Of a stretch of 64,000 nucleotides of DNA, positions 1 to 64,000 are shown one piece after another. Positions within the stretch are counted from its first letter, which is position 1, and each line of letters starts with the position of its first letter. Source of the stretch: Ignavibacteriota bacterium (GTDB lineage Bacteria > Bacteroidota > Ignavibacteria > UBA10030); the NCBI GenBank assembly GCA_963701295.1, contig OY969585.1, forward strand, positions 2,784,001 to 2,848,000, given 5' to 3'. The notes below the pieces were generated by a model. It saw nothing but the letters and a program-made list of their open reading frames with translations. It was not told the origin of the DNA and made no database searches. A program made the translations under genes and the position numbers.

Positions 1-280
1 CATGATGATCAACATATCTTTTTATGTAATTGAAATAGGTTGAATCACTCGTTGCGCCCCACATTTTTTCCATGGCAAACATGACATATCCACCCTGCCA
101 GCTAAAACTATTTGTTTGTCCAACCCAGTGAATATTTTCGGGGTCAGGGACTTTGGTAATAAAACTCTTAGCAATCAATACAGAATATTTCTTTTCGGAC
201 ACCTGAACCACCGATGAATACTGTAGGAACAGGAGTTGTGCCAATAAAGAAAGAAATATTACGATAGTCGATTTCATCAT
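1..280 (-). CDS. GH105/GH88-like unsaturated glycuronyl hydrolase, N-terminal part (runs off window)
   Basis: Not in the ORF track. Manual translation from ATG 280 (RBS AAGGAAG) gives a signal peptide, then SWQGGYVMFAMEKMWGATSDSTYFNYIKRYVD, typical of the GH105 N-terminus. Confidence 0.6.
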   Translation of the reverse strand, partial: MMKSTIVIFLSLLAQLLFLQYSSVVQVSEKKYSVLIAKSFITKVPDPENIHWVGQTNSFSWQGGYVMFAMEKMWGATSDSTYFNYIKRYVDHH

Positions 281-310
281 ATCTTCCTTATGATGCATCA
301 AATGATTGCA

Positions 311-2200
311 TCAATTCACAACGTCAATTGTATCCTGAATCTTAATATCAGAAGAAGAAGTACCGATCATAATCTGTACCTTATCTTCTTCGACCACAAA
401 GCAATGTTTTTTAATATTCCAATAGGCTAGGGTTTCTGCTTTTAATGGAATTTTCACTGTTTTGCTTTCGCTTGGTTTTAATGTAATACGCCTGAATCCC
501 TTAATTTCTTTTAAAGGCCGCTCAACATCTGAGTTGAGATGCTTTACGTATACTTGTACAACTTCATCCCCTATTCGATTTCCTGAATTCTGAATTGTCA
601 CCCGAACCACAACTTCACCGTCCGATTTAAGTTGATGGGAACTGACTTCTAAATCTTTATAGCTGAATGTTGTATAACTCAAACCGTATCCAAACGGAAA
701 TAGAGGTTCCCTCTTGAAATACATGTATGTGTGCCCGTTTCGAATATTATAATCCATCATCGGCGGCAACTGGTCTAAAGATTTTGGCCAGGTTTGCACC
801 AATCGGCCTCCTGGATTGTAATCACCGAATAGAATATCGGCAAGTGCATTGCCCATCTCCTAGCTGGCATGAGTCATGTGGAGAACAGCCGGAACATTTT
901 CCTGCGTCCAGTTGATTGCATAGGGAAAACTGCTCACCAACACAACAACGGTATTCTGATTTACTCTATACACTTCTTTTATTAATTCTTCTTGTTCGAG
1001 GATAATCGTTTGTCTATCGACCGCTTCTTTACCATCGCTTGGTGTTTTGCATTTTCCCCAGCCAGCATTATCACCTGTAGGATGGTTGCCAACGCATACA
1101 ATCGCTACATCCGTAGTCCGGGCAATCTCAACTGCAGCGCCGTCTGCATTGTCTTTTGCATACTTTACTTCCACGGAATCACCAACTTTATTTTTTATCC
1201 TGACTAACGGAGAAATTGTATAGGGAAGTGTTCCGCTGTACCAATCTAAAAGTACCACATCTGCATGCGACCCGATAACTGCAATAGATTTGATTTTCTT
1301 TTTATCAAGAGGAAGAAGGTTTTTCGAATTCTTAAGTAAGACTATAGTTTTTTGTGTTACATCCCTTGCAGCTGTATGGTTCTCTTTTGTTGTCCAGGGG
1401 TCTGTAGTATCACTGACCCCAATGTTACTATACGGAACAATTTCGGGTGGATCGAGCAAGCCAAGTTTTATCATGACTCTGAAAATTCCGCGAATTGCGC
1501 TCTCAATAGTAGATTCCGTTAAGTACCCTTTTACAATTGCACCATCGATGCTGCCACGGTATCTATCAAGGAATTGATTAATGCCTGCCCGAATACAATT
1601 TGCCGCAGTGATATTGCTGTCAGCAAAATACTTATGAGCCGCCATGAGCAATCGAAAGGCACCTCCGTCTGTACAAATAACTCCATCCTGCCCCCATTCA
1701 TTTACTGTCATTTCTTTGAGAATCGGATGAACAGTCATAGGAATTCCATTGTAGGAATTGTAAGCCGCCATATAAGCACGCGAGCCATCTTCAACAATAC
1801 CTTTCCAGAACAGACAAAAAATATTCGCGCAGCAATCTTTTATCAAAACTCAAAGGAGCACTATCACGTCCGTTTTCATTACTGTTTGCAAGAGAATGTT
1901 TCATAAGTGAAGCTGTCTGACAATAATATGGATTATCACCCTGTTATTCTTTTATAAATATAACAGTCGCAACGCTGTTAATCCAGACATCCTCGCCGTA
2001 ATATTCTTCGGTACATCTCCATCGCGGATCGCGGCTAAGTCCTGCATTTGGTGCTCTCACAACCAGTCCGCCTTTTCGATATTTCGGAGAGTGAAACAAT
2101 ATTATTGACTCGTTCTTCTATCAAAAGGTCTAGATTTTGAAACGGATATTTCTGTGCCAGCAGAGTCCCAGAGATGGACAGCATACAAGTTGATTTAACA
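311..2200 (-). pseudogene. Decayed GH3 beta-glucosidase/xylosidase
   Basis: Fragments 860..1846 and 311..856 are in the same frame, separated by TAG at 860-862 (HAS*EMGNALAD). Upstream remnants GGLVVRAPNA.LSRDPRW..TEEYYGED and KYPFQNLDLLIEERV are broken by stops, frameshifts and a deletion. Confidence 0.85.
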
Positions 2201-2749
2201 AATTTTAATCGTTTCGCTGCATCTTTCTCCACCGAGTATAATTGTTTCATCTATTGTAACCTTGACTTTTTTCTCAAACAAGGTTCCAAAGAATTCTTGC
2301 ATAAAACTTTTACAACAATAGTTGCACAAAGATTTTGGGGGCTGTTGCCCCTGCGCATAAGCACAATCACATGGCACTTTTCTCCCGATCACTTTTATTA
2401 CCGACTTTTCAGAATCAGACTGAATATTTTCCCAGCGGCTGGATTTTCCATTGTTGACAAATTCGAGAAGACTGTCCAGATTCATACTTTTTATCCATTT
2501 CTCTGCGTTTGTACAATGGAAACATTCGTAACCGAGTTTACCGAATACTTTTTGTTTTATTGACTCATCCATGTCACCATCGACAAAACTTAAAAGTTTT
2601 GTAATTTGCTCACGGTTTTCATCTCTGACAGATTTGTTGATGTTTGTTTTGCTTACCTGGGCGTTGAGTTGTTTATCAGGAAGCGACAAGGATAAAAAGG
2701 AAAGTACACCACACGCTGAACATTTTCGAATAAATTCTTTTCTTTTCAT
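2195..2749 (-). CDS. Cys-rich exported protein (DUF6144-like) with Tat-like leader
   Basis: MKRKEFIRK leader; conserved Cys pattern CDC...LCNYCC...ETIILGGERC. Confidence 0.5.
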   Translation of the reverse strand: MKRKEFIRKCSACGVLSFLSLSLPDKQLNAQVSKTNINKSVRDENREQITKLLSFVDGDMDESIKQKVFGKLGYECFHCTNAEKWIKSMNLDSLLEFVNNGKSSRWENIQSDSEKSVIKVIGRKVPCDCAYAQGQQPPKSLCNYCCKSFMQEFFGTLFEKKVKVTIDETIILGGERCSETIKIC

Positions 2750-2859
2750 ACGATTCTCCCTTAGTTTTTATCAGATCGGACTATTTGTATGCGGATGTAT
2801 AATATACATTTCACCTGAATTTCTCATTTGAAAATATTGGGCTATCATAAGCACATTCA

Positions 2860-3873
2860 TCATTCTAAAAACTTTCTTATTAGACATTTTGCCTTGTAGT
2901 ACGTTACCTCACCTGCAATTGCAATGATAAGCTTATCATCAGGAATAACGATAACATACCCATAGTGGTTGCCATACCAACCTCTTGCAGCAAAGGCTGG
3001 TTTCAAGAATTCATTAATGATCCACCAATGTAAACCATAATTATCATCTTCTTCGTTTACATCAATTTGTTTCCTGGTTGCTTCATCAACCCAATTCTCC
3101 GGCACTATTTGCCTGTTTTCCCATTTGCCATGCTGAAGGTATAAATACCCTATTTTGGCAATATCCCTGAGTTTAAAATATGAACCCCATCCACCCGTTG
3201 TGATGCCTTGCGGACTCTTTCTTGTCCAATTGACTGAGTCGATCCCCAATGGTCTAAAAAGTTTATCTTTTGCATATTCTGATGTAAGCATTTTGGTTTG
3301 CTTTTGAATAATGGCTGACAGTAAAAAACTGCCTCCACTATTATAGTTAAAAACACTTCCTGGTTTTGATTTCATTTTTTTGCTTAAAATGCGGGATACC
3401 CAGTCAGATTTTAAATTATAAAGACTATCCAAGTCAATTTTATCGAGCCATGCCAATCCACTTGACATCGTCAATAAATGCTTGATTGTGATTTGCTTTT
3501 TCAATGAGTCTTTTTTATCGATTTCCGGAAAATAATCAATTAAGAGATCATCAATGCTCTTTATATAACCCTCAGAAATGGCTATTCCGATTAATGTGGA
3601 TGTAATACTTTTTGTAAACGAATGCATGTTGTGATAACAATCCTCAGGATATTTATCTGAATAGTGTTCAGAGATAATAAATCCGTTCTTGATGATGATA
3701 ACAGACCCATCATCATTTAGTGAGTCTACAAAGGAAGATAGAACCGTTTGGTTCAATCCCTGTTTTTCCGGATTTGATCTTTCCCAGCCGTTTGTAGGCC
3801 AATATTGAGCTTGGCCATTTACAAAATTGAGAAGAAAACATGAAATAAAAAGAAGAATAGTTTTTGTTTTCAT
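2860..3873 (-). CDS. Serine hydrolase, beta-lactamase/AmpC-like family
   Basis: Signal peptide, SFTK (SxxK), LLTMSSGL, FNYNS motifs. Confidence 0.85.
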   Translation of the reverse strand: MKTKTILLFISCFLLNFVNGQAQYWPTNGWERSNPEKQGLNQTVLSSFVDSLNDDGSVIIIKNGFIISEHYSDKYPEDCYHNMHSFTKSITSTLIGIAISEGYIKSIDDLLIDYFPEIDKKDSLKKQITIKHLLTMSSGLAWLDKIDLDSLYNLKSDWVSRILSKKMKSKPGSVFNYNSGGSFLLSAIIQKQTKMLTSEYAKDKLFRPLGIDSVNWTRKSPQGITTGGWGSYFKLRDIAKIGYLYLQHGKWENRQIVPENWVDEATRKQIDVNEEDDNYGLHWWIINEFLKPAFAARGWYGNHYGYVIVIPDDKLIIAIAGEVTYYKAKCLIRKFLE

Positions 3874-3995
3874 ATATTAAAAATTTTATGCTTTAGTTGT
3901 TGTCTTTATCATTTTTATACTTGAACTCAAATACTTTATTATTCTCTAATGACTTGATAATAAAAGTAGAGACATCTGAAATATTAGAAAAGACG

Positions 3996-4080
3996 ATCAT
4001 TGCGAGACGTTCTGTGCTGAAACAATCTCGATTTCTCTTCGATTCAAGGATAGAGCCTGCTTCGCTTTGCTCGCAATGAC
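3996..4080. repeat. Intergenic palindromic element (GTCATTGCGAG...CTCGCAATGAC type)
   Basis: TCATTGCGAG 3997-4006 pairs with CTCGCAATGA 4070-4079; degenerate internal GAAACAATCTC and GCTTCG segments. Confidence 0.7.
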
Positions 4081-4094
4081 ATTTCATAAACATT

Positions 4095-6524
4095 TTATTC
4101 GGAATACAGCCCTACTTTCCATGTAACCTTTCCACCAAATGGATCTGTTTCCATTTGAAAGGCACCATCTTTTTTCAATAAGGTTATCTTATGCAGTACT
4201 TTATCCGACGGTAGGCAAACCAAACTATTGACTTTCTGTGAATCAATTGCATAGACGACAAGTTCCAATGTTGACCAATCCATCTGCATAGTAGATTGAG
4301 CAAGTGCAATGTGTGGTATAACAGAGCCATCTCGCACCAGAACTACAATAGGAGTTTTCCCTGCATCGATAGTATGCCAACCTTCAGAATATGCTATGCC
4401 TGTTTGATAGTCAATCCATTGGCCGGGCGGCAGATATACACTACGCCTCGTTAGATTCTCAAAGAGCGGTGCTACCAACATATCGGAGCCAAAAAGATAT
4501 TCATCATCTATCAACCAGGAACCTGGATCGTTGGGATATTCAATAAAAAGAGCACGCAACATCGGGAGACCGCGCTCTGTACAGTCTTTTGCCTGAGCAT
4601 ATATATACGGCATAAGTTTGTATCTCATTTCATCCGCGAGCCGGAATACATTCATAAAATCTTCTCCATATTCCCATGGTTCTGTCGGAGGTGTACCATG
4701 ACTTCGGACATGGGAAGTCAACATACCAAATGGAGTCCAGCGGCGATATATGTCTTCCGGTTTTTTATTGACAAAGCCAGCAATATCATGCGACCAGAAT
4801 GAAAACCCGCAAAGACCGATAGACAATCCAGCTCTCAGTGTGGCTGCCATGGCAGTATTGGTATTAGCAGGATCGCCGCCCCAATGCAGCGGATAACGTT
4901 GACTGCCTGCCCACGCACTGCGTCCCCAAATTATACTCTCTCCTGTGATTTGCTTGGTAATTTCCGCAACAGCTTTGTTGTATCGGAGCGGATACAAATT
5001 ATGCTCGTAAAATCCGGTTCGCCCCGAGAAATACAAACCATCTGGCGGTGCGGCTTCACCAAAATCTGCTTTGATGACACCAACACCCTGACGTAATAAT
5101 CCTGCAATTTTATCTTGATACCATTTTATTGTTGCAGGATTTGAAAAATCGAGAACAGCATCTTCATAGGGAAGGTTGCCTTTTCTATCTTTTACAAATA
5201 GATTTTTCTTGATAATCTCTGGTAATAAAGTATTCTTGGGAACAAAATAGGGCAGCTGCCATAAGCTGGTATGGAAACCATTTGTTTTGAAATCAGCCAT
5301 CATCTTCGCAGCATCTTTAAAACGGGTTTTAGAAAACTGGTAATCACATCTCCAGTCGGTTTCGAACCAACCCGTATCAAAATGAATTACATCACTTGGG
5401 ATCCGGTTATCCCTCAGCTTCTTTGTCACTTCACGTCCTTCCGTTTCTGAGAAATAAGTAATCCGGCTCATCCAAAAACCAAAGGACCACAACGGTGGCA
5501 TACTTGCTTTGCCGGTCAAATTGGTATATTCATTTAGAATATCTTTTGGTTCACCAAGAAAAATAAAAAGATCTGCTTCATCATCACCCATCATGAGGGA
5601 ATAATTGCCACTATAGTATTTGCCAAAATCACAGGTAATAGGAGATGATGTATGCATGAAAACGCCATACCCGCGGCTACTCATAAAAAATGGAATGGGC
5701 TTATACATCGATTCGTTTTGAACTCCGTTTGCATCATCTGTCCACAGCACAACCTTCTGACCTCTTTTGTTGAATTCCGTGAACGACTCGCCACATCCAA
5801 ATATTTTTTCATCGGGTGATAAAGAGAATACGGCTGCCATACTTGTGGAATAATCTGATGCTCGACGAACGAAAGAAAAAGGCAGCAGCGGCGTAAACGT
5901 TTCCGAACCGTCCGAGATATGAATGGTATGTGTAAGCAACTTTCCCCCGGCATCGCGTATTTCAATACGCCATGGAGATTCGAATATAGTTACCGACCCA
6001 TACGGACTTGCATAACGATGACCGTGATCTATTTTACTGTATTTCCAGGCACTATTATCTTGCGGTGCTTTTCCATTAACCAGCATCAGTGACTCTTGAT
6101 CCGGTTTAACCTGGAAGCGGGATTCGACTCGAATGCGCACAGTACGTGATGAAGTGAACTCAATAGAAAAAGGCAGAGCCGGTGAAGCAGCATATTCCTG
6201 CGTTGGAAATTCATTAGCCGCAACAGGCCTTAGCACTGCGAGCATATTATTAAACGCTTGGCGGGTGAAGTATTCATATCGTCGGTACGTGATTTCGCCC
6301 TTACCCGTTTTCGGATCGAACGTAGAAAGGCTATCTGCGACATAGTACGTATTTGAAAAATTTCTAAAATCGCCACTGATGTCAACAGGTTCATTCAGCA
6401 ATGCTTGATTCTTGTCTGGAGAATGCATTGGAATTTGAGCTGGCATAATACGGTAAAAAAATGCAATAGATAAGATCACAATAGAAGATCGTACCTGCAG
6501 AAAAAAAGTTTTCCTGATACTCAT
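4095..6524 (-). CDS. GH31 alpha-xylosidase-like glycosidase
   Basis: YKPIPFFMS, IHFDTGW, IKADFGE nucleophile region, HWGGD, WSHDIAGF. Confidence 0.9.
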   Translation of the reverse strand: MSIRKTFFLQVRSSIVILSIAFFYRIMPAQIPMHSPDKNQALLNEPVDISGDFRNFSNTYYVADSLSTFDPKTGKGEITYRRYEYFTRQAFNNMLAVLRPVAANEFPTQEYAASPALPFSIEFTSSRTVRIRVESRFQVKPDQESLMLVNGKAPQDNSAWKYSKIDHGHRYASPYGSVTIFESPWRIEIRDAGGKLLTHTIHISDGSETFTPLLPFSFVRRASDYSTSMAAVFSLSPDEKIFGCGESFTEFNKRGQKVVLWTDDANGVQNESMYKPIPFFMSSRGYGVFMHTSSPITCDFGKYYSGNYSLMMGDDEADLFIFLGEPKDILNEYTNLTGKASMPPLWSFGFWMSRITYFSETEGREVTKKLRDNRIPSDVIHFDTGWFETDWRCDYQFSKTRFKDAAKMMADFKTNGFHTSLWQLPYFVPKNTLLPEIIKKNLFVKDRKGNLPYEDAVLDFSNPATIKWYQDKIAGLLRQGVGVIKADFGEAAPPDGLYFSGRTGFYEHNLYPLRYNKAVAEITKQITGESIIWGRSAWAGSQRYPLHWGGDPANTNTAMAATLRAGLSIGLCGFSFWSHDIAGFVNKKPEDIYRRWTPFGMLTSHVRSHGTPPTEPWEYGEDFMNVFRLADEMRYKLMPYIYAQAKDCTERGLPMLRALFIEYPNDPGSWLIDDEYLFGSDMLVAPLFENLTRRSVYLPPGQWIDYQTGIAYSEGWHTIDAGKTPIVVLVRDGSVIPHIALAQSTMQMDWSTLELVVYAIDSQKVNSLVCLPSDKVLHKITLLKKDGAFQMETDPFGGKVTWKVGLYSE

Positions 6525-6739
6525 AATGTCTCCTCACTTTTTTAAAATTACAGCGATTGCAAAATTATTTACATTGATTGATATAGAGATTTTTTCTACA
6601 TGCTTATCTTATAATCTGTAAACTAAAAACTTAATCTGGATCAGTACTTATATGTAATTTATCTTGATTCAGTATCCTTACAGAAATATGAATTTGTTTT
6701 CTTCCTCTGATTAAAGCTGGCCATCACTTGTATTAGGGC

Positions 6740-8482
6740 TCATCTTTGATGTATACAAACTTGTACGGCGCCGGGATACCCCGGTACAACACTCATCAAT
6801 TCCATAGGATTATTGCATTGCAATTGTCTTACTGCACGAAAAGTAACACCGGCATTATGAAGCCGCTCGCCGAAGGGTTCGCGGAAATATTGGAAGTTGA
6901 CCTCAACTTCACCGCTTTGCCGCAACAATGCCATTTGCTTATTGGTCGTGCGTGTGGCTTCGATCTCCCACTGGAAATGGGCTATGGTTACCATAGCTGC
7001 ATTGACCAGCAGGATGGCAGCAAGTCCGTACGCCGCCCGATGAGCTGCACGCCAGCCGGGGATTGTAAAGATCGCAATGATAGCAACAATGGGCAGCCAC
7101 CAAAGTTGCGGGCCATACCGTGCCCACCAAGTGTGGTTACTTATGAGCACTGACAGAACAATCGTAGCTGCGAGTAGGATAAAAATTTCACGCGGCAATC
7201 CTTTTCGGACAATTGCAATTCCGAGTAGCAACAGGCCGATGAAAAACGCGCCACTGAAGAATGGGCCAAAACCCGAAATGCGCACCTCATGGAAACGGAA
7301 GACACTGAAATCGTTCCAGCGTACATTGAATGGCCACATAAGACATGCATTCTCCCCGTTAAAAAAAGTCTGTGGCCCGGGATGGCCGAAAACTGCGTAT
7401 GCAAACCGGACAAAACGGCTGCGACCAACCATATTATGGGGCGTCTCATACATCTCGATCGGGTCTTGTCTTCTTTGGCTTAAGCTGGGATAAGCAGTAG
7501 TACCAAGCATCGGGTAAAAGGGATGGCCTCGATGAATAGTATTGGTCACATACGGATTAAAGCCAAAGACTATCGTACCAACCACTAAGAATGTAATCTG
7601 GATAACTGCATATCTCCACAACAGATCGCGCCGCCTCATAAGAATATATAATTCCCCAGCGACGATTAAGAAACAAATATATATAAGCCCTGTCAACTTA
7701 GTGTTAATGCAAAGAATCGCGGAACTCATTGCAATAATAAGAGCCAGCAGACTTGGCTTTCGGAACCAGCTGACCATCGCTGCAATAAAACAAGCCAGAA
7801 ACGAGACCAGGAGGCCATCGACAAGATACGATGCCAACTGGCACGTCACAACAGGATTGAGAGATACAAGCGCAGCGATGAGTGCCGCTTTGCCTCGACT
7901 CATCTCGAAGTCAATCAAAGCAGCAAACAAAGCAAAATATGTCGCCACTAATGCTAACCACGGAGCAGCTTTTGCCATTTCAATATCATGTGTCGTTTCA
8001 AACAGAGTTAATGCTAAATACCATGGCCCTTTAGCGTAATAGCGTAACCAATCCTGAAGATGAGGAACAAAGTTATGCAATGGATCATAGATTGGATTCC
8101 ATCCGTGTGACATTTGATAGACAGCGGTCTGATGGTACCACAAGCCATCCCAGGACATGTCGAAAAAAGCTCTCGCTAGAAACAAAGCTATGGCTACGAC
8201 AACAACCACTATGACGGGTATTGTAATTCGTTCCAGATCGCGTATGCCTTCACGTCGAGCAAACCAGTCGCCTGCGGCCAGTGAAAGGAGCAACGCAGTC
8301 GGCACCACGAAGGGTGAAGTGCGCCAACCAACACTGAAGCAGAACATAACGATAAGATGTGTTAGACAGAAAAAGGACAGTAAGATCGCCGTGACAGACC
8401 AGCAGAGCGTTGACAGATGACTATTAGGATTTGGCGTATTAATGTTCTTGTTCATGAATATTTCTATGTCCATAGACTCCAC
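6740..8482 (-). CDS. Polytopic membrane protein, possibly GT-C-like
   Basis: More than 10 hydrophobic segments; DMSWDGLWYH loop after the N-terminal helices. Confidence 0.5.
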   Translation of the reverse strand: MESMDIEIFMNKNINTPNPNSHLSTLCWSVTAILLSFFCLTHLIVMFCFSVGWRTSPFVVPTALLLSLAAGDWFARREGIRDLERITIPVIVVVVVAIALFLARAFFDMSWDGLWYHQTAVYQMSHGWNPIYDPLHNFVPHLQDWLRYYAKGPWYLALTLFETTHDIEMAKAAPWLALVATYFALFAALIDFEMSRGKAALIAALVSLNPVVTCQLASYLVDGLLVSFLACFIAAMVSWFRKPSLLALIIAMSSAILCINTKLTGLIYICFLIVAGELYILMRRRDLLWRYAVIQITFLVVGTIVFGFNPYVTNTIHRGHPFYPMLGTTAYPSLSQRRQDPIEMYETPHNMVGRSRFVRFAYAVFGHPGPQTFFNGENACLMWPFNVRWNDFSVFRFHEVRISGFGPFFSGAFFIGLLLLGIAIVRKGLPREIFILLAATIVLSVLISNHTWWARYGPQLWWLPIVAIIAIFTIPGWRAAHRAAYGLAAILLVNAAMVTIAHFQWEIEATRTTNKQMALLRQSGEVEVNFQYFREPFGERLHNAGVTFRAVRQLQCNNPMELMSVVPGYPGAVQVCIHQR

Positions 8483-8540
8483 TGCCTCTTTTTACTTAAT
8501 AGTGTTTTCATAGTTGTTCTAATTCAAAACTGATATCTAT

Positions 8541-8562
8541 AAAAACTGGGGCCGCGCCCCAG
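8541..8562 (-). terminator. Rho-independent terminator after the GH35 gene
   Basis: CTGGGGC-cgc-GCCCCAG hairpin followed by T5 on the minus strand. Confidence 0.7.
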
Positions 8563-8583
8563 CATTTGTTTGTACAATAACAA

Positions 8584-10359
8584 CTATTTATATCTATAAA
8601 GTGAAATTTTTTGAATGCTGATCTGATTACTTGGAAGTTTCACGCCAGTACCGGACGATGTGCTCGCATGAACTTCGTCTCCGTTTAGTCTTCTTTCAGA
8701 AACCAATTTTCCATCCTTAAAAGTCAATTCATCAACTGCATTAACCGCAACACGCAATGAACCTACCTGTCCGGCAGGAAGGTCATCTTTAGGATTAAAG
8801 AAGACATCAAGTGCCCTGCCGGCGACAATATATTCCTGTGGACCAACGTTAATAATAAGACCACCCGCTATGTCTGTATTTTCTCTTCCTCCAAGTTTGG
8901 CTTCAATCTTATAATCTCCTAATTCAAATTGTTGGATGGGTAATAACGTATCAACGAGAATTCCTCTCATAGTTCCCATGCCCTGGTGTTCAAGAATAAT
9001 GGAAGACATATTTTGCAGTACTGCATAAGCTTTATCTAACGGATCGTTTTCCACATTGCGAGTGTCATCGATTCCGAAGGGAGAAAAACATCCTGCGTTG
9101 TGTTCACCGAAAACATAAAATGCCCTGGCGGCACCAATATCTCCGCCCCGGGTTTCTGGTATGAACAAGGGATTTCCGCTTCTCGTGTATTCCTGACATG
9201 CCCAGTTGAAATCATCCATATAAATATCGGGAGCCATGAAATCAATGGAAGGAGCGGCAGCCCGCCATATATCCAGTACCTGTGGCAAAGGCCCTCCTGA
9301 AGGATATCTTCCGGGCCAGTAGCTAAACGGTTGTTTGAGCCATGCATTCACATACATAGGTATCGGGTATTCTTTCTTTCCGGCCGCTGTTACTTTTTCA
9401 ACATATCGGGCATAATTCCATGCCGAAAAAAGTTCTTCCGTATAATAGGAATAAAATTTCCAATCTTTCATTTCGCGTCTGAATTCACTTTTACCGAAAA
9501 TCTCTTCCCACGATCCGGTAGTTTTGAAACCATTTGCCTTCCATACTTTATGCAACTCGGGGAATAAGCTTTCTTTATGTTCCATCAGATAGTTCAGCAA
9601 CTCTTTAGGAACGGGACCATTGTATGCTGTATTGGCCTGATCGCAGAAATCTCTCCTTGCGTTGCCTGGATTTTCTGAAACCTCTTTGCCCCATGGATCT
9701 CTTCCCAGATTATCAAGTACGCCCACTTCATTTTCAACCTGCATCATGACAACCGTCTGTTGTTTAGAATCTACTTCTTTGATATGGCGCATCAGTGCTG
9801 CAAATGCTTTGGCATCTGCTTCGCAGGAAGCGTCTCCGAGTGTTGATAAGATTTCCAGAGATTTCCCGAGCTCGTCCTTTGCACGCGGATATTTCCCATA
9901 ATTTTTTTTCACCCAGGAAGGAATGTAGACAGAACTTGCGTTCTTCCAACTGGCGAACCAGATGAGTACTAATTTAAGATTTTCTTCTCTCGCACCTGCA
10001 ATTATGCTATCCACCAATATAAAATTAAATTGCCCTTCTTCCGGTTCAACGAGTTCCCATGAAACCGTAGCAATGACTGAATTAAGATTCTTCTTTGCCA
10101 ATCTTTTCCATACTGGCCTCATATAATCAAATCCTCCGCAGGTAGAATTATGCAGTTCACCGGATAGAAGAAGGAAAGGCTTGCCCCCAACAATAAGTTG
10201 GGTTGCTGTACCTTGCTTTTTCAAAAGCGGAATTTGTGTTGAATAGGTTTGCGATTCTTGATTTGAAAGATTATTCCCGGTTTGACTGAAACTAGAGACC
10301 GCGAATACGAAACACATAGCAAAAACAATTCGGCAGAAATTCATGGTATGTACCTCCAA
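8584..10359 (-). CDS. GH35-like beta-galactosidase with DUF5597-type C-terminus
   Basis: GELHNS, WELVEPEEGQF, MMQVENEVG, YPSGGP, APDIY, LFIPE, RRLNGDE motifs. Confidence 0.85.
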   Translation of the reverse strand: MEVHTMNFCRIVFAMCFVFAVSSFSQTGNNLSNQESQTYSTQIPLLKKQGTATQLIVGGKPFLLLSGELHNSTCGGFDYMRPVWKRLAKKNLNSVIATVSWELVEPEEGQFNFILVDSIIAGAREENLKLVLIWFASWKNASSVYIPSWVKKNYGKYPRAKDELGKSLEILSTLGDASCEADAKAFAALMRHIKEVDSKQQTVVMMQVENEVGVLDNLGRDPWGKEVSENPGNARRDFCDQANTAYNGPVPKELLNYLMEHKESLFPELHKVWKANGFKTTGSWEEIFGKSEFRREMKDWKFYSYYTEELFSAWNYARYVEKVTAAGKKEYPIPMYVNAWLKQPFSYWPGRYPSGGPLPQVLDIWRAAAPSIDFMAPDIYMDDFNWACQEYTRSGNPLFIPETRGGDIGAARAFYVFGEHNAGCFSPFGIDDTRNVENDPLDKAYAVLQNMSSIILEHQGMGTMRGILVDTLLPIQQFELGDYKIEAKLGGRENTDIAGGLIINVGPQEYIVAGRALDVFFNPKDDLPAGQVGSLRVAVNAVDELTFKDGKLVSERRLNGDEVHASTSSGTGVKLPSNQISIQKISLYRYK

Positions 10360-10534
10360 TTAGTAATTCACGCTAGGCATGAACTGAAAAACAATAATCG
10401 TCAGTGCTCAATTCTAAAGAGCTTTGCTATACATCAGATGGAAACAGGACATTATCTACTTATGATACAGTTTGGAATGTTCAACATTCTGTTTTTTTTC
10501 AATCTCGAAGAAAAAATGACCACGAGGGACCCTC

Positions 10535-12313
10535 TCAGTGTTGTATATGTGATGGGGAAGTCTTTGTTGTATTCTTATCAGTCGGCGCTTCTTGCTTTCC
10601 TGTTTCCATTTTTTTTCCATAATCCAACCATTTATAGGTTGTCAGTTGAGGAAAACCCGGGATAAAAACAGGAAATGGAACATTGTTCTCAAGAACAAAC
10701 ACATCAATACTTGTTAATTTGATATTGTTAAACTTGTCTACATTGATTTCTGTACCATCACTGTACTTTCGACGCAATGAATCTACGTATGGATCCAAAT
10801 ATTTCGTGATGATATCCATTTGTCCATTATCATTTACACCTATTGATTTTAAATAGGCATATCTTTGCCAGAGGCTGAGAATTGCATCTTGCCACATTTC
10901 TGTGTAATGCACTACTGTTGGATATCGATCGAAGCCACGATTGTACGCTTCCTGTGTCAGATATCTATCACGCACCATATCAACTATAGCCAGCATAAGC
11001 TGTTTGGCAATATTACGCTTATGCAGATTTTTATTTCGGAAAATAAGAGGATGACGCTCTATTTCCTTAATAACATCATCCACTGTCCATATTTTCCCAT
11101 CTATGGTAAGAAGAGGTGAATCATGGAGTGCTTTGAGATTACGTTCAATATCATTGGAATCTGGGTTTTCCTGAGGATACATTTTAAATGTCTCGCTAAG
11201 CATTGTTTCTTCTTTTTCTTTTTTTGATACGAGATAATGAGGTGCAATGATGTCTACAAATTTCTTGAATGCGTTTGGTTCGAATTGCAACGTTTTTCCT
11301 TGCATTAAACGCATAATAAAGTGATCATAATGATTATCGGCTTGTTCGCGAGTCAATTCTTGATTGACATCATCCCAACGATTGGAAATTTGTTTTTCTG
11401 AGGCAGCCACATGGTCGGTCCATCCCTTCACGCGTATAAAAAGATTGCTCTCGTCATTCACCTGCACTGGCCCTAGGACTTGATTTACCGCAGGATGATT
11501 CTCAAACAAGGCTTTACAGACTTCCTTGTTTTCCTTTGACATCCAATTGATATCTCTCTGCGGAAGACTATCCCGCCCTGATACTGCACGGTATATATCG
11601 GTGAAAGATGCTGCTGAAGTATCAAGAATTTGTTTGACTACTGCTGCTGCAGAATCATTTGGAATGGTAAAGAATTCAATATGGTAAGTCCTACCTGCAT
11701 TTTCGTACGCTCTTTTGAGCATTGTTGTATCTAACGTTACTTTTGCAGTTCCTTCGGCATAATACATTACATTACGCATAAGTTGTTCTTTTCGCCCCTG
11801 AAGCATTCTTTGAAAGGATTCATTTTCCATGAGTTCGTTATCTTTTTTTGCTTCGAGAACTAACATTTTTTCAGCAAGTAAAGAGTTCAATATAATTTTA
11901 TTTTCCAAGCCGCCATTCCCTTTGCAATAGGTTGGACGGATAGTGTATTCGGCTCGGCGGATGAATTCATCAACAAGAATTGTCTTGCCGCCGATTCTTG
12001 CGAGTACTCTACTGGTATCCACGATGGGAAGGTCAAGTAAGGTTACTTTATTGTTCTTCTTTAAAGTTGGCTTTTTGCTGGATATCAGACTTTCTTTATT
12101 TATTCTAATGCTATCCTGTTTCACATATTGACAGAGACTAATTTGGTTTTGAGACGTCGACTGTGCAGATCGAAGCACTAGAACATTTTGCGATCTACCC
12201 TGAGTAGTCATTGTGAGAAGCAACAACACTGTACAAGGATGGAAAACACCTCTAAATTTATCTGACAGCATATACGTAAAAATCTCCAAAAAGAAAGCTA
12301 TGCCCACATTCAA
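10535..12313 (-). CDS. Exported SurA/PPIase-like hypothetical protein
   Basis: LARIGGKTILVDEFIRRAE and LNSLLAEKML SurA-N-like helices; directly follows the PorV-family gene. Confidence 0.5.
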   Translation of the reverse strand: MNVGIAFFLEIFTYMLSDKFRGVFHPCTVLLLLTMTTQGRSQNVLVLRSAQSTSQNQISLCQYVKQDSIRINKESLISSKKPTLKKNNKVTLLDLPIVDTSRVLARIGGKTILVDEFIRRAEYTIRPTYCKGNGGLENKIILNSLLAEKMLVLEAKKDNELMENESFQRMLQGRKEQLMRNVMYYAEGTAKVTLDTTMLKRAYENAGRTYHIEFFTIPNDSAAAVVKQILDTSAASFTDIYRAVSGRDSLPQRDINWMSKENKEVCKALFENHPAVNQVLGPVQVNDESNLFIRVKGWTDHVAASEKQISNRWDDVNQELTREQADNHYDHFIMRLMQGKTLQFEPNAFKKFVDIIAPHYLVSKKEKEETMLSETFKMYPQENPDSNDIERNLKALHDSPLLTIDGKIWTVDDVIKEIERHPLIFRNKNLHKRNIAKQLMLAIVDMVRDRYLTQEAYNRGFDRYPTVVHYTEMWQDAILSLWQRYAYLKSIGVNDNGQMDIITKYLDPYVDSLRRKYSDGTEINVDKFNNIKLTSIDVFVLENNVPFPVFIPGFPQLTTYKWLDYGKKMETGKQEAPTDKNTTKTSPSHIQH

Positions 12314-12566
12314 TAGAGTGTTCTATGAAATAGCTCTCTACATGTTGCATAAAAGCTCCAGTGATATCGCATAGCGACAGCAGCGAGCGAATTGTATTTT
12401 CTCAATGCAGCCTCAGAAAATCAATATACCGAAGATAAGTGGCTATAGAGCTTTTTCTATCATCTCACAATTTATAAGGTCAATAGCCACTATCGCTTCT
12501 TTGTTTGTCGGATGCATAAGTTTTTTAGTTTTTATATCTTAGCATTAATCTCTTTCGATCAGATGT

Positions 12567-13661
12567 CTAAAATAGCAAACTCACACCTACAGCTTGTACA
12601 CCGCCAAGGATTCCGATACTTCTATAAGCATATTCCACTTTTATGCTTTGATTGGACATCGTATTCACCTGTAAACCTATTCCGTACGACGCGCCATATT
12701 GCGAGTCTTCCATAAAGAGGGCTTTATACCCTCCGCGCAGAAATATTTTTCCGAAACTCGGAAAGTTCAGCGAGTATTGTGCTCCAACATTGACTGATTC
12801 ACTATTGTTGTTTGGGTGCAACGCATCCACCGAGAGAATGATCTCGTGAACATCGGTCAGAAGAGGTGTTACAGAGACTCCAACTCGGAAAATCAACGGC
12901 AATTCCCACTCTTGTGTCGAAAGTCTTCCGGGTGCACTTTGATAATTTCCAGCAGAATTGGGATCTACATCAATCGGAGTTAAAAGATCGAGGCCATCGT
13001 ATTTGAGTGTCGTACCATAATTGGAAATACTCATACCGATATTGAGTCCGTGTTCGTTTCTGCTTGTGGGAGAGAAGAAATCTGTTTTGATAAGGACACC
13101 TAAATCAAAAGCAAGTGCCGACGCACTTTCGTGCCAAATAGAACTGGTGACAATCTTGCCCGTAGCTCCAACAGAAAACCATTCCGTAAGGTTTCTTGCA
13201 AATGAAAGGCTAAAAGCCATGTCTCTGGCCGTGAACTTTTCTCCTGTGCCTTCCTGCATACTCATTGTTGTTACGTCCATATCCCCATAATCCATCATAA
13301 TAAAGTTTGCACCAATAGTTCCAAAACTCGGTATGATGATGCCGACCCCCCCAAACGTTGTGTTCATCCCTACCAGCCAGGGTTGAGTGACGAACATGAC
13401 TTCACTTCTGCTCATCTGTGCAAGTCCTGCAGGATTCCAATAGCTTGAAGATGCATCATTCGCTAAACTTACATATGCATCACCCAAAGCACTTCCTGCT
13501 GCCCCATAACCTATTTCCAGAAAATTGGCCGATGTCGTGCCAGCTCGCATCGGCTTCTGTGCAAATGAAGAGATCGACATGATCATCATTGCCGCGATGA
13601 GTACGATCGATCTGTTGAATGAATGTTGTCTCATAGGATTCTCTCTCTTTATTTTGCTCAA
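12567..13661 (-). CDS. PorV/PorQ-family outer-membrane beta-barrel
   Basis: GTTSANFLEIGYGAAGSALGDAYVSLANDASSSYWNPAGLA N-terminal signature; C-terminal Phe. Confidence 0.85.
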   Translation of the reverse strand: MSKIKRENPMRQHSFNRSIVLIAAMMIMSISSFAQKPMRAGTTSANFLEIGYGAAGSALGDAYVSLANDASSSYWNPAGLAQMSRSEVMFVTQPWLVGMNTTFGGVGIIIPSFGTIGANFIMMDYGDMDVTTMSMQEGTGEKFTARDMAFSLSFARNLTEWFSVGATGKIVTSSIWHESASALAFDLGVLIKTDFFSPTSRNEHGLNIGMSISNYGTTLKYDGLDLLTPIDVDPNSAGNYQSAPGRLSTQEWELPLIFRVGVSVTPLLTDVHEIILSVDALHPNNNSESVNVGAQYSLNFPSFGKIFLRGGYKALFMEDSQYGASYGIGLQVNTMSNQSIKVEYAYRSIGILGGVQAVGVSLLF

Positions 13662-13668
13662 TAATTAT

Positions 13669-16600
13669 TTATTTGATTACTGCAAATTTACCGAGTTTTT
13701 CCTTTCCAGTGACATTTGATTTTATATGGTATATGTAGACGCCTGCAGCAATGTCCAATCCTTCTTTGGTCAGCATATTCCATTTATACGTGCCATTATC
13801 TGGAGCGTTATCGATATCAATCTGCCGTATAAATACTCCGCTCGATGTAAATATTTTTAAGGTACTTTGCGCGGGGATGTGTGTAAAGAGCAGAACTCGT
13901 TGCTGATTAAACCCTTGATTTGCTATGTAGGGTTCCATTGTGTTAGTTACAAGATACGGATTAGGCACTACCTTAATTTGCGACATATCATCATCTATCT
14001 TTGATACATTTGTAATATTCGCAAGGTTTACTATAAACATAATCGAATCTTTCAGCGCGTTTATAAATTTCATACGATAGACATCGCCTGGATGGGGCAT
14101 CCCATTGGGAAAGCGAAAGCCAAATATTGTCCCGGCTGTTGCAATTTGACCAGGATTGGGAGTAATAGTATATGATACAAGCACAAAATCAGAATCCGGA
14201 TCGTACCTCCCATTGCCATTCACATCTTGCACCACCATATCAAGCTGTTCATAGCCTTTATACCCTGCAGCCGTTGAATCTCGAAATGACTTGTTAATTA
14301 TGTGGAATGGAAATGATTGACCTAACAATGCTTTCGCTGGCATAACTATTTTATTGGTGACATCATAAATACTGGTCGGGTTCGTTTTCCGATTGATTAT
14401 CGATTTGTACGATGGTTCCAGAGTCGTATCAATAAATATAATATCGTAGTCATAAGCAAAATAGAGTGAGCGTACGATGTTGCGCTCTATGTCAATCGGT
14501 ATGGCTCCCGTCTGCCAGCCGCTGCCCAAACTGTCAAACGCAGGAATATCTGAGAATGGCTTTATCAAGAACTGCATGCCATCAGTCACATTCGTTGTTA
14601 TACCGCTGCTGCTGGGCCGCAAGAAAGTTAAAGGAGCGTTGCCAATGGTGTCTGTTTTTTTTACCCAGTTACTCGGGATGTTATCGGTTGGAGTTTCCTT
14701 GCAAAGGACTGTATCATTTAACGTGGCATCTGAGATAGAATAACCTGTTGTGGAAAGGAATGCATCTCGTTTACTTCGGCTAGATGCACTTGCATAAGAA
14801 GCGATGGTATCAGCATGGAACTTGATTTTATACAAGTGATTGGCTTTAATGAGGTCCGAATTGAAAAATGTTGACTGAATCGTACAGCTTCCTAATACAT
14901 TTGCAGAGTCGATGAAATTTATTTTAGGATCACTATACCCTGCTGCTCGTTGATGTGGCGTAACCACTTGAACATTAGATCCCATCGACAGGATATTCCC
15001 AGATTCGTCAATATCAATTGTTATATTGTTTTCTGTTGGAGGGATGTTTACTGCAAGATTTCCTACTCCTTTCAAACCATAATTATATGCGCATAATGCA
15101 TAGTAATATGTTCGTCCGTTTTGGACATCATTATCAATATAGCAATGTGTAATGCCAGAGTTGTTTCCAAGATAATACGAGAGGCCGTTGTTTTGCGCAT
15201 AATCGGCAAAACCAGAATAAGAATCTATAAGATCGCACTGGAATATCGGTAACTTACCTGCTGCGTTGCCGTACCCATCGCGGAGAACTTCTGCATCCTG
15301 AAAATATTTATCAGTGGCCTTGTATAACTTGTACCCTTCAAAGTCATTTATACCGCCTAAAAACGGCTGACGCGTGAGCTTGTCAGCTCTATTGTCCCAG
15401 TACAGATAGACTTTACCATCAGCAGCTTTGGCAGTGAGCGTTGGAGTAAGCGGTGGTTGTGCAAATCGATAACTGTTTCTATAAATGGATTGAACGATTT
15501 TTAACTTCGAATAGAGAGAAGGTGCCGGGTGATTGTCCGCGGCATTATTCAAACCAGTGAGATCATCGTACGAATTCACATTTGCCATCGAAAGACGTTC
15601 AGTTCTTCCCTGTTCAAGACGAAACGTACCTGACCCAAAAGCAGCATAGAGGTTCGCTGGCTTTCCGGGATATGGCGCAAGCCGGTGAGCAGCAAGCGTA
15701 TCATAAACTACCGGATCATCCCAAAGTTGAAGAGCGCCATCCTTTTGCGGATGCGGAAACATGACAAACGAAGTAAGACCGATCATATCTGATTCGCCTA
15801 CGTCTGTACTCGCAAAATTCGGCTCTGCACCAACACCATCCTTAAAATCGGGTTTGTGATTACACTCTGTGCCATCGGCATCGGGCCCTGTATAGTTAAG
15901 GTCGCTAGGGCCGACACCATCAAGCCCAATATCATCGCCTGCGTCTTCACCATTATCATATACTCCATTTCCATTTTTATCGTTGCCATCCACCCAATCG
16001 CCATTTTCATCAGCAGGCCACCAGACTCCATTCTGTATTGCAGGCACTTGATCCAAGCTTGCATAGCCGAAGTAAGCACAAAATTTGGCTGTGTCATGTG
16101 TTGCGATAAATGCCGCACGTACCGCATCCTTTCCTACAATCTTAGGAGGCAAGCCATGCCATGAATCTTCTGCGGTGTTGTCGCGCCGCTCATCGACCAT
16201 ACCATTATTATTATTATCTATCCCATCTGTATAGTTACCGGGGCTTTCGAGAAACGCCCATCCACTTACACAGGGTTTCCCACCTCCAAAACCAGTTCCA
16301 CTCAGCGACCATGTGTACATGAAACTTTGAGGAACATCGTAATACCCGACTTGATCCTCTGCTGCAGACGTGGGTGATTTGTTGCCGTTGGCTGCATCAA
16401 GATAAAATCCAAACACTGCTCGCGTTAAGTCGTAATCTGAAATATTTGAAATGTTATATTCGAAGAAAACAGCATCCCTCGCCTCTTGATTATTCCATTG
16501 ATATGCCCGAATTTCAGCACGTATTCCTAACCCACCCCAGGGATCTCCCTTCTGGATAGAGATATCATTTGGATGAAGATCGCCAATTTTCACTTTAGGT

Positions 16601-17319
16601 CGTGGATAAAATTTTACGGGTAGGTTTGGCTGTAGATTTTCCTGATCCTGTGCATCGTTACAAACCCAATAAGCTTCAAGATCGGCATACTTCACTCCTC
16701 TACCAAATCTACCATTCCACTCTCCAGGCCACTTCGTATCCATTCCACGGGAGGGCCATCCTGTTAGAGGCCATGATCCAGAATTATTGCTCATAGCTGG
16801 AGTTTCACCTGCTGGATTGAAATAGCCAAACACAGGGTAGAATCCCCACTCATAGGGCTCGACACCGTTTCCTATCGGATGCGGCACCGGACCATCCATG
16901 AAGCCAGGCTGAATCGAGGAACTCTGTATATATTTTATTGTATCCAATAGTCCCTGGCTTAAAAGACTCTGGATTTCCGCTTCATTAGTAACGGGAACGG
17001 AATCAAATGGGCAAGTAGGGCATTTTTTAATAAACACCATATTGCCGACAACGAGATTAAAGCTGTCGAATACGTTCAGTCCCGTTGCATCATTTGGCCA
17101 AAGAGAAACAAGCGGACTTGGCCACCCTCCGAAAGAAACTTTGTTGATTATCTGCAGAGAAACCCTGTTGCCGTTCATCAAACCTAATCGGCTCGCACTG
17201 GGATCACCCGCTTCATCTGTTGGTCCTTGGTACGGAATACTTTGTGCTTTTAGTTCTGTCCTTAACAATACCATGCTCACAGCAAATAAAAGCAGTGTGA
17301 CATAACGATGAAAATTCAT
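13669..17319 (-). CDS. Large secreted protein with Fn3-like region, DxD/NxDG repeats and atypical T9SS-like C-terminal domain
   Basis: Signal peptide; DNNNNG and DKNGNG motifs; DGKVYLYWD...FEGYKLYK; C-terminal IKVVPNPY...IAAGVYIYH. Confidence 0.7.
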   Translation of the reverse strand: MNFHRYVTLLLFAVSMVLLRTELKAQSIPYQGPTDEAGDPSASRLGLMNGNRVSLQIINKVSFGGWPSPLVSLWPNDATGLNVFDSFNLVVGNMVFIKKCPTCPFDSVPVTNEAEIQSLLSQGLLDTIKYIQSSSIQPGFMDGPVPHPIGNGVEPYEWGFYPVFGYFNPAGETPAMSNNSGSWPLTGWPSRGMDTKWPGEWNGRFGRGVKYADLEAYWVCNDAQDQENLQPNLPVKFYPRPKVKIGDLHPNDISIQKGDPWGGLGIRAEIRAYQWNNQEARDAVFFEYNISNISDYDLTRAVFGFYLDAANGNKSPTSAAEDQVGYYDVPQSFMYTWSLSGTGFGGGKPCVSGWAFLESPGNYTDGIDNNNNGMVDERRDNTAEDSWHGLPPKIVGKDAVRAAFIATHDTAKFCAYFGYASLDQVPAIQNGVWWPADENGDWVDGNDKNGNGVYDNGEDAGDDIGLDGVGPSDLNYTGPDADGTECNHKPDFKDGVGAEPNFASTDVGESDMIGLTSFVMFPHPQKDGALQLWDDPVVYDTLAAHRLAPYPGKPANLYAAFGSGTFRLEQGRTERLSMANVNSYDDLTGLNNAADNHPAPSLYSKLKIVQSIYRNSYRFAQPPLTPTLTAKAADGKVYLYWDNRADKLTRQPFLGGINDFEGYKLYKATDKYFQDAEVLRDGYGNAAGKLPIFQCDLIDSYSGFADYAQNNGLSYYLGNNSGITHCYIDNDVQNGRTYYYALCAYNYGLKGVGNLAVNIPPTENNITIDIDESGNILSMGSNVQVVTPHQRAAGYSDPKINFIDSANVLGSCTIQSTFFNSDLIKANHLYKIKFHADTIASYASASSRSKRDAFLSTTGYSISDATLNDTVLCKETPTDNIPSNWVKKTDTIGNAPLTFLRPSSSGITTNVTDGMQFLIKPFSDIPAFDSLGSGWQTGAIPIDIERNIVRSLYFAYDYDIIFIDTTLEPSYKSIINRKTNPTSIYDVTNKIVMPAKALLGQSFPFHIINKSFRDSTAAGYKGYEQLDMVVQDVNGNGRYDPDSDFVLVSYTITPNPGQIATAGTIFGFRFPNGMPHPGDVYRMKFINALKDSIMFIVNLANITNVSKIDDDMSQIKVVPNPYLVTNTMEPYIANQGFNQQRVLLFTHIPAQSTLKIFTSSGVFIRQIDIDNAPDNGTYKWNMLTKEGLDIAAGVYIYHIKSNVTGKEKLGKFAVIK

Positions 17320-17370
17320 AACTCTCTCCTTATAGAATATAGTTCTTATCTTGCTTTCTCAACAACTTAC

Positions 17371-20172
17371 TTAAAACATAAATTCAAGTCCCAATTTTAT
17401 AAACCTGGGATTTGTGAAGTTAGATGGATCGTCATCCCTATTGTAAATCGTACTGAAGTTGCTCCGATAGGCAGTAAAATCAGTTGGTAGATAAATTACG
17501 TCATTTGCTCGCCCTGTTGTCGCGTTCACAGTTTGTTCATTGAGCCTGTCGAAGAGATTGTAGACAAGCAGCGTTAGTCTTGTACGAGTCTTTCCTGCTG
17601 TCCATAAGTTGACAAAGGCATTGAGATCGAACGAGACCTGAACTGGCTTTGTAGAATTATTGAGCTGAAGGTTGACATTTGCTTGTGGACTTGACGATAG
17701 AGGCGCCCATGTGTACGGTTCACCGGAATCAAAACGTCCGATGATTGAACAGCCATAACTTTCTGTAATATATGCAAGCGACGCATTGAGTGTATGCCGT
17801 TGATCAAAGTCCATAGGAACGAGAACAACTACTGAATCTAGCCTTTGGCCGGCACGTGTAAAATTTTGCGTCGGAGTATTAGAATTACCGCGCGTATACT
17901 GAAGTGTATAATTTATTCCGGCCGACCAATTACCTGAGGAATAATCATATTTAAGTTCCAGCCCGCGTACATTTCCATAATCTTTGTTGCTGTATAATCC
18001 ATAATGAATTGCATTATACGTCATGATGGTTTGTGTGCCTAACAGATCGTATATATCGCGATAATAGACTGCAACTTCCAAACTCATCGACGAACTTAAT
18101 TCTTGCCACAAGCCAGTTTCATATTGAATGGTTTTTTGGGGCTTCACAAGCGGATTACCCATGAGGACTGAATAATCGCCTCCGACAACATGATAATGGT
18201 CTGTGTACAATGCATACAGCGGCGGCATCTGGAAAAAATGTCCATAAGAGAATCGAAGAAGCGCTGTTTCACCTAGTTTATATGAAAGACCTAAACGTGG
18301 GCTGAGTTGGCTATTGGCTGGAGCTAATGGGTATACGCTTTGAGGACTATTAATTATGGAATTGTCTGGATTTCGAGGATCAGATGGATAAGTGATGTTC
18401 GGTTCGAAGTAATCATACCTCAGACCGAAGTTGATAACCATGAGATCAAACTCCATTTTATCCTGCAAATACAACGCACATTCCCACGGTTGTACTGAAT
18501 AGATATCTGTTGATGGTGATTTCGGATCAGTAACGAGTAATGGTTTATAATTAAGATATATTCTATTTCCATCAATTATAGTATCTAGATTTCCACCTTG
18601 GTTCACAATCGTAGAGTTGAAGCGATTAATATTATGCCGAGTAAAATCGATCCCGGATTTCAACGTATGATGTTTGTTCAACTGCCATGTAGCATCAAAT
18701 TTAACTTTGTAATCTTCAATCCAGTTGTTATCCCAAGTTTTATCCTGGCCTCCCGTAGAAAATCCTGGTCCCGTTTCACTTGAATAATTATCGCTCACAT
18801 AGCTATAAACAGGCAGCCCAATCACATTTAGGCTATCTCCGCCAGCGGAATTTTTTATAGTTTCCATCGGGTTTTTAAAGCAATAGATGGCATTCCAGTC
18901 TTTAAAATAGCTCGCTTTCAATTCATAGAAAAATGAAGACGAGAGTGCATGGTTCAGCGTCGCTGTAAGTAGTTGTGATGTTTCATAATTGGTTGCCATT
19001 CCTTCCGGATTGTATTTGTAAAAGTGATTATAGGTTCCGCGCCCACTGCTTCCATTATCACCTTTGGCATCATTATAAGAATACTCGAGCGAAGACCTTA
19101 TATTCTGCCATGGTTTAAAGGAAAGTTTTCCGTAAAAGGTCATATTCGTACTCGTTTCTATTGGCACAACAGCATTGTCTCCCGTATGATCTGATTGCCA
19201 TTGCGTCGGATCTTGTGCTTCCCAATTACTATAATTATCCGGTTTAAAGCGGCGTATACCGTTACGCGGACCGACATTATTTTGGTAACGACCGTTGACA
19301 AAAAAGGTAAGTGCATTTCCAATAACGGGACCTTCGAGATATAATTTATAGTCTTCGTTCCCGTTTCGGGAAAAATCAGATAATCGTGACAACGCGAGAT
19401 TGTTAAAAACATCTGTGTTCGATGTAAAATAATCACCCGCAGAAGCTGAGGCAGAACCCTTGAACGTGCTGCCTCCATCCTTTGTAATTGCGTTGACCAC
19501 TCCGCTCATCGCATTGCCATATTCAGCATTAAATGTTCCTGTGATGACTTCAACTTCCTCAATGGCTTCGTTCTCCACCGTTACTGATCTCCCAAGATTA
19601 TACGCCTCCTGTACTTTGACGCCATTGACAAGATACGCTACCTCGTTGTCTCGTCCGCCTCGAAAATGCCCGCGCACAACACCGGCTTGCAACCCTACGA
19701 CTTGGTCAAGGTTTTCAACCGGAAGCGCATTCATTTGCTCAGAAGTTATGTTACTTACTGAACTTGTTTGATCCTTCTTCTGTTGAATACGCTCAACAGT
19801 AACAACAACTTCCTTTTCCTGAATCACTCCTTCTTTTAGTTTGAAGTCTGCTGTAGTCGTTCTGTTGACCGATATTACAAGGTCTCGGATCACCACCGGT
19901 TCATACCCAATCATGCTCGCACGTAATCGATACGTGCCTGGAGGGACGTTAATAATAAAATAATCGCCATCAACATCTGTTACAGTCCCCATACTTGTCT
20001 TTTCAATGGTAATATTTACTCCTATCAAAGGCACACCTCCTGCATCGGTTACCCTGCCTGAAATCTTTCCAGTGGTCTGAGCAAGACCTATAGCTGTCAG
20101 TGTGGATAGAAGCATTATCATAATGCACACTATCTGGATCTGCCATTTTACTGTGAATTGAATATTTGCCAT
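17371..20172 (-). CDS. TonB-dependent receptor with N-terminal carboxypeptidase-regulatory-like domain
   Basis: GKISGRVTD, RGGRDNE plug, FNAEYGNAMSGVVN, SPRLG, C-terminal Phe. Confidence 0.9.
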   Translation of the reverse strand: MANIQFTVKWQIQIVCIMIMLLSTLTAIGLAQTTGKISGRVTDAGGVPLIGVNITIEKTSMGTVTDVDGDYFIINVPPGTYRLRASMIGYEPVVIRDLVISVNRTTTADFKLKEGVIQEKEVVVTVERIQQKKDQTSSVSNITSEQMNALPVENLDQVVGLQAGVVRGHFRGGRDNEVAYLVNGVKVQEAYNLGRSVTVENEAIEEVEVITGTFNAEYGNAMSGVVNAITKDGGSTFKGSASASAGDYFTSNTDVFNNLALSRLSDFSRNGNEDYKLYLEGPVIGNALTFFVNGRYQNNVGPRNGIRRFKPDNYSNWEAQDPTQWQSDHTGDNAVVPIETSTNMTFYGKLSFKPWQNIRSSLEYSYNDAKGDNGSSGRGTYNHFYKYNPEGMATNYETSQLLTATLNHALSSSFFYELKASYFKDWNAIYCFKNPMETIKNSAGGDSLNVIGLPVYSYVSDNYSSETGPGFSTGGQDKTWDNNWIEDYKVKFDATWQLNKHHTLKSGIDFTRHNINRFNSTIVNQGGNLDTIIDGNRIYLNYKPLLVTDPKSPSTDIYSVQPWECALYLQDKMEFDLMVINFGLRYDYFEPNITYPSDPRNPDNSIINSPQSVYPLAPANSQLSPRLGLSYKLGETALLRFSYGHFFQMPPLYALYTDHYHVVGGDYSVLMGNPLVKPQKTIQYETGLWQELSSSMSLEVAVYYRDIYDLLGTQTIMTYNAIHYGLYSNKDYGNVRGLELKYDYSSGNWSAGINYTLQYTRGNSNTPTQNFTRAGQRLDSVVVLVPMDFDQRHTLNASLAYITESYGCSIIGRFDSGEPYTWAPLSSSPQANVNLQLNNSTKPVQVSFDLNAFVNLWTAGKTRTRLTLLVYNLFDRLNEQTVNATTGRANDVIYLPTDFTAYRSNFSTIYNRDDDPSNFTNPRFIKLGLEFMF

Positions 20173-20446
20173 ATAAGAAATCCTCCAATATTTCCTTCTC
20201 AGAATCTTCCGAGCAAAAAGCTTCTCCTTTCGCCAGAAATGAATCTAGAGATAATCGTGAATTTATCTTGTTATTTGAGAACTCAGTAAATACCACTTCA
20301 TATAAAGAAAATTATTCTCTTTCCTTTACGGGGATTTGAACCCGTTTGAAAAGTACTGCCCACGAATGTATCGCTTTCATCTCTTTCTTATACTAAACTC
20401 AAAATCCCAAACTCTTTGAACTCTTCAATGACACTATGAAAATATC

Positions 20447-20590
20447 CTACTTGAGCAATAATAATTTCTTTACATCCGTGAAATTCTCTGTCTGTAAATT
20501 ATAGAAATATACTCCGCTCGATGTATTCGACGCCTCATAACAAATTTCAATATTTCCTGTTATTTGTTTCTTGCTATATATGAGCGTTGC
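20447..20590 (-). pseudogene. Orphan T9SS C-terminal sorting domain relic
   Basis: Manual translation ATLIYSKKQITGNIEICYEASNTSSGVYFYNLQTENFTDVKKLLLLK*, with no cargo gene attached. Confidence 0.75.
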
Positions 20591-20652
20591 ATTTACAGGA
20601 AATGTCAATCTTCTTCAGATGTTGGAAGAAGAACATAAAAATAATCGGAAAC

Positions 20653-22890
20653 TCATCGCTTGCTTACTTCTTTGTTTTTTTTCACTTCCTTTTCAAATCT
20701 TGTTTTCAATCGCAGTACTTGTGGATCATTGTCCCCTTGCAGTCTGGCATAATCATTGAATGCTGCTCTCGCTTCACGTATGTTTCCTTTCAATAAATGC
20801 AGAATGCATAAGCTGTGAGAGAGTGACGGGTCTTCTTTGATTTCTTTGTGTGCTTTTTCCAAATATGAAAGCGCGCGAAGATCCTTCTGAAAAAAAAGAA
20901 TTTTTCCAATGAGCAGATTGGTATATGCTATTTCTTGAATTGCGTTGGCTTCTTTCAGCACTGTCAAGGCTTGAGAAAGTTGACCGTTCATCCTCAATGC
21001 TTCAGCTCTATCGATATATGATTTTATAGTATTGGGAATAAGGATTGATACAACGGTCGCAGTGCCAGACTCCTGGAAGGAAGGATTCAATTTCTTAAGC
21101 AGTGAAAGTGTTTTTGCAGCTTCATCTACCAATCCAGAATCTTTTAATATCCGATATTTGAGTTTTTGAACCTGAAAAATATTATTCTCACCCGCTGCAA
21201 GTTGCTGCAATATATCGACGCAATGTAGTGCTTCATGAAAGTTTCTCTGAGATAAATAGAGAGAGGCAAGTATAAATTGTACATGCGAACTAGTATCGGG
21301 ATTAGGTGATTCTCTCAAATAGCGAATTGCATTTGTATCATCGTGTGATTTGGCAGCAAAGTCGGATGCATAGTAAAATGCTAATGCGTTTGATGGATTG
21401 CTATACGCAATAGATAAATATTCTTTTGAGGCACGTTTGAAATCAGCAAACGATTCATAGTATTCGGCGAGCTGCTTATGAGCTATTTCAGAGCTTACAT
21501 TATCATATCTCACACTCATAAATGCTAAAGAATCGACAATGCCGTTCGGAGTGTATGTAAAGAAAAAATTATTTACCGTTGTCTCGGGTTGGAATGGCCA
21601 ACCTGCTTTCAAACGCTTAATCCGAATGACAGCAATCATGCTATCAAGCTCTGTGAAACCCCAATGTTGCCTGTAATATGTCCACGGCAGTATTCTTGTG
21701 GTGTCCCAGTGTTTTTCAATGAATCCGTTTTCTTTCAGTGCCTGAAAAAATCCTTCAGCCATTAAAAAATATCCATCAACATTTGGGTGCAGATGTTCTA
21801 TCATGAAATTATTCCCAACAATTCCGTGTGGCGAGATACTCTCGAAAAGAGATTTCATTGAAACGTGTGGTATAGTCATGGAATCAGCAAGAGCAACAAT
21901 TCGTTTATTGATGTCTTCTGGCGCTCGGAATCGAATGATATCCAAATCCTTCGCTCGCAAATACTCTTCCTTTGCTTCGGAAAAACGTTGTGTGCCTTCA
22001 AGATGGCTTGCGTTGATATAAACCGAATCTGCTGGAGGATACTCATCATAACGCATCGAGCGGAATGGAGGTATATCCTTTTCATTGCTCACAAGGTCAC
22101 TGATAATAACCGATATACCTGCGCGCTTCAATTTCTCAAACAATTGAGTCATATTGTCATTGAACTGCTCTAATCCGTCTAAATACATTTGCGAATTATA
22201 TGGAATGAGATTCCTTCCTACCATTCTTTCCATCAGCGTGCTTTTTGCATCTTCTTGCTTCATTTGGTGCGTACCCTTATAAATTGTACTAATGGCTTTT
22301 TGAAGCAATTGATATGTTCGCAAATGAATAAGCTTCAAATGCAGCTTCTTTAGCCATGTCGGAATCGAACCGTTTTCCATTGAGGCAACACCCAAAGCAC
22401 CATAGTATTCATTGTGCCCAGTATATATCAGGACTGCATCTGGCTGTTGTTGTAACAGTTCATCTACAAAATCAAGGAGAGTATAACTATTGACCGCGGT
22501 CAAACCGAGATTAACAACTTCAATAATACGGTTGGGGAAAATATCTTGAAGGCGCCGCTGTAAAATTCTTGTGAACGCAACATTTTCATCATACGGAAAA
22601 CCTTGTACAGTAGATTCTCCCAGAACGAATATTCTATACCCATTGGTCGGCTTCTCTTTTAAGAAAAGGTCAGGAATAGGTATCGTATGTTCAAATTTAC
22701 TAAAATATCTTTTCCCCACTAATTGATTGCACACAAGATATTTTGAATCCTGACTTACAACAAAAAGTTTTAAATCATCGCCATAAGAAAATAATCTTAG
22801 CACAACTTCTAACAATATTAATAGTAAGAAGGGAAAAGTCACAATTATTATGTAGAATAAAACTTTTTTACGATTACTAAACTTGGGCAT
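20653..22890 (-). CDS. Membrane-anchored SGNH/GDSL-like hydrolase with TPR repeats
   Basis: RIFVLGESTVQG, YTGHNEYYG, EHLHPN; C-terminal TPR-like helices. Confidence 0.75.
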   Translation of the reverse strand: MPKFSNRKKVLFYIIIVTFPFLLLILLEVVLRLFSYGDDLKLFVVSQDSKYLVCNQLVGKRYFSKFEHTIPIPDLFLKEKPTNGYRIFVLGESTVQGFPYDENVAFTRILQRRLQDIFPNRIIEVVNLGLTAVNSYTLLDFVDELLQQQPDAVLIYTGHNEYYGALGVASMENGSIPTWLKKLHLKLIHLRTYQLLQKAISTIYKGTHQMKQEDAKSTLMERMVGRNLIPYNSQMYLDGLEQFNDNMTQLFEKLKRAGISVIISDLVSNEKDIPPFRSMRYDEYPPADSVYINASHLEGTQRFSEAKEEYLRAKDLDIIRFRAPEDINKRIVALADSMTIPHVSMKSLFESISPHGIVGNNFMIEHLHPNVDGYFLMAEGFFQALKENGFIEKHWDTTRILPWTYYRQHWGFTELDSMIAVIRIKRLKAGWPFQPETTVNNFFFTYTPNGIVDSLAFMSVRYDNVSSEIAHKQLAEYYESFADFKRASKEYLSIAYSNPSNALAFYYASDFAAKSHDDTNAIRYLRESPNPDTSSHVQFILASLYLSQRNFHEALHCVDILQQLAAGENNIFQVQKLKYRILKDSGLVDEAAKTLSLLKKLNPSFQESGTATVVSILIPNTIKSYIDRAEALRMNGQLSQALTVLKEANAIQEIAYTNLLIGKILFFQKDLRALSYLEKAHKEIKEDPSLSHSLCILHLLKGNIREARAAFNDYARLQGDNDPQVLRLKTRFEKEVKKNKEVSKR

Positions 22891-23097
22891 ATTACTTTTA
22901 TATTGATTTGGAATTCTATCGATATCTATTACTTACAATTATGTATCAAAGATTAAATCATTTTATATGAAAAAACTTCTCTCTTTTATTTGGCGTATTC
23001 ATCTTTTCCTCCAGATGATTTCTTATTTCTGGTCACTCCTTATCTTATCATCGGTAAAAAGATAATCTTCTTCATTCAACTAACCTGAAACTTTTCT

Positions 23098-25842
23098 TTA
23101 TTTGAGCAGCATAAGTTTCTTCGTCTCACTGTAACTTCCTGCTTGAAGTCTGCAAAAATAAACGCCGCTTGGCAAGCTGCTCGCATCAAATTTAACTGTG
23201 TAACTTCCCATAGGTTTCACTTCATCCACAAGTGTTCGCACTTCCCTCCCAAGTTCATCATAGATCTTCAGCGTGACATGACTGCTGAGAGGTAAATGGT
23301 AATTGATTACTGTAGATGGGTTAAATGGGTTAGGATAATTTTGATCCAGAGAAAAACTAATTGGAATGGGAAATATTTTGCTGACGGGTGGTGGATTGGA
23401 TTCCAGAATATCCACTCGATCCGGTACGACCCAGGTGTTCGTGCTGCTTGTGTCTTTGTTACCAGTGACACGAAGTTTGAAAATATGATCGCCAGCAGGG
23501 AGAGCTGGACTCGTCCACATTAATTGATCGCCGATACGAATTGCCGAGTAGAAATCAATACTGGTTTCACTCCCCCCATCTATCGACACCGCACCGATGC
23601 CATGTCGCGGATCTTTAACACCGTAAAACTTGATTCGAGTGCCATTAAACCCGACTGTGACATAGTCGTTCGCTATGTTGTCCCACGAGTTGCTTCCAGC
23701 ATAAAGTTCTGCACCGCATCCGGTACAGTACTGCCAACCTGAGCCGACGTAATTGAACTGTTCGACTCCAGCACCCTGGATAGCATCATCGATCGTCATC
23801 CATCCATTATCACCGGTGCTGTTGACAGAGAAATTATCGAATTCTGCATTCCGCCATTTGCTGACCAGCAACCCTACTTGACCGGAACCATACGTGTCAT
23901 CGTTCACGGTTGTAATCAACGTTGAGTCGATAAACGCCTGAATAGTGTCTGCCATGAACCTGAGTGAGAGATTGTGCCAACTGTTTATGCCAAACGATGT
24001 TGTTCCGGATCCCAGTTGTGTATCGCTTCCGCCAATGTCTTCTTTGAAAAGATTCCAACTTGCACTGCTTGTAATCCGCAGATGATAGCCCTGTGAAGCC
24101 CCCGGTGACGATTGCGATTGCGCTCCCAAACGCCCGATGAGATCAACATACCCTGTTTGTTCCAGCAATACATCGACACTGACCTTATAATTTGACCATC
24201 CTGGATCACCGACAACTACGAGTGGCGGAGTCGGAGAACCTCCCGGCCATTCAATCGGGGCCAGGTTGATCTCCTGGCGCAAGCACTTTCCACTGCGTCC
24301 ACCTCGGCAACTATCTACTTCAAATGCACCCTGGATCGAATCAAAATATTTCGGAATTACTCCCAATGAGTCTTCTTCAAAATTCTCCGTATACGGCAGC
24401 ACCATAGTTGCAGATGGCGACGATGTTGCGATCCCTTTCCCTTGGCCTGTGGTAGTACTGATTGTGTAAACATACCCCGGTTGAAATGTGAAACTATAAA
24501 TTCCGCCGCTTGGTGTTATGTCGCTTTCCTTCACAAAGTAATCTGATGAATTTGATGAATTAAGATTTGTTGCCCATACATGAACGGTATCCGTCGATAA
24601 ACCGCCGAGGACAGTGATCGTTGCCGATTGCGGACTGGCTGCATCTACAGTCTCGACAATGACACTATAATCTTTGTTGTCCAGTGATTTAAGTGTTACA
24701 TAGCCACCGTTGTTGCGATCTCCTCCAAAATATCCACAGGCGCTATCCACATAGTGCCATCCGATCTGCACAAATTGTGAAGTGTGTGCCATAACCCAGA
24801 TGCTCTTACCAACGTGATAGTAGCCTGACCACGGTTGATCTGCAAGCATCAGTCCGTCTCCATAGTAAGGCAATGTGCGATACCATGCGGCAATCAAGCT
24901 CCAGTTGATATAGGCGGTAATCCTGCCATCTATGTAGTCGCGATTAAGCGCGCGCGCAAGTGGTATTGCTCCTAAATCGTAGCCCTGAGTTCCACTCTCG
25001 CTTGCCCAAATTGGTATCTTCAATCCTTCTGCAATCGAGGTATATGTATTGTCGGAGCAAACCGTTTCGGGAGCGTTCCAACCACAGGGATAATGAACAC
25101 CCATAATATCCACAGCAGATTTGAATACAGAGTCGTTGGCCAAATCACTCGCTATAGTCCACCCATTGTCTGCAGCAACCACTTGCGTAGTTAAACTATT
25201 GCTCTGCAAAGTTTTCTTCAATTTTTCAAACCAAGTCTTGTCCCATCCAGATTCGTTCCATCCGCCGATGTAATCGATGTGTAAATTATGGTCGGACTGT
25301 GCGTGTCTAATCCAACTGATTATATAATTGATATTATCCTGCGACCAGACACCACCGTTAAACCAACCCTCAGATCCCCACTCTAATCCATACAGCTTGA
25401 TATTCGGATTGCGAAGTTTCGCTTGGTCCATAAGCCACCACTCATAACCGCGGTAATAGTTCGAATCGGTTCGGGATCGCATGTGGCTCGCTTCCGCTCC
25501 GTTCGTGCTATTTGCATCATCGCCAATTTCAACTTTCAAAATCTGCAAACTCGCACCGTAGTTCGGTTTAAAAAGATAATCCAATATCTCATCCCGCTGC
25601 TTGGCAGGATAATCCCACAGCAAGCGCGACGTACCACCGCCTCCGCTCAATCCCCCAATCCCATCATACACTCGACCTGAGCCCGTGCTATCGATGACAA
25701 TAGATGTGCTCTGGGCTTCTACATGAGTAACACCAGACGAAACGTAAAATAAAAGAAGAAGGAACGAATATCGCATGAAGATGGACTTGAGATATTCCTT
25801 TATGAAAATCAATACATCCCATAATCCCTTGTGAAGTTTCAT
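23098..25842 (-). CDS. GH59 galactosylceramidase-like enzyme with lectin/CBM domains and T9SS CTD
   Basis: GIGGLSGGGGTSRLL, LKVEIGDD, RGYEWWLM, WNE, WASE; QNYPNPFNP CTD. Confidence 0.9.
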   Translation of the reverse strand: MKLHKGLWDVLIFIKEYLKSIFMRYSFLLLLFYVSSGVTHVEAQSTSIVIDSTGSGRVYDGIGGLSGGGGTSRLLWDYPAKQRDEILDYLFKPNYGASLQILKVEIGDDANSTNGAEASHMRSRTDSNYYRGYEWWLMDQAKLRNPNIKLYGLEWGSEGWFNGGVWSQDNINYIISWIRHAQSDHNLHIDYIGGWNESGWDKTWFEKLKKTLQSNSLTTQVVAADNGWTIASDLANDSVFKSAVDIMGVHYPCGWNAPETVCSDNTYTSIAEGLKIPIWASESGTQGYDLGAIPLARALNRDYIDGRITAYINWSLIAAWYRTLPYYGDGLMLADQPWSGYYHVGKSIWVMAHTSQFVQIGWHYVDSACGYFGGDRNNGGYVTLKSLDNKDYSVIVETVDAASPQSATITVLGGLSTDTVHVWATNLNSSNSSDYFVKESDITPSGGIYSFTFQPGYVYTISTTTGQGKGIATSSPSATMVLPYTENFEEDSLGVIPKYFDSIQGAFEVDSCRGGRSGKCLRQEINLAPIEWPGGSPTPPLVVVGDPGWSNYKVSVDVLLEQTGYVDLIGRLGAQSQSSPGASQGYHLRITSSASWNLFKEDIGGSDTQLGSGTTSFGINSWHNLSLRFMADTIQAFIDSTLITTVNDDTYGSGQVGLLVSKWRNAEFDNFSVNSTGDNGWMTIDDAIQGAGVEQFNYVGSGWQYCTGCGAELYAGSNSWDNIANDYVTVGFNGTRIKFYGVKDPRHGIGAVSIDGGSETSIDFYSAIRIGDQLMWTSPALPAGDHIFKLRVTGNKDTSSTNTWVVPDRVDILESNPPPVSKIFPIPISFSLDQNYPNPFNPSTVINYHLPLSSHVTLKIYDELGREVRTLVDEVKPMGSYTVKFDASSLPSGVYFCRLQAGSYSETKKLMLLK

Positions 25843-26011
25843 TTGAACTCCATTATCCTATAGAATTGCATGTAAGAACTTGTGCAGTGCGGTAATAATT
25901 TTTCTTACTATTAAACAACACAAGCGCCTTTCTCTCAACATTATTGCCGGCTGGTAATTGATAATAACATATTGCACTCGACAAGCTGCCTGTATAATTG
26001 AATGGCCAAGA

Positions 26012-27799
26012 TTATTTGATCAAGACCATTCTTTTTGTTTCCATATAATTCTGAGTTTGAAGCTTATAAAAATATACTCCGCTTGACAGGTTCGATGCAT
26101 TAAATAAAATTTCGTAATTACCCACCGCTTTTCTCTCATTCTGCATGAGGGTTGCGACTTCTCTTCCCATAAGATCGTACACTTTCAGTGTGACAGTACT
26201 TGTTTGCGGCAATGAATAAGAGATCGTTGTTTGCGGATTGAACGGATTGGGATAGTTTTGCAACAACGAAAATTCTTCGGGTATTGCGCTCGCGCCCTGC
26301 ACACCTGTTTCCTGAATATCTTTTCCCGGCATATTCGCGTCAAGCCATGTCAAACGTGTCGATATCCAGTTTTTAAACTTGGTAATTTCACCATCGAATG
26401 TTGTCGGTTGTGCATCCACTTCAGGAGTACCTACGTCTATACCTAAAATCGGCCATCTCTGATAGTGACGAACTTGCGCTTCATCGACCAACGTATGTAT
26501 TGAATCAATGTAATGATATAGAGATTCTTCACTGAGTGTAGTTTTACGAAGGAAAGTATAACGAGTATGTAATTCATTCGTAAATGTAGTATCTTCCAAT
26601 AACTTTACCATCCAACCGGGCGGGACTGGATATGAGTGGCAAACACTGCTAATTAGAAAAGTCCATCCAGAACCGTCCGTTGCATTGACCTCACATTCAC
26701 TTATATTTTTCCATGCCCAATCAAAATCCCAAACGGGACCATCATGTAACCGCCCATCTTTACTATCTTTGTCTTTATAGAAAAAGGCGCTCTTCTTATA
26801 CGTGTCGACATTTCGAGATACTTCACCTACAATAAAATAATCGACGAATGATGCGACATCAAAATATTTTCTGTACCCCTTGATAGGATCAGCCCAATTT
26901 GGACTTCTTAAAACACTATCAATTGTGCTGACAAATCCTTGTATATACTGTTTCTGTTGATTTGTTATATCCTCCGGTTTAGGATAACTATATACAAAAT
27001 AAGGATATCTTCCGGTTCCGGGGCAATCTATCGCTTCATATTTGCTATTCCAAAAATCTGTACCTGAACCATCTGTGTTATCGACTTTTATTATATATCC
27101 ACCTGTAAGATTATCTCCTGAAGTATCTGTAACGGTTAGCTTTGAAATATCAACACGATTTTTATCTCGTTTGATTTTCTCAGTCAAAACATAGATCCCC
27201 TCATATACACCATTTGAATCCAATTCACAAAGTTGAGTGTGCGGTTGATAATGTCCCATCTTCGTGAAAAGATCAAAAGCAAGTGTATTGCGCATAAAGA
27301 CCTTGTCATTATAATTGGCTATCAATACCCAATCATTTTCCGCAGGCATGTTTATTATTGGCACATTGAGGTTGTTTCCTAAGCTGTCCCTTGTTTCGAA
27401 ACCGTACGGCTTTTGAGGAAGTGTAGCAGAAAAGGAACCTCTTATTTCAATACCTACATAACCATCATAGACATTCGCCGAATCAGTCACATGGTTTCTT
27501 CGGAGAGGTTCATTATTAATAATTTTCATTCTTGCAGTGATCTTTGTCCCATCTGGAATAATTTGACCATGTGTGTCAATTAATATAATCGGCAAATTCG
27601 ATGAGTCAAGAACAACCGTTGCCGTACTATTGCTACTATGAATAGAATTCTCATGAGGATAAACAACCCTTGTTGTGATAGTAGAATGCCCGTCATCGCG
27701 CGGATGAAAAACAGTTCCTTGATTTTGTCCAAACGTTTCCGTTAGGCGTAGAAAGAAGGATATGACACAAAAATAATTCACAACCGTCTTTATATACAT
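26012..27799 (-). CDS. CotH kinase-family protein with T9SS CTD
   Basis: IEIRGSFS, ENDWVLIANYND, GPVWDFDWA; QNYPNPFNP CTD. Confidence 0.85.
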   Translation of the reverse strand: MYIKTVVNYFCVISFFLRLTETFGQNQGTVFHPRDDGHSTITTRVVYPHENSIHSSNSTATVVLDSSNLPIILIDTHGQIIPDGTKITARMKIINNEPLRRNHVTDSANVYDGYVGIEIRGSFSATLPQKPYGFETRDSLGNNLNVPIINMPAENDWVLIANYNDKVFMRNTLAFDLFTKMGHYQPHTQLCELDSNGVYEGIYVLTEKIKRDKNRVDISKLTVTDTSGDNLTGGYIIKVDNTDGSGTDFWNSKYEAIDCPGTGRYPYFVYSYPKPEDITNQQKQYIQGFVSTIDSVLRSPNWADPIKGYRKYFDVASFVDYFIVGEVSRNVDTYKKSAFFYKDKDSKDGRLHDGPVWDFDWAWKNISECEVNATDGSGWTFLISSVCHSYPVPPGWMVKLLEDTTFTNELHTRYTFLRKTTLSEESLYHYIDSIHTLVDEAQVRHYQRWPILGIDVGTPEVDAQPTTFDGEITKFKNWISTRLTWLDANMPGKDIQETGVQGASAIPEEFSLLQNYPNPFNPQTTISYSLPQTSTVTLKVYDLMGREVATLMQNERKAVGNYEILFNASNLSSGVYFYKLQTQNYMETKRMVLIK

Positions 27800-28017
27800 G
27801 CTTCAAAGTTCTTACTGTGAAAAGTATTTATAAAATAATGGAAACTTGATATTTACTTTAGGGCAACCTTATCCTTATTTTCTTCAGCATTAAAACAACT
27901 TCATGCGCCAACACCAAAGGCATCTGCTGGTTGATAGCCGTCAAGCATCATCAAAGCAATTTTACTCTATAGTATAGATATGATTCTGTTTTTCGGGCAC
28001 AACCAACAAAACAAATA

Positions 28018-28050
28018 ATGTGTAGCAACATTATTACTGCTGCTACACAT
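28018..28050. terminator. Stem-loop downstream of the CBM-like gene
   Basis: ATGTGTAGCA / TGCTACACAT 10-bp inverted repeat. Confidence 0.5.
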
Positions 28051-28079
28051 GTGAATTTCACTGATCACAAGAAATACAA

Positions 28080-29540
28080 TTATTTCAGCAGCATCATTTT
28101 TTTCGTAATTACTCCGCTGGCTGATTGCAGCTTATAGAAGTAAATCCCACTGCTCAAACAGGAAGCCGCGAATTTAACCTCATGTTGTCCCGCAATCTGA
28201 TTTTCATTCGCCAGAACCGCGACTTCTCTACCCAGCATATCATACACAGAGAGGCGTACTTTTCCACTATTCTTCAATGTGTAGGAGATGTTGGTGGTCG
28301 GGTTGAATGGATTCGGATAGTTTTGTGCAAGTGAAAATACAGCTGGTTTCATTTGCGTTCCTGAGACGGCAGTAACACTATGATTGGCGTTGAGCCGTAC
28401 GAAATCCGCTGCAGCCCATGAATTAGTCACAGTAGATGTATTTTTCAATAAAACGCCGACTTGTTTGCCAACACTGGCAGGAAAATCACTTGCCTTAAAC
28501 GAAATCGAATATTCTGCCCAAGTCACACCGGTAGGATCGAGTGGCTCTTCTGCAGAAGCAAGCGTAATTCTTTTTCCTGAATTTGCATAATACAATTCTA
28601 TATGTAACTGCGTGGCTATCCATGAGGCTCTACCATTTACCCTCAAGCTGATCACATCACCAGCCTGAATTGAATAATTGGTTGTGTTCCATATAGAATC
28701 ATCATCCCACGCTAAAAACGCTGAATATTGTCCGTCACCGCCCTGAGAATTTCGTTCAATGCCGGAATCTGTCACTATGCTATCGGACGCCCAGCCTGGG
28801 ATGTCTGCTTGCGAATCTGCTATTTTAGGACATGACCCTGGTCCATTCCAGCCTTCAATTTTCCCTGAGTCGGGTTGTTCAAAGCTGTAATTAGGAACTT
28901 CTACTATTGTTGGGTCTTCGTTTGTTAACCGTACGTTGTCAATATAAATCCACGAATGAGCACCAGGAGTCACATTTTGAAATAGGATGCCGATGTTTAA
29001 ACCTTGAACATCAGGGAAATCCGAACCTTTAACCGAAATCGAATATGCTGCCATTTTACTAGTCATTGTTTTCGTTTCGGAGACAATTGGAATTATCGCC
29101 CCTGTTACTGAATCGCCATCATTATAAAACAGTTCCATCTTTAAAGTTGTGCCTATATAGCTATTCATTGCGTCCACCGTCAACATGAGCTGATCATCAC
29201 TATTTAGACGCCGGTTTAGATTCTGATATAGTGCCGAATCGCCACCCATGAGATATGCGACATAATTTCCATTAGTGGCGACACCCTGATTATCCACACC
29301 CGAATCAAATACTGACGAATCTGGACTATTAACTTTCCATGCCGGGACTACAAGGACTTTGAAGCCGGTTCCTGTATGTGTGGTTTTTCCCATAAAGCCT
29401 TCTATCTTACCTGAGTCAGGTTTTTCGAAGCTTGGATTGATGATTGTAACATTCTTTTGTGCATACAACTGCACAGGCAATAGCACAATACTAACACTTA
29501 TTAAAAATGCTAGTGTGATAAAAAATACCATTCGTTTCAT
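28080..29540 (-). CDS. Secreted protein with two tandem CBM-like beta-sandwich repeats and T9SS CTD
   Basis: Internal repeat NPSFEKPDSGKIEG / NYSFEQPDSGKIEG; CTD; ATG 29540 has an AAGGAG RBS. Confidence 0.7.
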   Translation of the reverse strand: MKRMVFFITLAFLISVSIVLLPVQLYAQKNVTIINPSFEKPDSGKIEGFMGKTTHTGTGFKVLVVPAWKVNSPDSSVFDSGVDNQGVATNGNYVAYLMGGDSALYQNLNRRLNSDDQLMLTVDAMNSYIGTTLKMELFYNDGDSVTGAIIPIVSETKTMTSKMAAYSISVKGSDFPDVQGLNIGILFQNVTPGAHSWIYIDNVRLTNEDPTIVEVPNYSFEQPDSGKIEGWNGPGSCPKIADSQADIPGWASDSIVTDSGIERNSQGGDGQYSAFLAWDDDSIWNTTNYSIQAGDVISLRVNGRASWIATQLHIELYYANSGKRITLASAEEPLDPTGVTWAEYSISFKASDFPASVGKQVGVLLKNTSTVTNSWAAADFVRLNANHSVTAVSGTQMKPAVFSLAQNYPNPFNPTTNISYTLKNSGKVRLSVYDMLGREVAVLANENQIAGQHEVKFAASCLSSGIYFYKLQSASGVITKKMMLLK

Positions 29541-29736
29541 TGTTCTCTCCTTGGTTAATGAATTGTACATTCAACTGATGATTCATAAAGTCAGTTGATA
29601 ACTTCTACACCACATTAAGAAAGATACTTCAACTAAATTACTATGCCTATTGAAACTCACCTCCTTTCAATCCTTAAATTATACCGGCTCAGTATAAATC
29701 TTTAACGCAGGAATGATTTACCATTGATCAAATGCA

Positions 29737-29801
29737 TTACTTGATTAACACTATTCTCTTTGTCTCTATATATAATTCTCTGTCTGTAACTTGAAGAAAT
29801 A
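29737..29801 (-). pseudogene. Second orphan T9SS CTD tail relic
   Basis: YFFKLQTENYI / ETKRIVLIK* with a frameshift in an AT repeat; shares AATTCTCTGTCTGTAA with the 20447 relic. Confidence 0.65.
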
Positions 29802-29810
29802 TCGAACCAA

Positions 29811-30845
29811 TTAAGTTGATCCTCGTATGATCAATTTTGTATCTAACACTACGGTCTTTGTTTCTTTCACTATACCTTTAATAATACCAATCAATATTTC
29901 AGCAGCTTTTTCCCCCATTTCAAAAGAAGGTTGATCAATCGTAGTCAATGGAGGGTCAATAAGACTTGTAATCTTATTATTCGAGAATCCCATGATAGCC
30001 ACATCATTAGGAATTTTTAGTCCCGCCTCCTTTATTCTTTGGTAAGCACCTATGGCGACAGGATCGTTCACTGCAAAAATCGCATCAGGAATTCTATTTT
30101 CCGTAAGTAAAGAAGCCATTGAATTATAACCATCTTGCTCGTGAAGCCCACCATAACGTATTATTTCGGTTTGTCTCGGAATTTGAGTTTGCTTCAATGC
30201 ATCAAGATATCCACTCAATCGTTTCATACAAATACCCAACTCCTTCGGTCCGCCGAAATGGGCAATTCTTCTATATCCTTTCCCAATAAGATATGTGACG
30301 GCATCAAATGCACTTTTATAATCATCAATTATGACTTTGCTTGTTATAACATCTTCGCATACACGATCGAAAAATACTAAAGGCATTCTTCGTTTCAGCA
30401 AATCATTAAAGTGATCTCCGCACTTCGTATTTTGTGAAATTGAGACGACAATCCCAGCGACGCGTTGACGCATAAGAAGATTTGTATTGATAACTTCTCT
30501 CTCGAAGCTTTCATTAGACTGACATAAGAATATCGCATACCCTGATTTGTACGCAACTTCTTCAATACCACTGATCGCTGAAGAGAAAAAGTCATGTTTG
30601 ATTTCAGGAACAATGACACCAATAGTCATCGTCCGATTATTCCTTAGGCTTTGTGCAATTGGATTAGGAGAGTAATGAAGTACTTTTGCAATTCTTTTAA
30701 CTCTCTTTTTTGTTTCACTATCAATGTCGGGGTGATCACTTAAAGCGCGTGATACCGTGGAAGTAGATATCCCCAGCTTTTTTGCAACGTCTATAATGGT
30801 TGTATGCTTTGAGATTTGTTTCACACTCTGCAATCGTTCCCGCAA
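29811..30845 (-). CDS. LacI-family transcriptional regulator
   Basis: TIIDVAKKLGISTSTVSRAL HTH, PDAIFAVND, PPLTTIDQP; true start may be GTG at about 30824. Confidence 0.95.
   Translation of the reverse strand: MRERLQSVKQISKHTTIIDVAKKLGISTSTVSRALSDHPDIDSETKKRVKRIAKVLHYSPNPIAQSLRNNRTMTIGVIVPEIKHDFFSSAISGIEEVAYKSGYAIFLCQSNESFEREVINTNLLMRQRVAGIVVSISQNTKCGDHFNDLLKRRMPLVFFDRVCEDVITSKVIIDDYKSAFDAVTYLIGKGYRRIAHFGGPKELGICMKRLSGYLDALKQTQIPRQTEIIRYGGLHEQDGYNSMASLLTENRIPDAIFAVNDPVAIGAYQRIKEAGLKIPNDVAIMGFSNNKITSLIDPPLTTIDQPSFEMGEKAAEILIGIIKGIVKETKTVVLDTKLIIRGST
30829..30842. promoter_or_regulatory. Candidate LacI-family operator (autoregulatory)
   Basis: TGCAAT-CG-TTCCCG, a CG-centred 14-mer just upstream of the probable GTG start. 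Confidence 0.3.
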
Positions 30846-31056
30846 ACGTATCCAATATAGTCATCCAGATGAAGATGGTTGTTACACTATTGTTCCAATT
30901 ATTTTAAATAACGTACCAAATGTGTCAATAACGTCCCGTATTGTATAAATAATGTTCCGTCGTCAGTCTTCTACAAATTGTGATTAAAAGGGATTTTTAC
31001 TAATTTTGAATAGGCTTACGAAAAACTTACAAAGATAATTTTTCTTTGAACCTTAA

Positions 31057-34000
31057 ATGAAACTGTCGATAAGATTTATTTTCTTTTCCCTCGTTAAATT
31101 GAACCTGATTCTTTTGTTGTTCTCTTATTCAATTTATTCTCAGCCTTCAAAATTCATAAAGTACTCCACGCAAATGGGGCTCTCCTCAAACAATCAACGA
31201 TGTATTATCCAGGATAAAGAAGGATTTATATGGATTGGTACAGGGGACGGGCTGGACCGTTTTGACGGATATACTTTTAAAGTTTATCGAAAAATTCCGA
31301 ACGATACTTCAAGTTTAAGAAGCAATATTATCGATTGCTTATATACAGACAGCAGGGGTAATCTCTGGATTGGAACATATGGAGGAGGTCTAAACCTCTA
31401 TGATAAAGAAAAAGATAATTTTTATACCTATACAGCAAATATTAATGATACCACCGCTCTTCTTAATAATGATATTACTACCATTACCGAAGATGAGTTA
31501 CACCGGATATGGGTAGGCACTACTTCGCTCGGGCTTCATTTGTTTAATCCAAAAATAAATGGATTCATACACTATATAGCTCCTAATGGAAAGTCACCTG
31601 ATTCGACAAGCATAGCAAGTAACAGCATTAATAGAATTGTAGTCGATCATAATATTTTATGGATAGCCTATAATACCAGTATATTAACAGCTCTGAACAT
31701 GTCAACTATGACATTTAGACATTACAAACTCTTTGATATTTTGAGTCATCAAACCGCTGATTTTTCGGTCAATTCATTAGTCGTGGATAATAATTTAATA
31801 TGGATAAGTACATGGAGCAAAGGAATCTGGATTTTTGATAAAACCACCGGTGAGTGTAGACCTTATACGAAAGAAAAAAGCAAGTATATAAATTTTGTTT
31901 TTAAGGATAATAAAAACATGTTATGGTACAGTCCTGAATCGAAAGGATTGATACTGATAGATGGTAATAACGATGTTCATTATCAGTTTGATGATTTCGA
32001 CCACTACAGCTTATCATCAAATTCACTGTCCAACATCTTTCAGGACAGACAGGGTAATTTATGGCTTGCAAGTAAACAGGGAGATTTGAATTATTTTATT
32101 CTTGATAATCCTTTTTACACCTGGTATAAGAACCCAAATTCAATACAGGGACTAACTAATAATTTAATTACCACAGTCATTGAAGATTCCAAAAGAAGGA
32201 TCTGGGTAGGATATCAGGATGGCGGAATAGATATCATCGATGCAAAAAATGTAAAGCCCAAACTACATATCAAAGGGGATCAATCAACCGGACTTGGTCC
32301 AGGGGCTATAATGTACATCTATGAAAGTAAAAATGGAACTATATGGGTAGGTAAATATCTAGATGGATTGAAGAAGTATAATGAAATATCAAAATCGTTT
32401 TTATCGTTTCAACATAGAGAAAACAATGAGAAATCTATAGCCGGTAATGATGTAAGGTACATTTCTGAAGATAGCCATGGGAATTTATGGATAGCAATCC
32501 ATGGCGGAGGCGTTGATAAATTCAATCCTGTTACCGGTGTATTTGTCCACCACCGGAGCGATCCAAACAGTCTATCAACAACAATCTTTAGCGACTGGAC
32601 GTTTAGTGCTGTATGCGATAAAGAAGATAATATTTGGGTAGGTACAGTAGCAGGAGTTTCAGTACTCTCAGGAAAAAGCATACTCGTAAAACATTACCGG
32701 GTTGATTCAAAAGAGGGATATAATCTTAGTAACGATATAGTAAAGACAATATTTTTTGATTCAAAGGGTTACGTATGGTTTGGTTCTTTAGACGGACTAA
32801 ACAAACTTGATTCCAGAAATAGTACCATCAGAAAATATTTCACGAAAGACGGACTACCGAGCAACTTGATTATTGATATCTTAGAAGACGACCATTATAA
32901 TCTTTGGATCAGCACAACTAAAGGCTTATCAAAATTCTCACCAGAGCAAGGAACTTTTCATAATTATTCTGTACATGATGGACTTGTGACCGATGATTTC
33001 AACACATTTGCAACTTATAAAAATCTAACGGGAGAAATGTATTTCGGCGGACGCGATGGATTAAATCGCTTTCATCCGGATAGTATTAAAATGAATAAGT
33101 TCATACCTCCTGTATACTTAACAGATTTCAAATTATTTAACCAATCTGTTCCTGTAAAAGATGATAACAGATCAGAAGAATATTCTCTCCCACTGCAAAT
33201 AAATTATTGCAAAGAAATTACGCTGGCGTATGCTCAGAACGTAATTAATTTGGAGTTTGTTGCACTCAATTATCTCAATCTTGAAAAAAATCAATATAGA
33301 TATAAGCTGGAAGGTTTTGAGAAAAATTGGACTTTGCCCGGATACAAGCGGGAAGTAACTTATACAAACCTTCAACCGGGAGAATATACCTTTAGAGTTC
33401 TAGCTTCAAATAATGATGGAATATGGAATACTGAAGGAGCTTCTCTTAAAATTATCGTTCACCCTCCATTCTGGCGAACTAACTGGGCATATGCTTTTTA
33501 CTTATTATTCGCAATTTTTCTACTTTATCTCTTTAGGAAACTGATATTACATGAAGCGGAAATAAATCGGACAGTCGAGCTTGAAAAACATGAGATACAA
33601 AAATTGCAGGAAATGGATGCTTTAAAAATGCAGTTCTTCTCAAATGTGTCTCACGAATTCCGATCGCCTTTGACGCTTATTGTAGGACCCATCGAAAAAA
33701 TCCTCCGTACCACTAAAGATGAAATGGTGAAATTACAGCTCAACCTTGTTTACAGAAACGCCAATCGTTTGCTGCGATTGATTAACCAATTGATGGATTT
33801 CAGAAAACTAGAAGAAGACAAATTGGAATTGGATCTTACTAAAAATGATGTTGTTCATTTCATAAAAGAGATCATTGATGCTTTCAAACAGGATGCAAAA
33901 CAACGAGAAATTGACTTTACTTATACATATTCTCATTCATCATTTAAAATTTGGTTTGATACGGATAAGCTCGACAAAATAATTTACAATTTGCTTTCAA

Positions 34001-35236
34001 ATGCATTTAAATACACTCCTGATAATGGTCACATCACGGTATCACTAGATTTTGATGAGGGTGGTAGCATGATCTCTCAGGCAAAATCTTGAAAGGCATC
34101 CTTCTGAAAAAAAAATCATAATTACCGTAAAGGATTCCGGAATCGGAATTCCCAAAGATGCCCAATCCAGAATATTCGACAGATTTTACCAGGTTAAGAA
34201 TATACTAACCACACAGGGCACCGGAATAGGACTATCGCTTACATATGAATTGGTTAAACTTCACAAAGGTATTATAAGAGTTGAAAGCGAACCTAACCAA
34301 GGTTCAATATTTACTGTTATTTTACCACTCTGGTCGGAGGAAACCGAGTTACCATATTTATCATCACTCCATGGAATAATGAAAGCTCATTATGAGGGGA
34401 ATAAAAAAGAAATCTTCACTAAACATAATACTGAATACTCAGATTTATCAGAAGAACGAACAATATTCTTAGATAAATTACCACAAATTTTGATTATCGA
34501 AGACAATGCCGATATGCGGTTGTTTATTAAGAATGAATTCAAAGAAAACTATAATGTTATCGAAGCTCATAATGGTACACTCGGTCTTAGTAAAGCTTTC
34601 GAAGAAATGCCCGATGCAATTATTTGTGATGTCATGATGCCGGGAATAGATGGCTATGAAGTGTGTAGAACACTTAAACATGACGAAAAAACAAGCCATA
34701 TTCCAATTGTCATGCTTACTGCTAAAAGTTCTGAACAGCATACAATTGAAGGTCTGGAAAGCGGTGCAGATGATTATGTGGCAAAACCTTTTAGTTCAGC
34801 TATCCTTCGGGTTAGGATTAAGAATCTCATTGAATCCAGAATACTCTTAAGAAAGAAATTTGTAAAAGAACCTTTTGCAACGATAAAAGATATTTCTCCG
34901 TCAAAAACTGATGAAAAACTACTCAAAAAAGCTTACGCAATAGTAGAGAAGAACCTGGATAATCCAAACTTTGAAGTAAATGATTTCGCGCATGAAATTG
35001 GTATGAGCCGTACACAGCTATACCGCAAAATACAGGCTATCTCAGGCCAATCAGTAAAAGAATTCATACGAATTATACGCTTAAAGAAAGCTGCCGAATT
35101 ATTACTAACTAAAGATAAAAATATTACAGAGATAGCCTATACTGTTGGATTTAATTCTCTCTCTTATTTTAGTCTGTCCTTTACCGAATATTTTGGAGTG
35201 AATCCTACAAAATATATTGAAAAATACATTAAATAA
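31057..35236 (+). pseudogene. Hybrid two-component system (beta-propeller sensor, Y_Y_Y, HisKA, HATPase, REC, AraC) split by a frameshift
   Basis: Frame 1 stops at 34090-92 after NLLSNAFKYT; the +1 frame continues VKDSGIGIP...GTGIGL into the REC/AraC ORF 34250..35236. Confidence 0.85.
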
Positions 35237-35457
35237 TCTGTGTAGAAATTTCATTTAATCTCATCTCATCGAAAAGTGCTAGCACACTGTTAGCAGTTGA
35301 ATTATGTGCGGAAATAAATACTTCCAATTCTAATTGCAGAAACTCTTTGTATTATTTGAAGGGCAATAATGTTGAAAAATGTTAATTCGAATGTGAAAGA
35401 ACTATGATTCTGGTTAGAAGCACCGCTCATAATATTTTCCCCTAGAACGATATTACT

Positions 35458-35491
35458 TGAAGGTTGCAGGTTCAAGTCCTGCCCCCGCTAC
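35458..35491 (+). tRNA. 3' fragment of an initiator-type tRNA-Met (att-site remnant)
   Basis: GAAGGTT-GCAGG-TTCAAGT-CCTGC-CCCCGCTAC gives a T-arm plus acceptor 3' strand; no intact 5' half. Confidence 0.6.
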
Positions 35492-35507
35492 TTAGTCCAA
35501 AGAAGAA

Positions 35508-35540
35508 TCCTCATCGAATAAAATCGGTGAGGAATTTTTG
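35508..35540 (+). terminator. Hairpin terminator after the tRNA fragment
   Basis: TCCTCATCGA / TCGGTGAGGA followed by ATTTTTG. Confidence 0.6.
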
Positions 35541-35650
35541 TTTTAGGGTGTAATTGTAGTAAGATGTTTTGCTTTTTCTGCCCTTTTAACACCCACGCTT
35601 ATTCAAATTTAGTGTCGCGCTTGGCGTGATTCAGTTATTTGGACAAGCCG

Positions 35651-35671
35651 AGCTTGAGCGTCTGGTTATGC
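35651..35671 (-). repeat. Truncated attC (cassette 11)
   Basis: Only R''/L'' (GCATAAC-CAGAC-GCTCAAGC) remain. Confidence 0.75.
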
Positions 35672-35679
35672 CGCTTATT

Positions 35680-36189
35680 TTATTTGTTTACTTGACCAAA
35701 TAATTGAGCTGCGGGACATCCGAGTTCTTGTTGTTTGCAATACTTACAGGAAAAAGAACTGCGAATAAACTCATTCCCTTTAAAGGAAATCAAAACAATA
35801 GCAATTATTGCAGCTAAAATTATCCATTTAAAATTGATCAATAATGTAATTATTCCGCCAATTAAAGGAAGAACTAGTAATAGCAAATCGGGTATCATAT
35901 CCCACCACGTCGATTTTCGTTCATTAAATTTCTTGGGATCACCTTTGGAGAATACCGATGCACAAATTTTCCCTTTCCCAAATCCGCATAATTTTCCGTA
36001 GTAATAGCAATTTACACATCCCTTGCGATATTGATTTATTTCCATAAAAATGAAATACAATAAATAAAATACAGCAAATATAGTTCCCAATTGAGCAAGG
36101 ATGAATAATCCAATAGCATAAATAGATATCGATAATGCATTAGCTATTGCAATCATCCAAAACGGATAGTTCTCATATTTGGATTGCAT
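35680..36189 (-). CDS. Cassette 11: 4-TM membrane protein with Cys clusters
   Basis: Hydrophobic helices; CVNCYYYGKLC and CKYCKQQELGCP. Confidence 0.7.
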   Translation of the reverse strand: MQSKYENYPFWMIAIANALSISIYAIGLFILAQLGTIFAVFYLLYFIFMEINQYRKGCVNCYYYGKLCGFGKGKICASVFSKGDPKKFNERKSTWWDMIPDLLLLVLPLIGGIITLLINFKWIILAAIIAIVLISFKGNEFIRSSFSCKYCKQQELGCPAAQLFGQVNK

Positions 36190-36225
36190 AGTTAATACTC
36201 CTCACAATTGATCTAAGCGTAAGCG

Positions 36226-36381
36226 GCCTAACGGATCAGCGCTAAGCGGCGGCGTTGATAATTTTCAAGTTGCTGGAAACGAAACAAGTTTATGATATCA
36301 ACTTTCAAATAAACACAAAACCTATGCTCGCCATGAATTTTACAGTGAGCTCATTCCGTCAGCTTGAGCGCCTGGTTAGGC
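36226..36381 (-). repeat. attC (156 bp)
   Basis: GCCTAAC...GTTAGGC with conserved L boxes. Confidence 0.92.
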
Positions 36382-36487
36382 GGCAGATGAATTGAAGAGA
36401 TTTATAACTTCAAAAAATACTTATACTAAATAATTCAATAAAAGTTTTACAATATATATTTTCTGTTTCATTGCGATATTTAGAAAA

Positions 36488-37387
36488 TCATTTTGTTAAG
36501 TAACGCACTATAACTACTCCTGAACCTCCGTTACCACCAGGCATACTTACATACGTTCCGGAAACTAGTCCGCCGCCGCCACCACCACCACCTGTATTTG
36601 GTGTGCCATTGCCTGCAATGGAATTAGTATTTGATCCTGCACCTCCGCCTCCAACGCCCCCAGCACCTGGCGTGTCAGTACCATAAACGCCACCACCACC
36701 ACCGCCTCCATAATAGACATTTGAACCTGAAATACTGAAAGCTAACCCCGGTCCACCATTTCCATTTCCACCAGATCCGGTTCCACCACTTCCAACTCCA
36801 CCCGCACCACCGCCGCCTCCTGCAAGATAATTCCAAGCAGTTCCCCCAAGACCACCAGCATATCCTTGACCAGGTATTCCATCACCGTTGCTATTACCTA
36901 GATTTTGTGGACTGCCGCCTCCACCTGAACCCCCACTGTCTGCCATTGAAAACCTGCTTGCCCCACCACCTCCACCGATTGCTACTACTACATCAAATAT
37001 TGAGTTTGACCCATTTAAAGCTGTAATAGTGTTATCAGTAGAACCACTTCCACCTACTCCAACGATAACAGGTATATTTCCACTTACATAATAATATTTT
37101 TTATATACTACTCCGCCACCACCTCCACCACCAGCCGTATGACATCCCCCACCACCACCTCCTCCTACAACAAGTAATTCCACTAGCCCACTGTCAATAC
37201 AAGAAAATGTTCCGCTGCTGGTAAAAGTATGTATTGTGTAACCTCCGGCTTGGGTTATAGTTCCACCTGTAGCCGAGTTTAACATTCCAAGTGTGATATA
37301 AGTTGGAGCGGTTGATTGATCTTTTTGGCAGCTTGCGATAAATAACAAGCATCCAACTATCATTGAAATTAAAAAGTGTTTTGTCAT
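36488..37387 (-). CDS. Cassette 10: glycine-rich lipoprotein
   Basis: Lipobox FIAS-C; YTIHTFTSSGTF...GGGGGGG...GGSGVVIVRY glycine-rich domain. Confidence 0.8.
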   Translation of the reverse strand: MTKHFLISMIVGCLLFIASCQKDQSTAPTYITLGMLNSATGGTITQAGGYTIHTFTSSGTFSCIDSGLVELLVVGGGGGGGCHTAGGGGGGGVVYKKYYYVSGNIPVIVGVGGSGSTDNTITALNGSNSIFDVVVAIGGGGGASRFSMADSGGSGGGGSPQNLGNSNGDGIPGQGYAGGLGGTAWNYLAGGGGGAGGVGSGGTGSGGNGNGGPGLAFSISGSNVYYGGGGGGGVYGTDTPGAGGVGGGGAGSNTNSIAGNGTPNTGGGGGGGGLVSGTYVSMPGGNGGSGVVIVRYLTK

Positions 37388-37429
37388 GGATATTTCTCCT
37401 ATTAGTTATAGAATGCTAATTTTAAGGTT

Positions 37430-37650
37430 GCCTAACGGACCGGCGCTAAGCTGCGGCGTTGATAACTCTCGTAATGCAACCAACGAAACAAGTTCATGCT
37501 GAAAACCAAATTAATAAACACTCAACCAACGAGGTATTGAAAAGTTAATTATAAAAACTTAAACCCACCATTAGCCATGAATTTCGCACCCAGCTCATTC
37601 CGTCAGCTTGCTTGCCCGCCGTCTTGTTGGGCGGGAGCGCCTGGTTAGGT
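37430..37650 (-). repeat. attC (221 bp, long type, 25-bp hairpin insertion)
   Basis: GCCTAAC...GTTAGGT; insertion at 37611-37635. Confidence 0.9.
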
Positions 37651-37660
37651 TGCAATTGTT

Positions 37661-38873
37661 TCATTTGAGCAAAACAAGTTTTTTTATCTCAGTAAATGAG
37701 CCGGCTTGCAATCGATAAAAATAAAATCCACTCGGCATATTTGACGCATTCCATTGCCGTGTGTAGGTGCCAGCAGATAATTCTTCAGAGGTAATGATTG
37801 CTATTTCTCTTCCAAGTAAATCATATATCTTTAGTAACACATATGATTTCGATGGAATAATAAATGAAATAGTCGTAGATGGATTAAAAGGATTGGGATA
37901 ATTCTGACCAAGCCTGAAATTCGTCGGTAAGTCAGTCGAGAGCTTTTCTACTGAGGTTATTTCTGACAACGGTCGTTTCCAGACGCCGATTTCAGTCCCG
38001 GCAAAGAGATTCGTGCCGGAAACGGTAAGAATATATATAACAGTCTTTGCCAAACCAGTGTTGATAGGAGTCCAGCTTGTGCCATTATTGGTCGAAAGAA
38101 AGACGCCACCGTTCAGAGTCCCGGCAAAGAGATTTGTTCCAGAACCAGTAAGAGCAACGACAGGATTAGACATCAATCCGTTACTCATTGCAATCCAATT
38201 TGTACCGTTATTAGTAGATAGAAAGACACCTAAATCAGTTCCAGCATAGAGATTTGTACCAGAGACGGCAAGTGTAGAGACAATAGGAATATTCGACCAC
38301 CTATCTGTTAGGCCTGTATTCACTGCAGTCCAGCTTGTCCCATTGTTGGTCGATAGGAAAACGCCATCTTCAGTCCCTGCAAAGAGATTAGTACCAGAAA
38401 CAATAATATAGGCTAACTTTAATCCAGTACCTCGCTGCAGACCAACTAGTACCGTTATTGGTGGAAAGAAAAACGCCGTTATAAGTCGCGGCAAATAGAT
38501 TCGTACCGGAGACGGCAAAAGAATAGACAAAAGGGGATGTCAAGTTTGAATCGATTGCTTTCCAGCTTGTGCCATTGTTGGTGGATAGAAAGGCGCCACC
38601 ACCCCAAGTCCCGGCAAAAAGATTCGTACCGGAGAATGTAAGAGCATAGACATAAGGATTTGTCAATCCTGAATCGACTGTAATCCAACTTGTGCCGTCG
38701 TTAGTGGAAAGAAAGACACCGCCAGATCCTCCTGCAAAGAGATTCGTACCACTTGCAGTAATACATTGAATAAAACCATTGTTGGATCCTGTCTGTATCC
38801 ATTGAGCCATGGAAGGATTGATGCCGGATATCATAAAAATACTTAACATTAAAGAACGAATAATGTTTTTCAT
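37661..38873 (-). pseudogene. Cassette 9: BNR/beta-propeller repeat protein with T9SS CTD, frameshifted
   Basis: Repeats of SGTNLFAGT..GVFLSTNNGTSW; ORFs 38388..38873 and 37661..38530 join if one base is removed at about 38431. Confidence 0.85.
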
Positions 38874-38913
38874 ATGTCTGTTTTCTTCTGTTTAGTTACT
38901 ACAACGCAATTGC

Positions 38914-39068
38914 ACCTAACTGACTGGCGCTAAGCTGCGGCGTTGATAATTCTCGTAATGCAACCAAAGAAACAAGTTCATGCTGATTCTTTCAAGTTTG
39001 TACTGACCTATACGTGCAATGTAAATTGCACCCAGCTGGCAACCGTCAGCTTGAGCAGTGGGTTAGGA
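38914..39068 (-). repeat. attC (155 bp)
   Basis: ACCTAAC...GTTAGGA. Confidence 0.9.
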
Positions 39069-39080
39069 TGCAATTGCCAT

Positions 39081-40982
39081 TTACTTAAGCAAAATCATTT
39101 TCTTTGTCTTAACGAAACTTCCGGCAGTGAGTCTGTAGATATACACTCCGCTTGACAACCCACCTGCGTTAAAAGACACCGAGTGAGCACCAGCATTCTG
39201 ACGTTCGTTGACCAATGTTCTTATTTCCCTTCCTAACATATCGTAAACCTCTAAATTTATAAAACTGTTTGTCGGCAACTGATAACCGATGACCGTTGTA
39301 GGATTGAAAGGGTTAGGATAATTTTGATTCAGAACAAAAACGAGTGGAACATGCGAGCTTGTTCGCGAGACAACGCTCGTTACTGATGTTATCCAGGTCA
39401 GAGCCGCTTTTGCAACATCATCTTCACCTTTTGCGACACCATCTGGCGTTAACCAAACCTTGTCATCCATTTGAAATTCCACGTGTGTAAGATAATGAGG
39501 AAGACTGTCTTCCAAGACATACCCATTCAACCATGCGTACTGGGCAAAACAAATACTGTCGATACTTGTTATCTGATCGGATGCATATCCTGAAGCAGGA
39601 GGTTCCCCGAAAAACCGTGCCTTGGGGTGATTACGCAATTGTGTCGCTATAAAATCGTTAGCACTCACTGAATTTGGCCCCATTAGAACCGCGATTGGTT
39701 TATCGAAGAATCGCGTTGAATCGACAAACATGGAGAAAGTTGAAAAATACATCATCGAGAAATGATCGAACGGATCGTTGCGGCTCGCCAAATAAATCGG
39801 CGGGGGCGCGACTTTGAATAGAAGCGAAAGCCCTTCATCAGCATTCTCTACGTACCCTCCTTGGTTTGAGCGAATATCGATGACTATACCGTCCACCTTG
39901 TAGATGCGTGTCAGAGAGTCGATTGCATTGAAGAAATGTAAATTTGAATTAAACCAAGTCCACGAATAGACGTATCCGATGTTTGTACCCTGAACAATTC
40001 CCCACCGAACATCCTTAGCAGATGTGATCGAATCAGTCATCGGGACGCCTGCGACAGGTAGTTGTTCCGTACAAAACAAGCTTAAGTCTTTACCAATAAG
40101 AAGACTGGTGGGAAGATGCAGTGTGTCTCTCGTTGAATATTTTATGATGTCGATTGTATCAAAGAGATGCCAGTTTCTCCCAGCAGATTGAAGCCATGAA
40201 TGTGCGAACGCCCCTGCGTTTCCTCCCCAATACGATGTGAACGAAATTGGCAGCTCCATCTTAAGCAATCGAGGATAGAGTTGTTTCCACGGCACACCGT
40301 CATACCCCAGGACAATATCCCCGGGAACTAGCCCCAACGGATGCGATGGAATCGATTTGTAAACCAGAACGGTACTATCCTCAAGAGGAGTGAGTCCTGC
40401 GCCAAAACTATCGTCGTTTCCCCAACCCCCAGCAAATAACATAGGTATTCCTGGTGTGCCTCTTGTGAGATTCGTAATGCCCATATCTCCTATGTGAGTA
40501 TGCGGCTCCATCAATGCAATGGACATCTGACTGAGAATGGCTGCAAATCGGCCACGACTGACCCCTTTTTCGATCTCGGGCCGGTATTTGTTCTTGAGGA
40601 CGTTCCAATCGAAATCAAGATTTTGGAAACAGGCAAACTTCTGGTCGATCATTGTCCATACCGAATCGAAAGCTTGCAATTCTTCCGTTGCTGGAGCAGT
40701 CCCCCAAATACTATTCACTCGATCATGCCAATCAGACTTAAGGATATCGAGGGCTTGTGATTCAAGAATTGTGCTGGCACAAATCACAATGAGACAGCAC
40801 AGTAGAAAATTCTTCCAAATTAAGCGATTCTTGAATCCATCAAGAAATTCTTCCAAACTGATATTATGGGATAAATGATTGATATTTGTCAACTGTAGTA
40901 GAGCGGACGTTTCAGCTGTGCAGTTCTTCCGGACGGATCGTCTAAGTGTTAAATGTCTAGGGCAACAATGCTTAATTACCAA
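39081..40982 (-). CDS. Cassette 8: S41-family peptidase with T9SS CTD (start uncertain)
   Basis: IVIDIRSNQGG, VLMGPNSVSANDF, FFGEP; QNYPNPFNP CTD; signal-like segment at about 40830-40760. Confidence 0.8.
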   Translation of the reverse strand: MVIKHCCPRHLTLRRSVRKNCTAETSALLQLTNINHLSHNISLEEFLDGFKNRLIWKNFLLCCLIVICASTILESQALDILKSDWHDRVNSIWGTAPATEELQAFDSVWTMIDQKFACFQNLDFDWNVLKNKYRPEIEKGVSRGRFAAILSQMSIALMEPHTHIGDMGITNLTRGTPGIPMLFAGGWGNDDSFGAGLTPLEDSTVLVYKSIPSHPLGLVPGDIVLGYDGVPWKQLYPRLLKMELPISFTSYWGGNAGAFAHSWLQSAGRNWHLFDTIDIIKYSTRDTLHLPTSLLIGKDLSLFCTEQLPVAGVPMTDSITSAKDVRWGIVQGTNIGYVYSWTWFNSNLHFFNAIDSLTRIYKVDGIVIDIRSNQGGYVENADEGLSLLFKVAPPPIYLASRNDPFDHFSMMYFSTFSMFVDSTRFFDKPIAVLMGPNSVSANDFIATQLRNHPKARFFGEPPASGYASDQITSIDSICFAQYAWLNGYVLEDSLPHYLTHVEFQMDDKVWLTPDGVAKGEDDVAKAALTWITSVTSVVSRTSSHVPLVFVLNQNYPNPFNPTTVIGYQLPTNSFINLEVYDMLGREIRTLVNERQNAGAHSVSFNAGGLSSGVYIYRLTAGSFVKTKKMILLK

Positions 40983-41075
40983 ATAAACTCCCAGGCGTCA
41001 AAGAAACAAGAATTTCTAGAACCAGAAGAATTGTAGATATATTATTAAGAAACTCATTTTATATATTTTCCTGCT

Positions 41076-41232
41076 GCCTAACCAACGTCGCAGAAGCTAC
41101 CGTACTGATAATTTTCAAAATATTGATAACGAAACAAGTTCATTGTACCTACTTTCAAATTAATATAAAATCTACGCTCGCCGTGAATTTTGCAGTGAGC
41201 TCATTCCGTCAGCTTGGAGCTGCTGGTTATAC
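41076..41232 (-). repeat. attC (157 bp, degenerate)
   Basis: GCCTAAC...GTTATAC; L boxes diverged. Confidence 0.8.
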
Positions 41233-41241
41233 CGCTTGCAT

Positions 41242-42192
41242 TTATTTCTTGTCTTTCAAATATTTGCTATAAAATTCGGCGATCTTATTAAAAAACTCCG
41301 GATAGGTGATGAATTCCGGCCCGTTCATGCCGCCGTGTTCGGCATGAGGCACTATCCATAATTCTTTTTGTCCCTTCAATTCACCCGCTATTTTCTTCGA
41401 CATCCAGACTGGCGTGCGATTATCCTTTTCGCCGACAATTAAGAACACCGGAATCGAAACTTTCTTTGCTGCGTTTACTGGCAACAGTTCAATGGGATAA
41501 TTTTCCGGCGGTAAAAAATTTCTGTCAGGAGAAACTTGTTTCAGTATCGGTAAAAGATCAGCAAATGATGTCAGCAACGCTCGGCCGACATAGGCTGCTA
41601 TGTCGTTCCTCTTTGCGGCGATAGCGAAAGACAAATAAGCACCGGTGGAAAAGCCCATGACACCAATTCGCATTGTATCAACTTCCGGCTGTTGCTTTAA
41701 GAAATCGACAGCCGCATTATAATCGGTAATGAATTCCGCATAGCACAATCTATCCTCTTCAGTTGGCCAATCCGAGCTTTCTCCGAAACCACGCCAATCA
41801 AAGAGCAGAACATTGTAACCCCGCGTAAACAAATGATAACCATAAAAAATTAGCTGCGTCATATTTCCAGCATCACCATCGCAAATAATGATGGTCGGCC
41901 TCCTCGAATCATCCAACGTTGTATATAGCCTCGCTTTGGGTTTGAGTTCTTGAGGTACCGGCACAATCCGTCCGATGATCGAGTTAGCTATACCTGAAGT
42001 ATCCTGTGCCGGGAAAAACCAGCCCTTCAATTTAAGACTGTCGGCAGTTTGAATTACAACTTGTCTGTAAATGATTCCGTAATCTGAAGGGATTGCGCGG
42101 TACTGTCTTTCTGGTTTGAGTGCATACAACAACGAAGAGGTGAGAAGAAGCAAGGAAACCAGCGATAACAGGGAAGTTCTAAACTTAACCAT
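41242..42192 (-). CDS. Cassette 7: exported alpha/beta hydrolase
   Basis: FDWRGFGES, GFSTG nucleophile elbow, GEKD, AEH. Confidence 0.85.
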   Translation of the reverse strand: MVKFRTSLLSLVSLLLLTSSLLYALKPERQYRAIPSDYGIIYRQVVIQTADSLKLKGWFFPAQDTSGIANSIIGRIVPVPQELKPKARLYTTLDDSRRPTIIICDGDAGNMTQLIFYGYHLFTRGYNVLLFDWRGFGESSDWPTEEDRLCYAEFITDYNAAVDFLKQQPEVDTMRIGVMGFSTGAYLSFAIAAKRNDIAAYVGRALLTSFADLLPILKQVSPDRNFLPPENYPIELLPVNAAKKVSIPVFLIVGEKDNRTPVWMSKKIAGELKGQKELWIVPHAEHGGMNGPEFITYPEFFNKIAEFYSKYLKDKK

Positions 42193-42288
42193 TTTGTCAT
42201 CTCCTTTTTAACATGGATTCTCTATCTCAAAATTTTGAATCGAACATACAAACAGTAATGTTATCTAACTTTCATAAAAGTGCAAGAG

Positions 42289-42470
42289 GCATAATGGATC
42301 GGCGCTAAGCTGCAGCGCTGATAACTTTCATAATGTACTAAACGAACCAAGTTCATTCACTTCACTTTCAATTCTGCACTTGACCTCTACGCGCAATGCA
42401 AAATGCACTCGCGCTTTTACCGTCAGCTTGCTTGCCCGCCGTCTTGTTGGGCGGGAGCGCCTGGTTAGGC
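42289..42470 (-). repeat. attC (182 bp; 25-bp insertion; R' core GTT mutated to ATT)
   Basis: Plus strand GCATAAT...GTTAGGC; insertion at 42431-42455. Confidence 0.85.
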
Positions 42471-42477
42471 GGCTTTG

Positions 42478-43152
42478 CTAAAATGATGTCGTATCTTCTT
42501 TAACAGAAATAATTTTCCCGTTTTTATAAGACTTAATAGTCGTGATAGATCGCTTGTTCTCAAAGTCGTTGTAGGTATCTACTTCTCTAAGTAGAATTAA
42601 TTTGCCATTTTTGAAACAATGAGTATAGACAGCACCACCAGTACTCCCTCCTGCATCATAAGATGTAATTGTATGTTTAACAGAATCAGGGTCTGGATCT
42701 CTTAACTCGCTAAAATCATCATTAAATACATACTTGCCTGTTTTTGGATTGTACAGCCAAACATAATTTTGTCCTCCAGCACTTCCGTCGTTATACTCTA
42801 TAAGAATATCATTATAACCATCAAAATTCATGTCCTTTGTCTCAACAGCTCTCGGATTAAAAATAAAATCATCATTTTTAGGCAAATGGAGCCTTTGTAA
42901 TATTTTATTACTGCCTTCTTGTCGCACCTCTATTCGGATTACCTTTGGACCAGGATCAACATTCTGTTCCCAATCACTTACGAATACCGAAAATTTATAT
43001 TGAGGTAATTGCTTCGCCACAGTTATCGTAAAGTCATATTGGTTATCAGAGACCTTAACAAACGGTACTTGCGCAAGATATTGGGCGACTACAATTTCAG
43101 TGAAAGAAAATAGAAACAAATGCAAAGCAACCACTTTATATAATATTTTCAT
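42478..43152 (-). CDS. Cassette 6: exported protein, XAC2610-related
   Basis: Signal peptide from ATG 43152; DMNFDGYND motif and YVWLYNPKTGKY. Confidence 0.65.
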   Translation of the reverse strand: MKILYKVVALHLFLFSFTEIVVAQYLAQVPFVKVSDNQYDFTITVAKQLPQYKFSVFVSDWEQNVDPGPKVIRIEVRQEGSNKILQRLHLPKNDDFIFNPRAVETKDMNFDGYNDILIEYNDGSAGGQNYVWLYNPKTGKYVFNDDFSELRDPDPDSVKHTITSYDAGGSTGGAVYTHCFKNGKLILLREVDTYNDFENKRSITTIKSYKNGKIISVKEDTTSF

Positions 43153-43187
43153 CTCGTCATATCCTTTGATTAGTACTGAGCAATGCC

Positions 43188-43339
43188 AGCTAACGGTCCT
43201 AAGCTGCGGCGTTGAAAAGCTGCAAGATGCACCCAGCAAAATGAGTTCACGCTGATAATTTTTAATTTTGCACCCGACCTCTGCACGCCATGCGTAACGT
43301 ACCCGGCTGGCAACCGTCAGCTTGAGCGCCTGGTTAGGC
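43188..43339 (-). repeat. attC (152 bp)
   Basis: AGCTAAC...GTTAGGC; shortened L'-R' spacer. Confidence 0.88.
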
Positions 43340-43349
43340 AGCGTAAGAT

Positions 43350-43694
43350 TTAACGTAACCAGACAAAGCTACCATTTATCTCTTTAGCAAGTGTAACTGC
43401 GCCGTTGCCATAGTCATGACAAAAAATGTATTGATGAGGTAAGCGCAGTGCGACATCTTTAAATTTATGGTTTTTGTCCATAAGCTCGTCAAGAACTTGT
43501 TTAGAGCGTGATATTTTAGCTTTTGCCATTTCCGGAGTTGTATTCTCAATGTTCCATTCTGAATAACTATAAACGACTAAACAATTATCCTTCTCTTTCG
43601 AGAATACAACGCCATGATAATTAAAGGCATTACCCTCAATAAATTGATCTATGGCAATTTCAATACGCTGTGGCGTTGCGTCGGTAATATCCAT
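43350..43694 (-). CDS. Cassette 5: hypothetical protein
   Basis: 114-aa ORF filling the space between two attC sites; RBS AAGGAAG. Confidence 0.75.
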   Translation of the reverse strand: MDITDATPQRIEIAIDQFIEGNAFNYHGVVFSKEKDNCLVVYSYSEWNIENTTPEMAKAKISRSKQVLDELMDKNHKFKDVALRLPHQYIFCHDYGNGAVTLAKEINGSFVWLR

Positions 43695-43982
43695 TATTCT
43701 TCCTTACGCTGCCTAACGGATTGCGGCTAAGCTGCCGCATGACCAACTTTAATTAACCACAAAACGAAACGAGTTCATGCTGATAACAAAATTAACATGT
43801 ACTCAACCAATGAAGTACTGAAAAGTTAATAATAAAAACGTCAAACCACCATCAGCCATGTAAATTGCTCCAACGCTCATCCGGTCAGCTTGAGCCGCTG
43901 GATATTACCAAAAAGGAATCTCCCGATTATGTACATTGATAATTCTCTAGGTCACCAACATCCACAATCTAAGGAGATTCCC

Positions 43983-44984
43983 ATGTATTACTCAGGTATC
44001 GATTTGCATTCTGATAATTGTTTTATCACCACTGTTGATGACACTGGTGCTGTCATCAAGCGACAACGTGTCGAGAATAACAATGAACGTGTTCTTGATT
44101 ACTTCCACTCTCTGCCCGGTCCTCATCACGCAGTCGTTGAGTCTACCACAGGATGGTACTGGCTCAACGATCTTCTCAGCGATCACGGCATCGAGCTTGT
44201 CCTTGCTCACGCCAAATATCTCAAAGCCATCAGTTATGCTAAAGTTAAAACAGATAAAGTCGATTCGCAAACTCTTGCTCTTCTCTTACGACAGGGACTC
44301 ATTCCACGGGCTCACAAAATCAGCCGAGAACTACGCGGCCTGCGCGATACCATGCGTATTCGTCTACGGCTCGTTCAGCAACGAACTGCCAGTCTTCTGC
44401 GTCTCTACAGTATTCAGACCAAATTTAACGGCTCTGTTCCGGATCCGTATCGTTTTCAACTTGCTGTCTTGCAACATACCAGAGACACTTTTACTGCTCA
44501 GATCCTCTCGCTGGAAAAATCTCTCCATCCTGTGCTGATTCCCAACGACGATATTCAACGGCTCTTGCACATTCCAGGTATCGGCAAGCTCACCGCATTC
44601 ACGGTGTATCTTGAAATCGACGGCATTGAACGATTCGACTCCGATAAAAAGTTTGTCTCTTACTGCCGACTCGTCCCTGCTGCCGATAACTCCAATCGCT
44701 CTGTGCACCATCGCTCCAGCAAAGACGGCAATAAGTATCTCAAAATCGCCTTCTCCGATGCCGCTGTTCATGCTATTCAGTACTATCCGGAATACAAACG
44801 CTTATTCCAGAAATTAGCTCGTCGCTCCAATGAGGCGACTGCGCGAACCGTCGTTGCCAAAGAACTTGCGAAGATTGTTTACTATGTCTTAAAAAACAAA
44901 ACAATATATAAAGGTCTCAAAGGTCAGCCGATCAGCCGGCATAAATCTCAGCAGTGGCCGCGCCTCTCAAGCCCGCTTTCCTAA
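43983..44984 (+). CDS. IS110-family DEDD recombinase/transposase
   Basis: GIDLH, VEST, KTDKVDS (DEDD), IPGIG, DNS serine loop, GNKYLK; ATG 43983 with AAGGAG RBS. Confidence 0.95.
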   Translation: MYYSGIDLHSDNCFITTVDDTGAVIKRQRVENNNERVLDYFHSLPGPHHAVVESTTGWYWLNDLLSDHGIELVLAHAKYLKAISYAKVKTDKVDSQTLALLLRQGLIPRAHKISRELRGLRDTMRIRLRLVQQRTASLLRLYSIQTKFNGSVPDPYRFQLAVLQHTRDTFTAQILSLEKSLHPVLIPNDDIQRLLHIPGIGKLTAFTVYLEIDGIERFDSDKKFVSYCRLVPAADNSNRSVHHRSSKDGNKYLKIAFSDAAVHAIQYYPEYKRLFQKLARRSNEATARTVVAKELAKIVYYVLKNKTIYKGLKGQPISRHKSQQWPRLSSPLS

Positions 44985-45240
44985 CTGATCCCGACTGCGT
45001 CGGGATCGTTCGCTGGATTGGGAAGAGAGTGCGCTGTGCCGTGGTAATATCTGGAACATCTCGCTCGACGAGATACGCTTTCACCATCGTTTCTTCAATG
45101 AGTGAATGTAAATCCGTAAACTGGTTTGGACGGCATTGCTCTGGTAATCGCCTGTCTATTCGATAGAGAACGCGGCATCGGCACGGATTCGGTCGTCCTT
45201 AATGTTAAAGAACTCTGCATTCCGATTGCGCGGAACGCAT
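44961..45240 (+). ncRNA. Predicted bridge RNA / seekRNA
   Basis: Guides CCTAAC (44980-85) and CGCTGG (45011-16) match the target; TGGTAATATC (45042-51) and TAAACTGG (45117-24) match the donor junction; each pair lies in a stem-closed loop. RNA ends approximate. Confidence 0.85.
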
Positions 45241-45294
45241 CGGGAGTATATTATTTACTTGACTCTTTCCTTTTTAAACTGGTTAGGCAGCGCT

Positions 45295-45699
45295 TTATTT
45301 CTTATCGTTCTTTGAATCTAATTTTTTCATCTCGAAACCTCTAACGATGACATACGCAATGAGAGCAACCAGAAAAAATATAAGGAGCATCCACGCAATA
45401 CTCTGCAATGAATCGATAATAGATTTGTACACCTCTATAATCCATCGGTCAGAAGTAAGCTGAAGAATTCTGCCTTCTTTGTCCGATGTAATGTACTTTT
45501 CGAGATCCCATAATCTCACTCCGCCGGAAATGCCAACAACAAATATTGCAAAGAGGATGTACCGTCGCCAAGTGGGAGCCAGATCCTCGCTGACAAGTCG
45601 GCTAAGAATTTTTGTAATGGGTCGTGCGAAGAGGAATGCAACCAAAGTTGACATCGCCAATGCAATAACGAAGGTTACAATTAACAATGTGACAAACAT
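45295..45699 (-). CDS. Cassette 4: 3-TM membrane protein
   Basis: Hydrophobic ORF with GGAGG RBS between attC sites. Confidence 0.8.
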   Translation of the reverse strand: MFVTLLIVTFVIALAMSTLVAFLFARPITKILSRLVSEDLAPTWRRYILFAIFVVGISGGVRLWDLEKYITSDKEGRILQLTSDRWIIEVYKSIIDSLQSIAWMLLIFFLVALIAYVIVRGFEMKKLDSKNDKK

Positions 45700-45734
45700 G
45701 TGATACCTCCTTTTGACAAATAACTTAAAGCGCT

Positions 45735-45889
45735 GCCTAACGGACGCGGCTAAGCTGCGACGACGAAAACTATCAATCTTGTACCCAACGAAACGAGTTC
45801 AAGCAGGATCTTTCCAATTCCACAAGAACACTATTTGCCATGTTTAATGTACCGTCGCGCAATTCGTCAGCTTGAGCCGCTGGTTGCGC
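45735..45889 (-). repeat. attC (155 bp)
   Basis: GCCTAAC...GTTGCGC (R'' appears to have lost one base). Confidence 0.88.
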
Positions 45890-45895
45890 GCAAAG

Positions 45896-46375
45896 TTACC
45901 CGCATCCACAGCCACCCTGTGCTTTAACCATTTCGGTTCGAGTTTCGTTCTTAATAGTTATGATACTCTCCATCCACTCGAATTCACAATTATCGTTTGT
46001 TGGAGAACATACAGTGAGAAATATAAGCTTTACCTTGACGAAATATTTCCCGTATGAGTATAGCTTAATAATAGAATCGCCGACCTGTAATAATTTCTTT
46101 TGCGGCCGTACTTCTTCAATCAACTTGAGACTAATGTCATGACCATCGAGGTTCATCCAACCGATGGTGTCCTTAGCCGATCCGTCGCTGTGAAAAATGT
46201 CGCCAGACTTATGCGTGGCATCTAGATAGAAATTGCAGCCGCATTCGTCTCTATGCTCAGGAATAGATATGGGTGCAACAATGGATTTTTCCTGCGACAA
46301 TGAAAATTGGCTAGATATAGTGCATGCTAAACAGCATACGAATAAAAAGCAGAACCTATTTAGAATTATAATCAT
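45896..46375 (-). CDS. Cassette 3: exported hypothetical protein (CGC motifs at both ends)
   Basis: Signal-like N-terminus; ECGCNF and GGCGCG. Confidence 0.7.
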   Translation of the reverse strand: MIIILNRFCFLFVCCLACTISSQFSLSQEKSIVAPISIPEHRDECGCNFYLDATHKSGDIFHSDGSAKDTIGWMNLDGHDISLKLIEEVRPQKKLLQVGDSIIKLYSYGKYFVKVKLIFLTVCSPTNDNCEFEWMESIITIKNETRTEMVKAQGGCGCG

Positions 46376-46390
46376 TGATTTTACTTTGCG

Positions 46391-46578
46391 CGCTAACGGA
46401 CCGCAACTAAGCTGCGGCGCTGATAATTTTCAATATACACAAAACGAAGTGAGTTCATGCTAAAAGTTTATTATTAAACATCTAAACCTCTACGCGCCAT
46501 GCTTAACGTACCCATTTACCCGCCATGCTTTATCTTTGGGCGAGCGCTCATTCCGTCAGCTTGAGCGCCTGGTTAGGT
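46391..46578 (-). repeat. attC (188 bp, about 30-bp hairpin insertion)
   Basis: CGCTAAC...GTTAGGT; insertion at about 46515-46545. Confidence 0.9.
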
Positions 46579-46591
46579 GAACTTGCAACTA

Positions 46592-48796
46592 CTATTTGAT
46601 TAACAACATTTTCTTTACCACAAAAAAACCTCCAGCTTCGATGCGATAGAAATATACTCCGGAGGCAGAGGAAGATCCATTCCACTCTCTTGAATATGAT
46701 CCTGAATCTAAATCTCTATCGACAAGAGTTGCTATCTGATTGCCTAACAAATCAAAGATCCTGACGTGAACTTTACATCGAAAAGGAATAGAGAAATTGA
46801 TTCTTGTCAACGGATTAAAAGGGTTTGGGTAGTTCTGCTCCAGATGGAATCCATTAATCTTATTATTACTAGATTGTTGTACGTTCGTTGTCGAATGAAT
46901 GCTTCTAAATACGCCCTGCCTATAAGTGCCTGCAAATAGAAGTCCTGAATGATCTGGGGCCAAGGCAAAAACAGAAGTACTCGTCAAACCGTTGTTCAGA
47001 AGATTCCATGTTACACCAGCATCTGTTGACTGGAAAACTCCATCGCCAGAGTTACTATAGCTACCAACATAAATGTTCGATCTGGAGTTTAATGCGATAC
47101 AATTAATTGAAACATTTGGAAGACCAATATTTTCCCATGACAGACCATTGTTGTTAGAACGAAATAATCCATTGTCATAAGTCCCTGCATAAAGGTTTCC
47201 CACTGAATCAACTGCAAGACTGTAAATGTACGTATCTGGAATTCCTATACTAGTTGACGTCCAATTGTTGCCATTGTCAGTAGTGCGAAAAACATGTCCA
47301 CTTGGGAGTCCATTTACATTGCCAGTTCCAGCATAAATGAAGCCACTATTCGGCACTGCAATCATGCAGTTTACACTCCAATCTTCGAGACCAACATTTG
47401 CTTGTGCCCAAGTATCTCCACGGTCTGTGGATCGATAGACACCGAGATATGATCCAGCGAAGATACTTTGGTTCGGTGCTATTGCAAGAGCATTGAGTCT
47501 GATGGAATCCAAAGGCGTTTGCATCCAAGTAGCGCCAAGGTTCGTGCTTCGATATACACCATTGCTAGTACCAGTATAGACCCAATTACTCGAATCGATT
47601 GAGATCGATTGAATCCATGAACTTTTCAGACCCTCGTTAGATTCTTGCCAACTCGTGCCCCCATCGGTAGAACGGAATAGTCCATTGCCAATGTATGGCC
47701 CCGAATAGCCATAACCAGTTCCAGCAAAGATATATCCATTCCGACTAACACAGATCGAATGAATCCATGTATTGAGTAATCCGAGATTTCCTTCCGACCA
47801 GTGAGCACCAAAGTCTGTGGAAAAGCAAATGCCGCCACCTCCGGTACCTGTAAACAAACGGCCAGAGTGATCCGAATAAATCGAGTTTATGTACATGCTT
47901 GATAATCCATTGCTGGAACCCAGCCAACTGATGCCATGATTGGTCGAGCAAAAGACTCCATGACCTAAAGAGGCTGAGACCTGACCGGTGCCAGCATACA
48001 GGCGATTGGCATTGTCAGCCACTAGAGAGTGAATGTACTCGGCGGGTAAGCCAGAGTCAGCTGTGAACCAGTCATCTCCAGAATTTGTGGAGCGATACAC
48101 CTGACCAGCATATGTCCCAGCGTATACATCATTGTTTAAATCGACAGTGATGGCAGAAATCCATTCTGGTTGTTTAACGACAACCCAGGAATTACCACCA
48201 TCAGTTGACCGATGTAATCCACCAGTTCCTCCACCAGTCATACCGTGATACTCTTCCTCGGTTCCTGCGAAAATGAAGCCCTGTTGATTCTCCGCAAAAG
48301 CCCGAATGGAAAAGTTTGTCAATCCAATATTCAATTGATACCACGAACTACCCTCATTTGTTGATCGATAGATACCACCGCCAGATGTCCCAACAAAAAC
48401 AGCTCCGTTTCGAGTGATAAGAAGAACATTGGTGTATGTTGAAGTCATCCAGTTATCGATACGTTCCCAGCTTTGTGCATGATTTGTCGACTTGAAAACA
48501 CCCTCTACAGTTCCAACAAAAAGAACGGTATCAGATCCTACAGCAATAGTTGTAATTGATAATGAAGTCAATCCAGCATTTGAAGAAGACCAACTTTTTC
48601 CTTCATCGGTTGATTTGAAGATGCCACTTCCATCAGTGCCAGCGTAGAGTGTGCCATTAGAATCGGACACAATCGATGACACGTACGCCCCAAAAGGTCC
48701 ATTTGATTGCTGCCAGAAGTTTGCCTGAGCAATAGCAAATGTTGGAATAAGAAACAAAAAGCAAATGATTAAATACTTCATATGATACTTCCACAT
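46592..48796 (-). CDS. Cassette 2: large BNR/beta-propeller repeat protein with T9SS CTD
   Basis: About 14 AGT..G(V/L)(F/Y)RSTDxGxSW repeats; QNYPNPFNP CTD. Confidence 0.88.
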   Translation of the reverse strand: MWKYHMKYLIICFLFLIPTFAIAQANFWQQSNGPFGAYVSSIVSDSNGTLYAGTDGSGIFKSTDEGKSWSSSNAGLTSLSITTIAVGSDTVLFVGTVEGVFKSTNHAQSWERIDNWMTSTYTNVLLITRNGAVFVGTSGGGIYRSTNEGSSWYQLNIGLTNFSIRAFAENQQGFIFAGTEEEYHGMTGGGTGGLHRSTDGGNSWVVVKQPEWISAITVDLNNDVYAGTYAGQVYRSTNSGDDWFTADSGLPAEYIHSLVADNANRLYAGTGQVSASLGHGVFCSTNHGISWLGSSNGLSSMYINSIYSDHSGRLFTGTGGGGICFSTDFGAHWSEGNLGLLNTWIHSICVSRNGYIFAGTGYGYSGPYIGNGLFRSTDGGTSWQESNEGLKSSWIQSISIDSSNWVYTGTSNGVYRSTNLGATWMQTPLDSIRLNALAIAPNQSIFAGSYLGVYRSTDRGDTWAQANVGLEDWSVNCMIAVPNSGFIYAGTGNVNGLPSGHVFRTTDNGNNWTSTSIGIPDTYIYSLAVDSVGNLYAGTYDNGLFRSNNNGLSWENIGLPNVSINCIALNSRSNIYVGSYSNSGDGVFQSTDAGVTWNLLNNGLTSTSVFALAPDHSGLLFAGTYRQGVFRSIHSTTNVQQSSNNKINGFHLEQNYPNPFNPLTRINFSIPFRCKVHVRIFDLLGNQIATLVDRDLDSGSYSREWNGSSSASGVYFYRIEAGGFFVVKKMLLIK

Positions 48797-48811
48797 TATT
48801 TATGCAAGTTC

Positions 48812-49008
48812 ACCTAACGGACCGGCGCTAAGCTGCGGCAATGATAACCCGCAAGCTGCTGAAAACGAACTAAGTTCATTCTGAAAACCAAATTAAATAT
48901 TCCTCAACCAATGAGGTACTGAAAAGTTAATTATAAAAACCTAAACCCACCACAAGCAATGCTTAACGTACCCCAGCTCATTCCGTCAGCTTGAGCGCCT
49001 GGTTAGAA
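48812..49008 (-). repeat. attC (197 bp, long type)
   Basis: ACCTAAC...GTTAGAA. Confidence 0.92.
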
Positions 49009-49063
49009 CGCACGCGGCACAATTTATAAATGATGAACAAAATGGATATTGTTTAATTGTAAG

Positions 49064-49660
49064 TCACATTTCTTTCGTAACGTTATCAACCCATGTCGCA
49101 AAATTCTCATATCCGTCATCTGCTACCCAATCATAAACGGAATACCACTTTTTTAATTGATAAGTTTGGCTCCACTCCTCACGTGGGAGTTGATTTTCCA
49201 GCGTGTATCCGTTTTTATCCACGCTGGTTTGCCAAGCCGTGTTATTCCATTCGAGAAATTCCAGACTTGTTCCATTGCCATTATAACGGATTGCTAAATA
49301 ATCGAATGGATTCGGGCCAAGTGCTTTGATCGTTTGGCTTTTATCTTTAATACTATTTATATGAACTCCGAACATACCGTTTCCTTTCGATATGCTCTTG
49401 AATATTTCATATCGAACCCAGCGACGGGCATATGTATCACTTCCAATTAGTACAACTGTAGCGGATGTGTTCACGAGCGCATCATCAATAAGGCGTTTGA
49501 TTGCTTCAGGGCCGGTTTTTCGTGCTTTTTCCCAAATTGAAGCGTCAAAAAATCCCGCATCATCTCTGGTCTCTTTAGTCAGGTCATGTTTTCGAACAAC
49601 GTTCGCGCGAAACGTTTCAACATCCTCATAGTCAAAGCTGAAAAATACTCTTTTTGCCAT
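49064..49660 (-). CDS. Cassette 1b: TIR-domain protein (ThsB/DUF1863-like)
   Basis: KRVFFSFDYED...TSATVVLIGSDTYARRWVRYEI with the catalytic-type Glu. Confidence 0.88.
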   Translation of the reverse strand: MAKRVFFSFDYEDVETFRANVVRKHDLTKETRDDAGFFDASIWEKARKTGPEAIKRLIDDALVNTSATVVLIGSDTYARRWVRYEIFKSISKGNGMFGVHINSIKDKSQTIKALGPNPFDYLAIRYNGNGTSLEFLEWNNTAWQTSVDKNGYTLENQLPREEWSQTYQLKKWYSVYDWVADDGYENFATWVDNVTKEM

Positions 49661-49662
49661 AT

Positions 49663-50058
49663 TTAAAGTGTCCACATGATTAAGATGATTGTCCCAATCA
49701 ACACTGCATAAAAAGGGAGAATCGTTTTTGAAAATACTGTCTTGAGATATGTATGTTTATCCATGGCATTTTGGGAAAACTTCATGGAAAAATCTATACT
49801 TGATTCCTCCTTTATCCTTACTTCATCATACAACTCTCTAAACAACCTTTCCTGCCATAAGTAATAAGAATCAAGAAGCCAAAAGATGAAGATCGGAATA
49901 TATGCGATGAGGATGTACTGGTTCTTAGTTCCAGAAGAAAGCGCTGTTAGAGCCGCAACAATTGTGATACACCATCCTTTAGCAAAAAATGAATTGTTTC
50001 CAAGTCTGTTAATAACGCCCTGGATAAATTCTAAATGTTTGAGTTTCTTTTCGTTCAT
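49663..50058 (-). CDS. Cassette 1a: small transmembrane protein coupled to the TIR gene
   Basis: KHLEFIQGVINRLGNNSFFAKGW...FWLLDSYYLWQERLFRELYD; three hydrophobic segments; 2 bp from the TIR start. Confidence 0.75.
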   Translation of the reverse strand: MNEKKLKHLEFIQGVINRLGNNSFFAKGWCITIVAALTALSSGTKNQYILIAYIPIFIFWLLDSYYLWQERLFRELYDEVRIKEESSIDFSMKFSQNAMDKHTYLKTVFSKTILPFYAVLIGTIILIMWTL

Positions 50059-50097
50059 GGAATCACCATAGTCTAAAGATCAAAGAATTTTCGTGCG

Positions 50098-50171
50098 TTC
50101 TAACAATGATTAGACTGCATACCACAGCCTAATACGCTTTTTTGTGTGTTAGACTACATATTGCGGCCTAA
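50098..50171 (-). other. attI-like site
   Basis: G/TTAGAA core at 50104 is not preceded by an attC; two 23-bp direct repeats (50110-32, 50149-71; 18/23 identical). Confidence 0.75.
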
Positions 50172-50254
50172 CATGATGAACTTGGTAACTATGAAACGGA
50201 TTCTGGCAGCTCCCAACAATTCCCCACTTTCTTCGGATACTTATCCGCGCAGGT

Positions 50255-50283
50255 AATCTATCAATAGCATCTTTAAAACGCAA
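50255..50283 (-). promoter_or_regulatory. Candidate Pc cassette promoter
   Basis: TTGCGT-17 bp-TAGATT with TGn extension, pointing into attI. Confidence 0.5.
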
Positions 50284-50595
50284 GGGAATAAATTTCTATC
50301 CTCGAAGAAGCCCTAAGAGACCCTAATATTTTCCAGAAACAAAATATTAGAAATCGAATCGCCATATGGAATGAAAATAATTTCCAGAAAAAATTATAGG
50401 AAAACCACTTCCCCATCCTCTCTACATTGATTCCTCTGGTATATCGAAGTAGAAGATACTCCAGAAACTCCTGTAAGGCTTAAAAGGTTGAGGCTCAAAA
50501 GAATGCTATTCTGAATCCTCTTTTTACTTAGCATCGTAAAGAAAAGCGCTCAATCTTGCGCTTTTCTCCACCGTCACAGATAGGCAACGGCTTTA

Positions 50596-50619
50596 TGTTG
50601 GAGGGATTGTCGGAGGGAT
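50596..50619. repeat. Tandem 12-bp direct repeat (arm-type site-like)
   Basis: TGTTGGAGGGAT TGTCGGAGGGAT. Confidence 0.55.
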
Positions 50620-50880
50620 GGAAAGCGGGTGAAAAGCGCGGACGGGACAGTATCGAGTAACATAGACAACAACGCCATAGTTGAACCAAAGGTGAAATAA
50701 AAGCATTAATATGTTATCGTAGATTTGTTTGCTGTTTATTGGCGGGAATGTTACACTCATTGGCGAAGAGCCAAATAATGGCGTGTTCAAATTGAAAAGA
50801 CAGATCTGCAAAAATATTTGTACCCAAATTGTAACATTTTGAAAATTCTTGTATCTAAAAGGCAAACAACAGGAGAATCT

Positions 50881-51729
50881 ATGAAACAGTTTGCCAAATT
50901 ATCAATTCTAATCGCTTTCTCAGCTTTGACAATGAATGTCTTTGGGCAAAGCAATAATTACCCTTTTGAAATAAAAATCTCTGGAAAAGGAATTCATTCA
51001 ATAATCTTCATCCCCGGTTTTGCTTGTTCGGGAAAAGTTTGGGATGAAACAAAAATACTCTACGAAACTAAGTACACTTGCTACATTTTGACTATGGCTG
51101 GTTTTGCAGAAGTTCCTCCTCAGTCTCAACCAACATTTCAGAATTGGGAGAAAGCCATTGCTGCATACATCCAACAAAACAAAATAGACAAGCCCATCAT
51201 TGTAGGGCATAGTTTAGGCGGTGGTTTAGCTATGGCATTAGCTGCTGATTATCCTGATCTCATTTCTAAAATAGTTATTGTCGATGCACTGCCTTGTTTG
51301 GCTGCATTAATGGATACTTCGTTTCAAGTAAAAGAAAACAATGATTGTAGTGCTATGGTATCACAAATCACATCAGCAACGAACGAACAGTTTTATCAAA
51401 TGCAAAAACAAAACATACCACATTTATTGGCAGATACATCAAAACATGACCTTGTGGTTAGCTGGTCGGTTCAATCAGACAGAACAACATTTGCAGAAAT
51501 GTATTGTGATTTTTCTAATACTGACTTACGAGAGAAGATTTCTGGTATTACATGCCCTGCATTAATTTTATTGGAATCATCTTTCGAGAACTTCAAACCG
51601 GCAATAAATGAACAATTCAAAAATCTGAAGACTTCCAATTTGCAATATGCCACGAAAGGTCTCCACTTTATTATGTATGACGACAAAGATTGGTATAACA
51701 CACAACTCAACAACTTTATTGGACGATAA
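50881..51729 (+). CDS. Exported alpha/beta hydrolase
   Basis: FIPGF, GHSLGG, LHFIMYD; ATG 50881 with AGGAGA RBS; upstream TGTAAC...GTATCT ECF-like promoter at 50830-56. Confidence 0.88.
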   Translation: MKQFAKLSILIAFSALTMNVFGQSNNYPFEIKISGKGIHSIIFIPGFACSGKVWDETKILYETKYTCYILTMAGFAEVPPQSQPTFQNWEKAIAAYIQQNKIDKPIIVGHSLGGGLAMALAADYPDLISKIVIVDALPCLAALMDTSFQVKENNDCSAMVSQITSATNEQFYQMQKQNIPHLLADTSKHDLVVSWSVQSDRTTFAEMYCDFSNTDLREKISGITCPALILLESSFENFKPAINEQFKNLKTSNLQYATKGLHFIMYDDKDWYNTQLNNFIGR

Positions 51730-51736
51730 CAAACAA

Positions 51737-52207
51737 ATGACTTTTGAAGAAATATATAAGACTTATTGGCAGAAAGTTTTCCGTTTATGTATGGGATATG
51801 TAAACGACCACGATTGGGCGAAAGATATTGCACAGGAAACTTTTCTTACTATCTGGCAGCAACTGTCAAAATTCAGAAATGAATCATCAATAGGAACTTG
51901 GGTTTTTAGAATCGCTACAAATCATTGTTTGCGGCAGATCGAAAAGAATAAGAGAATGCCGAAAGCAAATATGCCTACAGAAATCGCAGAGGTTCCGCAG
52001 ACTGATGATAGCAATAAAATTGAATTCCTTTATAAATGTATTTCAGAGTTACCCGAAACAGATCGCATCATCATTTCACTTGAGCTTGAAGATTTAAAGC
52101 AATCCGAAGTTGCGAACATTGTAGGAATATCAGAGGCAAATGTTAGAGTAAGGATCCATCGTATCAAAGAACAATTAACGAGAAAGTTTAATAACTATGA
52201 AAAATAA
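51737..52207 (+). CDS. ECF RNA polymerase sigma factor
   Basis: AKDIAQETF, TWVFRIATN, GISEANVRVRIHR. Confidence 0.92.
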   Translation: MTFEEIYKTYWQKVFRLCMGYVNDHDWAKDIAQETFLTIWQQLSKFRNESSIGTWVFRIATNHCLRQIEKNKRMPKANMPTEIAEVPQTDDSNKIEFLYKCISELPETDRIIISLELEDLKQSEVANIVGISEANVRVRIHRIKEQLTRKFNNYEK

Positions 52208-52793
52208 TATTGACTTAAAAGAATTGTGGAATAAGCAAGAAACAACAACTCCCGACGTAAAGGAACTCTTCGATAAAATAAAGAGGCTCAAAAGGAACAA
52301 CTTAAATGCGTTGATCGCGACAAATGTCGCGCTGCTTTTGACTTGTGCATTCATTGGATTTGTGTGGTATTATTTTCAGCCGGAAATGATAACTACCAAG
52401 ATTGGAATTGTATTGGCAATCATGGCGATGGTTTTATATCTATTCGCATACAATAGAATGATTCCATTATTAGTTCATGTTGGCTACGACATGAACAACA
52501 ATCAGTGCTTACAACAGCTTTTAAAATTAAAAGAGAAGCAATTTTTCCTTCAAACTACGATACTGAATATTTATTGTATCCTGCTTTCTGGAAGTCTTTT
52601 TCTCTACTTGATTGAGTATGCTCTTCGTATGGAGTTGATTTGGGCTATTGTTTCTTATGCCGTGACATTTCTTTTGATCGTGGTTGTTTGGTTCGACTTT
52701 AGACTAAGGAAAATAAAAAAACAGCAAGCAAAAATAAATGGATTAATCGATAAGCTTGAAGTATTAGATAGACAATTGAAAACGATCGAATAA
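52197..52793 (+). CDS. Membrane protein, putative anti-sigma factor
   Basis: Overlaps the sigma stop; DLKELW N-terminus and 4 TM segments. Confidence 0.7.
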   Translation: MKNNIDLKELWNKQETTTPDVKELFDKIKRLKRNNLNALIATNVALLLTCAFIGFVWYYFQPEMITTKIGIVLAIMAMVLYLFAYNRMIPLLVHVGYDMNNNQCLQQLLKLKEKQFFLQTTILNIYCILLSGSLFLYLIEYALRMELIWAIVSYAVTFLLIVVVWFDFRLRKIKKQQAKINGLIDKLEVLDRQLKTIE

Positions 52794-53306
52794 AGGGTTA
52801 CACATAACAAGGCATCGCCGAAATATGTGCGTAGGCTACAGGTTCAACGCTTGTAATTCATTCACACTTTGTTATAGAATAAAATTAGAACGGAGGATGT
52901 CACAATCTGATTTCCGAAAACTATTTGTTCAGGAACTCTTCAAATATTTGATCTCTTCAAAATATTTCTCATTGGCAATCCTGAGTGACATGCTCGCGAA
53001 TGATGTACCAATGATAAGTTAGTATGTTTTCATTATCAAGCTCAGGCTACCTAATAATACGAATAGTTCTTTGGTTCAGAATTGAAATAAAAAAGCGCCT
53101 GACACACTACCCAATGCCAGGCACCTAAGGAGGCTTTCCCAATCGGGGAGGTTGAGATTGCAATTATAACTTATTAATCGTCTCTCTATTTGTTAACTTG
53201 TCCAAAGTGACCCTTTTGCCATCCTATCACAACCCCCGAGACATTTAGCGAGATGGCAAGCTGACCATATAGGGCATAGCGGTCATTCAATTTTTTAGGC
53301 AACGGA

Positions 53307-53786
53307 TTACTTATCGTTATCTCCGACCTGATTGGCCAGATAATTTTCTACACCTATCTGCTTGATCTGGTCACGCTGTTGCTCTAACCAATCACCATGT
53401 CCTTCTTCCATTAAAAGAATTTTGGTCAAGAGATCGGCTGTGCCAGCGTCGGATACTTCTCGCGCTTGAGTAATAGCTTTGTTATATAACTGAACAGCCG
53501 TTTGTTCCCCGTTGCTGTCGTTCGAAAGCATTGCAGGAATATCAACGCCAATCTTTATTTGATTGAGCTTGGACATGGTCGGTGATCCTTCAAGGAAGAG
53601 AATTCGCCCTATAAGCCACTCAGCATGCTTCATTTCATCAACCGCTTGTTTCTCAATAGCTTTGTGGAGTTTGGCATATCCCCAGTTATCGCACATTTCC
53701 GAATGAACCATATACTGGCTAATGGCGGTTAATTCCTCCGAGAGTAATTCATTCAGTGTGGCAAGAAGTTTTTCATTCCCTTTCAT
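53307..53786 (-). CDS. bfr: Bacterioferritin
   Basis: MKGNEKL...ELTAISQYMVH...DEMKHA...RILFLEG...EEGH...IGVENYL. Confidence 0.95.
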   Translation of the reverse strand: MKGNEKLLATLNELLSEELTAISQYMVHSEMCDNWGYAKLHKAIEKQAVDEMKHAEWLIGRILFLEGSPTMSKLNQIKIGVDIPAMLSNDSNGEQTAVQLYNKAITQAREVSDAGTADLLTKILLMEEGHGDWLEQQRDQIKQIGVENYLANQVGDNDK

Positions 53787-54108
53787 AATTTTTTCTCCTT
53801 CGAAGTTGTCATGTTATTCGTAGATTAAGTGTGCCATATTGTAAGGAAATTGAAATATACAAGCAACTAACAGGTAAACACCTTTTCATAAAACCGCATT
53901 AAGACATCATTTAAAAATCCAAATAAAAAATATAGAATTCGATTTGCCGGTCGCCTATATACAAGTCTTTGAAAAAATGAAAATAAAACTTTGGAATCAT
54001 CCCATTTAACCTATCTGGATCCCCGTCGTCTCTCAAAGCAGAAGCTACTTTTGCAGCAATTGTAAGGTAAAAATACAATTTCCGACAGAAAAAGAGAGAA
54101 TCTATTGT

Positions 54109-55164
54109 TCAGCATACGCTCCGATGATAATAATCTAAATTTAATTCCAGATTTATTTTATTCACTTCATTGTACAGTTGCTCGGGTTGTAAATGAGCAT
54201 AGAGCTCAGTCGTTTGCGCCGATGAGGCATGGCCTAATAATTTAGAAACTGAGTATAAAGGAACAGCAGCCTTTACAAGAGCCGTCGCAAATGAATGGCG
54301 GAGGCTATGAAGGTGAAGATTATCGTTAAGCCCGGCACGTCTGACATATCTCTTAAATTTCTGTGATACTGTTCCTTCTTTTAATTTACTCCCTTTTTGA
54401 TCATAGAAAACAGTTTCACATTCAAATCTTACAATTTGTTTTCTTTCTTTTAGCAATCTCCACAATTCCTCATTTATGGGGACGACACGGTTTCTTCTCG
54501 TTTTTGTAGTGAAAGAATCTGTATTTCTTACGAGGATCACTTTGGCATTAAAATCTACGTCACTCCACTGTAATGAAAGAAGCTCCCCCAATCTGAGGCC
54601 AGATAATATAGCCGTAAGGACTAAATCACGGAAATCAGTATCCCTGACTGCAAAAAGGAATGTTCTAAATTCACTTTCAGTGAAGTATGCAGGCACAATC
54701 TCACTTACTTTCGGTTTGGTGACTTTTCTAAAAGGATTATGTTCAAGAAAAGACCACTGCACAGCTTTCTCAAAGGCTGATGCAAGGGATATATAGTATT
54801 TCCTCGTGCTCCATTCTGAGGCTTCCACTTTTTTCACACTCAGGAAGTGTTCAATCTCCCGAATACCGATTGATTGCAGTGGTTTATCTCCCTCCACACG
54901 AATCAACTCCCTAAATGCAGTCTGATATGTGGTGTATGTTTTCTTTGTCAAAACACCTGATGCATATTCGAAGTATTGCTTTACAAAATCCGAAAGAATA
55001 ATTCTTTTAAGGTTTTGTTTCTTCTGGTGTTCTTCAACTTGGAATTGCAAAAGAAAAGCGAACGCTTTAGATTTCTTCTTGCACTTTGTCGAAACCTTAT
55101 TTCTCTTTCCGGTTTCATCATGAGAGAAGACATAATACACGCCACCAATTTTTGACAGGAACAT
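54109..55164 (-). CDS. Phage-type tyrosine integrase (not IntI)
   Basis: SGLRLGEL, K, HSLRHSFAT, LLGH, Y catalytic set; N-terminal arm-binding-like region; no IntI-specific insertion. Confidence 0.92.
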   Translation of the reverse strand: MFLSKIGGVYYVFSHDETGKRNKVSTKCKKKSKAFAFLLQFQVEEHQKKQNLKRIILSDFVKQYFEYASGVLTKKTYTTYQTAFRELIRVEGDKPLQSIGIREIEHFLSVKKVEASEWSTRKYYISLASAFEKAVQWSFLEHNPFRKVTKPKVSEIVPAYFTESEFRTFLFAVRDTDFRDLVLTAILSGLRLGELLSLQWSDVDFNAKVILVRNTDSFTTKTRRNRVVPINEELWRLLKERKQIVRFECETVFYDQKGSKLKEGTVSQKFKRYVRRAGLNDNLHLHSLRHSFATALVKAAVPLYSVSKLLGHASSAQTTELYAHLQPEQLYNEVNKINLELNLDYYHRSVC

Positions 55165-55203
55165 GATACACCTCCAGAATAAGGAGATGAAAGAGAAGGA
55201 TTC

Positions 55204-55394
55204 AGTGCCTAATATAGTGCCAAGTTGATTTTTAGCGATTAAAAAAGGCGCAAAATAAAGGGGTTTTGTGTAGCTTCGAGGTGTTTAGGAAACCGCTGCT
55301 CTATCCATCTGAGCTACGGGGTCGTTGCTTTTATTCTGAATTCGGCATTTTATTTTTCAACTTTTTTCCAAAAGTGCCAAGTTTGGTGCCAACT
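55204..55394. mobile_element. attP-like site with paired arm repeats
   Basis: GTGCC(A/T)A repeats at 55205/55217 and 55374/55386 (12-bp period) flanking a tRNA half. Confidence 0.7.
55283..55323 (-). tRNA. 5' half of tRNA-Arg(CCT)
   Basis: GACCCCGTAGCTCAGATGGATAGAGCAGCGGTTTCCTAAAC; similarity ends just after the anticodon loop. Confidence 0.85.
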
Positions 55395-55629
55395 CTTTTT
55401 CTATTTTCACCTTGTTAGTACAATCGCTTTCTGTGTCATTCTGGTACTTCCTACCGTACAATTTATGACAAGCTATTTGTAAGTAATTTGATTATCGCAT
55501 GCGGAATTTTTGAATGATTTCATTGCTCTCAAAAAATACGAAACTTTGCTCCTCTTTGCAAGTGAACTCAGAAAACGGTAGTGGGCTACTTTCGATATGA
55601 CTTTTGACACGATTTTGAGAATTATTCAA

Positions 55630-55923
55630 TTATGCTTGCAGCGAGCAGTCCTTCTTGCTGTTTCTCGAATATTGTGGCTTACAAAGAATGGCAACGATCC
55701 CAATGATGATGGAAATAAAAGTTAACCATAATATTATTCTTATCATTTTGCGAATATCTTTTTGAACTATTTCGTTGTGAATATTTTGTTCTTTTATTCG
55801 TTTATGTTTTTCTTCAACGGCGGCTTGTCTAAAAGGAGATTCTGCTTGATTATAGTATGTATCAAGGATTGTTTCAAGTTCAGCGTCTGTTTTTGTTTTT
55901 CGTGTGTTCTCTATGAGATTCAC
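55630..55923 (-). CDS. Small membrane protein (element remnant)
   Basis: 97-aa ORF with one TM segment. Confidence 0.4.
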   Translation of the reverse strand: MNLIENTRKTKTDAELETILDTYYNQAESPFRQAAVEEKHKRIKEQNIHNEIVQKDIRKMIRIILWLTFISIIIGIVAILCKPQYSRNSKKDCSLQA

Positions 55924-55953
55924 TAATTACATTTGATATAATTTTTCTCTAAT

Positions 55954-56214
55954 ATGAATATGAAAAACGATAATAATAAAACACTAATGTTCGCATTTAG
56001 CAACGGCTTATCAAAGAGTGAAGCTATCTCATTTCCTAAAACAATGAACGGCGGGGATAAATACTATGTAACCTGTGTTTTTCGCAATCCCAAAGCCCTC
56101 CACATTGAAGATAGAGAACGGTGGGTAGTTGTTCGCGATATCCGAAAAGGTGAAATTGTGCCGAATAGGTACGCGTTGTTTGTGGAGAGACAAGAACTTT
56201 GTGTGATGTGTTAA
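55954..56214 (+). CDS. Small hypothetical protein
   Basis: 86-aa ORF, no motif. Confidence 0.3.
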   Translation: MNMKNDNNKTLMFAFSNGLSKSEAISFPKTMNGGDKYYVTCVFRNPKALHIEDRERWVVVRDIRKGEIVPNRYALFVERQELCVMC

Positions 56215-56370
56215 TTTATATAAAGCAACTATGCAAGCCAGTATCCAATTACCGCTCCTATCCAAGTCTCTTAAGGTTCCGAACAATTATCGGCTTTATT
56301 TTATTTTGGCTTTTATTGATTTTTGCTTCAAGTTCAGATAATATCTCCTTTTTCAGTTCATCAATTTCTT

Positions 56371-56652
56371 TTATGACTTTTCCCACGGCTTTTTAAATTC
56401 TTCCTTTTTAGAATAATCTATAACAGAGCCATAATCTTTTACGTTTGATAAGAATCGATTTCGTATTGCAGTCAACTTAATGTCAATATTATCTAGTCCT
56501 TCGATTTGTTGTTCTTCTAGAATTTTGTATCGACCACTTATCCTCGCACTAATTCGTTTATACTTAATACCTAAATCCCTATCGCTTAAGGGTAGAATCC
56601 GTTCTTCTATTCTGCTTCCTTTAAGTTTTAATTTAAAAAAATTGAAACTCAC
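56371..56652 (-). CDS. Small hypothetical protein, possibly a fragment
   Basis: 93-aa ORF in a decayed AT-rich stretch. Confidence 0.3.
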   Translation of the reverse strand: MSFNFFKLKLKGSRIEERILPLSDRDLGIKYKRISARISGRYKILEEQQIEGLDNIDIKLTAIRNRFLSNVKDYGSVIDYSKKEEFKKPWEKS

Positions 56653-57151
56653 TATTTAAGACACGTACTTTTCGAGCAAGATCAGGTTTTATTGGTGGTC
56701 GTTTCTTCAAGTTCTGTATCGCCTCGTTGATTTCTTCTTGCAACAACCGCCTCAGGAGTATGTATCGATGCTTTCTCTTGAGGGATAATAGCTTTCAGTA
56801 TCCGATCAATATCACTTTGTACAATATGAATAGCATCTGGACTTTACACCGTTGATTTTGGCTCATCTTCTATGGATTGTGGTATTGGAGAGAAAACAAA
56901 AGCAGAATCATCAAAACAAACAACTCCTATGCGAAGACTATTACACCGATAAAGTGTTATGCCTGCATCTTGTAGCTTTTTAAGAACTGAATTTTCTCCA
57001 TACCACATACGACAAGTTGTGATCAGAATGACCGTGAATAAACAATTTTTCAGATATTTCTAAAGAATTAGGAAGACGAATAGAATGATGTACTTTGTCT
57101 GAAGAAAACTTTTTGCGTACGCTAAATCAAAGATAAACTCGAAACCATTCT

Positions 57152-57982
57152 TCAAGGCTGTTGATAGACCCGAACATAATCCACGACCATTAGTTGCGGG
57201 AATGTTGTGAATTCGTTTGGACTTCCGGGCCAATCTCCACCTACGGCTACATTTAAGAGTAGGTGGAAACGCTGATCAAATGGAGATGATTTGTTTACCG
57301 AATAGTATTTATTGCCATCAACAAACCATTGAATTGAAGTCGAGTCCCATTCGACTGCAAAGACATGAAAACTGCCGGCGAAACTTGCAGAATCTAATGG
57401 CAAGGAAAAATTTCCGCCGAATTGTACATGGTTACCGTATGCATCTGCACAATGAATTGTTCCATAGACTTCCCAGGTATTATCGCCAAGACATTCCATA
57501 ATGTCGATCTCTCCACTTTTTGGCCATCCTCCATAGATATCATCAGTCGGAAGCATCCAGATTGCCGGCCAGAGACCTTTTCCAAATGGAAGTTTCGCAC
57601 GGATTTCAAACCGTCCATATTTCCAATCGCCTCTGTATTTTGTACGCATTCTTGCAGAGGTATATTGCTTGCCCTGGTACTCTTCTTTTAGCGCACAGAT
57701 GACAAGTGCCCCCTTTTCTAAATACGAATTTGAGGGATTATCTGTATAGTACTGAAGTTCATTATTGCCACCACCATTCCCATTCACTTCATACTCCCAC
57801 TTGCTTGTATCAACCTTGGTTCCGTTGAATTCGTCGTTCCACATTAATTTCCAGCCAGGCAACTGAGGAATAGAATCAGTAATAATCATTGGTGGTTGTG
57901 TAATACCATTGTCTTCTTTTTTGCATCCAACAATTAATGCAAACAAACAAATCGTCCTAATAAGAGATAGAATAATCTTCAA
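57152..57982 (-). CDS. GH16 beta-1,3-glucanase (laminarinase-type) lipoprotein
   Basis: Lipobox LIVG-C; WPAIWML, GEIDIME, LLNVAVGG. Confidence 0.93.
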   Translation of the reverse strand: MKIILSLIRTICLFALIVGCKKEDNGITQPPMIITDSIPQLPGWKLMWNDEFNGTKVDTSKWEYEVNGNGGGNNELQYYTDNPSNSYLEKGALVICALKEEYQGKQYTSARMRTKYRGDWKYGRFEIRAKLPFGKGLWPAIWMLPTDDIYGGWPKSGEIDIMECLGDNTWEVYGTIHCADAYGNHVQFGGNFSLPLDSASFAGSFHVFAVEWDSTSIQWFVDGNKYYSVNKSSPFDQRFHLLLNVAVGGDWPGSPNEFTTFPQLMVVDYVRVYQQP

Positions 57983-58050
57983 AGCAGAAATATCTTAATT
58001 TAGTTGTTTGATAAACTTCTCTTAACCTTATATTAAAATATATAATAATA

Positions 58051-60078
58051 TTACTTCAACAAAAGCATCTTCTTCTGGAAGGTGTGCTGGTTACTCTGTT
58101 CGTCTGTCGCTAATAACCGATACATATACAACCCACTTGTCAGCCGATGAGCATTCAGTATGGTTTGATGATAACCCGCTTCCTGTTGTTCATTAACTAA
58201 TTGCATTGCTTCCCGGCCAAGTATATCATACACCTTGAGCAACACTCGGCTCACTGTTGGCAATTGATAACTGATTATTGTCGTTGAATTAAAAGGATTC
58301 GGATAGTTTTGTTGCAGTTGATAATCCGAGGTATCTTGGGTGTGGGCGTTCACATTTGTAAATTTAATAAAGTTTAAATTAAACCCGCCTGCCAAGAAAG
58401 ATATTCCAAGCTGGTGTGTCCCAGCTGTAAGTGAATATTGGCCGGCATTTATCGAACTCCATGTTTGCCAGCCGCCGGTAATTGGAAGAGTCAGAATATC
58501 TGAAATAAAGTTTCCATCCTTCTGTAATCTGAACATGCCTCCTGTCGCATTTGCAGCAAATCGTACACTCACATCATATAATGCTGTTTCAGCAACATTC
58601 ACTGTAAAATTTAAGAATTCTCCAGTATTGATCCAGCCAACGTCGTACCCATTCGTTGGAGAATCAGAACAACTTTCAATATCCACTCCATCGTTTCTAT
58701 AGAGACCCCCAGTATTCCAAACACTGTTACCGGTTCCTCCAGTATTTTCATAGTCATTATCTCCATATGCAAAACCATTCCTTCCCATATCGTACTCGGT
58801 AGCGAATACAAAGCCAGGAATCTTGAGATTCGAAAATGGAATTGTAGCTGTCGTATAGGGCTGTCGGAAAATCGCATCAATAACATCACGACGAACCGAA
58901 CACCTATCGATATTTAAATTCATAGCTTGACTATCCAAGGCATTCACTGCGTCCTGAACACTTGGCTGCGGCATCTGATTATTCCAATATTGAATGAGAT
59001 TTTTATACCCTGCCGTCATTGGGGACGAAAGCAATGTTGCAGTGGATTCAATTTTCTTGTGCGGCCACCACGACCAACCAATTTTGTTCGCTTCAAAGAG
59101 TGCAATGCAATCTGCGAACCATTGGTTTGAATTCTCGCCTGACTCCCCGCACCAAAGCGGGACATTGGTGGAGTTGCGAAGATTGATGACCCAATTGATG
59201 GAATTCTGATCGGTTGCATTCCAATACTTATGGAAGCTATATACCATATTCGTATCCCATGGCGGCGTGAGTCCTGTGAAATCATTCGCCCATTGATTTC
59301 CCTCAATGAAAATGATATGGTTCTGGTCAACTGTTCGAATGGCATTTGTGATTGCTATGTACAAATCCCGTAACGGTTGGTTTACAGATCCGAGATCCCA
59401 TACAGTTTCATTCAATAAATCGTATCCGCCAATCCATTGTTTATCTGCATAGCGCCGTGCAAGTTCCTTCCATAAAGCCACTGTTTGTTGTTGGTATACC
59501 GTACTCTCCCATAACGACGGATAGCCGCTATAGTCGCTGATGTTGGCGCTGTTCTGACCACCTGGTGCGCAATGTAAATCTAAAATAAGATATAGATGAT
59601 TCGCCTCACACCAACTGAGCAGACTGTCGATCTGTGTAAACCCCGATTCAAGAAAAACACCGGTCTGTCCTTTAGGCGTTAGTAATTCATAATGCATGGG
59701 CAAGCGGATGGAATTGAACCCCCATCTTGCAAGAGAATCAATATCTTCTCGAGTCACATAGTTCTGTTGATACGATTGAAAAAATTGATCCGCATTCGTT
59801 TGACCTACTAATGCAACAATAATATTCCGAATTTCCGTTGGAGAATTTGCAAATCCAGCAGTTTGAAGCATATATCCTTCCGGTACGAGCCAGCCTCCAA
59901 GCCCAATACCTCGGAGAATCATTTCGTCTCTATTGTCTTTGATGATCCTCGTTCCCGATGCTCGAAGATATCCTTGAGCAACGAGAATTCCGTTTGCAAT
60001 ACAAATGCTTATGATCAAATCGAATACCAGCTTTACAAGTTGAAACATTATTCTATTGTAATTTAATAAGCTCATCAT
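58051..60078 (-). CDS. GH5 glycoside hydrolase + CBM6 + T9SS CTD
   Basis: GLGGWLVPEGYM, LDLHCAPGGQ, YDLLNE, WCGESGEN; GWINTGEFL...TGGWQTW. Confidence 0.9.
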   Translation of the reverse strand: MMSLLNYNRIMFQLVKLVFDLIISICIANGILVAQGYLRASGTRIIKDNRDEMILRGIGLGGWLVPEGYMLQTAGFANSPTEIRNIIVALVGQTNADQFFQSYQQNYVTREDIDSLARWGFNSIRLPMHYELLTPKGQTGVFLESGFTQIDSLLSWCEANHLYLILDLHCAPGGQNSANISDYSGYPSLWESTVYQQQTVALWKELARRYADKQWIGGYDLLNETVWDLGSVNQPLRDLYIAITNAIRTVDQNHIIFIEGNQWANDFTGLTPPWDTNMVYSFHKYWNATDQNSINWVINLRNSTNVPLWCGESGENSNQWFADCIALFEANKIGWSWWPHKKIESTATLLSSPMTAGYKNLIQYWNNQMPQPSVQDAVNALDSQAMNLNIDRCSVRRDVIDAIFRQPYTTATIPFSNLKIPGFVFATEYDMGRNGFAYGDNDYENTGGTGNSVWNTGGLYRNDGVDIESCSDSPTNGYDVGWINTGEFLNFTVNVAETALYDVSVRFAANATGGMFRLQKDGNFISDILTLPITGGWQTWSSINAGQYSLTAGTHQLGISFLAGGFNLNFIKFTNVNAHTQDTSDYQLQQNYPNPFNSTTIISYQLPTVSRVLLKVYDILGREAMQLVNEQQEAGYHQTILNAHRLTSGLYMYRLLATDEQSNQHTFQKKMLLLK

Positions 60079-60099
60079 TTTATTTCTCTTGTCTTGCAG

Positions 60100-63000
60100 C
60101 TACTTGATGAGAACCATTCGCCTGCTTTGTAGTCGTGTTCCAGATATTAAGACTGCAACATAGATTCCGCTTGGAAGTGCTGATGCATCAAAGTTCACCT
60201 GATAGAGCTTTCCAGGATTCGCAATTTGATCAAAAAGGTCCACTACCTTTTGACCGAGCACGTTGTACACAATCAATGTCGTGCGCGCTCTTTGAGCAAG
60301 CGTAAATTCAATTCTTGTGCTGGGATTAAATGGATTAGGATAGTTGTTAAAGAGAGAAAAATCCTTTGGCTGAGTCATAGTATTATCGCGAGAATTTATT
60401 CCTGTGGAACTGGACCCATGCACCTGCATTTCATAAATTGAATATCCCCATTGCGTGGCACGCTGTATTCCGAGCATTTGTATCCACCGTGCATCAGTAG
60501 ATATCGAAATCTTTTCAGCGCCGCCTGCACCGTTCGTCTGATGGAAAACATTTGTCCAACTAGAAAAGTCCGTCGAAGTTTTAATATAATATTCCTTTGC
60601 ATACGCCGTTTCCCAAAAGAGCGTGACGTCATCAATGTGATAAACCGAATCAAGATCGACGGTTATGGATTGTGGATCGCTGAACGCAGACGACCAGCGT
60701 GTTCCCATATTACCATCTACAGCATTAGGCCCTTCTAATCCTGTACTTTCGATTGAAGAAACTATCACCGATTTATTCAATGCAAGATTGACCGGCGGTT
60801 GAGGATACACGGTCAATAGTGTCGAAAAAGAATTATTAGTTTCCACGCATTCATCCACGGTGTTATCAGGATCGACAGTGGCACCAACACTATAATTCCC
60901 AACTGCATCTGCAGTCCAAGTATTAGTGCTATTAAACCCTGTATTGCCGCAAATCAAAGCCATGCCACCTGCTAGAATCGAACTAGTAAAATTATCCGAC
61001 CAGCATACTTGTTGACCATTCACGTTGAAAGAAACCTTCAAAGGAGAACCTGCAATTGTCGCTGCTGTTCCTTGGTTCTTTACCGATGCCAGAAATATTA
61101 CTTTTTGTCCAGGCAACGGATATGGTGGTACCATTTTGATGTTGGTGATGAGCAGGTCAGGTTTCTTTGGACCTTGAGATACAGCAAAATTACCAGAAAG
61201 AGGGAGATTATCCGAAGAACCTCCAACCTGTACAATATATTTTCCCGGGTCAACTTCATACGTACTGCTGGTTTCGTTGAAGTAATAGAGTTCATCTGCG
61301 GTTACTGTGAACGTTACGGTCACCGTTTGTCCCGGATTGATTGCAACACGCTTGAATCCTTTTAATTGCTTCACGGGCATTGCTACAGATGACGATGAAT
61401 CACTGAGGTACAATTGAACCACTTCGTCTCCTAGCCGCGACCCAGAATTCGTTACATCCACGGTCACTGTTACTTGTTCACCCGGATTAACAGCGACAGG
61501 TGTAATGACAAGATTGCTATATGAAAATGTTGAATAACTCAATCCAAAACCAAATGCATATTGAGGTGTATATCCCATTTTGTCAAACCAACGGTATCCT
61601 CGTCCGTAGCCCGTATTGAAATCATCATTTTGCAGCCAAGGTGGTAGCTGAGTATCGCTCTTCGGCATCGTTACAGGAAGTTTTCCGCCAGGATTGTAAT
61701 CGCCAAAAAGAACATCGGCGAGTGCAGTTCCCCCTTCCTGCCCGGGATAAAATGCATACACCAATCCTTTAATACTTTCGGCATTGAGACCGCAGATACC
61801 CCCGCTAAAGAGAACGACAATAATATTTAAATTTACTGCAGCTAGTGCATCAATAAGATCTTGTTGCTTTCCAGGTATTTGAATCGATCCGCCAACCCGG
61901 TCAAATCCCTCACCTTCCTGACTTCCATTGAGTCCTCCACAGTAGATCACAACATCAGATGTTGCGGCAATTGTTCGTGCAGCCGCGAAGCTACTTGTAT
62001 CCGCGCTATTAATATCACAACCCTTCGCATACAGAACTTTGTTCGCACCGATCTTCGCTTCTATTCCTTGCTTGGGACTGACAGTGTAGAAAGGTGTAAC
62101 ATATGCACTGCCGGATCCATCAATTTGCAACGTCGCCGCACTGGGACCAATGAGTGCCACGCTATTGATAGTGCTTTTATTTAAAGGAAGAATATTATCT
62201 TGATTTTTGAGAAGCACTAGTGATTTGCGGCCTGCTTCCAAGCATAGCTGTTGATGAGCACTGCTATTTACATCATCGGGGTTGCCAGGAGGTTGATAAT
62301 CAAGCATCCCTGCAAGAATCTTCGTTCGCAAGACTCGACGTACTGCTTCATCAATAACCGATTGTGGAACGGTACCATTAGCAACAAGTGAAGGGAGATT
62401 GTTCTTGTAATCGTCAGAGCCCATACAAATATCGCAACCAGCTTTGATGGCATATTCAGTAGTCCAAATTGAACCCCAATCTGAAACAACATAATATGGA
62501 AATCCCCAATGTGTTTTGAGTATGGTCGTAAGCAGATTATAATTTTCTGCACACTTCTGTCCGTTAATTTGGTTATATGCGTTCATCACGCAGAACGCGC
62601 CTCCCCGCTGAACTGCTGTTCTGAATGCTAGTCCGGCATCTTCATGCAGAACACGCTGGCTCGCTGTAATATTGTTCGACGTCCGACCATTTTCCCGATG
62701 GTTCGCATTATAATGTTTGATGGTTGCAATGCACGGTGTTGACTGAATCCCTTGAACTACAGCAGTTGTGATCTGAGCACACAAATAAGGATCTTCGCCT
62801 CCAGTTTCCGGACTCCGCCCATTACGCGGATCTCGATCTATATCAAGACAGGGTCCAAGAGCTTGATGCTTTCCTTTCCCTCGAAATTCTTTTCCCATCG
62901 CCTCACCAATGCGATGTGCAAGTTCAACATCCCACATCGATGCCATCCCAATGCCAACAGGAAAGCTTGTTGCCAATCCATCGCGAACCCCATGTGGTCC

Positions 63001-63261
63001 ATCTGACATGATAAATCCTGGTACTCCCAGCCGCATGTTGTCAGCCGTATTAAAACCACCTTCTGCATGAAGCTGCGTGATTTTTTCATCCATCGTCATC
63101 TTACTCAGCAGCGTGTCGATTCGTGTTTCAACAGTTTGTGCGCTCACTTTGAAGCTACTTAGTGAAAAAAGGATCCCTAAAAGCGTCAACCTCATAAAAT
63201 ATTTATTTTTCAGGATCGATGTATTCATAATTATTTTCTTTATTAAGAGTATCTCATACAT
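60100..63261 (-). CDS. GH3 beta-glucosidase + Fn3 + CARDB + F5/8(CBM32) + T9SS CTD
   Basis: SDGPHGVR, RDPRNGRSPE..GEDP, VSDWG; AVDGNMGTRWSS; CTD. Confidence 0.92.
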   Translation of the reverse strand: MYEILLIKKIIMNTSILKNKYFMRLTLLGILFSLSSFKVSAQTVETRIDTLLSKMTMDEKITQLHAEGGFNTADNMRLGVPGFIMSDGPHGVRDGLATSFPVGIGMASMWDVELAHRIGEAMGKEFRGKGKHQALGPCLDIDRDPRNGRSPETGGEDPYLCAQITTAVVQGIQSTPCIATIKHYNANHRENGRTSNNITASQRVLHEDAGLAFRTAVQRGGAFCVMNAYNQINGQKCAENYNLLTTILKTHWGFPYYVVSDWGSIWTTEYAIKAGCDICMGSDDYKNNLPSLVANGTVPQSVIDEAVRRVLRTKILAGMLDYQPPGNPDDVNSSAHQQLCLEAGRKSLVLLKNQDNILPLNKSTINSVALIGPSAATLQIDGSGSAYVTPFYTVSPKQGIEAKIGANKVLYAKGCDINSADTSSFAAARTIAATSDVVIYCGGLNGSQEGEGFDRVGGSIQIPGKQQDLIDALAAVNLNIIVVLFSGGICGLNAESIKGLVYAFYPGQEGGTALADVLFGDYNPGGKLPVTMPKSDTQLPPWLQNDDFNTGYGRGYRWFDKMGYTPQYAFGFGLSYSTFSYSNLVITPVAVNPGEQVTVTVDVTNSGSRLGDEVVQLYLSDSSSSVAMPVKQLKGFKRVAINPGQTVTVTFTVTADELYYFNETSSTYEVDPGKYIVQVGGSSDNLPLSGNFAVSQGPKKPDLLITNIKMVPPYPLPGQKVIFLASVKNQGTAATIAGSPLKVSFNVNGQQVCWSDNFTSSILAGGMALICGNTGFNSTNTWTADAVGNYSVGATVDPDNTVDECVETNNSFSTLLTVYPQPPVNLALNKSVIVSSIESTGLEGPNAVDGNMGTRWSSAFSDPQSITVDLDSVYHIDDVTLFWETAYAKEYYIKTSTDFSSWTNVFHQTNGAGGAEKISISTDARWIQMLGIQRATQWGYSIYEMQVHGSSSTGINSRDNTMTQPKDFSLFNNYPNPFNPSTRIEFTLAQRARTTLIVYNVLGQKVVDLFDQIANPGKLYQVNFDASALPSGIYVAVLISGTRLQSRRMVLIK

Positions 63262-63363
63262 TAGTATTTATTCGTATTCATCCCCGACACCTTGACATAT
63301 CCTTCATTCAAGCGGCAGTTTTTAAATTGACTAAACCGAATGAATTTCCATAATGTGTTATTC

Positions 63364-64000
63364 CTATGGAATTGTTTTTGTGAGTTGTTCGTATTCCTTA
63401 ATCCAATCCCACTGCTGCATAAGAAGAGGGACGGCAGTCATCATTCCTCCGAAACCCATAAAACGCTGTGTAAACATTGAGATCAACGACGGCTTGACCA
63501 ATTTCAGTTTTTCATAATCAATACTCACTTGTTGTTCATGTGCGAGTTTTGCAATAAAGCGATTGGTTGTCTGCTTCCGCTTCTCAATCATCAATCGCTC
63601 TCTTATGTTCTGACAAAGGGTATCAAAACCGACGATCGCTTCCTTTGTGCGTCGTTTGCCGAGGACAGTGAAGAGTGAATAACCTTCTTCCAATTTGACC
63701 GGACCGACAAGTGTTCCTGTATCTGCAAGCAGGGCACGGAAACCGATTTCGGGATGTTGAAGGACTACAAAATAGCCAGACTCACCACCATTCTTCATCC
63801 ACTCCGCACGTATGGAATATTGAGGCACCATTTCCACAAGAGTTTTCCCGCGTTGAAGTTCATTGATTATCCGTGTCGCATCTTCTAGAGTATACACCAA
63901 AATTTCACGCACATTGACCTCATAGTATCGACCAAAAAATTCTTTGGTCTTGAGGAGATGCTCAACGATATCTTCGATAGTAACTTTGACACTATCGCGG
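63364..64000 (-). CDS. SurA/PPIase-like protein, C-terminal part (runs off window)
   Basis: Frame open to the window end; LVGPVKL..GYSLF and a C-terminus resembling 10535..12313. Confidence 0.55.
   Translation of the reverse strand, partial: RDSVKVTIEDIVEHLLKTKEFFGRYYEVNVREILVYTLEDATRIINELQRGKTLVEMVPQYSIRAEWMKNGGESGYFVVLQHPEIGFRALLADTGTLVGPVKLEEGYSLFTVLGKRRTKEAIVGFDTLCQNIRERLMIEKRKQTTNRFIAKLAHEQQVSIDYEKLKLVKPSLISMFTQRFMGFGGMMTAVPLLMQQWDWIKEYEQLTKTIP

What the first reader, a model, noticed from the sequence alone, without database searches (positions are those of the whole stretch)
35651..50283. Eleven-cassette integron array with attI and Pc but no intI, in an Ignavibacteria-like genome
Seen: 11 homogeneous attC repeats (ten at 152-221 bp, one truncated), an attI-like site with 23-bp direct repeats and a sigma70-like promoter. 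No integrase ORF is present where intI normally sits. The tyrosine recombinase 4 kb away is phage-type. Established: homogeneous attC sites mark sedentary chromosomal integrons, and intI-less arrays (CALINs) exist. Inference: this is a satellite platform serviced in trans, or one that recently lost intI, in a lineage where integrons are poorly characterised.
Basis: partly seen in the sequence, partly recalled or inferred. Interest (0 to 1): 0.75.

Follow-up and report, generated by a model that had tools for sequence, protein, structure and literature searches.

The report
Satellite integron array sharing one integrase
This is a real 11-cassette gene-capture (integron) array that kept its docking site but has lost its enzyme gene; the chromosome has seven such docking sites and only one intact integrase gene, which likely restocks the distant arrays, so one enzyme may run several gene-capture sites.

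Summary
Confirmed and extended. The window holds 11 cassettes with 10 complete attC sites and 1 truncated one, showing the canonical extrahelical G and T. They lie behind an attI that is 68/74 identical to the attI beside the genome's only intact intI, 730 kb away. Homology to that complete integron stops at the intI ribosome-binding site, so intI was deleted here.

The closed genome has 137 paired attC sites and 7 attI cores. The same deletion breakpoint occurs at a second locus of this genome and in two related records. One congener shares both flanks of the module but no cassette, so the array turned over after intI was lost and the loss is not recent. Exact cassette-bounded duplicates link other intI-less arrays, which points to one IntI acting in trans (inferred, untested).

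Against: no window cassette has a near-identical copy elsewhere, the congener's copy looks worn and is unchanged where two runs cover it, and the Pc promoter is a weak match.

It is a CALIN by definition, but a variant that keeps attI. I found no paper on this layout; this scan reported it earlier in other genomes.

The parts
50100..50173 (-). attI: core site with crossover between 50104 and 50103, L box and two 23-bp direct repeats
   Evidence: 68/74 identical to the attI beside the intact intI; cassette junction falls at the same base in all copies
50174..50290 (-). Remnant of the attI-intI spacer with the Pc-like promoter (-35 at 50283-50278, -10 at 50260-50255; inferred) and the former intI ribosome-binding site on the + strand
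   Evidence: not flagged by the consensus scan
50291..50478 (.). intI deletion breakpoint and the non-coding repeat that follows it
   Evidence: same breakpoint at G000:C1:3172042, G009:C7 and L160; no IntI hit
49064..50058 (-). Cassette 1 genes: 131-aa membrane protein and ThsB-like TIR protein, matching PADLOC candidate defence pair PDC-M50A/B
   Evidence: cassette ends complementary 10/10
48812..49008 (-). attC 1 (197 bp)
46592..48796 (-). Cassette 2 gene: BNR-repeat propeller protein with type IX secretion tail
46391..46578 (-). attC 2 (188 bp)
45896..46375 (-). Cassette 3 gene: 159-aa protein, no family
45735..45889 (-). attC 3 (155 bp; inverse core one base short)
45295..45699 (-). Cassette 4 gene: 134-aa membrane protein, no family
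43902..45282 (+). IS110-family element inserted in attC 4 next to its inverse core
43711..45288 (-). attC 4, interrupted by the IS
43350..43694 (-). Cassette 5 gene: 114 aa, no family
43188..43339 (-). attC 5 (152 bp)
42478..43153 (-). Cassette 6 gene: XAC2610-related protein
42289..42470 (-). attC 6 with a 25-bp hairpin inserted in its stem
41242..42192 (-). Cassette 7 gene: alpha/beta hydrolase
41076..41232 (-). attC 7 (degenerate L' side)
39081..40982 (-). Cassette 8 gene: S41 peptidase with type IX secretion tail
38914..39068 (-). attC 8 (155 bp)
37661..38873 (-). Cassette 9 gene: BNR-repeat secreted protein, split over two frames
37430..37650 (-). attC 9 (221 bp) with the same 25-bp hairpin insert
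36488..37387 (-). Cassette 10 gene: glycine-rich protein (PF21722)
36226..36381 (-). attC 10 (156 bp)
35680..36189 (-). Cassette 11 gene: 169-aa membrane protein, no family
35590..35671 (-). attC 11, truncated and fused to the island-end sequence
35249..35589 (+). Left end of the module: repeat shared with tRNA-Phe island ends (35277-35295) and a 33-bp 3' fragment of tRNA-Met (35459-35491)
50881..52793 (+). Hydrolase, ECF sigma factor and membrane protein that travel with the platform
   Evidence: 95% identical in G009:C7
54109..55164 (-). Island-type tyrosine integrase, not an IntI
55283..55321 (-). 5' half of tRNA-Arg(CCT); the intact tRNA lies 27 kb left of the window, bounding an 82-kb island

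Best explanation
The locus is an integron platform whose intI gene was deleted back to its ribosome-binding site while the attI site and a likely cassette promoter were kept, and it is likely restocked in trans by the genome's single intact IntI, encoded 730 kb away. Shown: real attC cassettes; an attI nearly identical to the one beside intI; one intact intI against 7 attI cores; a deletion older than the split from a congener; total cassette turnover since then. Inferred: IntI excises cassettes as circles from any array and inserts them at whichever attI it meets; each satellite adds a further promoter-proximal first position; sequence decay stopped at the promoter's -35 box because expression of cassette 1 is selected; the platform travelled as part of a tRNA-targeting island. 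How this copy reached the tRNA-Arg island is not resolved.
For: One TIGR02249 hit over cut-off among 21 matches in a 99.3% complete single contig, with intact catalytic motifs and IntI patch. 7 attI cores in G000 and 4 in G009, each with one intI. Only 14 of 137 paired attC lie in the array beside intI. Same breakpoint in the window, G000:3172042, G009:C7 and L160. Window and G009:C7 share both flanks (35249-35481; 50100-53057) but no cassette; best protein matches are 36-66% repeat or tail hits. Cassette 1 starts at the attI crossover and its two ends are complementary 10/10; own end beats the neighbour's in 73 of 111 cassettes, ties in 14, loses in 24. A 1968-bp cassette (0 mismatches in 1978) and a 465-bp cassette each sit in two intI-less arrays with different neighbours, identity ending within 6 bases of the crossovers; one host array has the window's platform type. 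The window attI is closer to the intI-linked attI (68/74) than to its worn sibling in G009 (51/74). The two cassettes nearest attI have clean attC sites; damage lies further out.
Against: No window cassette has a copy at 85% or more in another array of G000. Cassette 1 has no DNA match in 15 congeners and cassettes 3-7 gave only IS and attC matches, with 18 candidates scored per genome. The G009 sibling has lost a direct repeat and its first attC is degenerate; runs X1 and X2 match it letter for letter over the pieces laid, so no turnover was seen there. The duplicated 1968-bp cassette carries an IS in its own attC, which should hinder excision, so the IS must have entered twice or the site still works. 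Two 431-bp duplicates start 12 bases inside the attC rather than at the crossover. Pc is a weak consensus, and its spacer is almost as conserved as its boxes (0.87 vs 0.95-0.98). The assembly could not be checked against reads.
Confidence: 0.72

Rival explanations
1. Homologous recombination, not IntI, swaps the arrays. The near-identical attI-Pc blocks, attC repeats and IS copies let RecA or incoming DNA graft the intI-less upstream module onto arrays built elsewhere.
For: Abundant homology: 9 identical IS copies, homogeneous attC sites, repeated island-end sequence. The same truncated-attC junction ends several arrays with different last genes. Two duplicates start inside the attC. One satellite is a mosaic: this attI type beside a relic of another IntI clade.
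Against: Two duplicates end within 6 bases of the IntI crossovers on both sides, with too little identity beyond for ordinary recombination. An intact IntI with a cognate attI is present.
Confidence: 0.13
2. A dead relic: a once-complete integron that lost intI and is now frozen and eroding, its attI preserved only because little time has passed.
For: Four of ten complete attC sites carry an insertion or a damaged core, and one gene is split. The G009 sibling is worn and unchanged where two runs cover it. intI decay is common (PMC2426708, passages).
Against: The deletion predates the species split, yet the arrays share nothing, unlike frozen Xanthomonas citri arrays (10.1101/2025.06.18.660453, section 10). 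The adjacent non-coding repeat is 109/159 alike to G009 while attI stays 68/74 alike to the working site.
Confidence: 0.1
3. A fragment of one large integron split by rearrangement, or cassettes gathered at a secondary (attG) site.
For: Both are proposed origins of CALINs (PMC4889954 and 10.1101/2022.09.11.507474, passages); IS elements are present.
Against: A split leaves one attI, not seven. A secondary site would not carry the attI, the spacer and the intI ribosome-binding site; intI remnants survive at three other satellites.
Confidence: 0.03
4. The neighbouring tyrosine recombinase at 54109-55164 is the array's own integrase.
For: It lies 4 kb from attI and is intact.
Against: 86.8 bits against a cut-off of 265. 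It faces a half tRNA-Arg, its relatives sit at tRNA genes, and the matching island of G009 has this integrase but no attC 3' half.
Confidence: 0.02

Closest known systems
[quoted passage not shown] 2016, PMC4889954; Neron et al. 2022, PMC9024848; passages read)
   Same: At least two attC sites, no intI nearby, an intI elsewhere in the replicon (half of CALINs); loss of intI is one of the four proposed origins, and exchange with a distant integrase is suggested.
   Different: Those papers did not search for attI outside classes 1-3 and picture CALINs mainly as degraded donors. This array keeps a cognate attI and spacer, so it can act as a recipient, and it is one of six intI-less attI cores in the genome. 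It has over 10 attC sites, as only 6.6% of their CALINs did.
Sedentary chromosomal integron (Vibrio and Xanthomonas type)
   Same: Chromosomal, more than 10 homogeneous attC sites, mostly genes of unknown function, a candidate anti-phage pair, cassettes co-oriented with replication (113 of 137 sites).
   Different: Not one array at one ancestral locus: about ten clusters, many at tRNA-anchored islands, and the same module sits in different islands in two species.
Xanthomonas integrons with deleted intI (10.1101/2025.06.18.660453; passages and section 10 read)
   Same: intI deleted, array kept.
   Different: There the genome has no working IntI and the pv. citri arrays are identical among strains; here a working intI remains and arrays behind one shared deletion differ completely.
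SALIN and attG insertion (Loot et al., 10.1101/2022.09.11.507474; passages read)
   Same: Cassettes placed far from intI by an integrase acting at a distance.
   Different: attG sites differ from attI in sequence and structure; this site is a true attI copy.
IS1111-attC group (PMC11187229, passages read)
   Same: IS110-family transposase, non-coding region downstream, 11 of 11 copies at the same attC position.
   Different: Passenger only; phylogenetic membership not tested.

Membership tests
Complete integron | intI next to the array | tested here: not met
   No IntI hit within 2.5 kb behind Pc; only intact intI is 730 kb away
Complete integron | attI at the head of the array | tested here: met
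   68/74 identical to the intI-adjacent site; first cassette joins at the core
Complete integron | Working Pc promoter | tested here: inconclusive
   Conserved in 14 of 14 alleles but 7/12 consensus, not flagged; no expression data
CALIN | Two or more attC sites | tested here: met
   10 complete and 1 half site
CALIN | attC bottom-strand hairpin with extrahelical bases | tested here: met
   Arm duplex -17.8 vs -9.6 kcal/mol; G 109/111, T 106/111 and compensatory pairs
CALIN | No intI within the clustering distance (4-10 kb) | tested here: met
   nearest tyrosine recombinase is far below the IntI cut-off
CALIN | Detection by IntegronFinder's own attC model | not testable with these tools
   Program and model not available; own half-site HMMs used
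Sedentary chromosomal integron | More than 10 homogeneous attC sites on the chromosome | tested here: met
Sedentary chromosomal integron | Fixed ancestral locus with its own intI | tested here: not met
   Module in the tRNA-Arg island in G000 and the tRNA-Phe island in G009; no intI
Satellite platform served in trans | IntI recombines this attI in vivo | not testable with these tools
   Needs an assay; indirect support
IS1111-attC group | DEDD transposase, downstream non-coding region, fixed attC target | tested here: met
IS1111-attC group | Transposase clusters with named members | not tested
   No tree built
PDC-M50 candidate defence system | Adjacent M50A and M50B genes | tested here: met
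   E 2e-50 and 1.6e-57; anti-phage function not tested

The most novel reading that the evidence does not exclude
The intI-less attI-plus-promoter block is a selected, non-autonomous integron unit. It is carried between tRNA-anchored islands and species, lets one integrase feed six or more separately expressed capture sites, and is the normal integron architecture of this genus. Many large CALINs would then be active recipients rather than ruins.
Probability: 0.4. Interest if true: 0.7.

Novelty: new variant of a known kind. Interest (0 to 1): 0.5.

Why it matters
CALINs are about as common as complete integrons, and whether they are dead remnants or working parts is open, partly because attI is not searched for outside clinical classes (PMC9024848, PMC4889954, passages). 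Here a closed genome gives one integrase, its cognate attI, and six further attI cores with graded intI decay. A deletion shared across species dates the loss and shows that turnover came afterwards. The question can therefore be tested directly with a standard attI x attC assay. If true, one regulated enzyme supplies several promoter-proximal positions, which changes how array size, expression and defence-cassette deployment are counted in environmental bacteria.

Tried and rejected
An IntI peptide read one base out of frame was used. IntI hits and identities from those calls were dropped and redone. One search found nothing because of a wrong motif spacing and was redone. The pair count on alignment A2 failed on string length; covariation was computed instead. 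Whole-site folding was uninformative for half the sites.

Rfam gave only a chance hit. No RNA holder was listed. Run X2's contig first looked like an independent allele with another first cassette but is identical to G009; L161 is too. X3-X5 and X8 gave only fragments. L160 ends at the attI core, so its first cassette is unknown.

The 618-bp match between the intI-linked array and a satellite is a transposase fragment, not a cassette. G008 has the hydrolase-ECF module with no attI match in the 35 kb read. The G002 orthologue of the left-flank regulator is not followed by the array's left end. No LexA over cut-off was found, so SOS control of this intI is not supported. The R''/R' parser misread four window sites that carry insertions or a deletion; they were left in the 111.
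Full report
Observation. The window is G000:C1:2784001-2848000 of a single-contig 3.64-Mb genome, 99.3% complete. Between 35590 and 50103 lie 11 cassettes on the - strand, each closed by a repeat. Ten repeats are complete (152-221 bp) and the last has only its 5' half. They behave as attC sites. The two arms pair on the + strand at -17.8 kcal/mol on average against -9.6 for shuffled partners (124 sites genome-wide). The unpaired bases are G in 109 and T in 106 of 111 sites, and four stem positions show compensatory change. Whole-site folding is significant for only some sites (z -3.4 to +1.0). The core at a cassette's start matches its own inverse core better than the neighbour's in 73 of 111 cassettes, ties in 14 and loses in 24; cassettes 1, 2 and 5 of the window match 10/10. 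Cargo includes a TIR plus membrane-protein pair matching PADLOC PDC-M50 in first position, three secreted proteins with type IX tails, two hydrolases among them or beside them, and four proteins with no family. Records carrying this attI are titled Ignavibacteriae or Bacteroidota.

The genome around it. Half-site models find 137 paired attC sites and 52 single halves at 15 bits or more, none on the reversed genome. Only one of 21 tyrosine-recombinase matches passes the integron-integrase cut-off: C1:3566706-3567665, 319 aa, 453 bits, catalytic motifs and IntI patch intact. Its own array holds 14 of the 137 paired sites. Its attI core recurs seven times in the genome; five intI-less copies with both repeats, the window's included, head arrays of 8-27 paired sites, and a sixth has lost one repeat. 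The window attI is 68/74 identical to the intI-linked one. Of the 137 sites, 113 are co-oriented with replication from dnaA at 976782; most exceptions appear to belong to the array at 225-261 kb.

intI was deleted, not absent from the start. Alignment shows homology running from attI through the spacer to the intI ribosome-binding site and stopping there. Other satellites keep more: about the first 15-17 codons at 2464 kb (by eye), and a 25-65 residue relic of a different IntI clade at 1796 and 3446 kb. A -35/-10 pair pointing at the cassettes overlaps that ribosome-binding site and is nearly invariant in 14 of 14 alleles, 10 of them without intI. It scores only 7/12, was not flagged, and its spacer is nearly as conserved, so Pc remains an inference.

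The loss is old and the array changed afterwards. The same breakpoint occurs at G000:3172042, in G009:C7 and in metagenome contig L160. G009 is about 90% identical in core DNA. It shares the window's left end and the right flank through the hydrolase-ECF genes (95%), yet no cassette is shared; the best protein matches are repeat or secretion-tail hits. The 3172-kb array shares only the IS, the ends and family-level repeats. In G009 the module lies inside a 35-kb island bounded by tRNA-Phe and its 46-bp 3' copy, with an intact integrase. In G000 it lies inside an 82-kb island at tRNA-Arg(CCT), whose integrase is the gene at 54109-55164; the matching G009 island showed no attC 3' half. The attI or spacer was found in 11 of 15 congeners and in none of 25 more distant genomes; G009 has four attI cores and one intI.

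Signs of action in trans. A 1968-bp cassette is identical (0 of 1978 differences) in the intI-less arrays at 236 and 2475 kb. A 465-bp cassette without an ORF is identical at 2478 and 3166 kb. In both, the neighbours differ and identity ends within 6 bases of the crossovers. Caveats: the first carries an IS in its own attC; two 431-bp duplicates begin 12 bases inside the attC; no window cassette has a copy at 85% or more elsewhere or in the congeners searched. The G009 sibling has lost a direct repeat, has a degenerate first attC, and is unchanged over the pieces laid from two runs, so such satellites can die. The window copy has an intact attI and clean proximal attC sites, with wear further out, the pattern expected (inference) if new cassettes enter at attI.

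Mechanism. Most likely one IntI, made at a single locus, excises cassettes from any array and inserts them at any intact attI, so that each satellite offers another first position behind its own promoter (0.72). Rivals are swapping by homologous recombination (0.13), a frozen relic (0.10), a split array or secondary-site cluster (0.03) and service by the island integrase (0.02).

Comparison with what is known. It meets the CALIN definition and fails that of a complete integron. Cury et al. list intI loss as an origin and suggest exchange with a distant integrase, but searched attI only for classes 1-3 (PMC4889954, passages). Neron et al. report integrons in Ignavibacteriae and note that attI is poorly described (PMC9024848, passages). 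Trans mobilisation of CALIN cassettes is stated as possible in PMC9668308 and 10.1101/2025.06.18.660453 (passages; section 10). PMC2426708 documents frequent intI pseudogenes (passages). 10.1101/2022.09.11.507474 covers attG sites (passages). 10.64898/2026.03.17.712381 uses an engineered attI with integrase in trans (passages). PMC11187229 covers attC-targeting IS1111 elements (passages). Six searches listed no paper on natural genomes with several attI platforms and one intI. The library lacks most subscription journals, and I read no supplements, which could hold such cases. This scan's earlier notes report the same layout in other genomes; they are unchecked and were not used as support.

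Verdict. A real feature and a new variant of a known kind. What this case adds is a closed genome and a dated deletion with later turnover. Interest 0.5.

Noticed in passing
window 43902-45282; G000 genome-wide: IS110-family element with 9 identical and 2 divergent copies, all at the same base beside the attC inverse core and mostly in one attC spacer variant. Its downstream non-coding region holds short matches to the target and to the joined ends (seen by eye), as expected of a guide RNA.
   Followed up: partly
window 37612-37636, 42432-42456, 46518-46545: Small GC-rich hairpin inserts inside attC sites; 20 of 24 such hairpins in the genome lie in or near attC. Those in the stem may lock neighbouring cassettes together. 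Source unknown.
   Followed up: partly
window 49064-50058: First-position two-gene cassette, TIR protein plus membrane protein, matching PADLOC candidate system PDC-M50; no DNA match in 15 congeners.
   Followed up: partly
G000:C1:1796730-1796977 and 3446561-3446775 (L011, L014): An attI of the resident type sits next to a relic of a different IntI clade whose own attI differs; a mosaic platform, possibly an attI replaced to suit the resident integrase.
   Followed up: partly
window 52986-53060; also G000:C1 45547, 2370042, 2375385, 2434145, 2884661, 3175249: A repeated 60-bp non-coding motif with an inverted repeat marks the point where homology between islands switches; perhaps a recombination site.
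   Followed up: partly
window 35459-35590; G000:C1 1811400, 2400850, 2419850, 2440850, 3133100: tRNA-Met 3' fragment plus hairpin ends several arrays, in four cases fused to a truncated attC at a similar junction.
   Followed up: partly
window 54109-55321; G009:C2, G010:C2, G004:C5: Islands bounded by a 5' half tRNA at one end and the intact tRNA at the other, with a long integrase at one end and a shorter or broken paralogue at the other.
   Followed up: partly
window 31057-35236: Hybrid two-component regulator split into two frames near an A run at about 34108; the G002 orthologue lies in one 1398-aa frame. Sequencing error or real break not determined.
   Followed up: no
G000:C1:225000-261500: The one large array oriented against replication.
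   Followed up: no
G000:C1:581744-582118 (L017): C-terminal 45 codons of an intI next to a tRNA-Glu 3' fragment.
   Followed up: no
G008:C8:90656 (L097), G006:C8:66090 (L099): attI of the G000 type in genomes whose only detected IntI belongs to another clade; G008 is 86% complete.
   Followed up: no

Follow-up and report, generated by a model that had tools for sequence, protein, structure and literature searches.

We consider it probable that the 64,000-nucleotide stretch of DNA from an uncultured Ignavibacteriota bacterium analysed here (the window) holds an integron cassette array that has its own attI site and no integrase gene, that is served in trans by a distant IntI, and that carries three genes for predicted cargo of type IX secretion (T9SS), a class of genes many of which share one tail that is likely re-used to build cassettes. 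The array lies on the minus strand at about 35660-50175 and comprises 11 cassette units behind attI (Table 1). The preliminary description of this DNA had recognised integron cassettes in a finding of narrower span, 37661..48796. The three open reading frames (ORFs) with a C-terminal sorting domain (CTD) lie on the minus strand where it had placed them, and they are indeed bounded by attC sites, with an attC right arm 5' of each gene and an R'' box no more than about 15 nucleotides past each stop codon. Elsewhere the window contains five chromosomal genes with a CTD. An Rfam scan of the window gave no match, and a search for tRNAs in it found none.

Table 1. Features of the cassette array, listed from attI to the last cassette.
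Feature	Position	Strand	Remarks
attI of satellite array, two direct repeats	50097..50175	-	crossover between G and TT at 50104/50103
Cassette 1 gene A, 131-aa membrane protein	49663..50058	-	PADLOC PDC-M50A
Cassette 1 gene B, TIR protein, ThsB-like	49064..49675	-	PDC-M50B
attC between cassette 1 and 734-aa gene	48812..49008	-	
734-aa BNR/Vps10-like propeller protein, T9SS type A CTD of ordinary type	46592..48796	-	
attC after 734-aa gene	46391..46578	-	
159-aa protein, signal-peptide-like N-terminus, no family match	45896..46375	-	
attC after 159-aa gene	45735..45889	-	
134-aa membrane protein, three helices	45295..45699	-	
IS110-family transposase	43890..44984	+	element about 43900-45280
114-aa protein, no family match	43350..43694	-	
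attC, right arm degenerate	43188..43339	-	
XAC2610-related protein	42478..43239	-	
attC, left arm with small hairpin insertion	42289..42470	-	
Alpha/beta hydrolase, signal-peptide-like N-terminus	41242..42192	-	
attC, degenerate	41076..41232	-	
S41 peptidase (Tricorn C1 + S41), T9SS type A CTD, 633-aa ORF	39081..40982	-	
attC after S41 gene	38914..39068	-	
BNR-repeat protein, cassette-type CTD, frameshifted near 38430	37661..38873	-	ORFs 38388-38873 + 37661-38530
attC after frameshifted BNR gene	37430..37650	-	
299-aa glycine-rich protein, lipoprotein-like N-terminus	36488..37387	-	
attC after 299-aa gene	36226..36381	-	
169-aa membrane protein, last cassette	35680..36189	-	then lone attC left arm 35656-35671

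The two genes of cassette 1 are a candidate anti-phage pair. The IS110 element, which has nine near-identical genomic copies, sits inside an attC site, with the R'' box (45282-45288) on one side and the remainder (43711-43900) on the other. The S41 gene probably starts about 55 codons downstream of the called start because its closest homologues are 562-584 amino acids long, and homologues begin at the signal-like stretch of the ORF. Its leader of about 270 nucleotides matches nothing else. The frameshift in the BNR gene may be an assembly indel, since frame breaks also occur in this assembly in sprA and in one of the 17 further long orthologues that were tested.

The attC sites of the array display R'', L'', L' and R' boxes, an extra-helical base and paired arms. 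Covariation in the spacer supports pairing (3.23 of 4 pairs against 2.36 +/- 0.11 when shuffled; n = 83 strict sites). Folding of four whole sites gave a weak signal (z = -2.9, -1.9, -1.7 and +0.5, of which one is non-significant and two are marginal), and the predicted folds pair the arms in three of the sites and not in the remaining one. Between successive attC sites are one or two ORFs on the same strand, and the cassette ends are complementary on circularisation. This complementarity extends over 15 nucleotides for the 734-aa cassette (46572-48817). Of the 11 units, seven have ends that agree at no fewer than 12 of 16 ungapped positions and two more match save for a one-base shift, leaving the S41 and 299-aa units, whose 5' and 3' ends do not match. 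Genome-wide, a matched run of at least 10 nucleotides occurs in 59 of 143 units, which were delimited automatically and in some cases wrongly, whereas 1000 shuffles gave 3.65 such units on average and at most 11.

With no intI in the window, the array is not a complete integron in the sense of having an adjacent integrase gene, and it fits the definition of a CALIN (at least two attC sites, no nearby intI). A tyrosine recombinase gene in the window (54109-55164) was rejected as an IntI candidate (TIGR02249, 86.8 bits; cut-off 265). The sole intI of the closed host genome (G000) is at 3566706-3567662, 730 kb from the array. It scores 453 bits with TIGR02249 (at 3566721), the only one of 21 matches above the cut-off, and its reading frame of 319 amino acids is uninterrupted.

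The attI site that heads the array was recognised from its homology with the sequence flanking intI and from the cassette-type 5' ends that follow immediately. It is intact and similar in sequence to the attI next to intI, and the homology to that attI/promoter region extends to about 50290. A promoter scan upstream of this attI gave no site on the array strand. The attI pattern has seven matches in the host genome and four in the congener G009, and any match at all is found in 6 of 86 genomes of the family. Besides the site at intI, the host genome thus has six further intact copies, each heading an array without an integrase gene, and two satellite attI regions retain the first bases of an intI-like start. 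A search for DnaA motifs to locate the replication origin found nothing.

Signs of cassette movement come from two comparisons. Within the genome, the arrays at 234 kb and 2474 kb share a 1769-nucleotide unit (1333 nucleotides of it an insertion sequence) with 100% identity, and units of 436 and 460 nucleotides in different arrays are likewise 100% identical over their attC-trimmed parts. In G009, the orthologous attI adjoins the same hydrolase, sigma and antisigma genes, and its array has no cassette in common with that of the window. Three of its cassettes encode a CTD, one of them in first position. These sequences support turnover of the array between species.

An alternative that we judge unlikely is that the array is a decaying CALIN, with real cassettes that are mostly immobile and silent and little active shuffling of the secretome. 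Consistent with decay, IS110 interrupts one attC of the window and two more have degenerated, a frameshift affects one CTD gene, the start of the S41 gene appears damaged, the CTD cassettes are at positions 2, 8 and 9 from attI, and sprA is broken in the assembly. The intact attI, the uninterrupted IntI, the identical cassettes in distant arrays and the complete replacement in G009 argue against it. For a mobile array, a single IntI would act in trans, excising cassettes and re-inserting them at satellite attI sites, and cassettes near attI would be expressed from the retained promoter region. The observed basis of the integron step comprises attI, attC, the matched ends, the distant intact intI, the cassettes identical between arrays and the turnover in G009.

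The three cassette C-termini are T9SS type A CTDs, as the preliminary description had proposed, and score above the curated threshold of each of two models (PF18962: 45.8, 38.5 and 32.4 bits, cut-off 27; TIGR04183: 44.7, 49.8 and 32.5 bits, cut-off 23). Genome-wide, about a quarter of the CTD genes (25 of 97) are bound to attC, and 27 of the 97 fall within 7.2% of the genome (p = 6.5e-10). The passengers include BNR, GLUG, GH5, GH16, GH116, FG-GAP, glucoamylase-like, SGL, S41 and DUF362 proteins. A signal-peptide-like N-terminus is present in 21 of the 25 ORFs by a heuristic hydrophobicity rule, which calls the S41 and frameshifted BNR ORFs negative and the BNR 5' ORF positive. CTD cassettes are unusually long, as had been noted (median 633 amino acids against 199 for other cassette ORFs). 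The earlier impression that most other cassettes encode exported or membrane-bound proteins holds when judged roughly from hydrophobicity (genome-wide, 99 of the 145 cassette ORFs without a CTD, against 1226 of 2571 background genes). We infer that CTD cassettes may vary the cell surface, and they likely let the cell swap secreted proteins.

The suggested survey for attC-flanked CTD genes extended the observation to other genomes. A pattern for a stop codon followed by an attC junction matched 45 times in GTDB genomes; all but one of these matches are CTD genes (44, from 43 loci), and attC is present on either side in 13. Records titled Ignavibacteriae or Bacteroidota contain CTD-attC junctions, the attC family has matches in 15 of 15 congeners, and a congener has a chromosomal gene with 97% identity to one of the cassette genes. 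These findings lend partial support to the proposal that the cassettes were made within this lineage. The genes themselves are not private to it, because homologues of the passengers are named from KSB1, Calditrichota and Acidobacteriota. A search for close passenger homologues with their context found none: the S41 passenger has one other match in 400 genomes of the class, the 734-aa protein has no match in 400 (three candidates scored per genome), and the glucoamylase-like passenger has none in 85 genomes. Among distant S41 homologues (39-53%), an ad hoc test found no attC-like site at 70 of 79 loci with the stop codon in view.

Profile searches of the host genome recovered the SprA translocon, PorV and PorU. 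No GldM was found in the host or in 13 other genomes of the class (14 of 14), whereas 14 further genomes from the phylum sample scored above the cut-off in the same search. GldN had no match in the host in a search without a working positive control. Thus, the canonical GldLM motor and GldKN ring were not recognised on the basis of GldM and GldN. Melioribacter and Ignavibacterium have been described with only PorV, SprA and Plug of the T9SS (PMC11705866). Such absences could mean that, in a lineage without the GldKLMN motor, the CTD is not a working T9SS signal and the proteins stay in the periplasm or exit otherwise. We regard this as very improbable given that the host retains about 100 CTD genes, a PorU scoring 959 bits and 14 PorV-family genes, and that sprA, whose frame is broken near 3471650 in the host assembly, is intact in five of five relatives. 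We favour a reduced T9SS with predicted export activity, in which CTD cassette proteins would pass through SprA and then be attached to the surface or released.

One CTD subtype is recognisable at the DNA level in 17 of the 25 cassette CTD genes, on 10 non-homologous groups of passengers. Cassette CTDs share a mean nucleotide identity of 63%, and the highest value among 1000 permutations was 57%. The 16 core members have an identity of 0.64-0.82 within the CTD and about 0.28 upstream, and use of the same codon across unrelated passengers is 0.533 versus 0.446 +/- 0.006 in codon-shuffled sequences. An AATT-type linker precedes attC in 17 of 20 CTD cassettes and 7 of 122 others in the host genome, and in 28 of 44 and 4 of 137, respectively, in relatives. 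Within the window, the frameshifted BNR cassette is a member of the tail family and has CAATTG at both ends, the S41 gene joins an ordinary CTD body to the CAATTG linker of the family, and the cassette of the 734-aa gene is independent. This shared tail may reveal one way in which new cassettes form.

A less probable explanation, although one that deserves consideration, is that CTD cassettes arose by the usual route rather than by capture, and that gene conversion between neighbouring CTD-attC ends homogenised their tails. Repeated CTD-attC ends are plentiful in the arrays, 8 of the 25 cassette CTDs are of the ordinary type (among them that of the 734-aa gene, whose cassette has perfect ends of its own), and mosaic CTDs at 3157497 and 3543623 become cassette-type only in the final 20 codons. 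However, homogenisation does not account for the CAATTG 5' ends common to cassettes with unrelated passengers, nor for the chromosomal upstream DNA of the DUF362 unit.

The host DUF362 cassette gene is 97% identical over 2369 nucleotides to a chromosomal copy in the congener G011. The match ends at the CTD motif, past which the host gene changes to the cassette-type tail, a breakpoint suggesting that genes enter cassettes by recombination within the CTD. The matching region includes a 3' fragment of a malic-enzyme gene that is 97% identical to the intact gene of the congener and 80% identical to the host genome's own copy. The direction of the swap is uncertain because the chromosomal copy in G011 also has CAATTG after its stop codon. 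The host copy does not have a normal cassette 5' end, a cassette-type CTD with attC is present in 1 of 28 parsed DUF362 homologues, and GH16 homologues offered no clean chromosome-to-cassette case. On balance we lean towards crossovers inside this conserved domain, such as at its NYPNPFNP codons, as the events by which cargo genes, whether chromosomal or incoming, become attached to the tail of a resident cassette.

Tests in relatives are less clear-cut. CTDs scoring at least 125 bits for the subtype have attC calls in 11 of 73 cases and those below in 3 of 44, such that subtype is no clear predictor of an intact attC. The comparison of at least 140 with below 125 bits is not significant (p = 0.23), with controls from G002 and G006 only and a high-scoring set made of the best matches of several genomes. 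A linker test (19 of 60 against 6 of 44, p = 0.04) is the only significant one and was chosen after seeing the data. Ordinary-type CTDs make up 16 of 40 attC-tailed CTDs in relatives, and a subtype classifier applied to junction-selected loci found no difference (p = 0.80) with only five controls. A CTD tree from a quick, unfinished run, which cannot demonstrate one origin, is poorly resolved (4 of 92 branches starred, 14 label changes needed). S41 orthologues have passengers that are 66-81% identical and CTDs that are only 34-78% identical, so CTD swapping is not confined to known cassette contexts.

More tentatively, a re-usable chassis (CAATTG 5' end, cassette-type CTD, CAATTG linker and attC) could turn chromosomal cargo genes into cassettes through recombination within the CTD, with one integrase shuffling them among seven attI platforms and decayed cassettes re-seeding the chromosome. 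Cassette-type CTD genes with attC relics are present outside arrays at 28.6 kb, 2883 kb and 3337 kb of the host genome. If true, this chassis would make cassette genesis visible in sequence and would be a principal force shaping how the secretome of Ignavibacteria-like bacteria evolves. The mechanism that creates new cassettes has been stated to be unknown (Cury et al. 2016, PMC4889954), and a conserved domain beside attC that serves as a crossover point, with its breakpoint marked by one near-identical chromosome/cassette pair, is a testable route for at least one class of genes. The findings also join two systems that have been studied separately: about a quarter of the predicted T9SS cargo, with glycoside hydrolases, peptidases and propeller proteins among it, comes from an integron. 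The satellite arrays with their retained attI bear on whether CALINs remain active, and the cargo raises the question of how a T9SS operates in which no GldLM motor is recognisable.

Judging from titles and the beginnings of abstracts, we found no description of T9SS cargo as integron cassettes in a literature search for which subscription journals were mostly outside the scope and in which the cassette tables of surveys could list such genes. Papers on cassette creation, judged in the same way, likewise yielded none. Complete integrons have already been reported in Ignavibacteriae and Chlorobi, and CALINs, half of which are on replicons encoding IntI, are described as arising by loss of intI or by rearrangement (PMC4889954; Neron et al. 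2022, 10.1101/2022.02.28.482270). The host genome resembles sedentary chromosomal integrons and CALINs in having IntI, attI and attC arrays. It departs from the CALINs described there in that its six integrase-less arrays keep an intact attI and that of the window turns over between species, and from both in having T9SS cargo genes of 1.3-3.4 kb among its cassettes. Signal peptides are reported in 10-30% of cassette proteins (Ghaly et al. 2021, PMC8618304), and cassette deletion alters surface properties of Vibrio (Rapa et al. 2013, PMC3590141). The sections of these two papers that we drew on describe no dedicated outer-membrane secretion signal, whereas here a quarter of the CTD repertoire is bound to attC.

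The cargo resembles that of the T9SS type A pathway as described (Lasica et al. 2017, PMC5445135) in its C-terminal CTD and in the presence of SprA, PorV and PorU. The pathway also involves an N-terminal signal peptide, for which most of the cargo has a candidate by the heuristic rule. Unlike the system described there, the host has no recognisable GldM or GldN, has 14 PorV-family genes and encodes cargo on mobile cassettes. Solitary cassettes and relics outside arrays are reminiscent of attG insertion and SALINs (10.1101/2022.09.11.507474), a route that leads from cassettes to the chromosome, whereas the DUF362 case suggests flow in reverse as well. The surface proteins that Porphyromonas gingivalis exports by T9SS have their domains rearranged and alleles exchanged through recombination (Dashper et al. 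2017, PMC5266723). That exchange, as described, proceeds without an integron, whereas the module exchanged here bears attC, so that a swap also alters the mobility of the gene.

The three window ORFs that the preliminary description assigned to type IX secretion (a 734-aa BNR/Vps10-like propeller, an S41 peptidase and a frameshifted BNR-repeat gene) lie where it placed them, and all three C-termini exceed the PF18962 and TIGR04183 cut-offs for the sorting domain (CTD). Its reading of these genes as integron cassettes is borne out by attC sites found between the window genes, composed of R'' (YAAC), L'' (CTCAAGCTG), L' (CAGCTTAG) and R' (GTTRRRY) boxes. Covariation at the bases next to the L boxes reaches 3.23 of 4 pairs, compared with 2.36 +/- 0.11 after shuffling (83 strict sites, genome-wide). 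The complementarity of cassette ends also extends past the core, with runs of at least 10 nt in 59 of 143 automatically delimited units genome-wide (shuffled mean 3.65). The window array comprises 11 units spanning 50103 to 35665. The ends of the 734-aa unit match over 15 nt and those of the BNR unit match except for a one-base shift, whereas those of the S41 unit fail to match (8/16).

The closed source genome (G000; 3.64 Mb, 42% GC; window at 2784001-2848000) has about 143 attC right arms, the majority inside nine array spans drawn by hand. These spans make up 7.2% of the genome but contain 27 of the 97 CTD ORFs that score at least 60 bits with a genome-built model (p = 6.5e-10). That model matches 107 ORFs in total, and TIGR04183 matches 106. 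Among the 97, 25 are attC-bound, with an R'' box just past the stop in 21 and a crossover within 130 nt upstream in 15. Cassette CTD ORFs are long (median 633 aa, versus 199 aa for other cassette ORFs). A Pfam scan of 22 of the 25, plus two array-span neighbours, identified BNR/Vps10 propellers, GLUG, FG-GAP, GH5, GH16, GH116, glucoamylase-like, SGL, esterase-CBM and DUF362 passengers; the neighbours contributed GH31 and S8. We consider the T9SS-cargo cassettes and their scale to be solid.

Several other array features were observed (see table). Several attC sites carry an inserted GC-rich hairpin of ~25 nt between their R'' and L'' boxes, which may be a miniature mobile element. One attC with its cassette is inverted inside a minus-strand array. 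Families of gene-less cassettes (352, 436 and 460 nt) recur across several arrays, some with 100% identity. A 638-aa CTD gene occurs in two copies with identical CTDs, one copy lying at the end of an array. Judged by cumulative GC skew (minimum ~1.0 Mb, maximum ~2.7 Mb), eight of the nine spans follow the orientation of the leading strand, an arrangement that reduces excision; the sole opposite array lies at 224-262 kb.

Coordinates of features in G000 (genome positions unless marked window)
Feature	Coordinates	Remark
sprA frame break	3471650	near residue 2035
PorV-family gene	2796576	window 12576-13538
PorV-family pair	2283814 and 2871040	equal scores
Integron integrase gene	3566706-3567662	319 aa, uninterrupted
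intI C-terminal fragment	581744-581878	45 aa, 98% identical to intI
Solitary attI-upstream copy	1210255-1210437	no attI core
DUF362 unit	2388022-2390385	
Hairpin-bearing attC sites	window 37430-37650, 42289-42470	
Inverted attC and cassette	3450230-3453676	
Gene-less cassette families	230358-232392, 2478234-2486395, 3166195-3167438	
638-aa CTD gene	2286214-2288130 and 2495656-2497572	opposite orientations
TIR/membrane-protein cassette	window 49064-50058	
IS110-family element	window 43900-45280	
TTGACA-N18-CATAAT	window 40863-40892	

At the head of the window array is an attI homologous to that beside the only integron integrase gene in G000. The attI pattern occurs seven times in G000 and four times in its congener G009, where intI adjoins one of the four in the stretches examined; among 86 family genomes only six carry it, every one within the genus. 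The opening bases of an intI-like start persist in two satellites, consistent with duplication of an integron and later loss of its intI. The satellite attI of the window array is well supported. Distant arrays share some 100%-identical cassettes, and we infer that the G000 integrase serves the satellites in trans. In a sample of relatives, 20 of 41 genomes have IntI. An intI C-terminal fragment and a solitary attI-upstream region also lie elsewhere in G000.

The window array turns over between species: the G009 array behind the orthologous attI is different throughout and contains three CTD cassettes, one of which comes first. A GTDB search for KKxxxxK-stop followed by an attC of the G000 family returned 43 loci, with CTD genes in 44 of 45 matches and attC on both sides in 13. 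By record titles the matches span 18 genomes, one being the lone non-CTD match, and records bearing the junction include ones with Ignavibacteriae, Ignavibacteriota or Bacteroidota in their titles. G000 itself probably belongs to an Ignavibacteria-like lineage. Misbinning may account for the short contigs assigned to Chitinophagaceae. In a contig titled Nanoarchaeota (L033), an attC-family left arm follows a non-CTD gene, reflecting either misbinning or cross-domain spread.

Many cassettes share a CTD-linker-attC tail. Cassette CTDs have a mutual nucleotide identity of 63% (permutation maximum 57%), and one subtype holds 17 of 25 cassette CTDs versus 6 of 72 others by leave-one-out score; of these six, two have attC relics and one is located within an array span. 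A further pseudogene, at 28.6 kb, has a subtype CTD and the linker together with a degenerate attC arm. The 16 core members, chosen after the data were seen, comprise 10 non-homologous passenger groups, with identity of 0.64-0.82 inside the CTD and about 0.28 upstream. Their codon sharing (0.533 versus 0.446 +/- 0.006) exceeds codon bias; chromosomal CTD pairs give 0.399 versus 0.378. In G000, 17 of 20 CTD cassettes have an AATT-type linker (mostly CAATT) ahead of R'', versus 7 of 122 others; the corresponding figures in relatives are 28 of 44 versus 4 of 137. The matching CAATTG is frequent at cassette 5' ends. Of the three window genes, the BNR gene is a member of this family, the S41 gene carries the linker alone, and the 734-aa gene has neither subtype nor linker.

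In relatives, subtype CTDs turn up throughout the order, in 83 of 151 genomes when the threshold is low enough to let in borderline CTDs as well, and ordinary CTDs account for 16 of 40 attC-tailed CTDs in relatives. There, the subtype was not a significant predictor of an intact attC of this family (p = 0.23). Post hoc tests of the linker (19/60 versus 6/44, p = 0.04) and of linker plus AAC (16/60 versus 2/44, p = 0.003) reached significance, with unmatched controls and a background of 2-5 of 117. A CTD tree did not resolve the origins of cassette CTDs.

One locus might record the capture of a chromosomal gene. Over 2369 nt the DUF362 unit shares 97% identity with the congener G011, where the corresponding DNA holds the 3' part of an intact gene (taken from its sequence to encode malic enzyme), the intergenic DNA and a CTD gene of the DUF362 family. 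G000's own copy of the putative malic-enzyme gene is only 80% identical, and a 20-kb stretch of G011 yielded no attC arm. Identity stops right past the NYPNPFNP codons, beyond which G011 has an ordinary CTD and G000 a cassette-type CTD followed by linker and attC. A degenerate attI abuts the left junction, and among 28 parsed of 30 DUF362 homologue loci the G000 copy is alone in combining the subtype with an attC arm. However, two features argue against simple capture: CAATTG also follows the G011 stop, and the normal 5' end of a cassette is missing from the G000 unit, which is possibly a dead end. Among S41 orthologues, passengers are 66-81% identical and CTDs 34-78%, suggesting that CTD exchange is frequent in general. 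We regard CTD-mediated cassette genesis as a real but unproven lead. The GH16 homologues had the look of old cassette relics and not of clean donors.

G000 encodes SprA, PorU and 14 PorV-family proteins that exceed the cut-off. GldN was not found in G000, and a search of 14 class genomes found GldM in none, whereas 14 others in a phylum sample of 61 genomes had a GldM match over the cut-off. The same reduced set is reported for Melioribacter and Ignavibacterium (PMC11705866). The sprA gene, intact in five relatives, has a frame break that is either an assembly error or a real lesion; one of 17 other orthologues is also broken, making assembly indels possible, and the window BNR frameshift may be one. 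Given the reduced set and the sprA break, export of cassette CTD proteins is a prediction. Many PorV-family genes lie close to CTD gene clusters. With neither GldM nor GldN matched in G000, the PorV-family proteins are possible cargo-specific shuttles.

Other window cassettes were also examined. The first behind attI encodes a TIR protein and a membrane protein matching PADLOC PDC-M50A/B and ThsB, and is a candidate anti-phage system in the presumed best-expressed position. A promoter-like sequence recognized by eye in the S41 leader may allow expression independent of attI. An IS110-family element (nine near-identical and two diverged copies in G000) lies within attC sites, opposite in orientation to the cassettes; IS1111-type elements are known to target attC.

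The literature searched, judged by titles and abstract openings and with subscription journals mostly uncovered, yielded no description of T9SS cargo as integron cassettes. Earlier reports already describe integrons in Ignavibacteriae and CALINs, which are attC clusters without a nearby intI (PMC4889954; 10.1101/2022.02.28.482270), and cassettes rich in signal peptides (PMC8618304).

Follow-up and report, generated by a model that had tools for sequence, protein, structure and literature searches.

A predicted RNA-guided IS110-superfamily element at the R'' box of integron attC sites in Ignavibacteriota

RNA-guided targeting of integron attC sites was shown in 2024 (PMC11187229). The IS1111 elements have sub-terminal inverted repeats, usually 11 to 13 bp long (7 to 17 bp in PMC11208160), which are set inside terminal extensions of 7 (or 6) nt on the left and 3 nt on the right (PMC11187229). 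ISKpn4, ISPst6, and ISPa25 insert after CTTGAR (Table 1 in PMC13604230), and the ISPa21 copy examined in this study was also inserted after CTTGAR, with 13-bp repeats set 7/3. In IS621, cleavage falls after the core (PMC11208158). The element described here is an intact IS110-superfamily member located at G|TT of the attC R'' box, and the evidence presented below makes it very probable that it moves by bridge-RNA-guided recombination via a predicted two-loop RNA.

The window, which is the whole 64,000-nucleotide stretch of DNA that was analyzed, contains an IS110-superfamily element of 1,381 bp (bounds, about 43902 to 45282) that splits an integron attC. An earlier note on this DNA had placed the element at 43898 to 45288, with a 333-amino-acid recombinase. 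The element is located there, but that span takes in flanking sequence; the open reading frame at 43983 to 44984 (plus strand; TAA stop at 44982 to 44984) does encode 333 amino acids. The recombinase scored over the cut-off for PF01548 and PF02371, and its score with NF033542 was 169.8 bits (cut-off, 140). It has two hallmarks of the IS110 superfamily, a RuvC-like DEDD domain and a Tnp domain with a serine aligned to the catalytic one. The DEDD residues D7, E53, D91, and D94, plus S237, were kept in 119 to 121 of 121 aligned proteins. S237 aligned to S241 of IS621 (PDB alignment), and the residue that follows it is asparagine, giving SN where SG is usual. The only solved relatives of the recombinase were IS621 and ISCro4, both of which were remote (E = 6.5e-8 and 1.2e-5). 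Nine copies of the element with 100% identity were found in the genome, along with two relatives at 89% amino acid identity. Because nine copies are identical, the element was evidently active recently. Judged from its sequence, it is an intact and recently multiplying member of the superfamily with a putatively active recombinase.

Relatives were drawn from 77 genome loci and 80 metagenome loci, which with three of the genome's own copies made 160 loci; those fetched were the best 80 of 95 and the best 80 of 166 confirmed stretches. A profile search of cluster representatives yielded 264 further proteins at E <= 1e-30, but as sequences lacking a genomic setting they did not enter these comparisons. 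The hosts of the 77 genome loci were nearly all Ignavibacteriota or Bacteroidota, with one Gemmatimonadota, consistent with the proposal in the earlier note that the target is an attC family of the FCB lineage. From the 160 loci, anchored parsing recovered 123 right ends and between 140 and 146 left ends or guides. The right ends were anchored on TTGAY, and a misparsed left end and a misparsed guide were discarded.

The left end of the window element (43902 to 43982; 81 nt) consists of an 8-nt extension, the left copy of the sub-terminal inverted repeat (AAAAAGGAA, 43910 to 43918), and a region with the ribosome-binding site AAGGAG (near 43971 to 43976). The right end (45259 to 45282) includes a -35-like TTGACT (45259 to 45264), the right copy of the repeat (TTCCTTTTT, 45267 to 45275), and a 7-nt extension finishing in the core GG. 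The repeat is 9 bp in the window element and 8 to 14 bp in 108 of 112 relatives, and the repeats started 8 nt (left) and 7 nt (right) inside the ends in 98 of 112 loci. The noncoding region downstream of the recombinase gene is ∼300 nt, compared to 81 nt upstream. A promoter scan within the linear element did no better than chance (3 found versus 2.7 expected).

The window has co-oriented genes with long attC-like repeats between them (RYYYAAC...GTTRRRY, with L-box pairing). An nhmmer profile built from eight of these repeats gave 177 attC-like matches in the 3.64-Mb genome (G000), mostly in arrays. A bona fide IntI is encoded beside one array (G000:3566721-3567662; TIGR02249, 453 bits versus a cut-off of 265), and the array of the window is without an adjacent IntI. 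A tyrosine recombinase near this array (54109 to 55164, minus strand) had a score of 44 bits, far under the IntI cut-off. Between 36224 and 49010 the attC sites are long, about 160 to 230 bp, and many of the cassettes have genes for large proteins that carry the motif QNYPNPFNP at the C terminus, which we take to be a type IX secretion sorting domain. One cassette (42478 to 43239, minus strand) encodes an XAC2610-related domain (NF047539, 73.6 bits versus a cut-off of 35). At the start of the array, the gene for a ThsB-like TIR protein (PF08937; 49064 to 50058, minus strand) overlaps that for a likely membrane protein of 131 amino acids, and it is possible that the two are a defense cassette.

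The interrupted attC belongs with repeat families D1 and D5 of the window. Its boxes are named here after the established attC anatomy. The left part (43711 to 43901) lies on the plus strand, which is the attC bottom strand, and contains the R' box GCCTAAC (43711 to 43717), the L' box (about 43722 to 43733), the L'' box (about 43887 to 43897), the spacer, and the G of the R'' GTT. The displaced rest of R'', TTAGGC (45283 to 45288), adjoins the 3' end of the cassette gene at 45295 to 45699 (minus strand). All 11 copies in the genome were located in arrays, on the attC bottom strand and in the same orientation, directly after the G of the R'' GTT. This bears out the earlier assertion that the element splits attC, and the insertions at unrelated sites that were expected if its reading was wrong did not appear among the 11 copies.

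The copies at G000:C1 236008 and 2475716 lie in distant arrays, and their flanks are identical over 45 nt on the left and 30 nt on the right. This suggests duplication of an occupied cassette, or its movement along with the element, and the two may share one insertion event. Six remnants consisting of the last 55 to 85 nt of the right end were detected on the same contig, near 1810066, 2382048, and 2385001 (minus strand) and near 3157460, 3160813, and 3333530 (plus strand). At least four of these are fused straight onto the left part of attC, in place of L''. Five of the six terminate in ATGG or GTGG and are therefore likely to be derived from relatives of the present copy.

The four guide stretches and the perfect 9-bp hairpin described in the earlier note were recovered, each at the coordinates that it gave, and the TG that it had reported after both reverse-strand guides is present. 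The right-target guide CCTAAC (44980 to 44985) overlaps the stop codon and would pair with top-strand GTTAGG. The left-target guide CGCTGG (45011 to 45016) is the last part of a 9-nt slot (45008 to 45016). Between the two target guides lies the hairpin (44987 to 45007), which is free in sequence and is also present in relatives. The right-donor guide TGGTAATATC (45042 to 45051), in which the conserved part is about AATATC, and the left-donor guide TAAACTGG (45117 to 45124) follow. The two relatives in the genome, at G000:C1 2410024 and 2397733 (minus strand), have the right-target guide CCTCAC, with one mismatch to attC, and the one at 2397733 is a mosaic in which the right end, GTGG, no longer fits its own donor guide.

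One explanation is that these matches arose by chance or are left over from duplication of the ends, with the protein alone recognizing attC. The target guides are only 6 nt long, and when the 299-nt 3' region was dinucleotide-shuffled 20,000 times, a right-target match of the observed length was reached in 699 shuffles (3.5%) and such a left-target match in 2,439 (12%). The right-donor match (10 nt) was reached in 9 shuffles and the left-donor match (8 nt) in 80, and all four at once in none of the 20,000. Thus, the set of guides is not weak evidence, although each 6-mer target match alone is.

Comparison of guides with flanks across homologous copies, a check that the earlier note had recommended, showed that all four slots track their partners (0 of 20,000 permutations each), although significance is overstated because the permutations ignore relatedness. 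The strongest covariation was that of the left-donor guide, with 427 of 450 matches versus a permutation mean of 319 (90 nonredundant elements); at position -3 the guide equaled the element end in 89 of 90, with four bases represented. Matches numbered 434 of 510 versus a mean of 343 for the left-target guide (85 elements), 543 of 672 versus 513 for the right-target guide (84 elements), and 596 of 747 versus 560 for the right-donor guide (83 elements). The signals for the two right-hand guides are small inside the clade because their sequences barely vary. The right flank began with TTA in 120 of 123 loci.

Proteobacterial sister elements, with 30 to 35% identity, kept the RNA scaffold at unrelated, non-attC targets. 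Among seven nonredundant sister elements, the right-target slot matched its own target at 46 of 63 positions versus a mean of 33 (13 of 20,000 permutations) and the left-target slot at 41 of 56 versus 36 (534 of 20,000), which amounts to natural retargeting at the same slots. This comparison used 11 of 14 close plasmid loci, the others (L162, L184, and L185) being without a scaffold recognizable by eye, and parsing slips were kept in the counts (L189 missed, L193 with a misparsed left junction, and L196 with a slot one base off). With slots fixed in a covarying scaffold and guides that change with their partners both among clade members and among the retargeted sister elements, it is extremely unlikely that the matches are chance or relics.

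Target choice within the genome was also considered. YGCTGG was present at 8 of 9 occupied sites, whereas only 31 of the 114 in-array sites that stand empty had it (Fisher P = 4e-4; 7 of 8 and P = 1.2e-3 once the duplicated flank was dropped), an excess that is predicted by the left-target guide CGCTGG; GCCTGG was present at 53 of the 114 empty sites. Several observations count against a perfect fit: five of the nine copies are at TTGCTGG, with one mismatch to the guide, five perfect 11-mer target sites stand empty, and the right-target guide of both relatives is mismatched. Such tolerance of mismatched targets might indicate that a folded attC hairpin is required besides the guides, as for group IIC-attC introns, so that the system would not be freely programmable. 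All 11 copies are in attC even though 41 of 76 empty GCTGGTTA[GT] matches fall outside attC, and the insertion site and the TTGT/T site of the introns are one base apart (PMC7923331). An L''-like TTGA was at a fixed distance in 108 of 145 loci, versus 1 to 14 when the position was slid. However, this TTGA was lacking at the expected distance in the other 37 relatives, and the sister elements hit targets unrelated to attC. With the fuller match [GC]CTGGTTA[GT]G, 71 of 93 empty sites were attC, as were all five of the perfect 11-mer target sites that stand empty in the genome; sequence alone therefore nearly suffices, and selection against insertion into genes is also at work. Thus, it seems unlikely that the hairpin is required, and guide pairing is the preferred account of site choice.

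The predicted RNA was evaluated in an alignment of 46 sequences, the window and 45 of 75 eligible relatives. Its target-binding arm (44960 to 45034) has 5' strands that overlap the last recombinase codons and consists of an outer stem (44960 to 44968 with 45025 to 45034) and an inner CCC/GGG pairing (44972 to 44974 with 45020 to 45022). In the outer stem, two-sided changes occurred at 6 of 9 pairs and 99.4% of cells were paired; there were 130 cells with two-sided changes versus 36 in shuffles (0 of 500 shuffles). This 9-bp stem is a conserved, covarying part of the predicted RNA. The stem GTGCCGT/ACGGCAT (45036 to 45042 with 45130 to 45136), proposed earlier to close the donor loop, was not supported in that register, which paired in only 68.5% of cells; an alternative register paired in 92.4%, with nonsignificant covariation (40 of 500). 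The single-sequence fold of the guide region was unremarkable (z = -1.66) and paired parts of three guides, and an Rfam search gave no matches. Metatranscriptome contigs from three RNA runs were from relatives only, and contigs cannot show RNA ends.

The C-terminal W-P-R...S-P tail of the recombinase (44955 to 44984) is conserved and coincides with the RNA stem, and it may therefore be conserved for the RNA rather than for the protein. Conserved GATA, GGCA, and AAAGAAC motifs were observed downstream of the left-donor guide (45160 to 45215). It is possible that they represent a third hairpin, the RNA 3' end, or a protein site.

Whether the donor loop takes part in recombination bears on a further alternative, in which a short target loop of a seekRNA chooses the site and the protein reads the ends via the inverted repeats, so that the donor loop would be dispensable or regulatory. 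An 82-nt seekRNA of ISEc11 with target matches only was sufficient and outdid the long form (PMC11187229); in the elements studied here, the inverted repeats at fixed distances noted above could serve such reading, and right-donor matching decayed after about 6 nt. However, the left-donor slot covaried tightest of the four, and both loops kept one geometry, with 11 nt and a U on one strand and 9 nt and WUU on the other (84, 84, and 86 of 90 elements). These findings imply that donor pairing is under selection. An RNA that guides only target choice is therefore rather improbable, and a bridge RNA with functional target and donor loops is favored.

The earlier note had taken CTGG as the core. 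CTGG is indeed common to both junctions of the window copy, but left and right junctions shared a suffix of 1, 2, 3, and 4 nt in 22, 42, 40, and 8 of 112 loci, respectively, and the two relatives in the genome have TTAG on the left and ATGG or GTGG on the right. Because junctions share 1 to 4 nt, CTGG is not the core. From these junctions and by analogy with IS621, the core is assigned as 2 nt, GG or TG, with copies at 43900 to 43901 (left) and 45281 to 45282 (right) and a putative crossover directly after it. Only the last G of the core was invariant, and the parsing itself required that G. Position -2 flips among copies with identical guide sets (L027/L039 versus L032/L033; L129/L138 versus L135), as expected from a 2-nt core that is able to be heteroduplex. 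With a donor guide that has G, junctions were T on the left and G on the right 16 times, T on both sides 11 times, and G on the left and T on the right once, a bias that would fit top-strand-led resolution (compare bioRxiv 10.1101/2025.10.25.684509).

A handshake reading of the TG following the guides is not supported, as TG is nearly fixed while the DNA bases that it faces vary. The triplet after the right-target guide did not track donor positions -2 to -4 (TGG of the donor loop served as the anchor). No back-joint was found in eight sequencing runs, and the 183 loci gave no match to a circle junction, but contigs drop rare forms, so that absence proves nothing. Eight viral-contig matches to the circle-junction pattern were attributed to chance; the flanking motifs of the element were absent from them.

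In the mechanism that we propose, circle formation would put TTGACT of the right end 17 nt from GATATT, creating a junction promoter. The RNA, extending from about 44957 to 45136 or beyond, would bind the recombinase; loop 1 would pair with the two strands of attC, and loop 2 with those of the circle junction. The DEDD and Ser237 sites would then cut the top strands directly after the 2-nt core (GG or TG, the last G alone being invariant) and exchange strands, and core mismatches would mostly be resolved from the top strand. Insertion would swap GTTAGGC for GATATTA opposite R'. This replacement would be expected to disable attC for IntI, so that two cassettes would be locked together until the element leaves.

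The lineage of the recombinase was considered because the earlier note had called the element IS1111-type and linked it with the known attC-targeting IS1111 elements. Like ISKpn4, ISPst6, ISPa25, and ISPa21, as these are described in PMC11187229, the window element targets attC, has sub-terminal inverted repeats, and has a 3' noncoding RNA region in which the top-strand guide is 5' of the bottom-strand guide. It is also antisense to the cassettes and near the attC 5' end, as the known members are (PMC3001079). It might thus be merely another member of that group. The layout and guide order agree with the IS1111 label, but the lineage does not: the recombinase is 22% identical to that of ISPa21, and a joint clade with ISPa21 was rejected (AU test, P = 1.15e-6, in a tree of 13 rows with long branches and without ISKpn4). 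In a 27-row tree, the clade of the element (99/100) was sister to ISGsu4-type proteins (97/95) and outside the clade of ISEc11, IS5075, ISKpn2, and ISPa21 (100/98; these were the only four IS1111 references in the tree).

The recombinase is 31% identical to a protein annotated as ISGsu4 family, and its N-terminal GIDLH motif was found only in ISGsu4 and ISMahy12 within the ISfinder-derived source file of PMC11187229. Its motif is RLVP----SN, versus GL-P----S(t)G in the IS1111 family. Furthermore, insertion at G|TT of R'' is 7 nt further 3' than the CTTGAR| insertion of the known members (PMC13604230), and the ends have a 9-bp repeat set 8/7 rather than 13 bp set 7/3 as in ISPa21, which does not fit the proposed kinship. 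Hosts in Ignavibacteriota and Bacteroidota and a readable donor loop are further differences. Membership in the known attC-targeting group is extremely unlikely once all of these are weighed, and the lineage is likely to have reached attC independently of the known elements. In the literature that was searched, no paper was found that deals with the clade of the element or with any IS110-type element at R'', although subscription papers or supplements may include the clade computationally; a search by the names ISGsu4, ISGsu5, ISMahy12, ISShfr7, and ISShwo5 gave nothing on that group.

A broader and quite tentative interpretation, which we consider doubtful as a whole, is that the ISGsu4-like clade might represent a third bridge-recombinase architecture, with a symmetric two-loop RNA over the last recombinase codons, repeats 15 nt apart across the junction, SN or SA for SG, and one fixed core G, and hence might provide an unusually unconstrained programmable recombinase. 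The Ignavibacteriota branch might then be parasitic on integrons throughout its lineage, disabling attC at R'', fusing cassettes, and leaving hybrid sites that reshape arrays. Apart from this interpretation, the compact recombinase, the mapping of four guides, and the loosely constrained core make the system ready for a reprogramming assay. It is a candidate editing tool, and the principle established in 2024 is unchanged.

Of the systems with known structures, IS621 and ISCro4 (PMC11208160, PMC11208158, and PMC13626964) resemble the window element in their DEDD residues and Tnp-domain serine, in having four guides spread over two loops, in a 2-nt core whose first base is the less constrained one, and in a predicted junction promoter. 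They differ in that the predicted RNA of the window element is at the 3' end and overlaps the gene, the guide order is reversed, the core is GG or TG rather than CT, SN replaces SG, and covarying handshake bases were not found. The nearest named lineage is the group of ISGsu4, ISGsu5, ISMahy12, ISShfr7, and ISShwo5 (ISfinder); the proteobacterial members of the ISGsu4 group that were fetched share the RNA scaffold and the 7-nt right extension but have unrelated target sites. Group IIC-attC introns (PMC3001079 and PMC7923331) resemble the element in RNA-guided insertion at R'' of the attC bottom strand, antisense to the cassettes, but they are retroelements, insert at TTGT/T one base 3' of the site of the element, and need the hairpin (PMC7923331). 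The lineage described here departs in end geometry and motif from the tested IS1111 and IS621 types, and it is probably one more case in which an RNA-guided mobile element came to attC independently, here at GTT of R'', besides the attC-targeting IS1111 elements and the group IIC-attC introns.

What the first reader, a model, noticed from the sequence alone, without database searches (positions are those of the whole stretch)
49009..50104. First cassette is a two-gene TM + TIR module, a Thoeris-like defence candidate without ThsA
Seen: a 131-aa membrane protein tightly coupled to a ThsB/DUF1863-like TIR protein with an intact WVxYE motif, in the attI-proximal slot. Established: ThsB TIR domains make NAD-derived signals for SIR2-SLOG or TM-macro effectors, and integron cassettes often encode phage defence. 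Inference: the small TM protein has no recognisable ligand-binding domain and may be a distinct pore-type effector.
Basis: partly seen in the sequence, partly recalled or inferred. Interest (0 to 1): 0.7.

Follow-up and report, generated by a model that had tools for sequence, protein, structure and literature searches.

The report
Catalogued TIR-plus-membrane-protein defence cassette
This is a real two-gene integron cassette that matches an already catalogued anti-phage candidate (PADLOC PDC-M50), in which an enzyme likely makes a small NAD-derived alarm molecule on infection and a small membrane protein is predicted to respond by damaging the infected cell's membrane.

Summary
Observation confirmed. 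A 131-aa three-helix membrane protein (50058-49663) and a 198-aa ThsB-type TIR (49660-49064, E85 intact) form one integron cassette behind an attI-like site. The genome's only intI lies about 730 kb away.

It is not new. Both genes match PADLOC PDC-M50A/B (E 2e-50, 1.6e-57), and this scan found PDC-M50 before on other DNA (three notes).

The TIR is about 54% identical, without gaps, to B. cereus ThsB, which makes 3'cADPR. A TIR gene lies beside the membrane gene in 71 of 92 related loci (82 with weak hits), from at least five TIR groups. The membrane domain also occurs fused to SLOG or HIT domains. This supports signal-gated membrane-effector Thoeris (0.8).

Thoeris systems with small membrane effectors were validated in 2025 (types V, VII). 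The family is remotely related to DUF2270 and is probably type V ThsF (about 0.5), or else type IX. I could not confirm this because the preprint's supplements are closed. No defence was tested here.

A side finding may matter more: one integrase gene and six attI-headed arrays scattered round the chromosome.

The parts
50098..50184 (-). attI-like site; crossover predicted between 50104 and 50103
   Evidence: 92% identical to the site beside the genome's only intI and 88-93% to four other array heads; alignments diverge right after the core
48818..50103 (-). First gene cassette (1,286 bp) of the array
   Evidence: 13-bp complementarity between cassette start (50104 downward) and its attC start (49002-49014) read; core sites located
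49663..50058 (-). 131-aa three-TM protein, PDC-M50A family; predicted membrane effector
   Evidence: PADLOC E 2e-50; hydropathy and conserved polar residues; AF2 helical hairpin plus C-terminal helix, pLDDT 93
49064..49660 (-). 198-aa ThsB-type TIR, PDC-M50B; F6 and E85 present
   Evidence: Pfam E 3.7e-19; PADLOC M50B 1.6e-57, ThsB 9.7e-55; full-length ungapped match to 6LHY/9B7D, E 8e-64
48812..49008 (-). attC site of the cassette (about 197 bp)
   Evidence: member of the repeat families D1/D2/D5; bottom strand folds into a long hairpin, -25.5 kcal/mol, no shuffle control run

Best explanation
The cassette encodes a PDC-M50 pair that likely works as a signalling Thoeris anti-phage system: the TIR is predicted to sense infection and turn NAD+ into a cyclic ADP-ribose isomer (most likely 3'cADPR), and the three-helix membrane protein is predicted to bind that signal, oligomerise and disrupt the membrane so that the infected cell aborts. 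Shown: cassette structure, both ORFs, family identity, TIR clade, conserved pairing, fusions. Inferred: phage sensing, identity of the signal, a pocket formed by the conserved polar residues on the cytoplasmic ends of the helical hairpin, pore formation, expression from the first slot. The effector family is probably type V ThsF (about 0.5), otherwise type IX ThsJ (about 0.2) or an untested type (about 0.3).
For: TIR: about 54% identical (104 of 191, counted by hand), ungapped, to B. cereus MSX-D12 ThsB (6LHY per PMC7272460); type I TIRs make 3'cADPR. Pairing: a same-strand TIR within 1.1 kb in 71 of 92 loci, 82 of 92 with weak hits, 17 with two or more TIRs. Comparison families: canonical DUF2270 0 of 9 loci, 8xMP 2 of 13. 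The 101 TIR neighbours fall into five groups of six or more plus COR-TIR and singletons: constant membrane protein, swappable TIR, as expected for an effector. No SIR2, SLOG or Macro family among 149 non-TIR-clade neighbours and none in this genome (those searches had no positive control). The domain is fused to SLOG (P0298) and to HIT beside a TIR (L114). Conserved K7, H8, E10, Q13, R18, N22, K27, D63, E70, R74, Y77 in 82-100% of 379 sequences. Remote link to DUF2270: hhalign E 5.7e-4, score 30.9 against 13.9 reversed; HMM median +5.2 bits against -1.35 reversed. Many neighbours are restriction-modification genes.
Against: No phage or biochemical test. No solved structure resembles the membrane protein convincingly. 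The DUF2270 link is weak (probability 29%) and 8xMP also hits DUF2270 (E 0.0024), so type V membership is unproven. In the source paper 3'cADPR did not trigger one of two type V systems or the type IX system, so even a 3'cADPR-making TIR need not gate the effector by that molecule alone. 10 of 92 loci show no TIR, four of them with at least 1 kb on both sides. No promoter above chance upstream: 5 sites against 5.5 expected.
Confidence: 0.8

Rival explanations
1. The roles are reversed: the membrane protein senses infection or anchors the TIR, and the TIR is the NAD-depleting killer.
For: The Thoeris survey warns that some unverified TIR pairs may work this way. Some partners are long COR-TIR or 260-290 aa TIR proteins.
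Against: This TIR belongs to the signalling ThsB clade over its whole length. TIRs vary and are often multiple while the membrane protein is constant. The membrane domain is fused to nucleotide-binding SLOG and HIT domains.
Confidence: 0.1
2. The TIR signals to a canonical ThsA encoded elsewhere and the membrane protein is an accessory gene.
For: The TIR is close to type I ThsB.
Against: No STALD or ThsA_Macro match in this 99%-complete genome (no positive control). The two genes travel as one cassette with nothing else in it. No ThsA-type family among 149 neighbours.
Confidence: 0.05
3. The pair is an addiction or anti-plasmid module that stabilises the array, not a phage defence.
For: Homologues are common on plasmids (148 records). 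Toxin-antitoxin cassettes are known from large arrays (recalled).
Against: No antitoxin-like feature. TIR clade and restriction-modification neighbourhoods point to defence.
Confidence: 0.05

Closest known systems
PADLOC phage defence candidate PDC-M50 (M50A + M50B; PDC set of Payne et al., bioRxiv 10.1101/2024.01.29.577857)
   Same: Both genes hit the two models full length, adjacent and co-oriented; 108 of 108 homologues hit M50A.
   Different: Here it is an integron cassette. In the passages read, PDCs are predictions released for future study; M50 is not named in the main text and the supplements are closed.
Type V Thoeris (ThsB + ThsF 'DUF2270'; Yirmiya et al., bioRxiv 10.64898/2025.12.03.692087)
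   Same: Two genes; three predicted TM helices; TIR of a cluster shared with type I; 3'cADPR clade; remote DUF2270 similarity; frequent in this phylum (11 of 401 genomes), as type V is said to be in Bacteroidota.
   Different: No Pfam DUF2270 hit above cut-off (8 of 108 members weak, best E 0.0059). ThsF sequences and HMMs were not available, so identity is inferred.
Type IX and type XI Thoeris (same preprint)
   Same: Type IX TIR also makes 3'cADPR. TIR plus HIT-M50A fusions in Actinobacteria resemble type XI, described as a hydrolase effector from an Actinobacteria scaffold.
   Different: ThsJ is not described in the text read. This cassette has no HIT domain.
Type I Thoeris of Bacillus cereus MSX-D12 (ThsA SIR2-SLOG + ThsB, PDB 6LHY)
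   Same: TIR about 54% identical, ungapped, with F6 and E85.
   Different: No SIR2-SLOG effector in the cassette or detected in the genome.
TIR-IV of E. coli (Wang et al. 2024, PMC11350192)
   Same: Two-protein TIR system; its listed hosts (Enterobacterales, lactobacilli, Priestia, Campylobacter) overlap the plasmid hosts of M50A.
   Different: No accession shared between its table and the clusters looked up; equivalence not shown. The E. coli partner TIR (287 aa) is a different group from this TIR.

Membership tests
PDC-M50 | M50A HMM match | tested here: met
   E 2e-50, positions 1-130 of 134
PDC-M50 | Adjacent M50B (TIR) HMM match | tested here: met
   E 1.6e-57, best PADLOC hit; 2 nt apart. 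PADLOC's own rule file was not run.
Thoeris (signalling TIR + effector) | ThsB-type TIR with catalytic glutamate | tested here: met
   PF08937, E85, ungapped match to 6LHY; the catalytic role of E85 is recalled
Thoeris (signalling TIR + effector) | Conserved operonic pairing with a putative effector | tested here: met
   71 of 92 loci strong, 82 of 92 with weak hits
Thoeris (signalling TIR + effector) | Phage-triggered ADPR-derived signal and protection | not testable with these tools
   needs LC-MS and plaque assays
Type I Thoeris | SIR2-SLOG ThsA effector | tested here: not met
   none in the cassette; no STALD match in the genome, without positive control
Type II Thoeris | TM-Macro effector | tested here: not met
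   the 131-aa protein has no Macro hit; no ThsA_Macro match in the genome, without positive control
Type V Thoeris | Effector with three TM helices | tested here: met
   hydropathy peaks near residues 22-40, 49-67, 112-130; AF2 model
Type V Thoeris | Effector annotated DUF2270 / matches ThsF HMM | tested here: inconclusive
   remote similarity only; ThsF HMM unavailable; canonical DUF2270 had no TIR neighbour in 9 loci, which suggests that ThsF is a remote relative labelled by HHsearch (method)
Type V Thoeris | Ring-shaped homo-oligomer activated by 3'cADPR | not testable with these tools
   heptamer not modelled; activation needs experiment
Type VII Thoeris | SLATT-domain effector | tested here: not met
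   no SLATT family among the 25 of 35 Pfam families shown for 108 members at E up to 0.1
Type IX Thoeris | ThsJ effector | not testable with these tools
   effector defined only in figures and closed supplements
TIR-IV (Wang 2024) | Homology to TIR-IV-A and -B | tested here: inconclusive
   no accession match in 16 homologue clusters looked up, at most 15 members and 4 accessions shown each; table parts 5 and 6 of 7 read
Integron gene cassette | ORFs between a recombination core and a self-complementary attC | tested here: met
Complete integron | intI adjacent to attI | tested here: not met
   only intI over cut-off is at C1:3566721-3567662; the 351-aa recombinase at 55164-54109 scores 86.8 against a cut-off of 265

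The most novel reading that the evidence does not exclude
M50A is none of the validated Thoeris effectors. It is a very large, untested minimal signal-gated pore domain (5,837 clusters at 50% identity) that bacteria plug onto at least five unrelated TIR groups and fuse to SLOG, HIT and 8xMP domains, so one fold would read several different NAD-derived signals. This cassette, with a TIR close to the 3'cADPR-making ThsB, would be the cleanest test case.
Probability: 0.25. Interest if true: 0.55.

Novelty: new member of a known kind. Interest (0 to 1): 0.25.

Why it matters
As a system it is ordinary: a catalogued candidate, likely a member of a Thoeris type validated in 2025. Two points have residual value. 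First, PDC-M50A looks like one membrane-effector domain shared by a stand-alone form and by SLOG and HIT fusions, which would link a PADLOC candidate to types V and XI. Second, a TIR nearly co-linear with the best-studied ThsB but paired with a membrane protein allows a simple effector-swap experiment. Its place in the first slot of an array suggests recent capture or reshuffling (inference).

Tried and rejected
Fold searches of the AF2 monomer found nothing: Foldseek had no PDB match at E up to 0.001; VIA-align gave best Z 8.9 to generic helical hairpins, under the noise level for helical bundles. The ESCRT-III-like hits were rejected.

The four-copy complex prediction gave no verdict (score 0.13) and is not used as evidence either way.

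Homology to 8xMP was suggested by the Atlas (0.85, run on homologue P0126) and by 8 of 108 weak Pfam hits. It was not supported by hhalign (E 0.25-0.39). With a single DUF2270 sequence hhalign was also not significant (E 0.088); the signal appeared only with nine sequences, and global mode gave nothing.

TIR-IV equivalence: accession look-ups found no match. Comparing the paper's primers by eye with two E. coli loci found only one IS1-derived reverse primer, which is uninformative. A full in-silico PCR was not run.

The genome-contig scan with the single protein returned one locus. A DUF2270 search in the phylum of G401 found 0 of 301. Promoter scan was at chance level. Rfam found nothing in 34000-51500. 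NCBIfam had no hit for either gene.

Literature searches: 'PDC-M50' 0 papers; 'TIR-IV' only the original paper; 'DUF2270' only the Thoeris preprint; 'ThsJ/ThsF/type IX Thoeris' only that preprint among relevant hits. The library lacks most subscription papers. DefenseFinder was not available.

Full report
Observation. The TIR matches Pfam ThsB_TIR (E 3.7e-19) and carries WVRYE with E85. The small protein has no Pfam family above cut-off and no NCBIfam hit. It has three hydrophobic segments, and AlphaFold2 models a long helical hairpin (residues 3-41, 46-81) plus a C-terminal helix at pLDDT 93.

Cassette context. Repeat families of about 170-200 bp recur between the genes from 36 to 49 kb. The cassette starts at 50103 and its first bases are complementary over 13 bp to the start of its own attC at 49002-49014; the attC ends at the next core site, 48812-48818. 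The 85 bp at 50100-50184 are 92% identical to the sequence beside the genome's only integron integrase and diverge from it right after the core. That integrase is at C1:3566670-3567665, about 730 kb away; it is the only match over the TIGR02249 cut-off. So the first-slot claim holds, but this array has no integrase of its own.

It is already catalogued. PADLOC assigns the membrane protein to PDC-M50A (E 2e-50) and the TIR to PDC-M50B (1.6e-57) and ThsB (9.7e-55); 108 of 108 aligned homologues hit M50A. PDCs are 145 predicted systems released for future study (Payne et al., 10.1101/2024.01.29.577857; section 10 and passages read; supplements closed, and they may say more on M50). A full-text search for 'PDC-M50' found 0 papers. 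Three earlier notes of this scan name PDC-M50 on other genomes.

Family size and pairing. The profile finds 5,837 representatives at 50% clustering, 148 plasmid records and 11 of 401 genomes of this phylum, this one included. I examined 95 loci and dropped three (this locus and two duplicates). The 92 left were 78 metagenome loci (from the best 80 of 421), 10 phylum loci, one GTDB locus and three plasmid loci that I picked from 148. A same-strand TIR lies within 1.1 kb in 71 of 92 on strong evidence and 82 of 92 with weak hits (two of those are doubtful overlapping ORFs); 17 have two or more. Ten have none: six with under 1 kb of flank on one side, four with more. For comparison, canonical DUF2270 genes had a TIR neighbour in 0 of 9 loci and 8xMP genes in 2 of 13 (1.5 kb flanks). 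The 101 TIR neighbours form five groups of six or more, plus COR-TIR and singletons; seven are full-length relatives of this TIR at 48-63% identity. Among 149 further neighbours scanned with Pfam, none matched SIR2, SLOG or Macro families at E up to 1e-4, and many were restriction-modification genes. These loci are related and are not independent events.

Evidence for the effector role. The membrane protein is the constant part and the TIR the variable, often multiple part. The domain occurs fused C-terminal to a SLOG domain (P0298, LD_cluster2 E 1.7e-15; P0292 looks similar but has no Pfam hit), to an 8xMP domain (P0352) and to a HIT domain directly behind a TIR gene in Actinobacteria (L114). 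Polar residues K7, H8, E10, Q13, R18, N22, K27, D63, E70, R74 and Y77 are kept in 82-100% of 379 sequences. They lie at the ends of the two hairpin helices away from the loop, which suggests a cytoplasmic pocket (inference; no coordinates were inspected). No STALD or ThsA_Macro match exists in this 99%-complete genome, though those searches had no positive control.

The signal. The TIR aligns without gaps over 191 residues to PDB 6LHY and 9B7D (E 8e-64; about 54% identity counted by hand). 6LHY is B. cereus MSX-D12 ThsB (PMC7272460, passages). Type I TIRs make 3'cADPR. 3'cADPR is therefore the likely product; this is a prediction.

Relation to validated systems. Yirmiya et al. (10.64898/2025.12.03.692087; main text parts 1-7 of 8 read; figures and supplements not seen) validated Thoeris types V-XI. 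Type V has a three-TM effector labelled DUF2270, responds to 3'cADPR, is modelled as a heptameric ring, shares a TIR cluster with type I and is enriched in Bacteroidota. Canonical DUF2270 genes do not fit that description: they were found in 1 of 301 genomes of this phylum, mostly in haloarchaea and alphaproteobacteria on plasmids, and never beside a TIR in nine loci. The authors also annotated clusters by HHsearch. M50A is remotely similar to DUF2270: hhalign E 5.7e-4, score 30.9 against 13.9 for a reversed control; HMM median +5.2 against -1.35 bits. The phylum here is inferred to be Bacteroidota in the broad sense from a type IX secretion tail in the next cassette. So M50A is probably ThsF (about 0.5). 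Against this, the probability was only 29%, 8xMP also hits DUF2270 (E 0.0024), and type IX, whose TIR also makes 3'cADPR, has an effector that the text does not describe. TIR-IV of Wang et al. (PMC11350192; section 6, passages, and supplement files 1, 3, 4 in part and 5 in part; the main supplement PDF was too large to read) has overlapping hosts, but no accession matched. Two further papers were checked by passages and added nothing on this family (PMC13434031; PMC13069673).

Negative results. No structural match. The four-copy complex job gave no verdict. No promoter signal above chance; that scan does not cover Bacteroidota-type promoters (recalled).

Verdict. A real, intact cassette encoding a catalogued TIR plus membrane-effector defence pair, likely a Thoeris type already validated. 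Novelty: new member of a known kind. Interest 0.25. The dispersed arrays with one integrase, listed under things noticed in passing, may deserve their own look.

Noticed in passing
window 50100-50184; G000:C1 224100, 1796905, 2464749, 3172042, 3566438 (partial copy at 3446561): The genome has one intI but six near-identical attI-like sites (88-93%), each heading a separate attC array round the chromosome, plus further arrays without a full copy. This suggests one integrase serving dispersed arrays in trans. The site occurs in 10 of 15 same-genus genomes, in 2-4 copies in four of them. One literature search listed 7 papers on CALINs and integrons; I saw listings only.
   Followed up: partly
window 50069-50055 (-): A four-codon mini-ORF ends in an ATGA overlap with the start of the membrane gene, 34 nt after the crossover; it may couple translation or be chance.
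   Followed up: no
window 43890-44984 (+): An IS110-family transposase lies right at an attC copy (43882), opposite to the cassette direction; resembles attC-targeting IS1111 elements (recalled).
   Followed up: no
window 48796-46592 (-): The second cassette is a 734-aa BNR/Vps10 beta-propeller protein with a type IX secretion tail, unusually large for a cassette; its ends are also self-complementary.
   Followed up: no
window 50337-50486: A roughly 150-bp non-coding element upstream of attI recurs at five or more other places in the genome at 67-91% identity; 50100-50320 is shared with the array head at C1:3172042. No Rfam match.
   Followed up: no
G000:C1:2497718-2497930: Short integrase-like remnant (92-aa open frame) at the far end of the 2.465-2.496 Mb array; possibly a decayed second intI.
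   Followed up: no
L083:3410-3682, L092:496-768: A 90-aa DUF1599 (nucleotide modification associated domain) gene lies between the M50A gene and the TIR in two loci.
   Followed up: no
L012:1928-3367, L074:204-2279: M50A genes directly follow Roc-COR-TIR genes, a possible NLR-like sensor feeding the same effector.
   Followed up: no
L002, L096: An M50A + 287-aa TIR pair flanked by IS26-type elements is spread on E. coli and Klebsiella plasmids and chromosomes (33 of 5,426 E. coli genomes).
   Followed up: partly
G000:C1:557865-558128: A second ThsB-like TIR match (E 4.2e-6) in a 918-aa open frame elsewhere in the genome.
   Followed up: no
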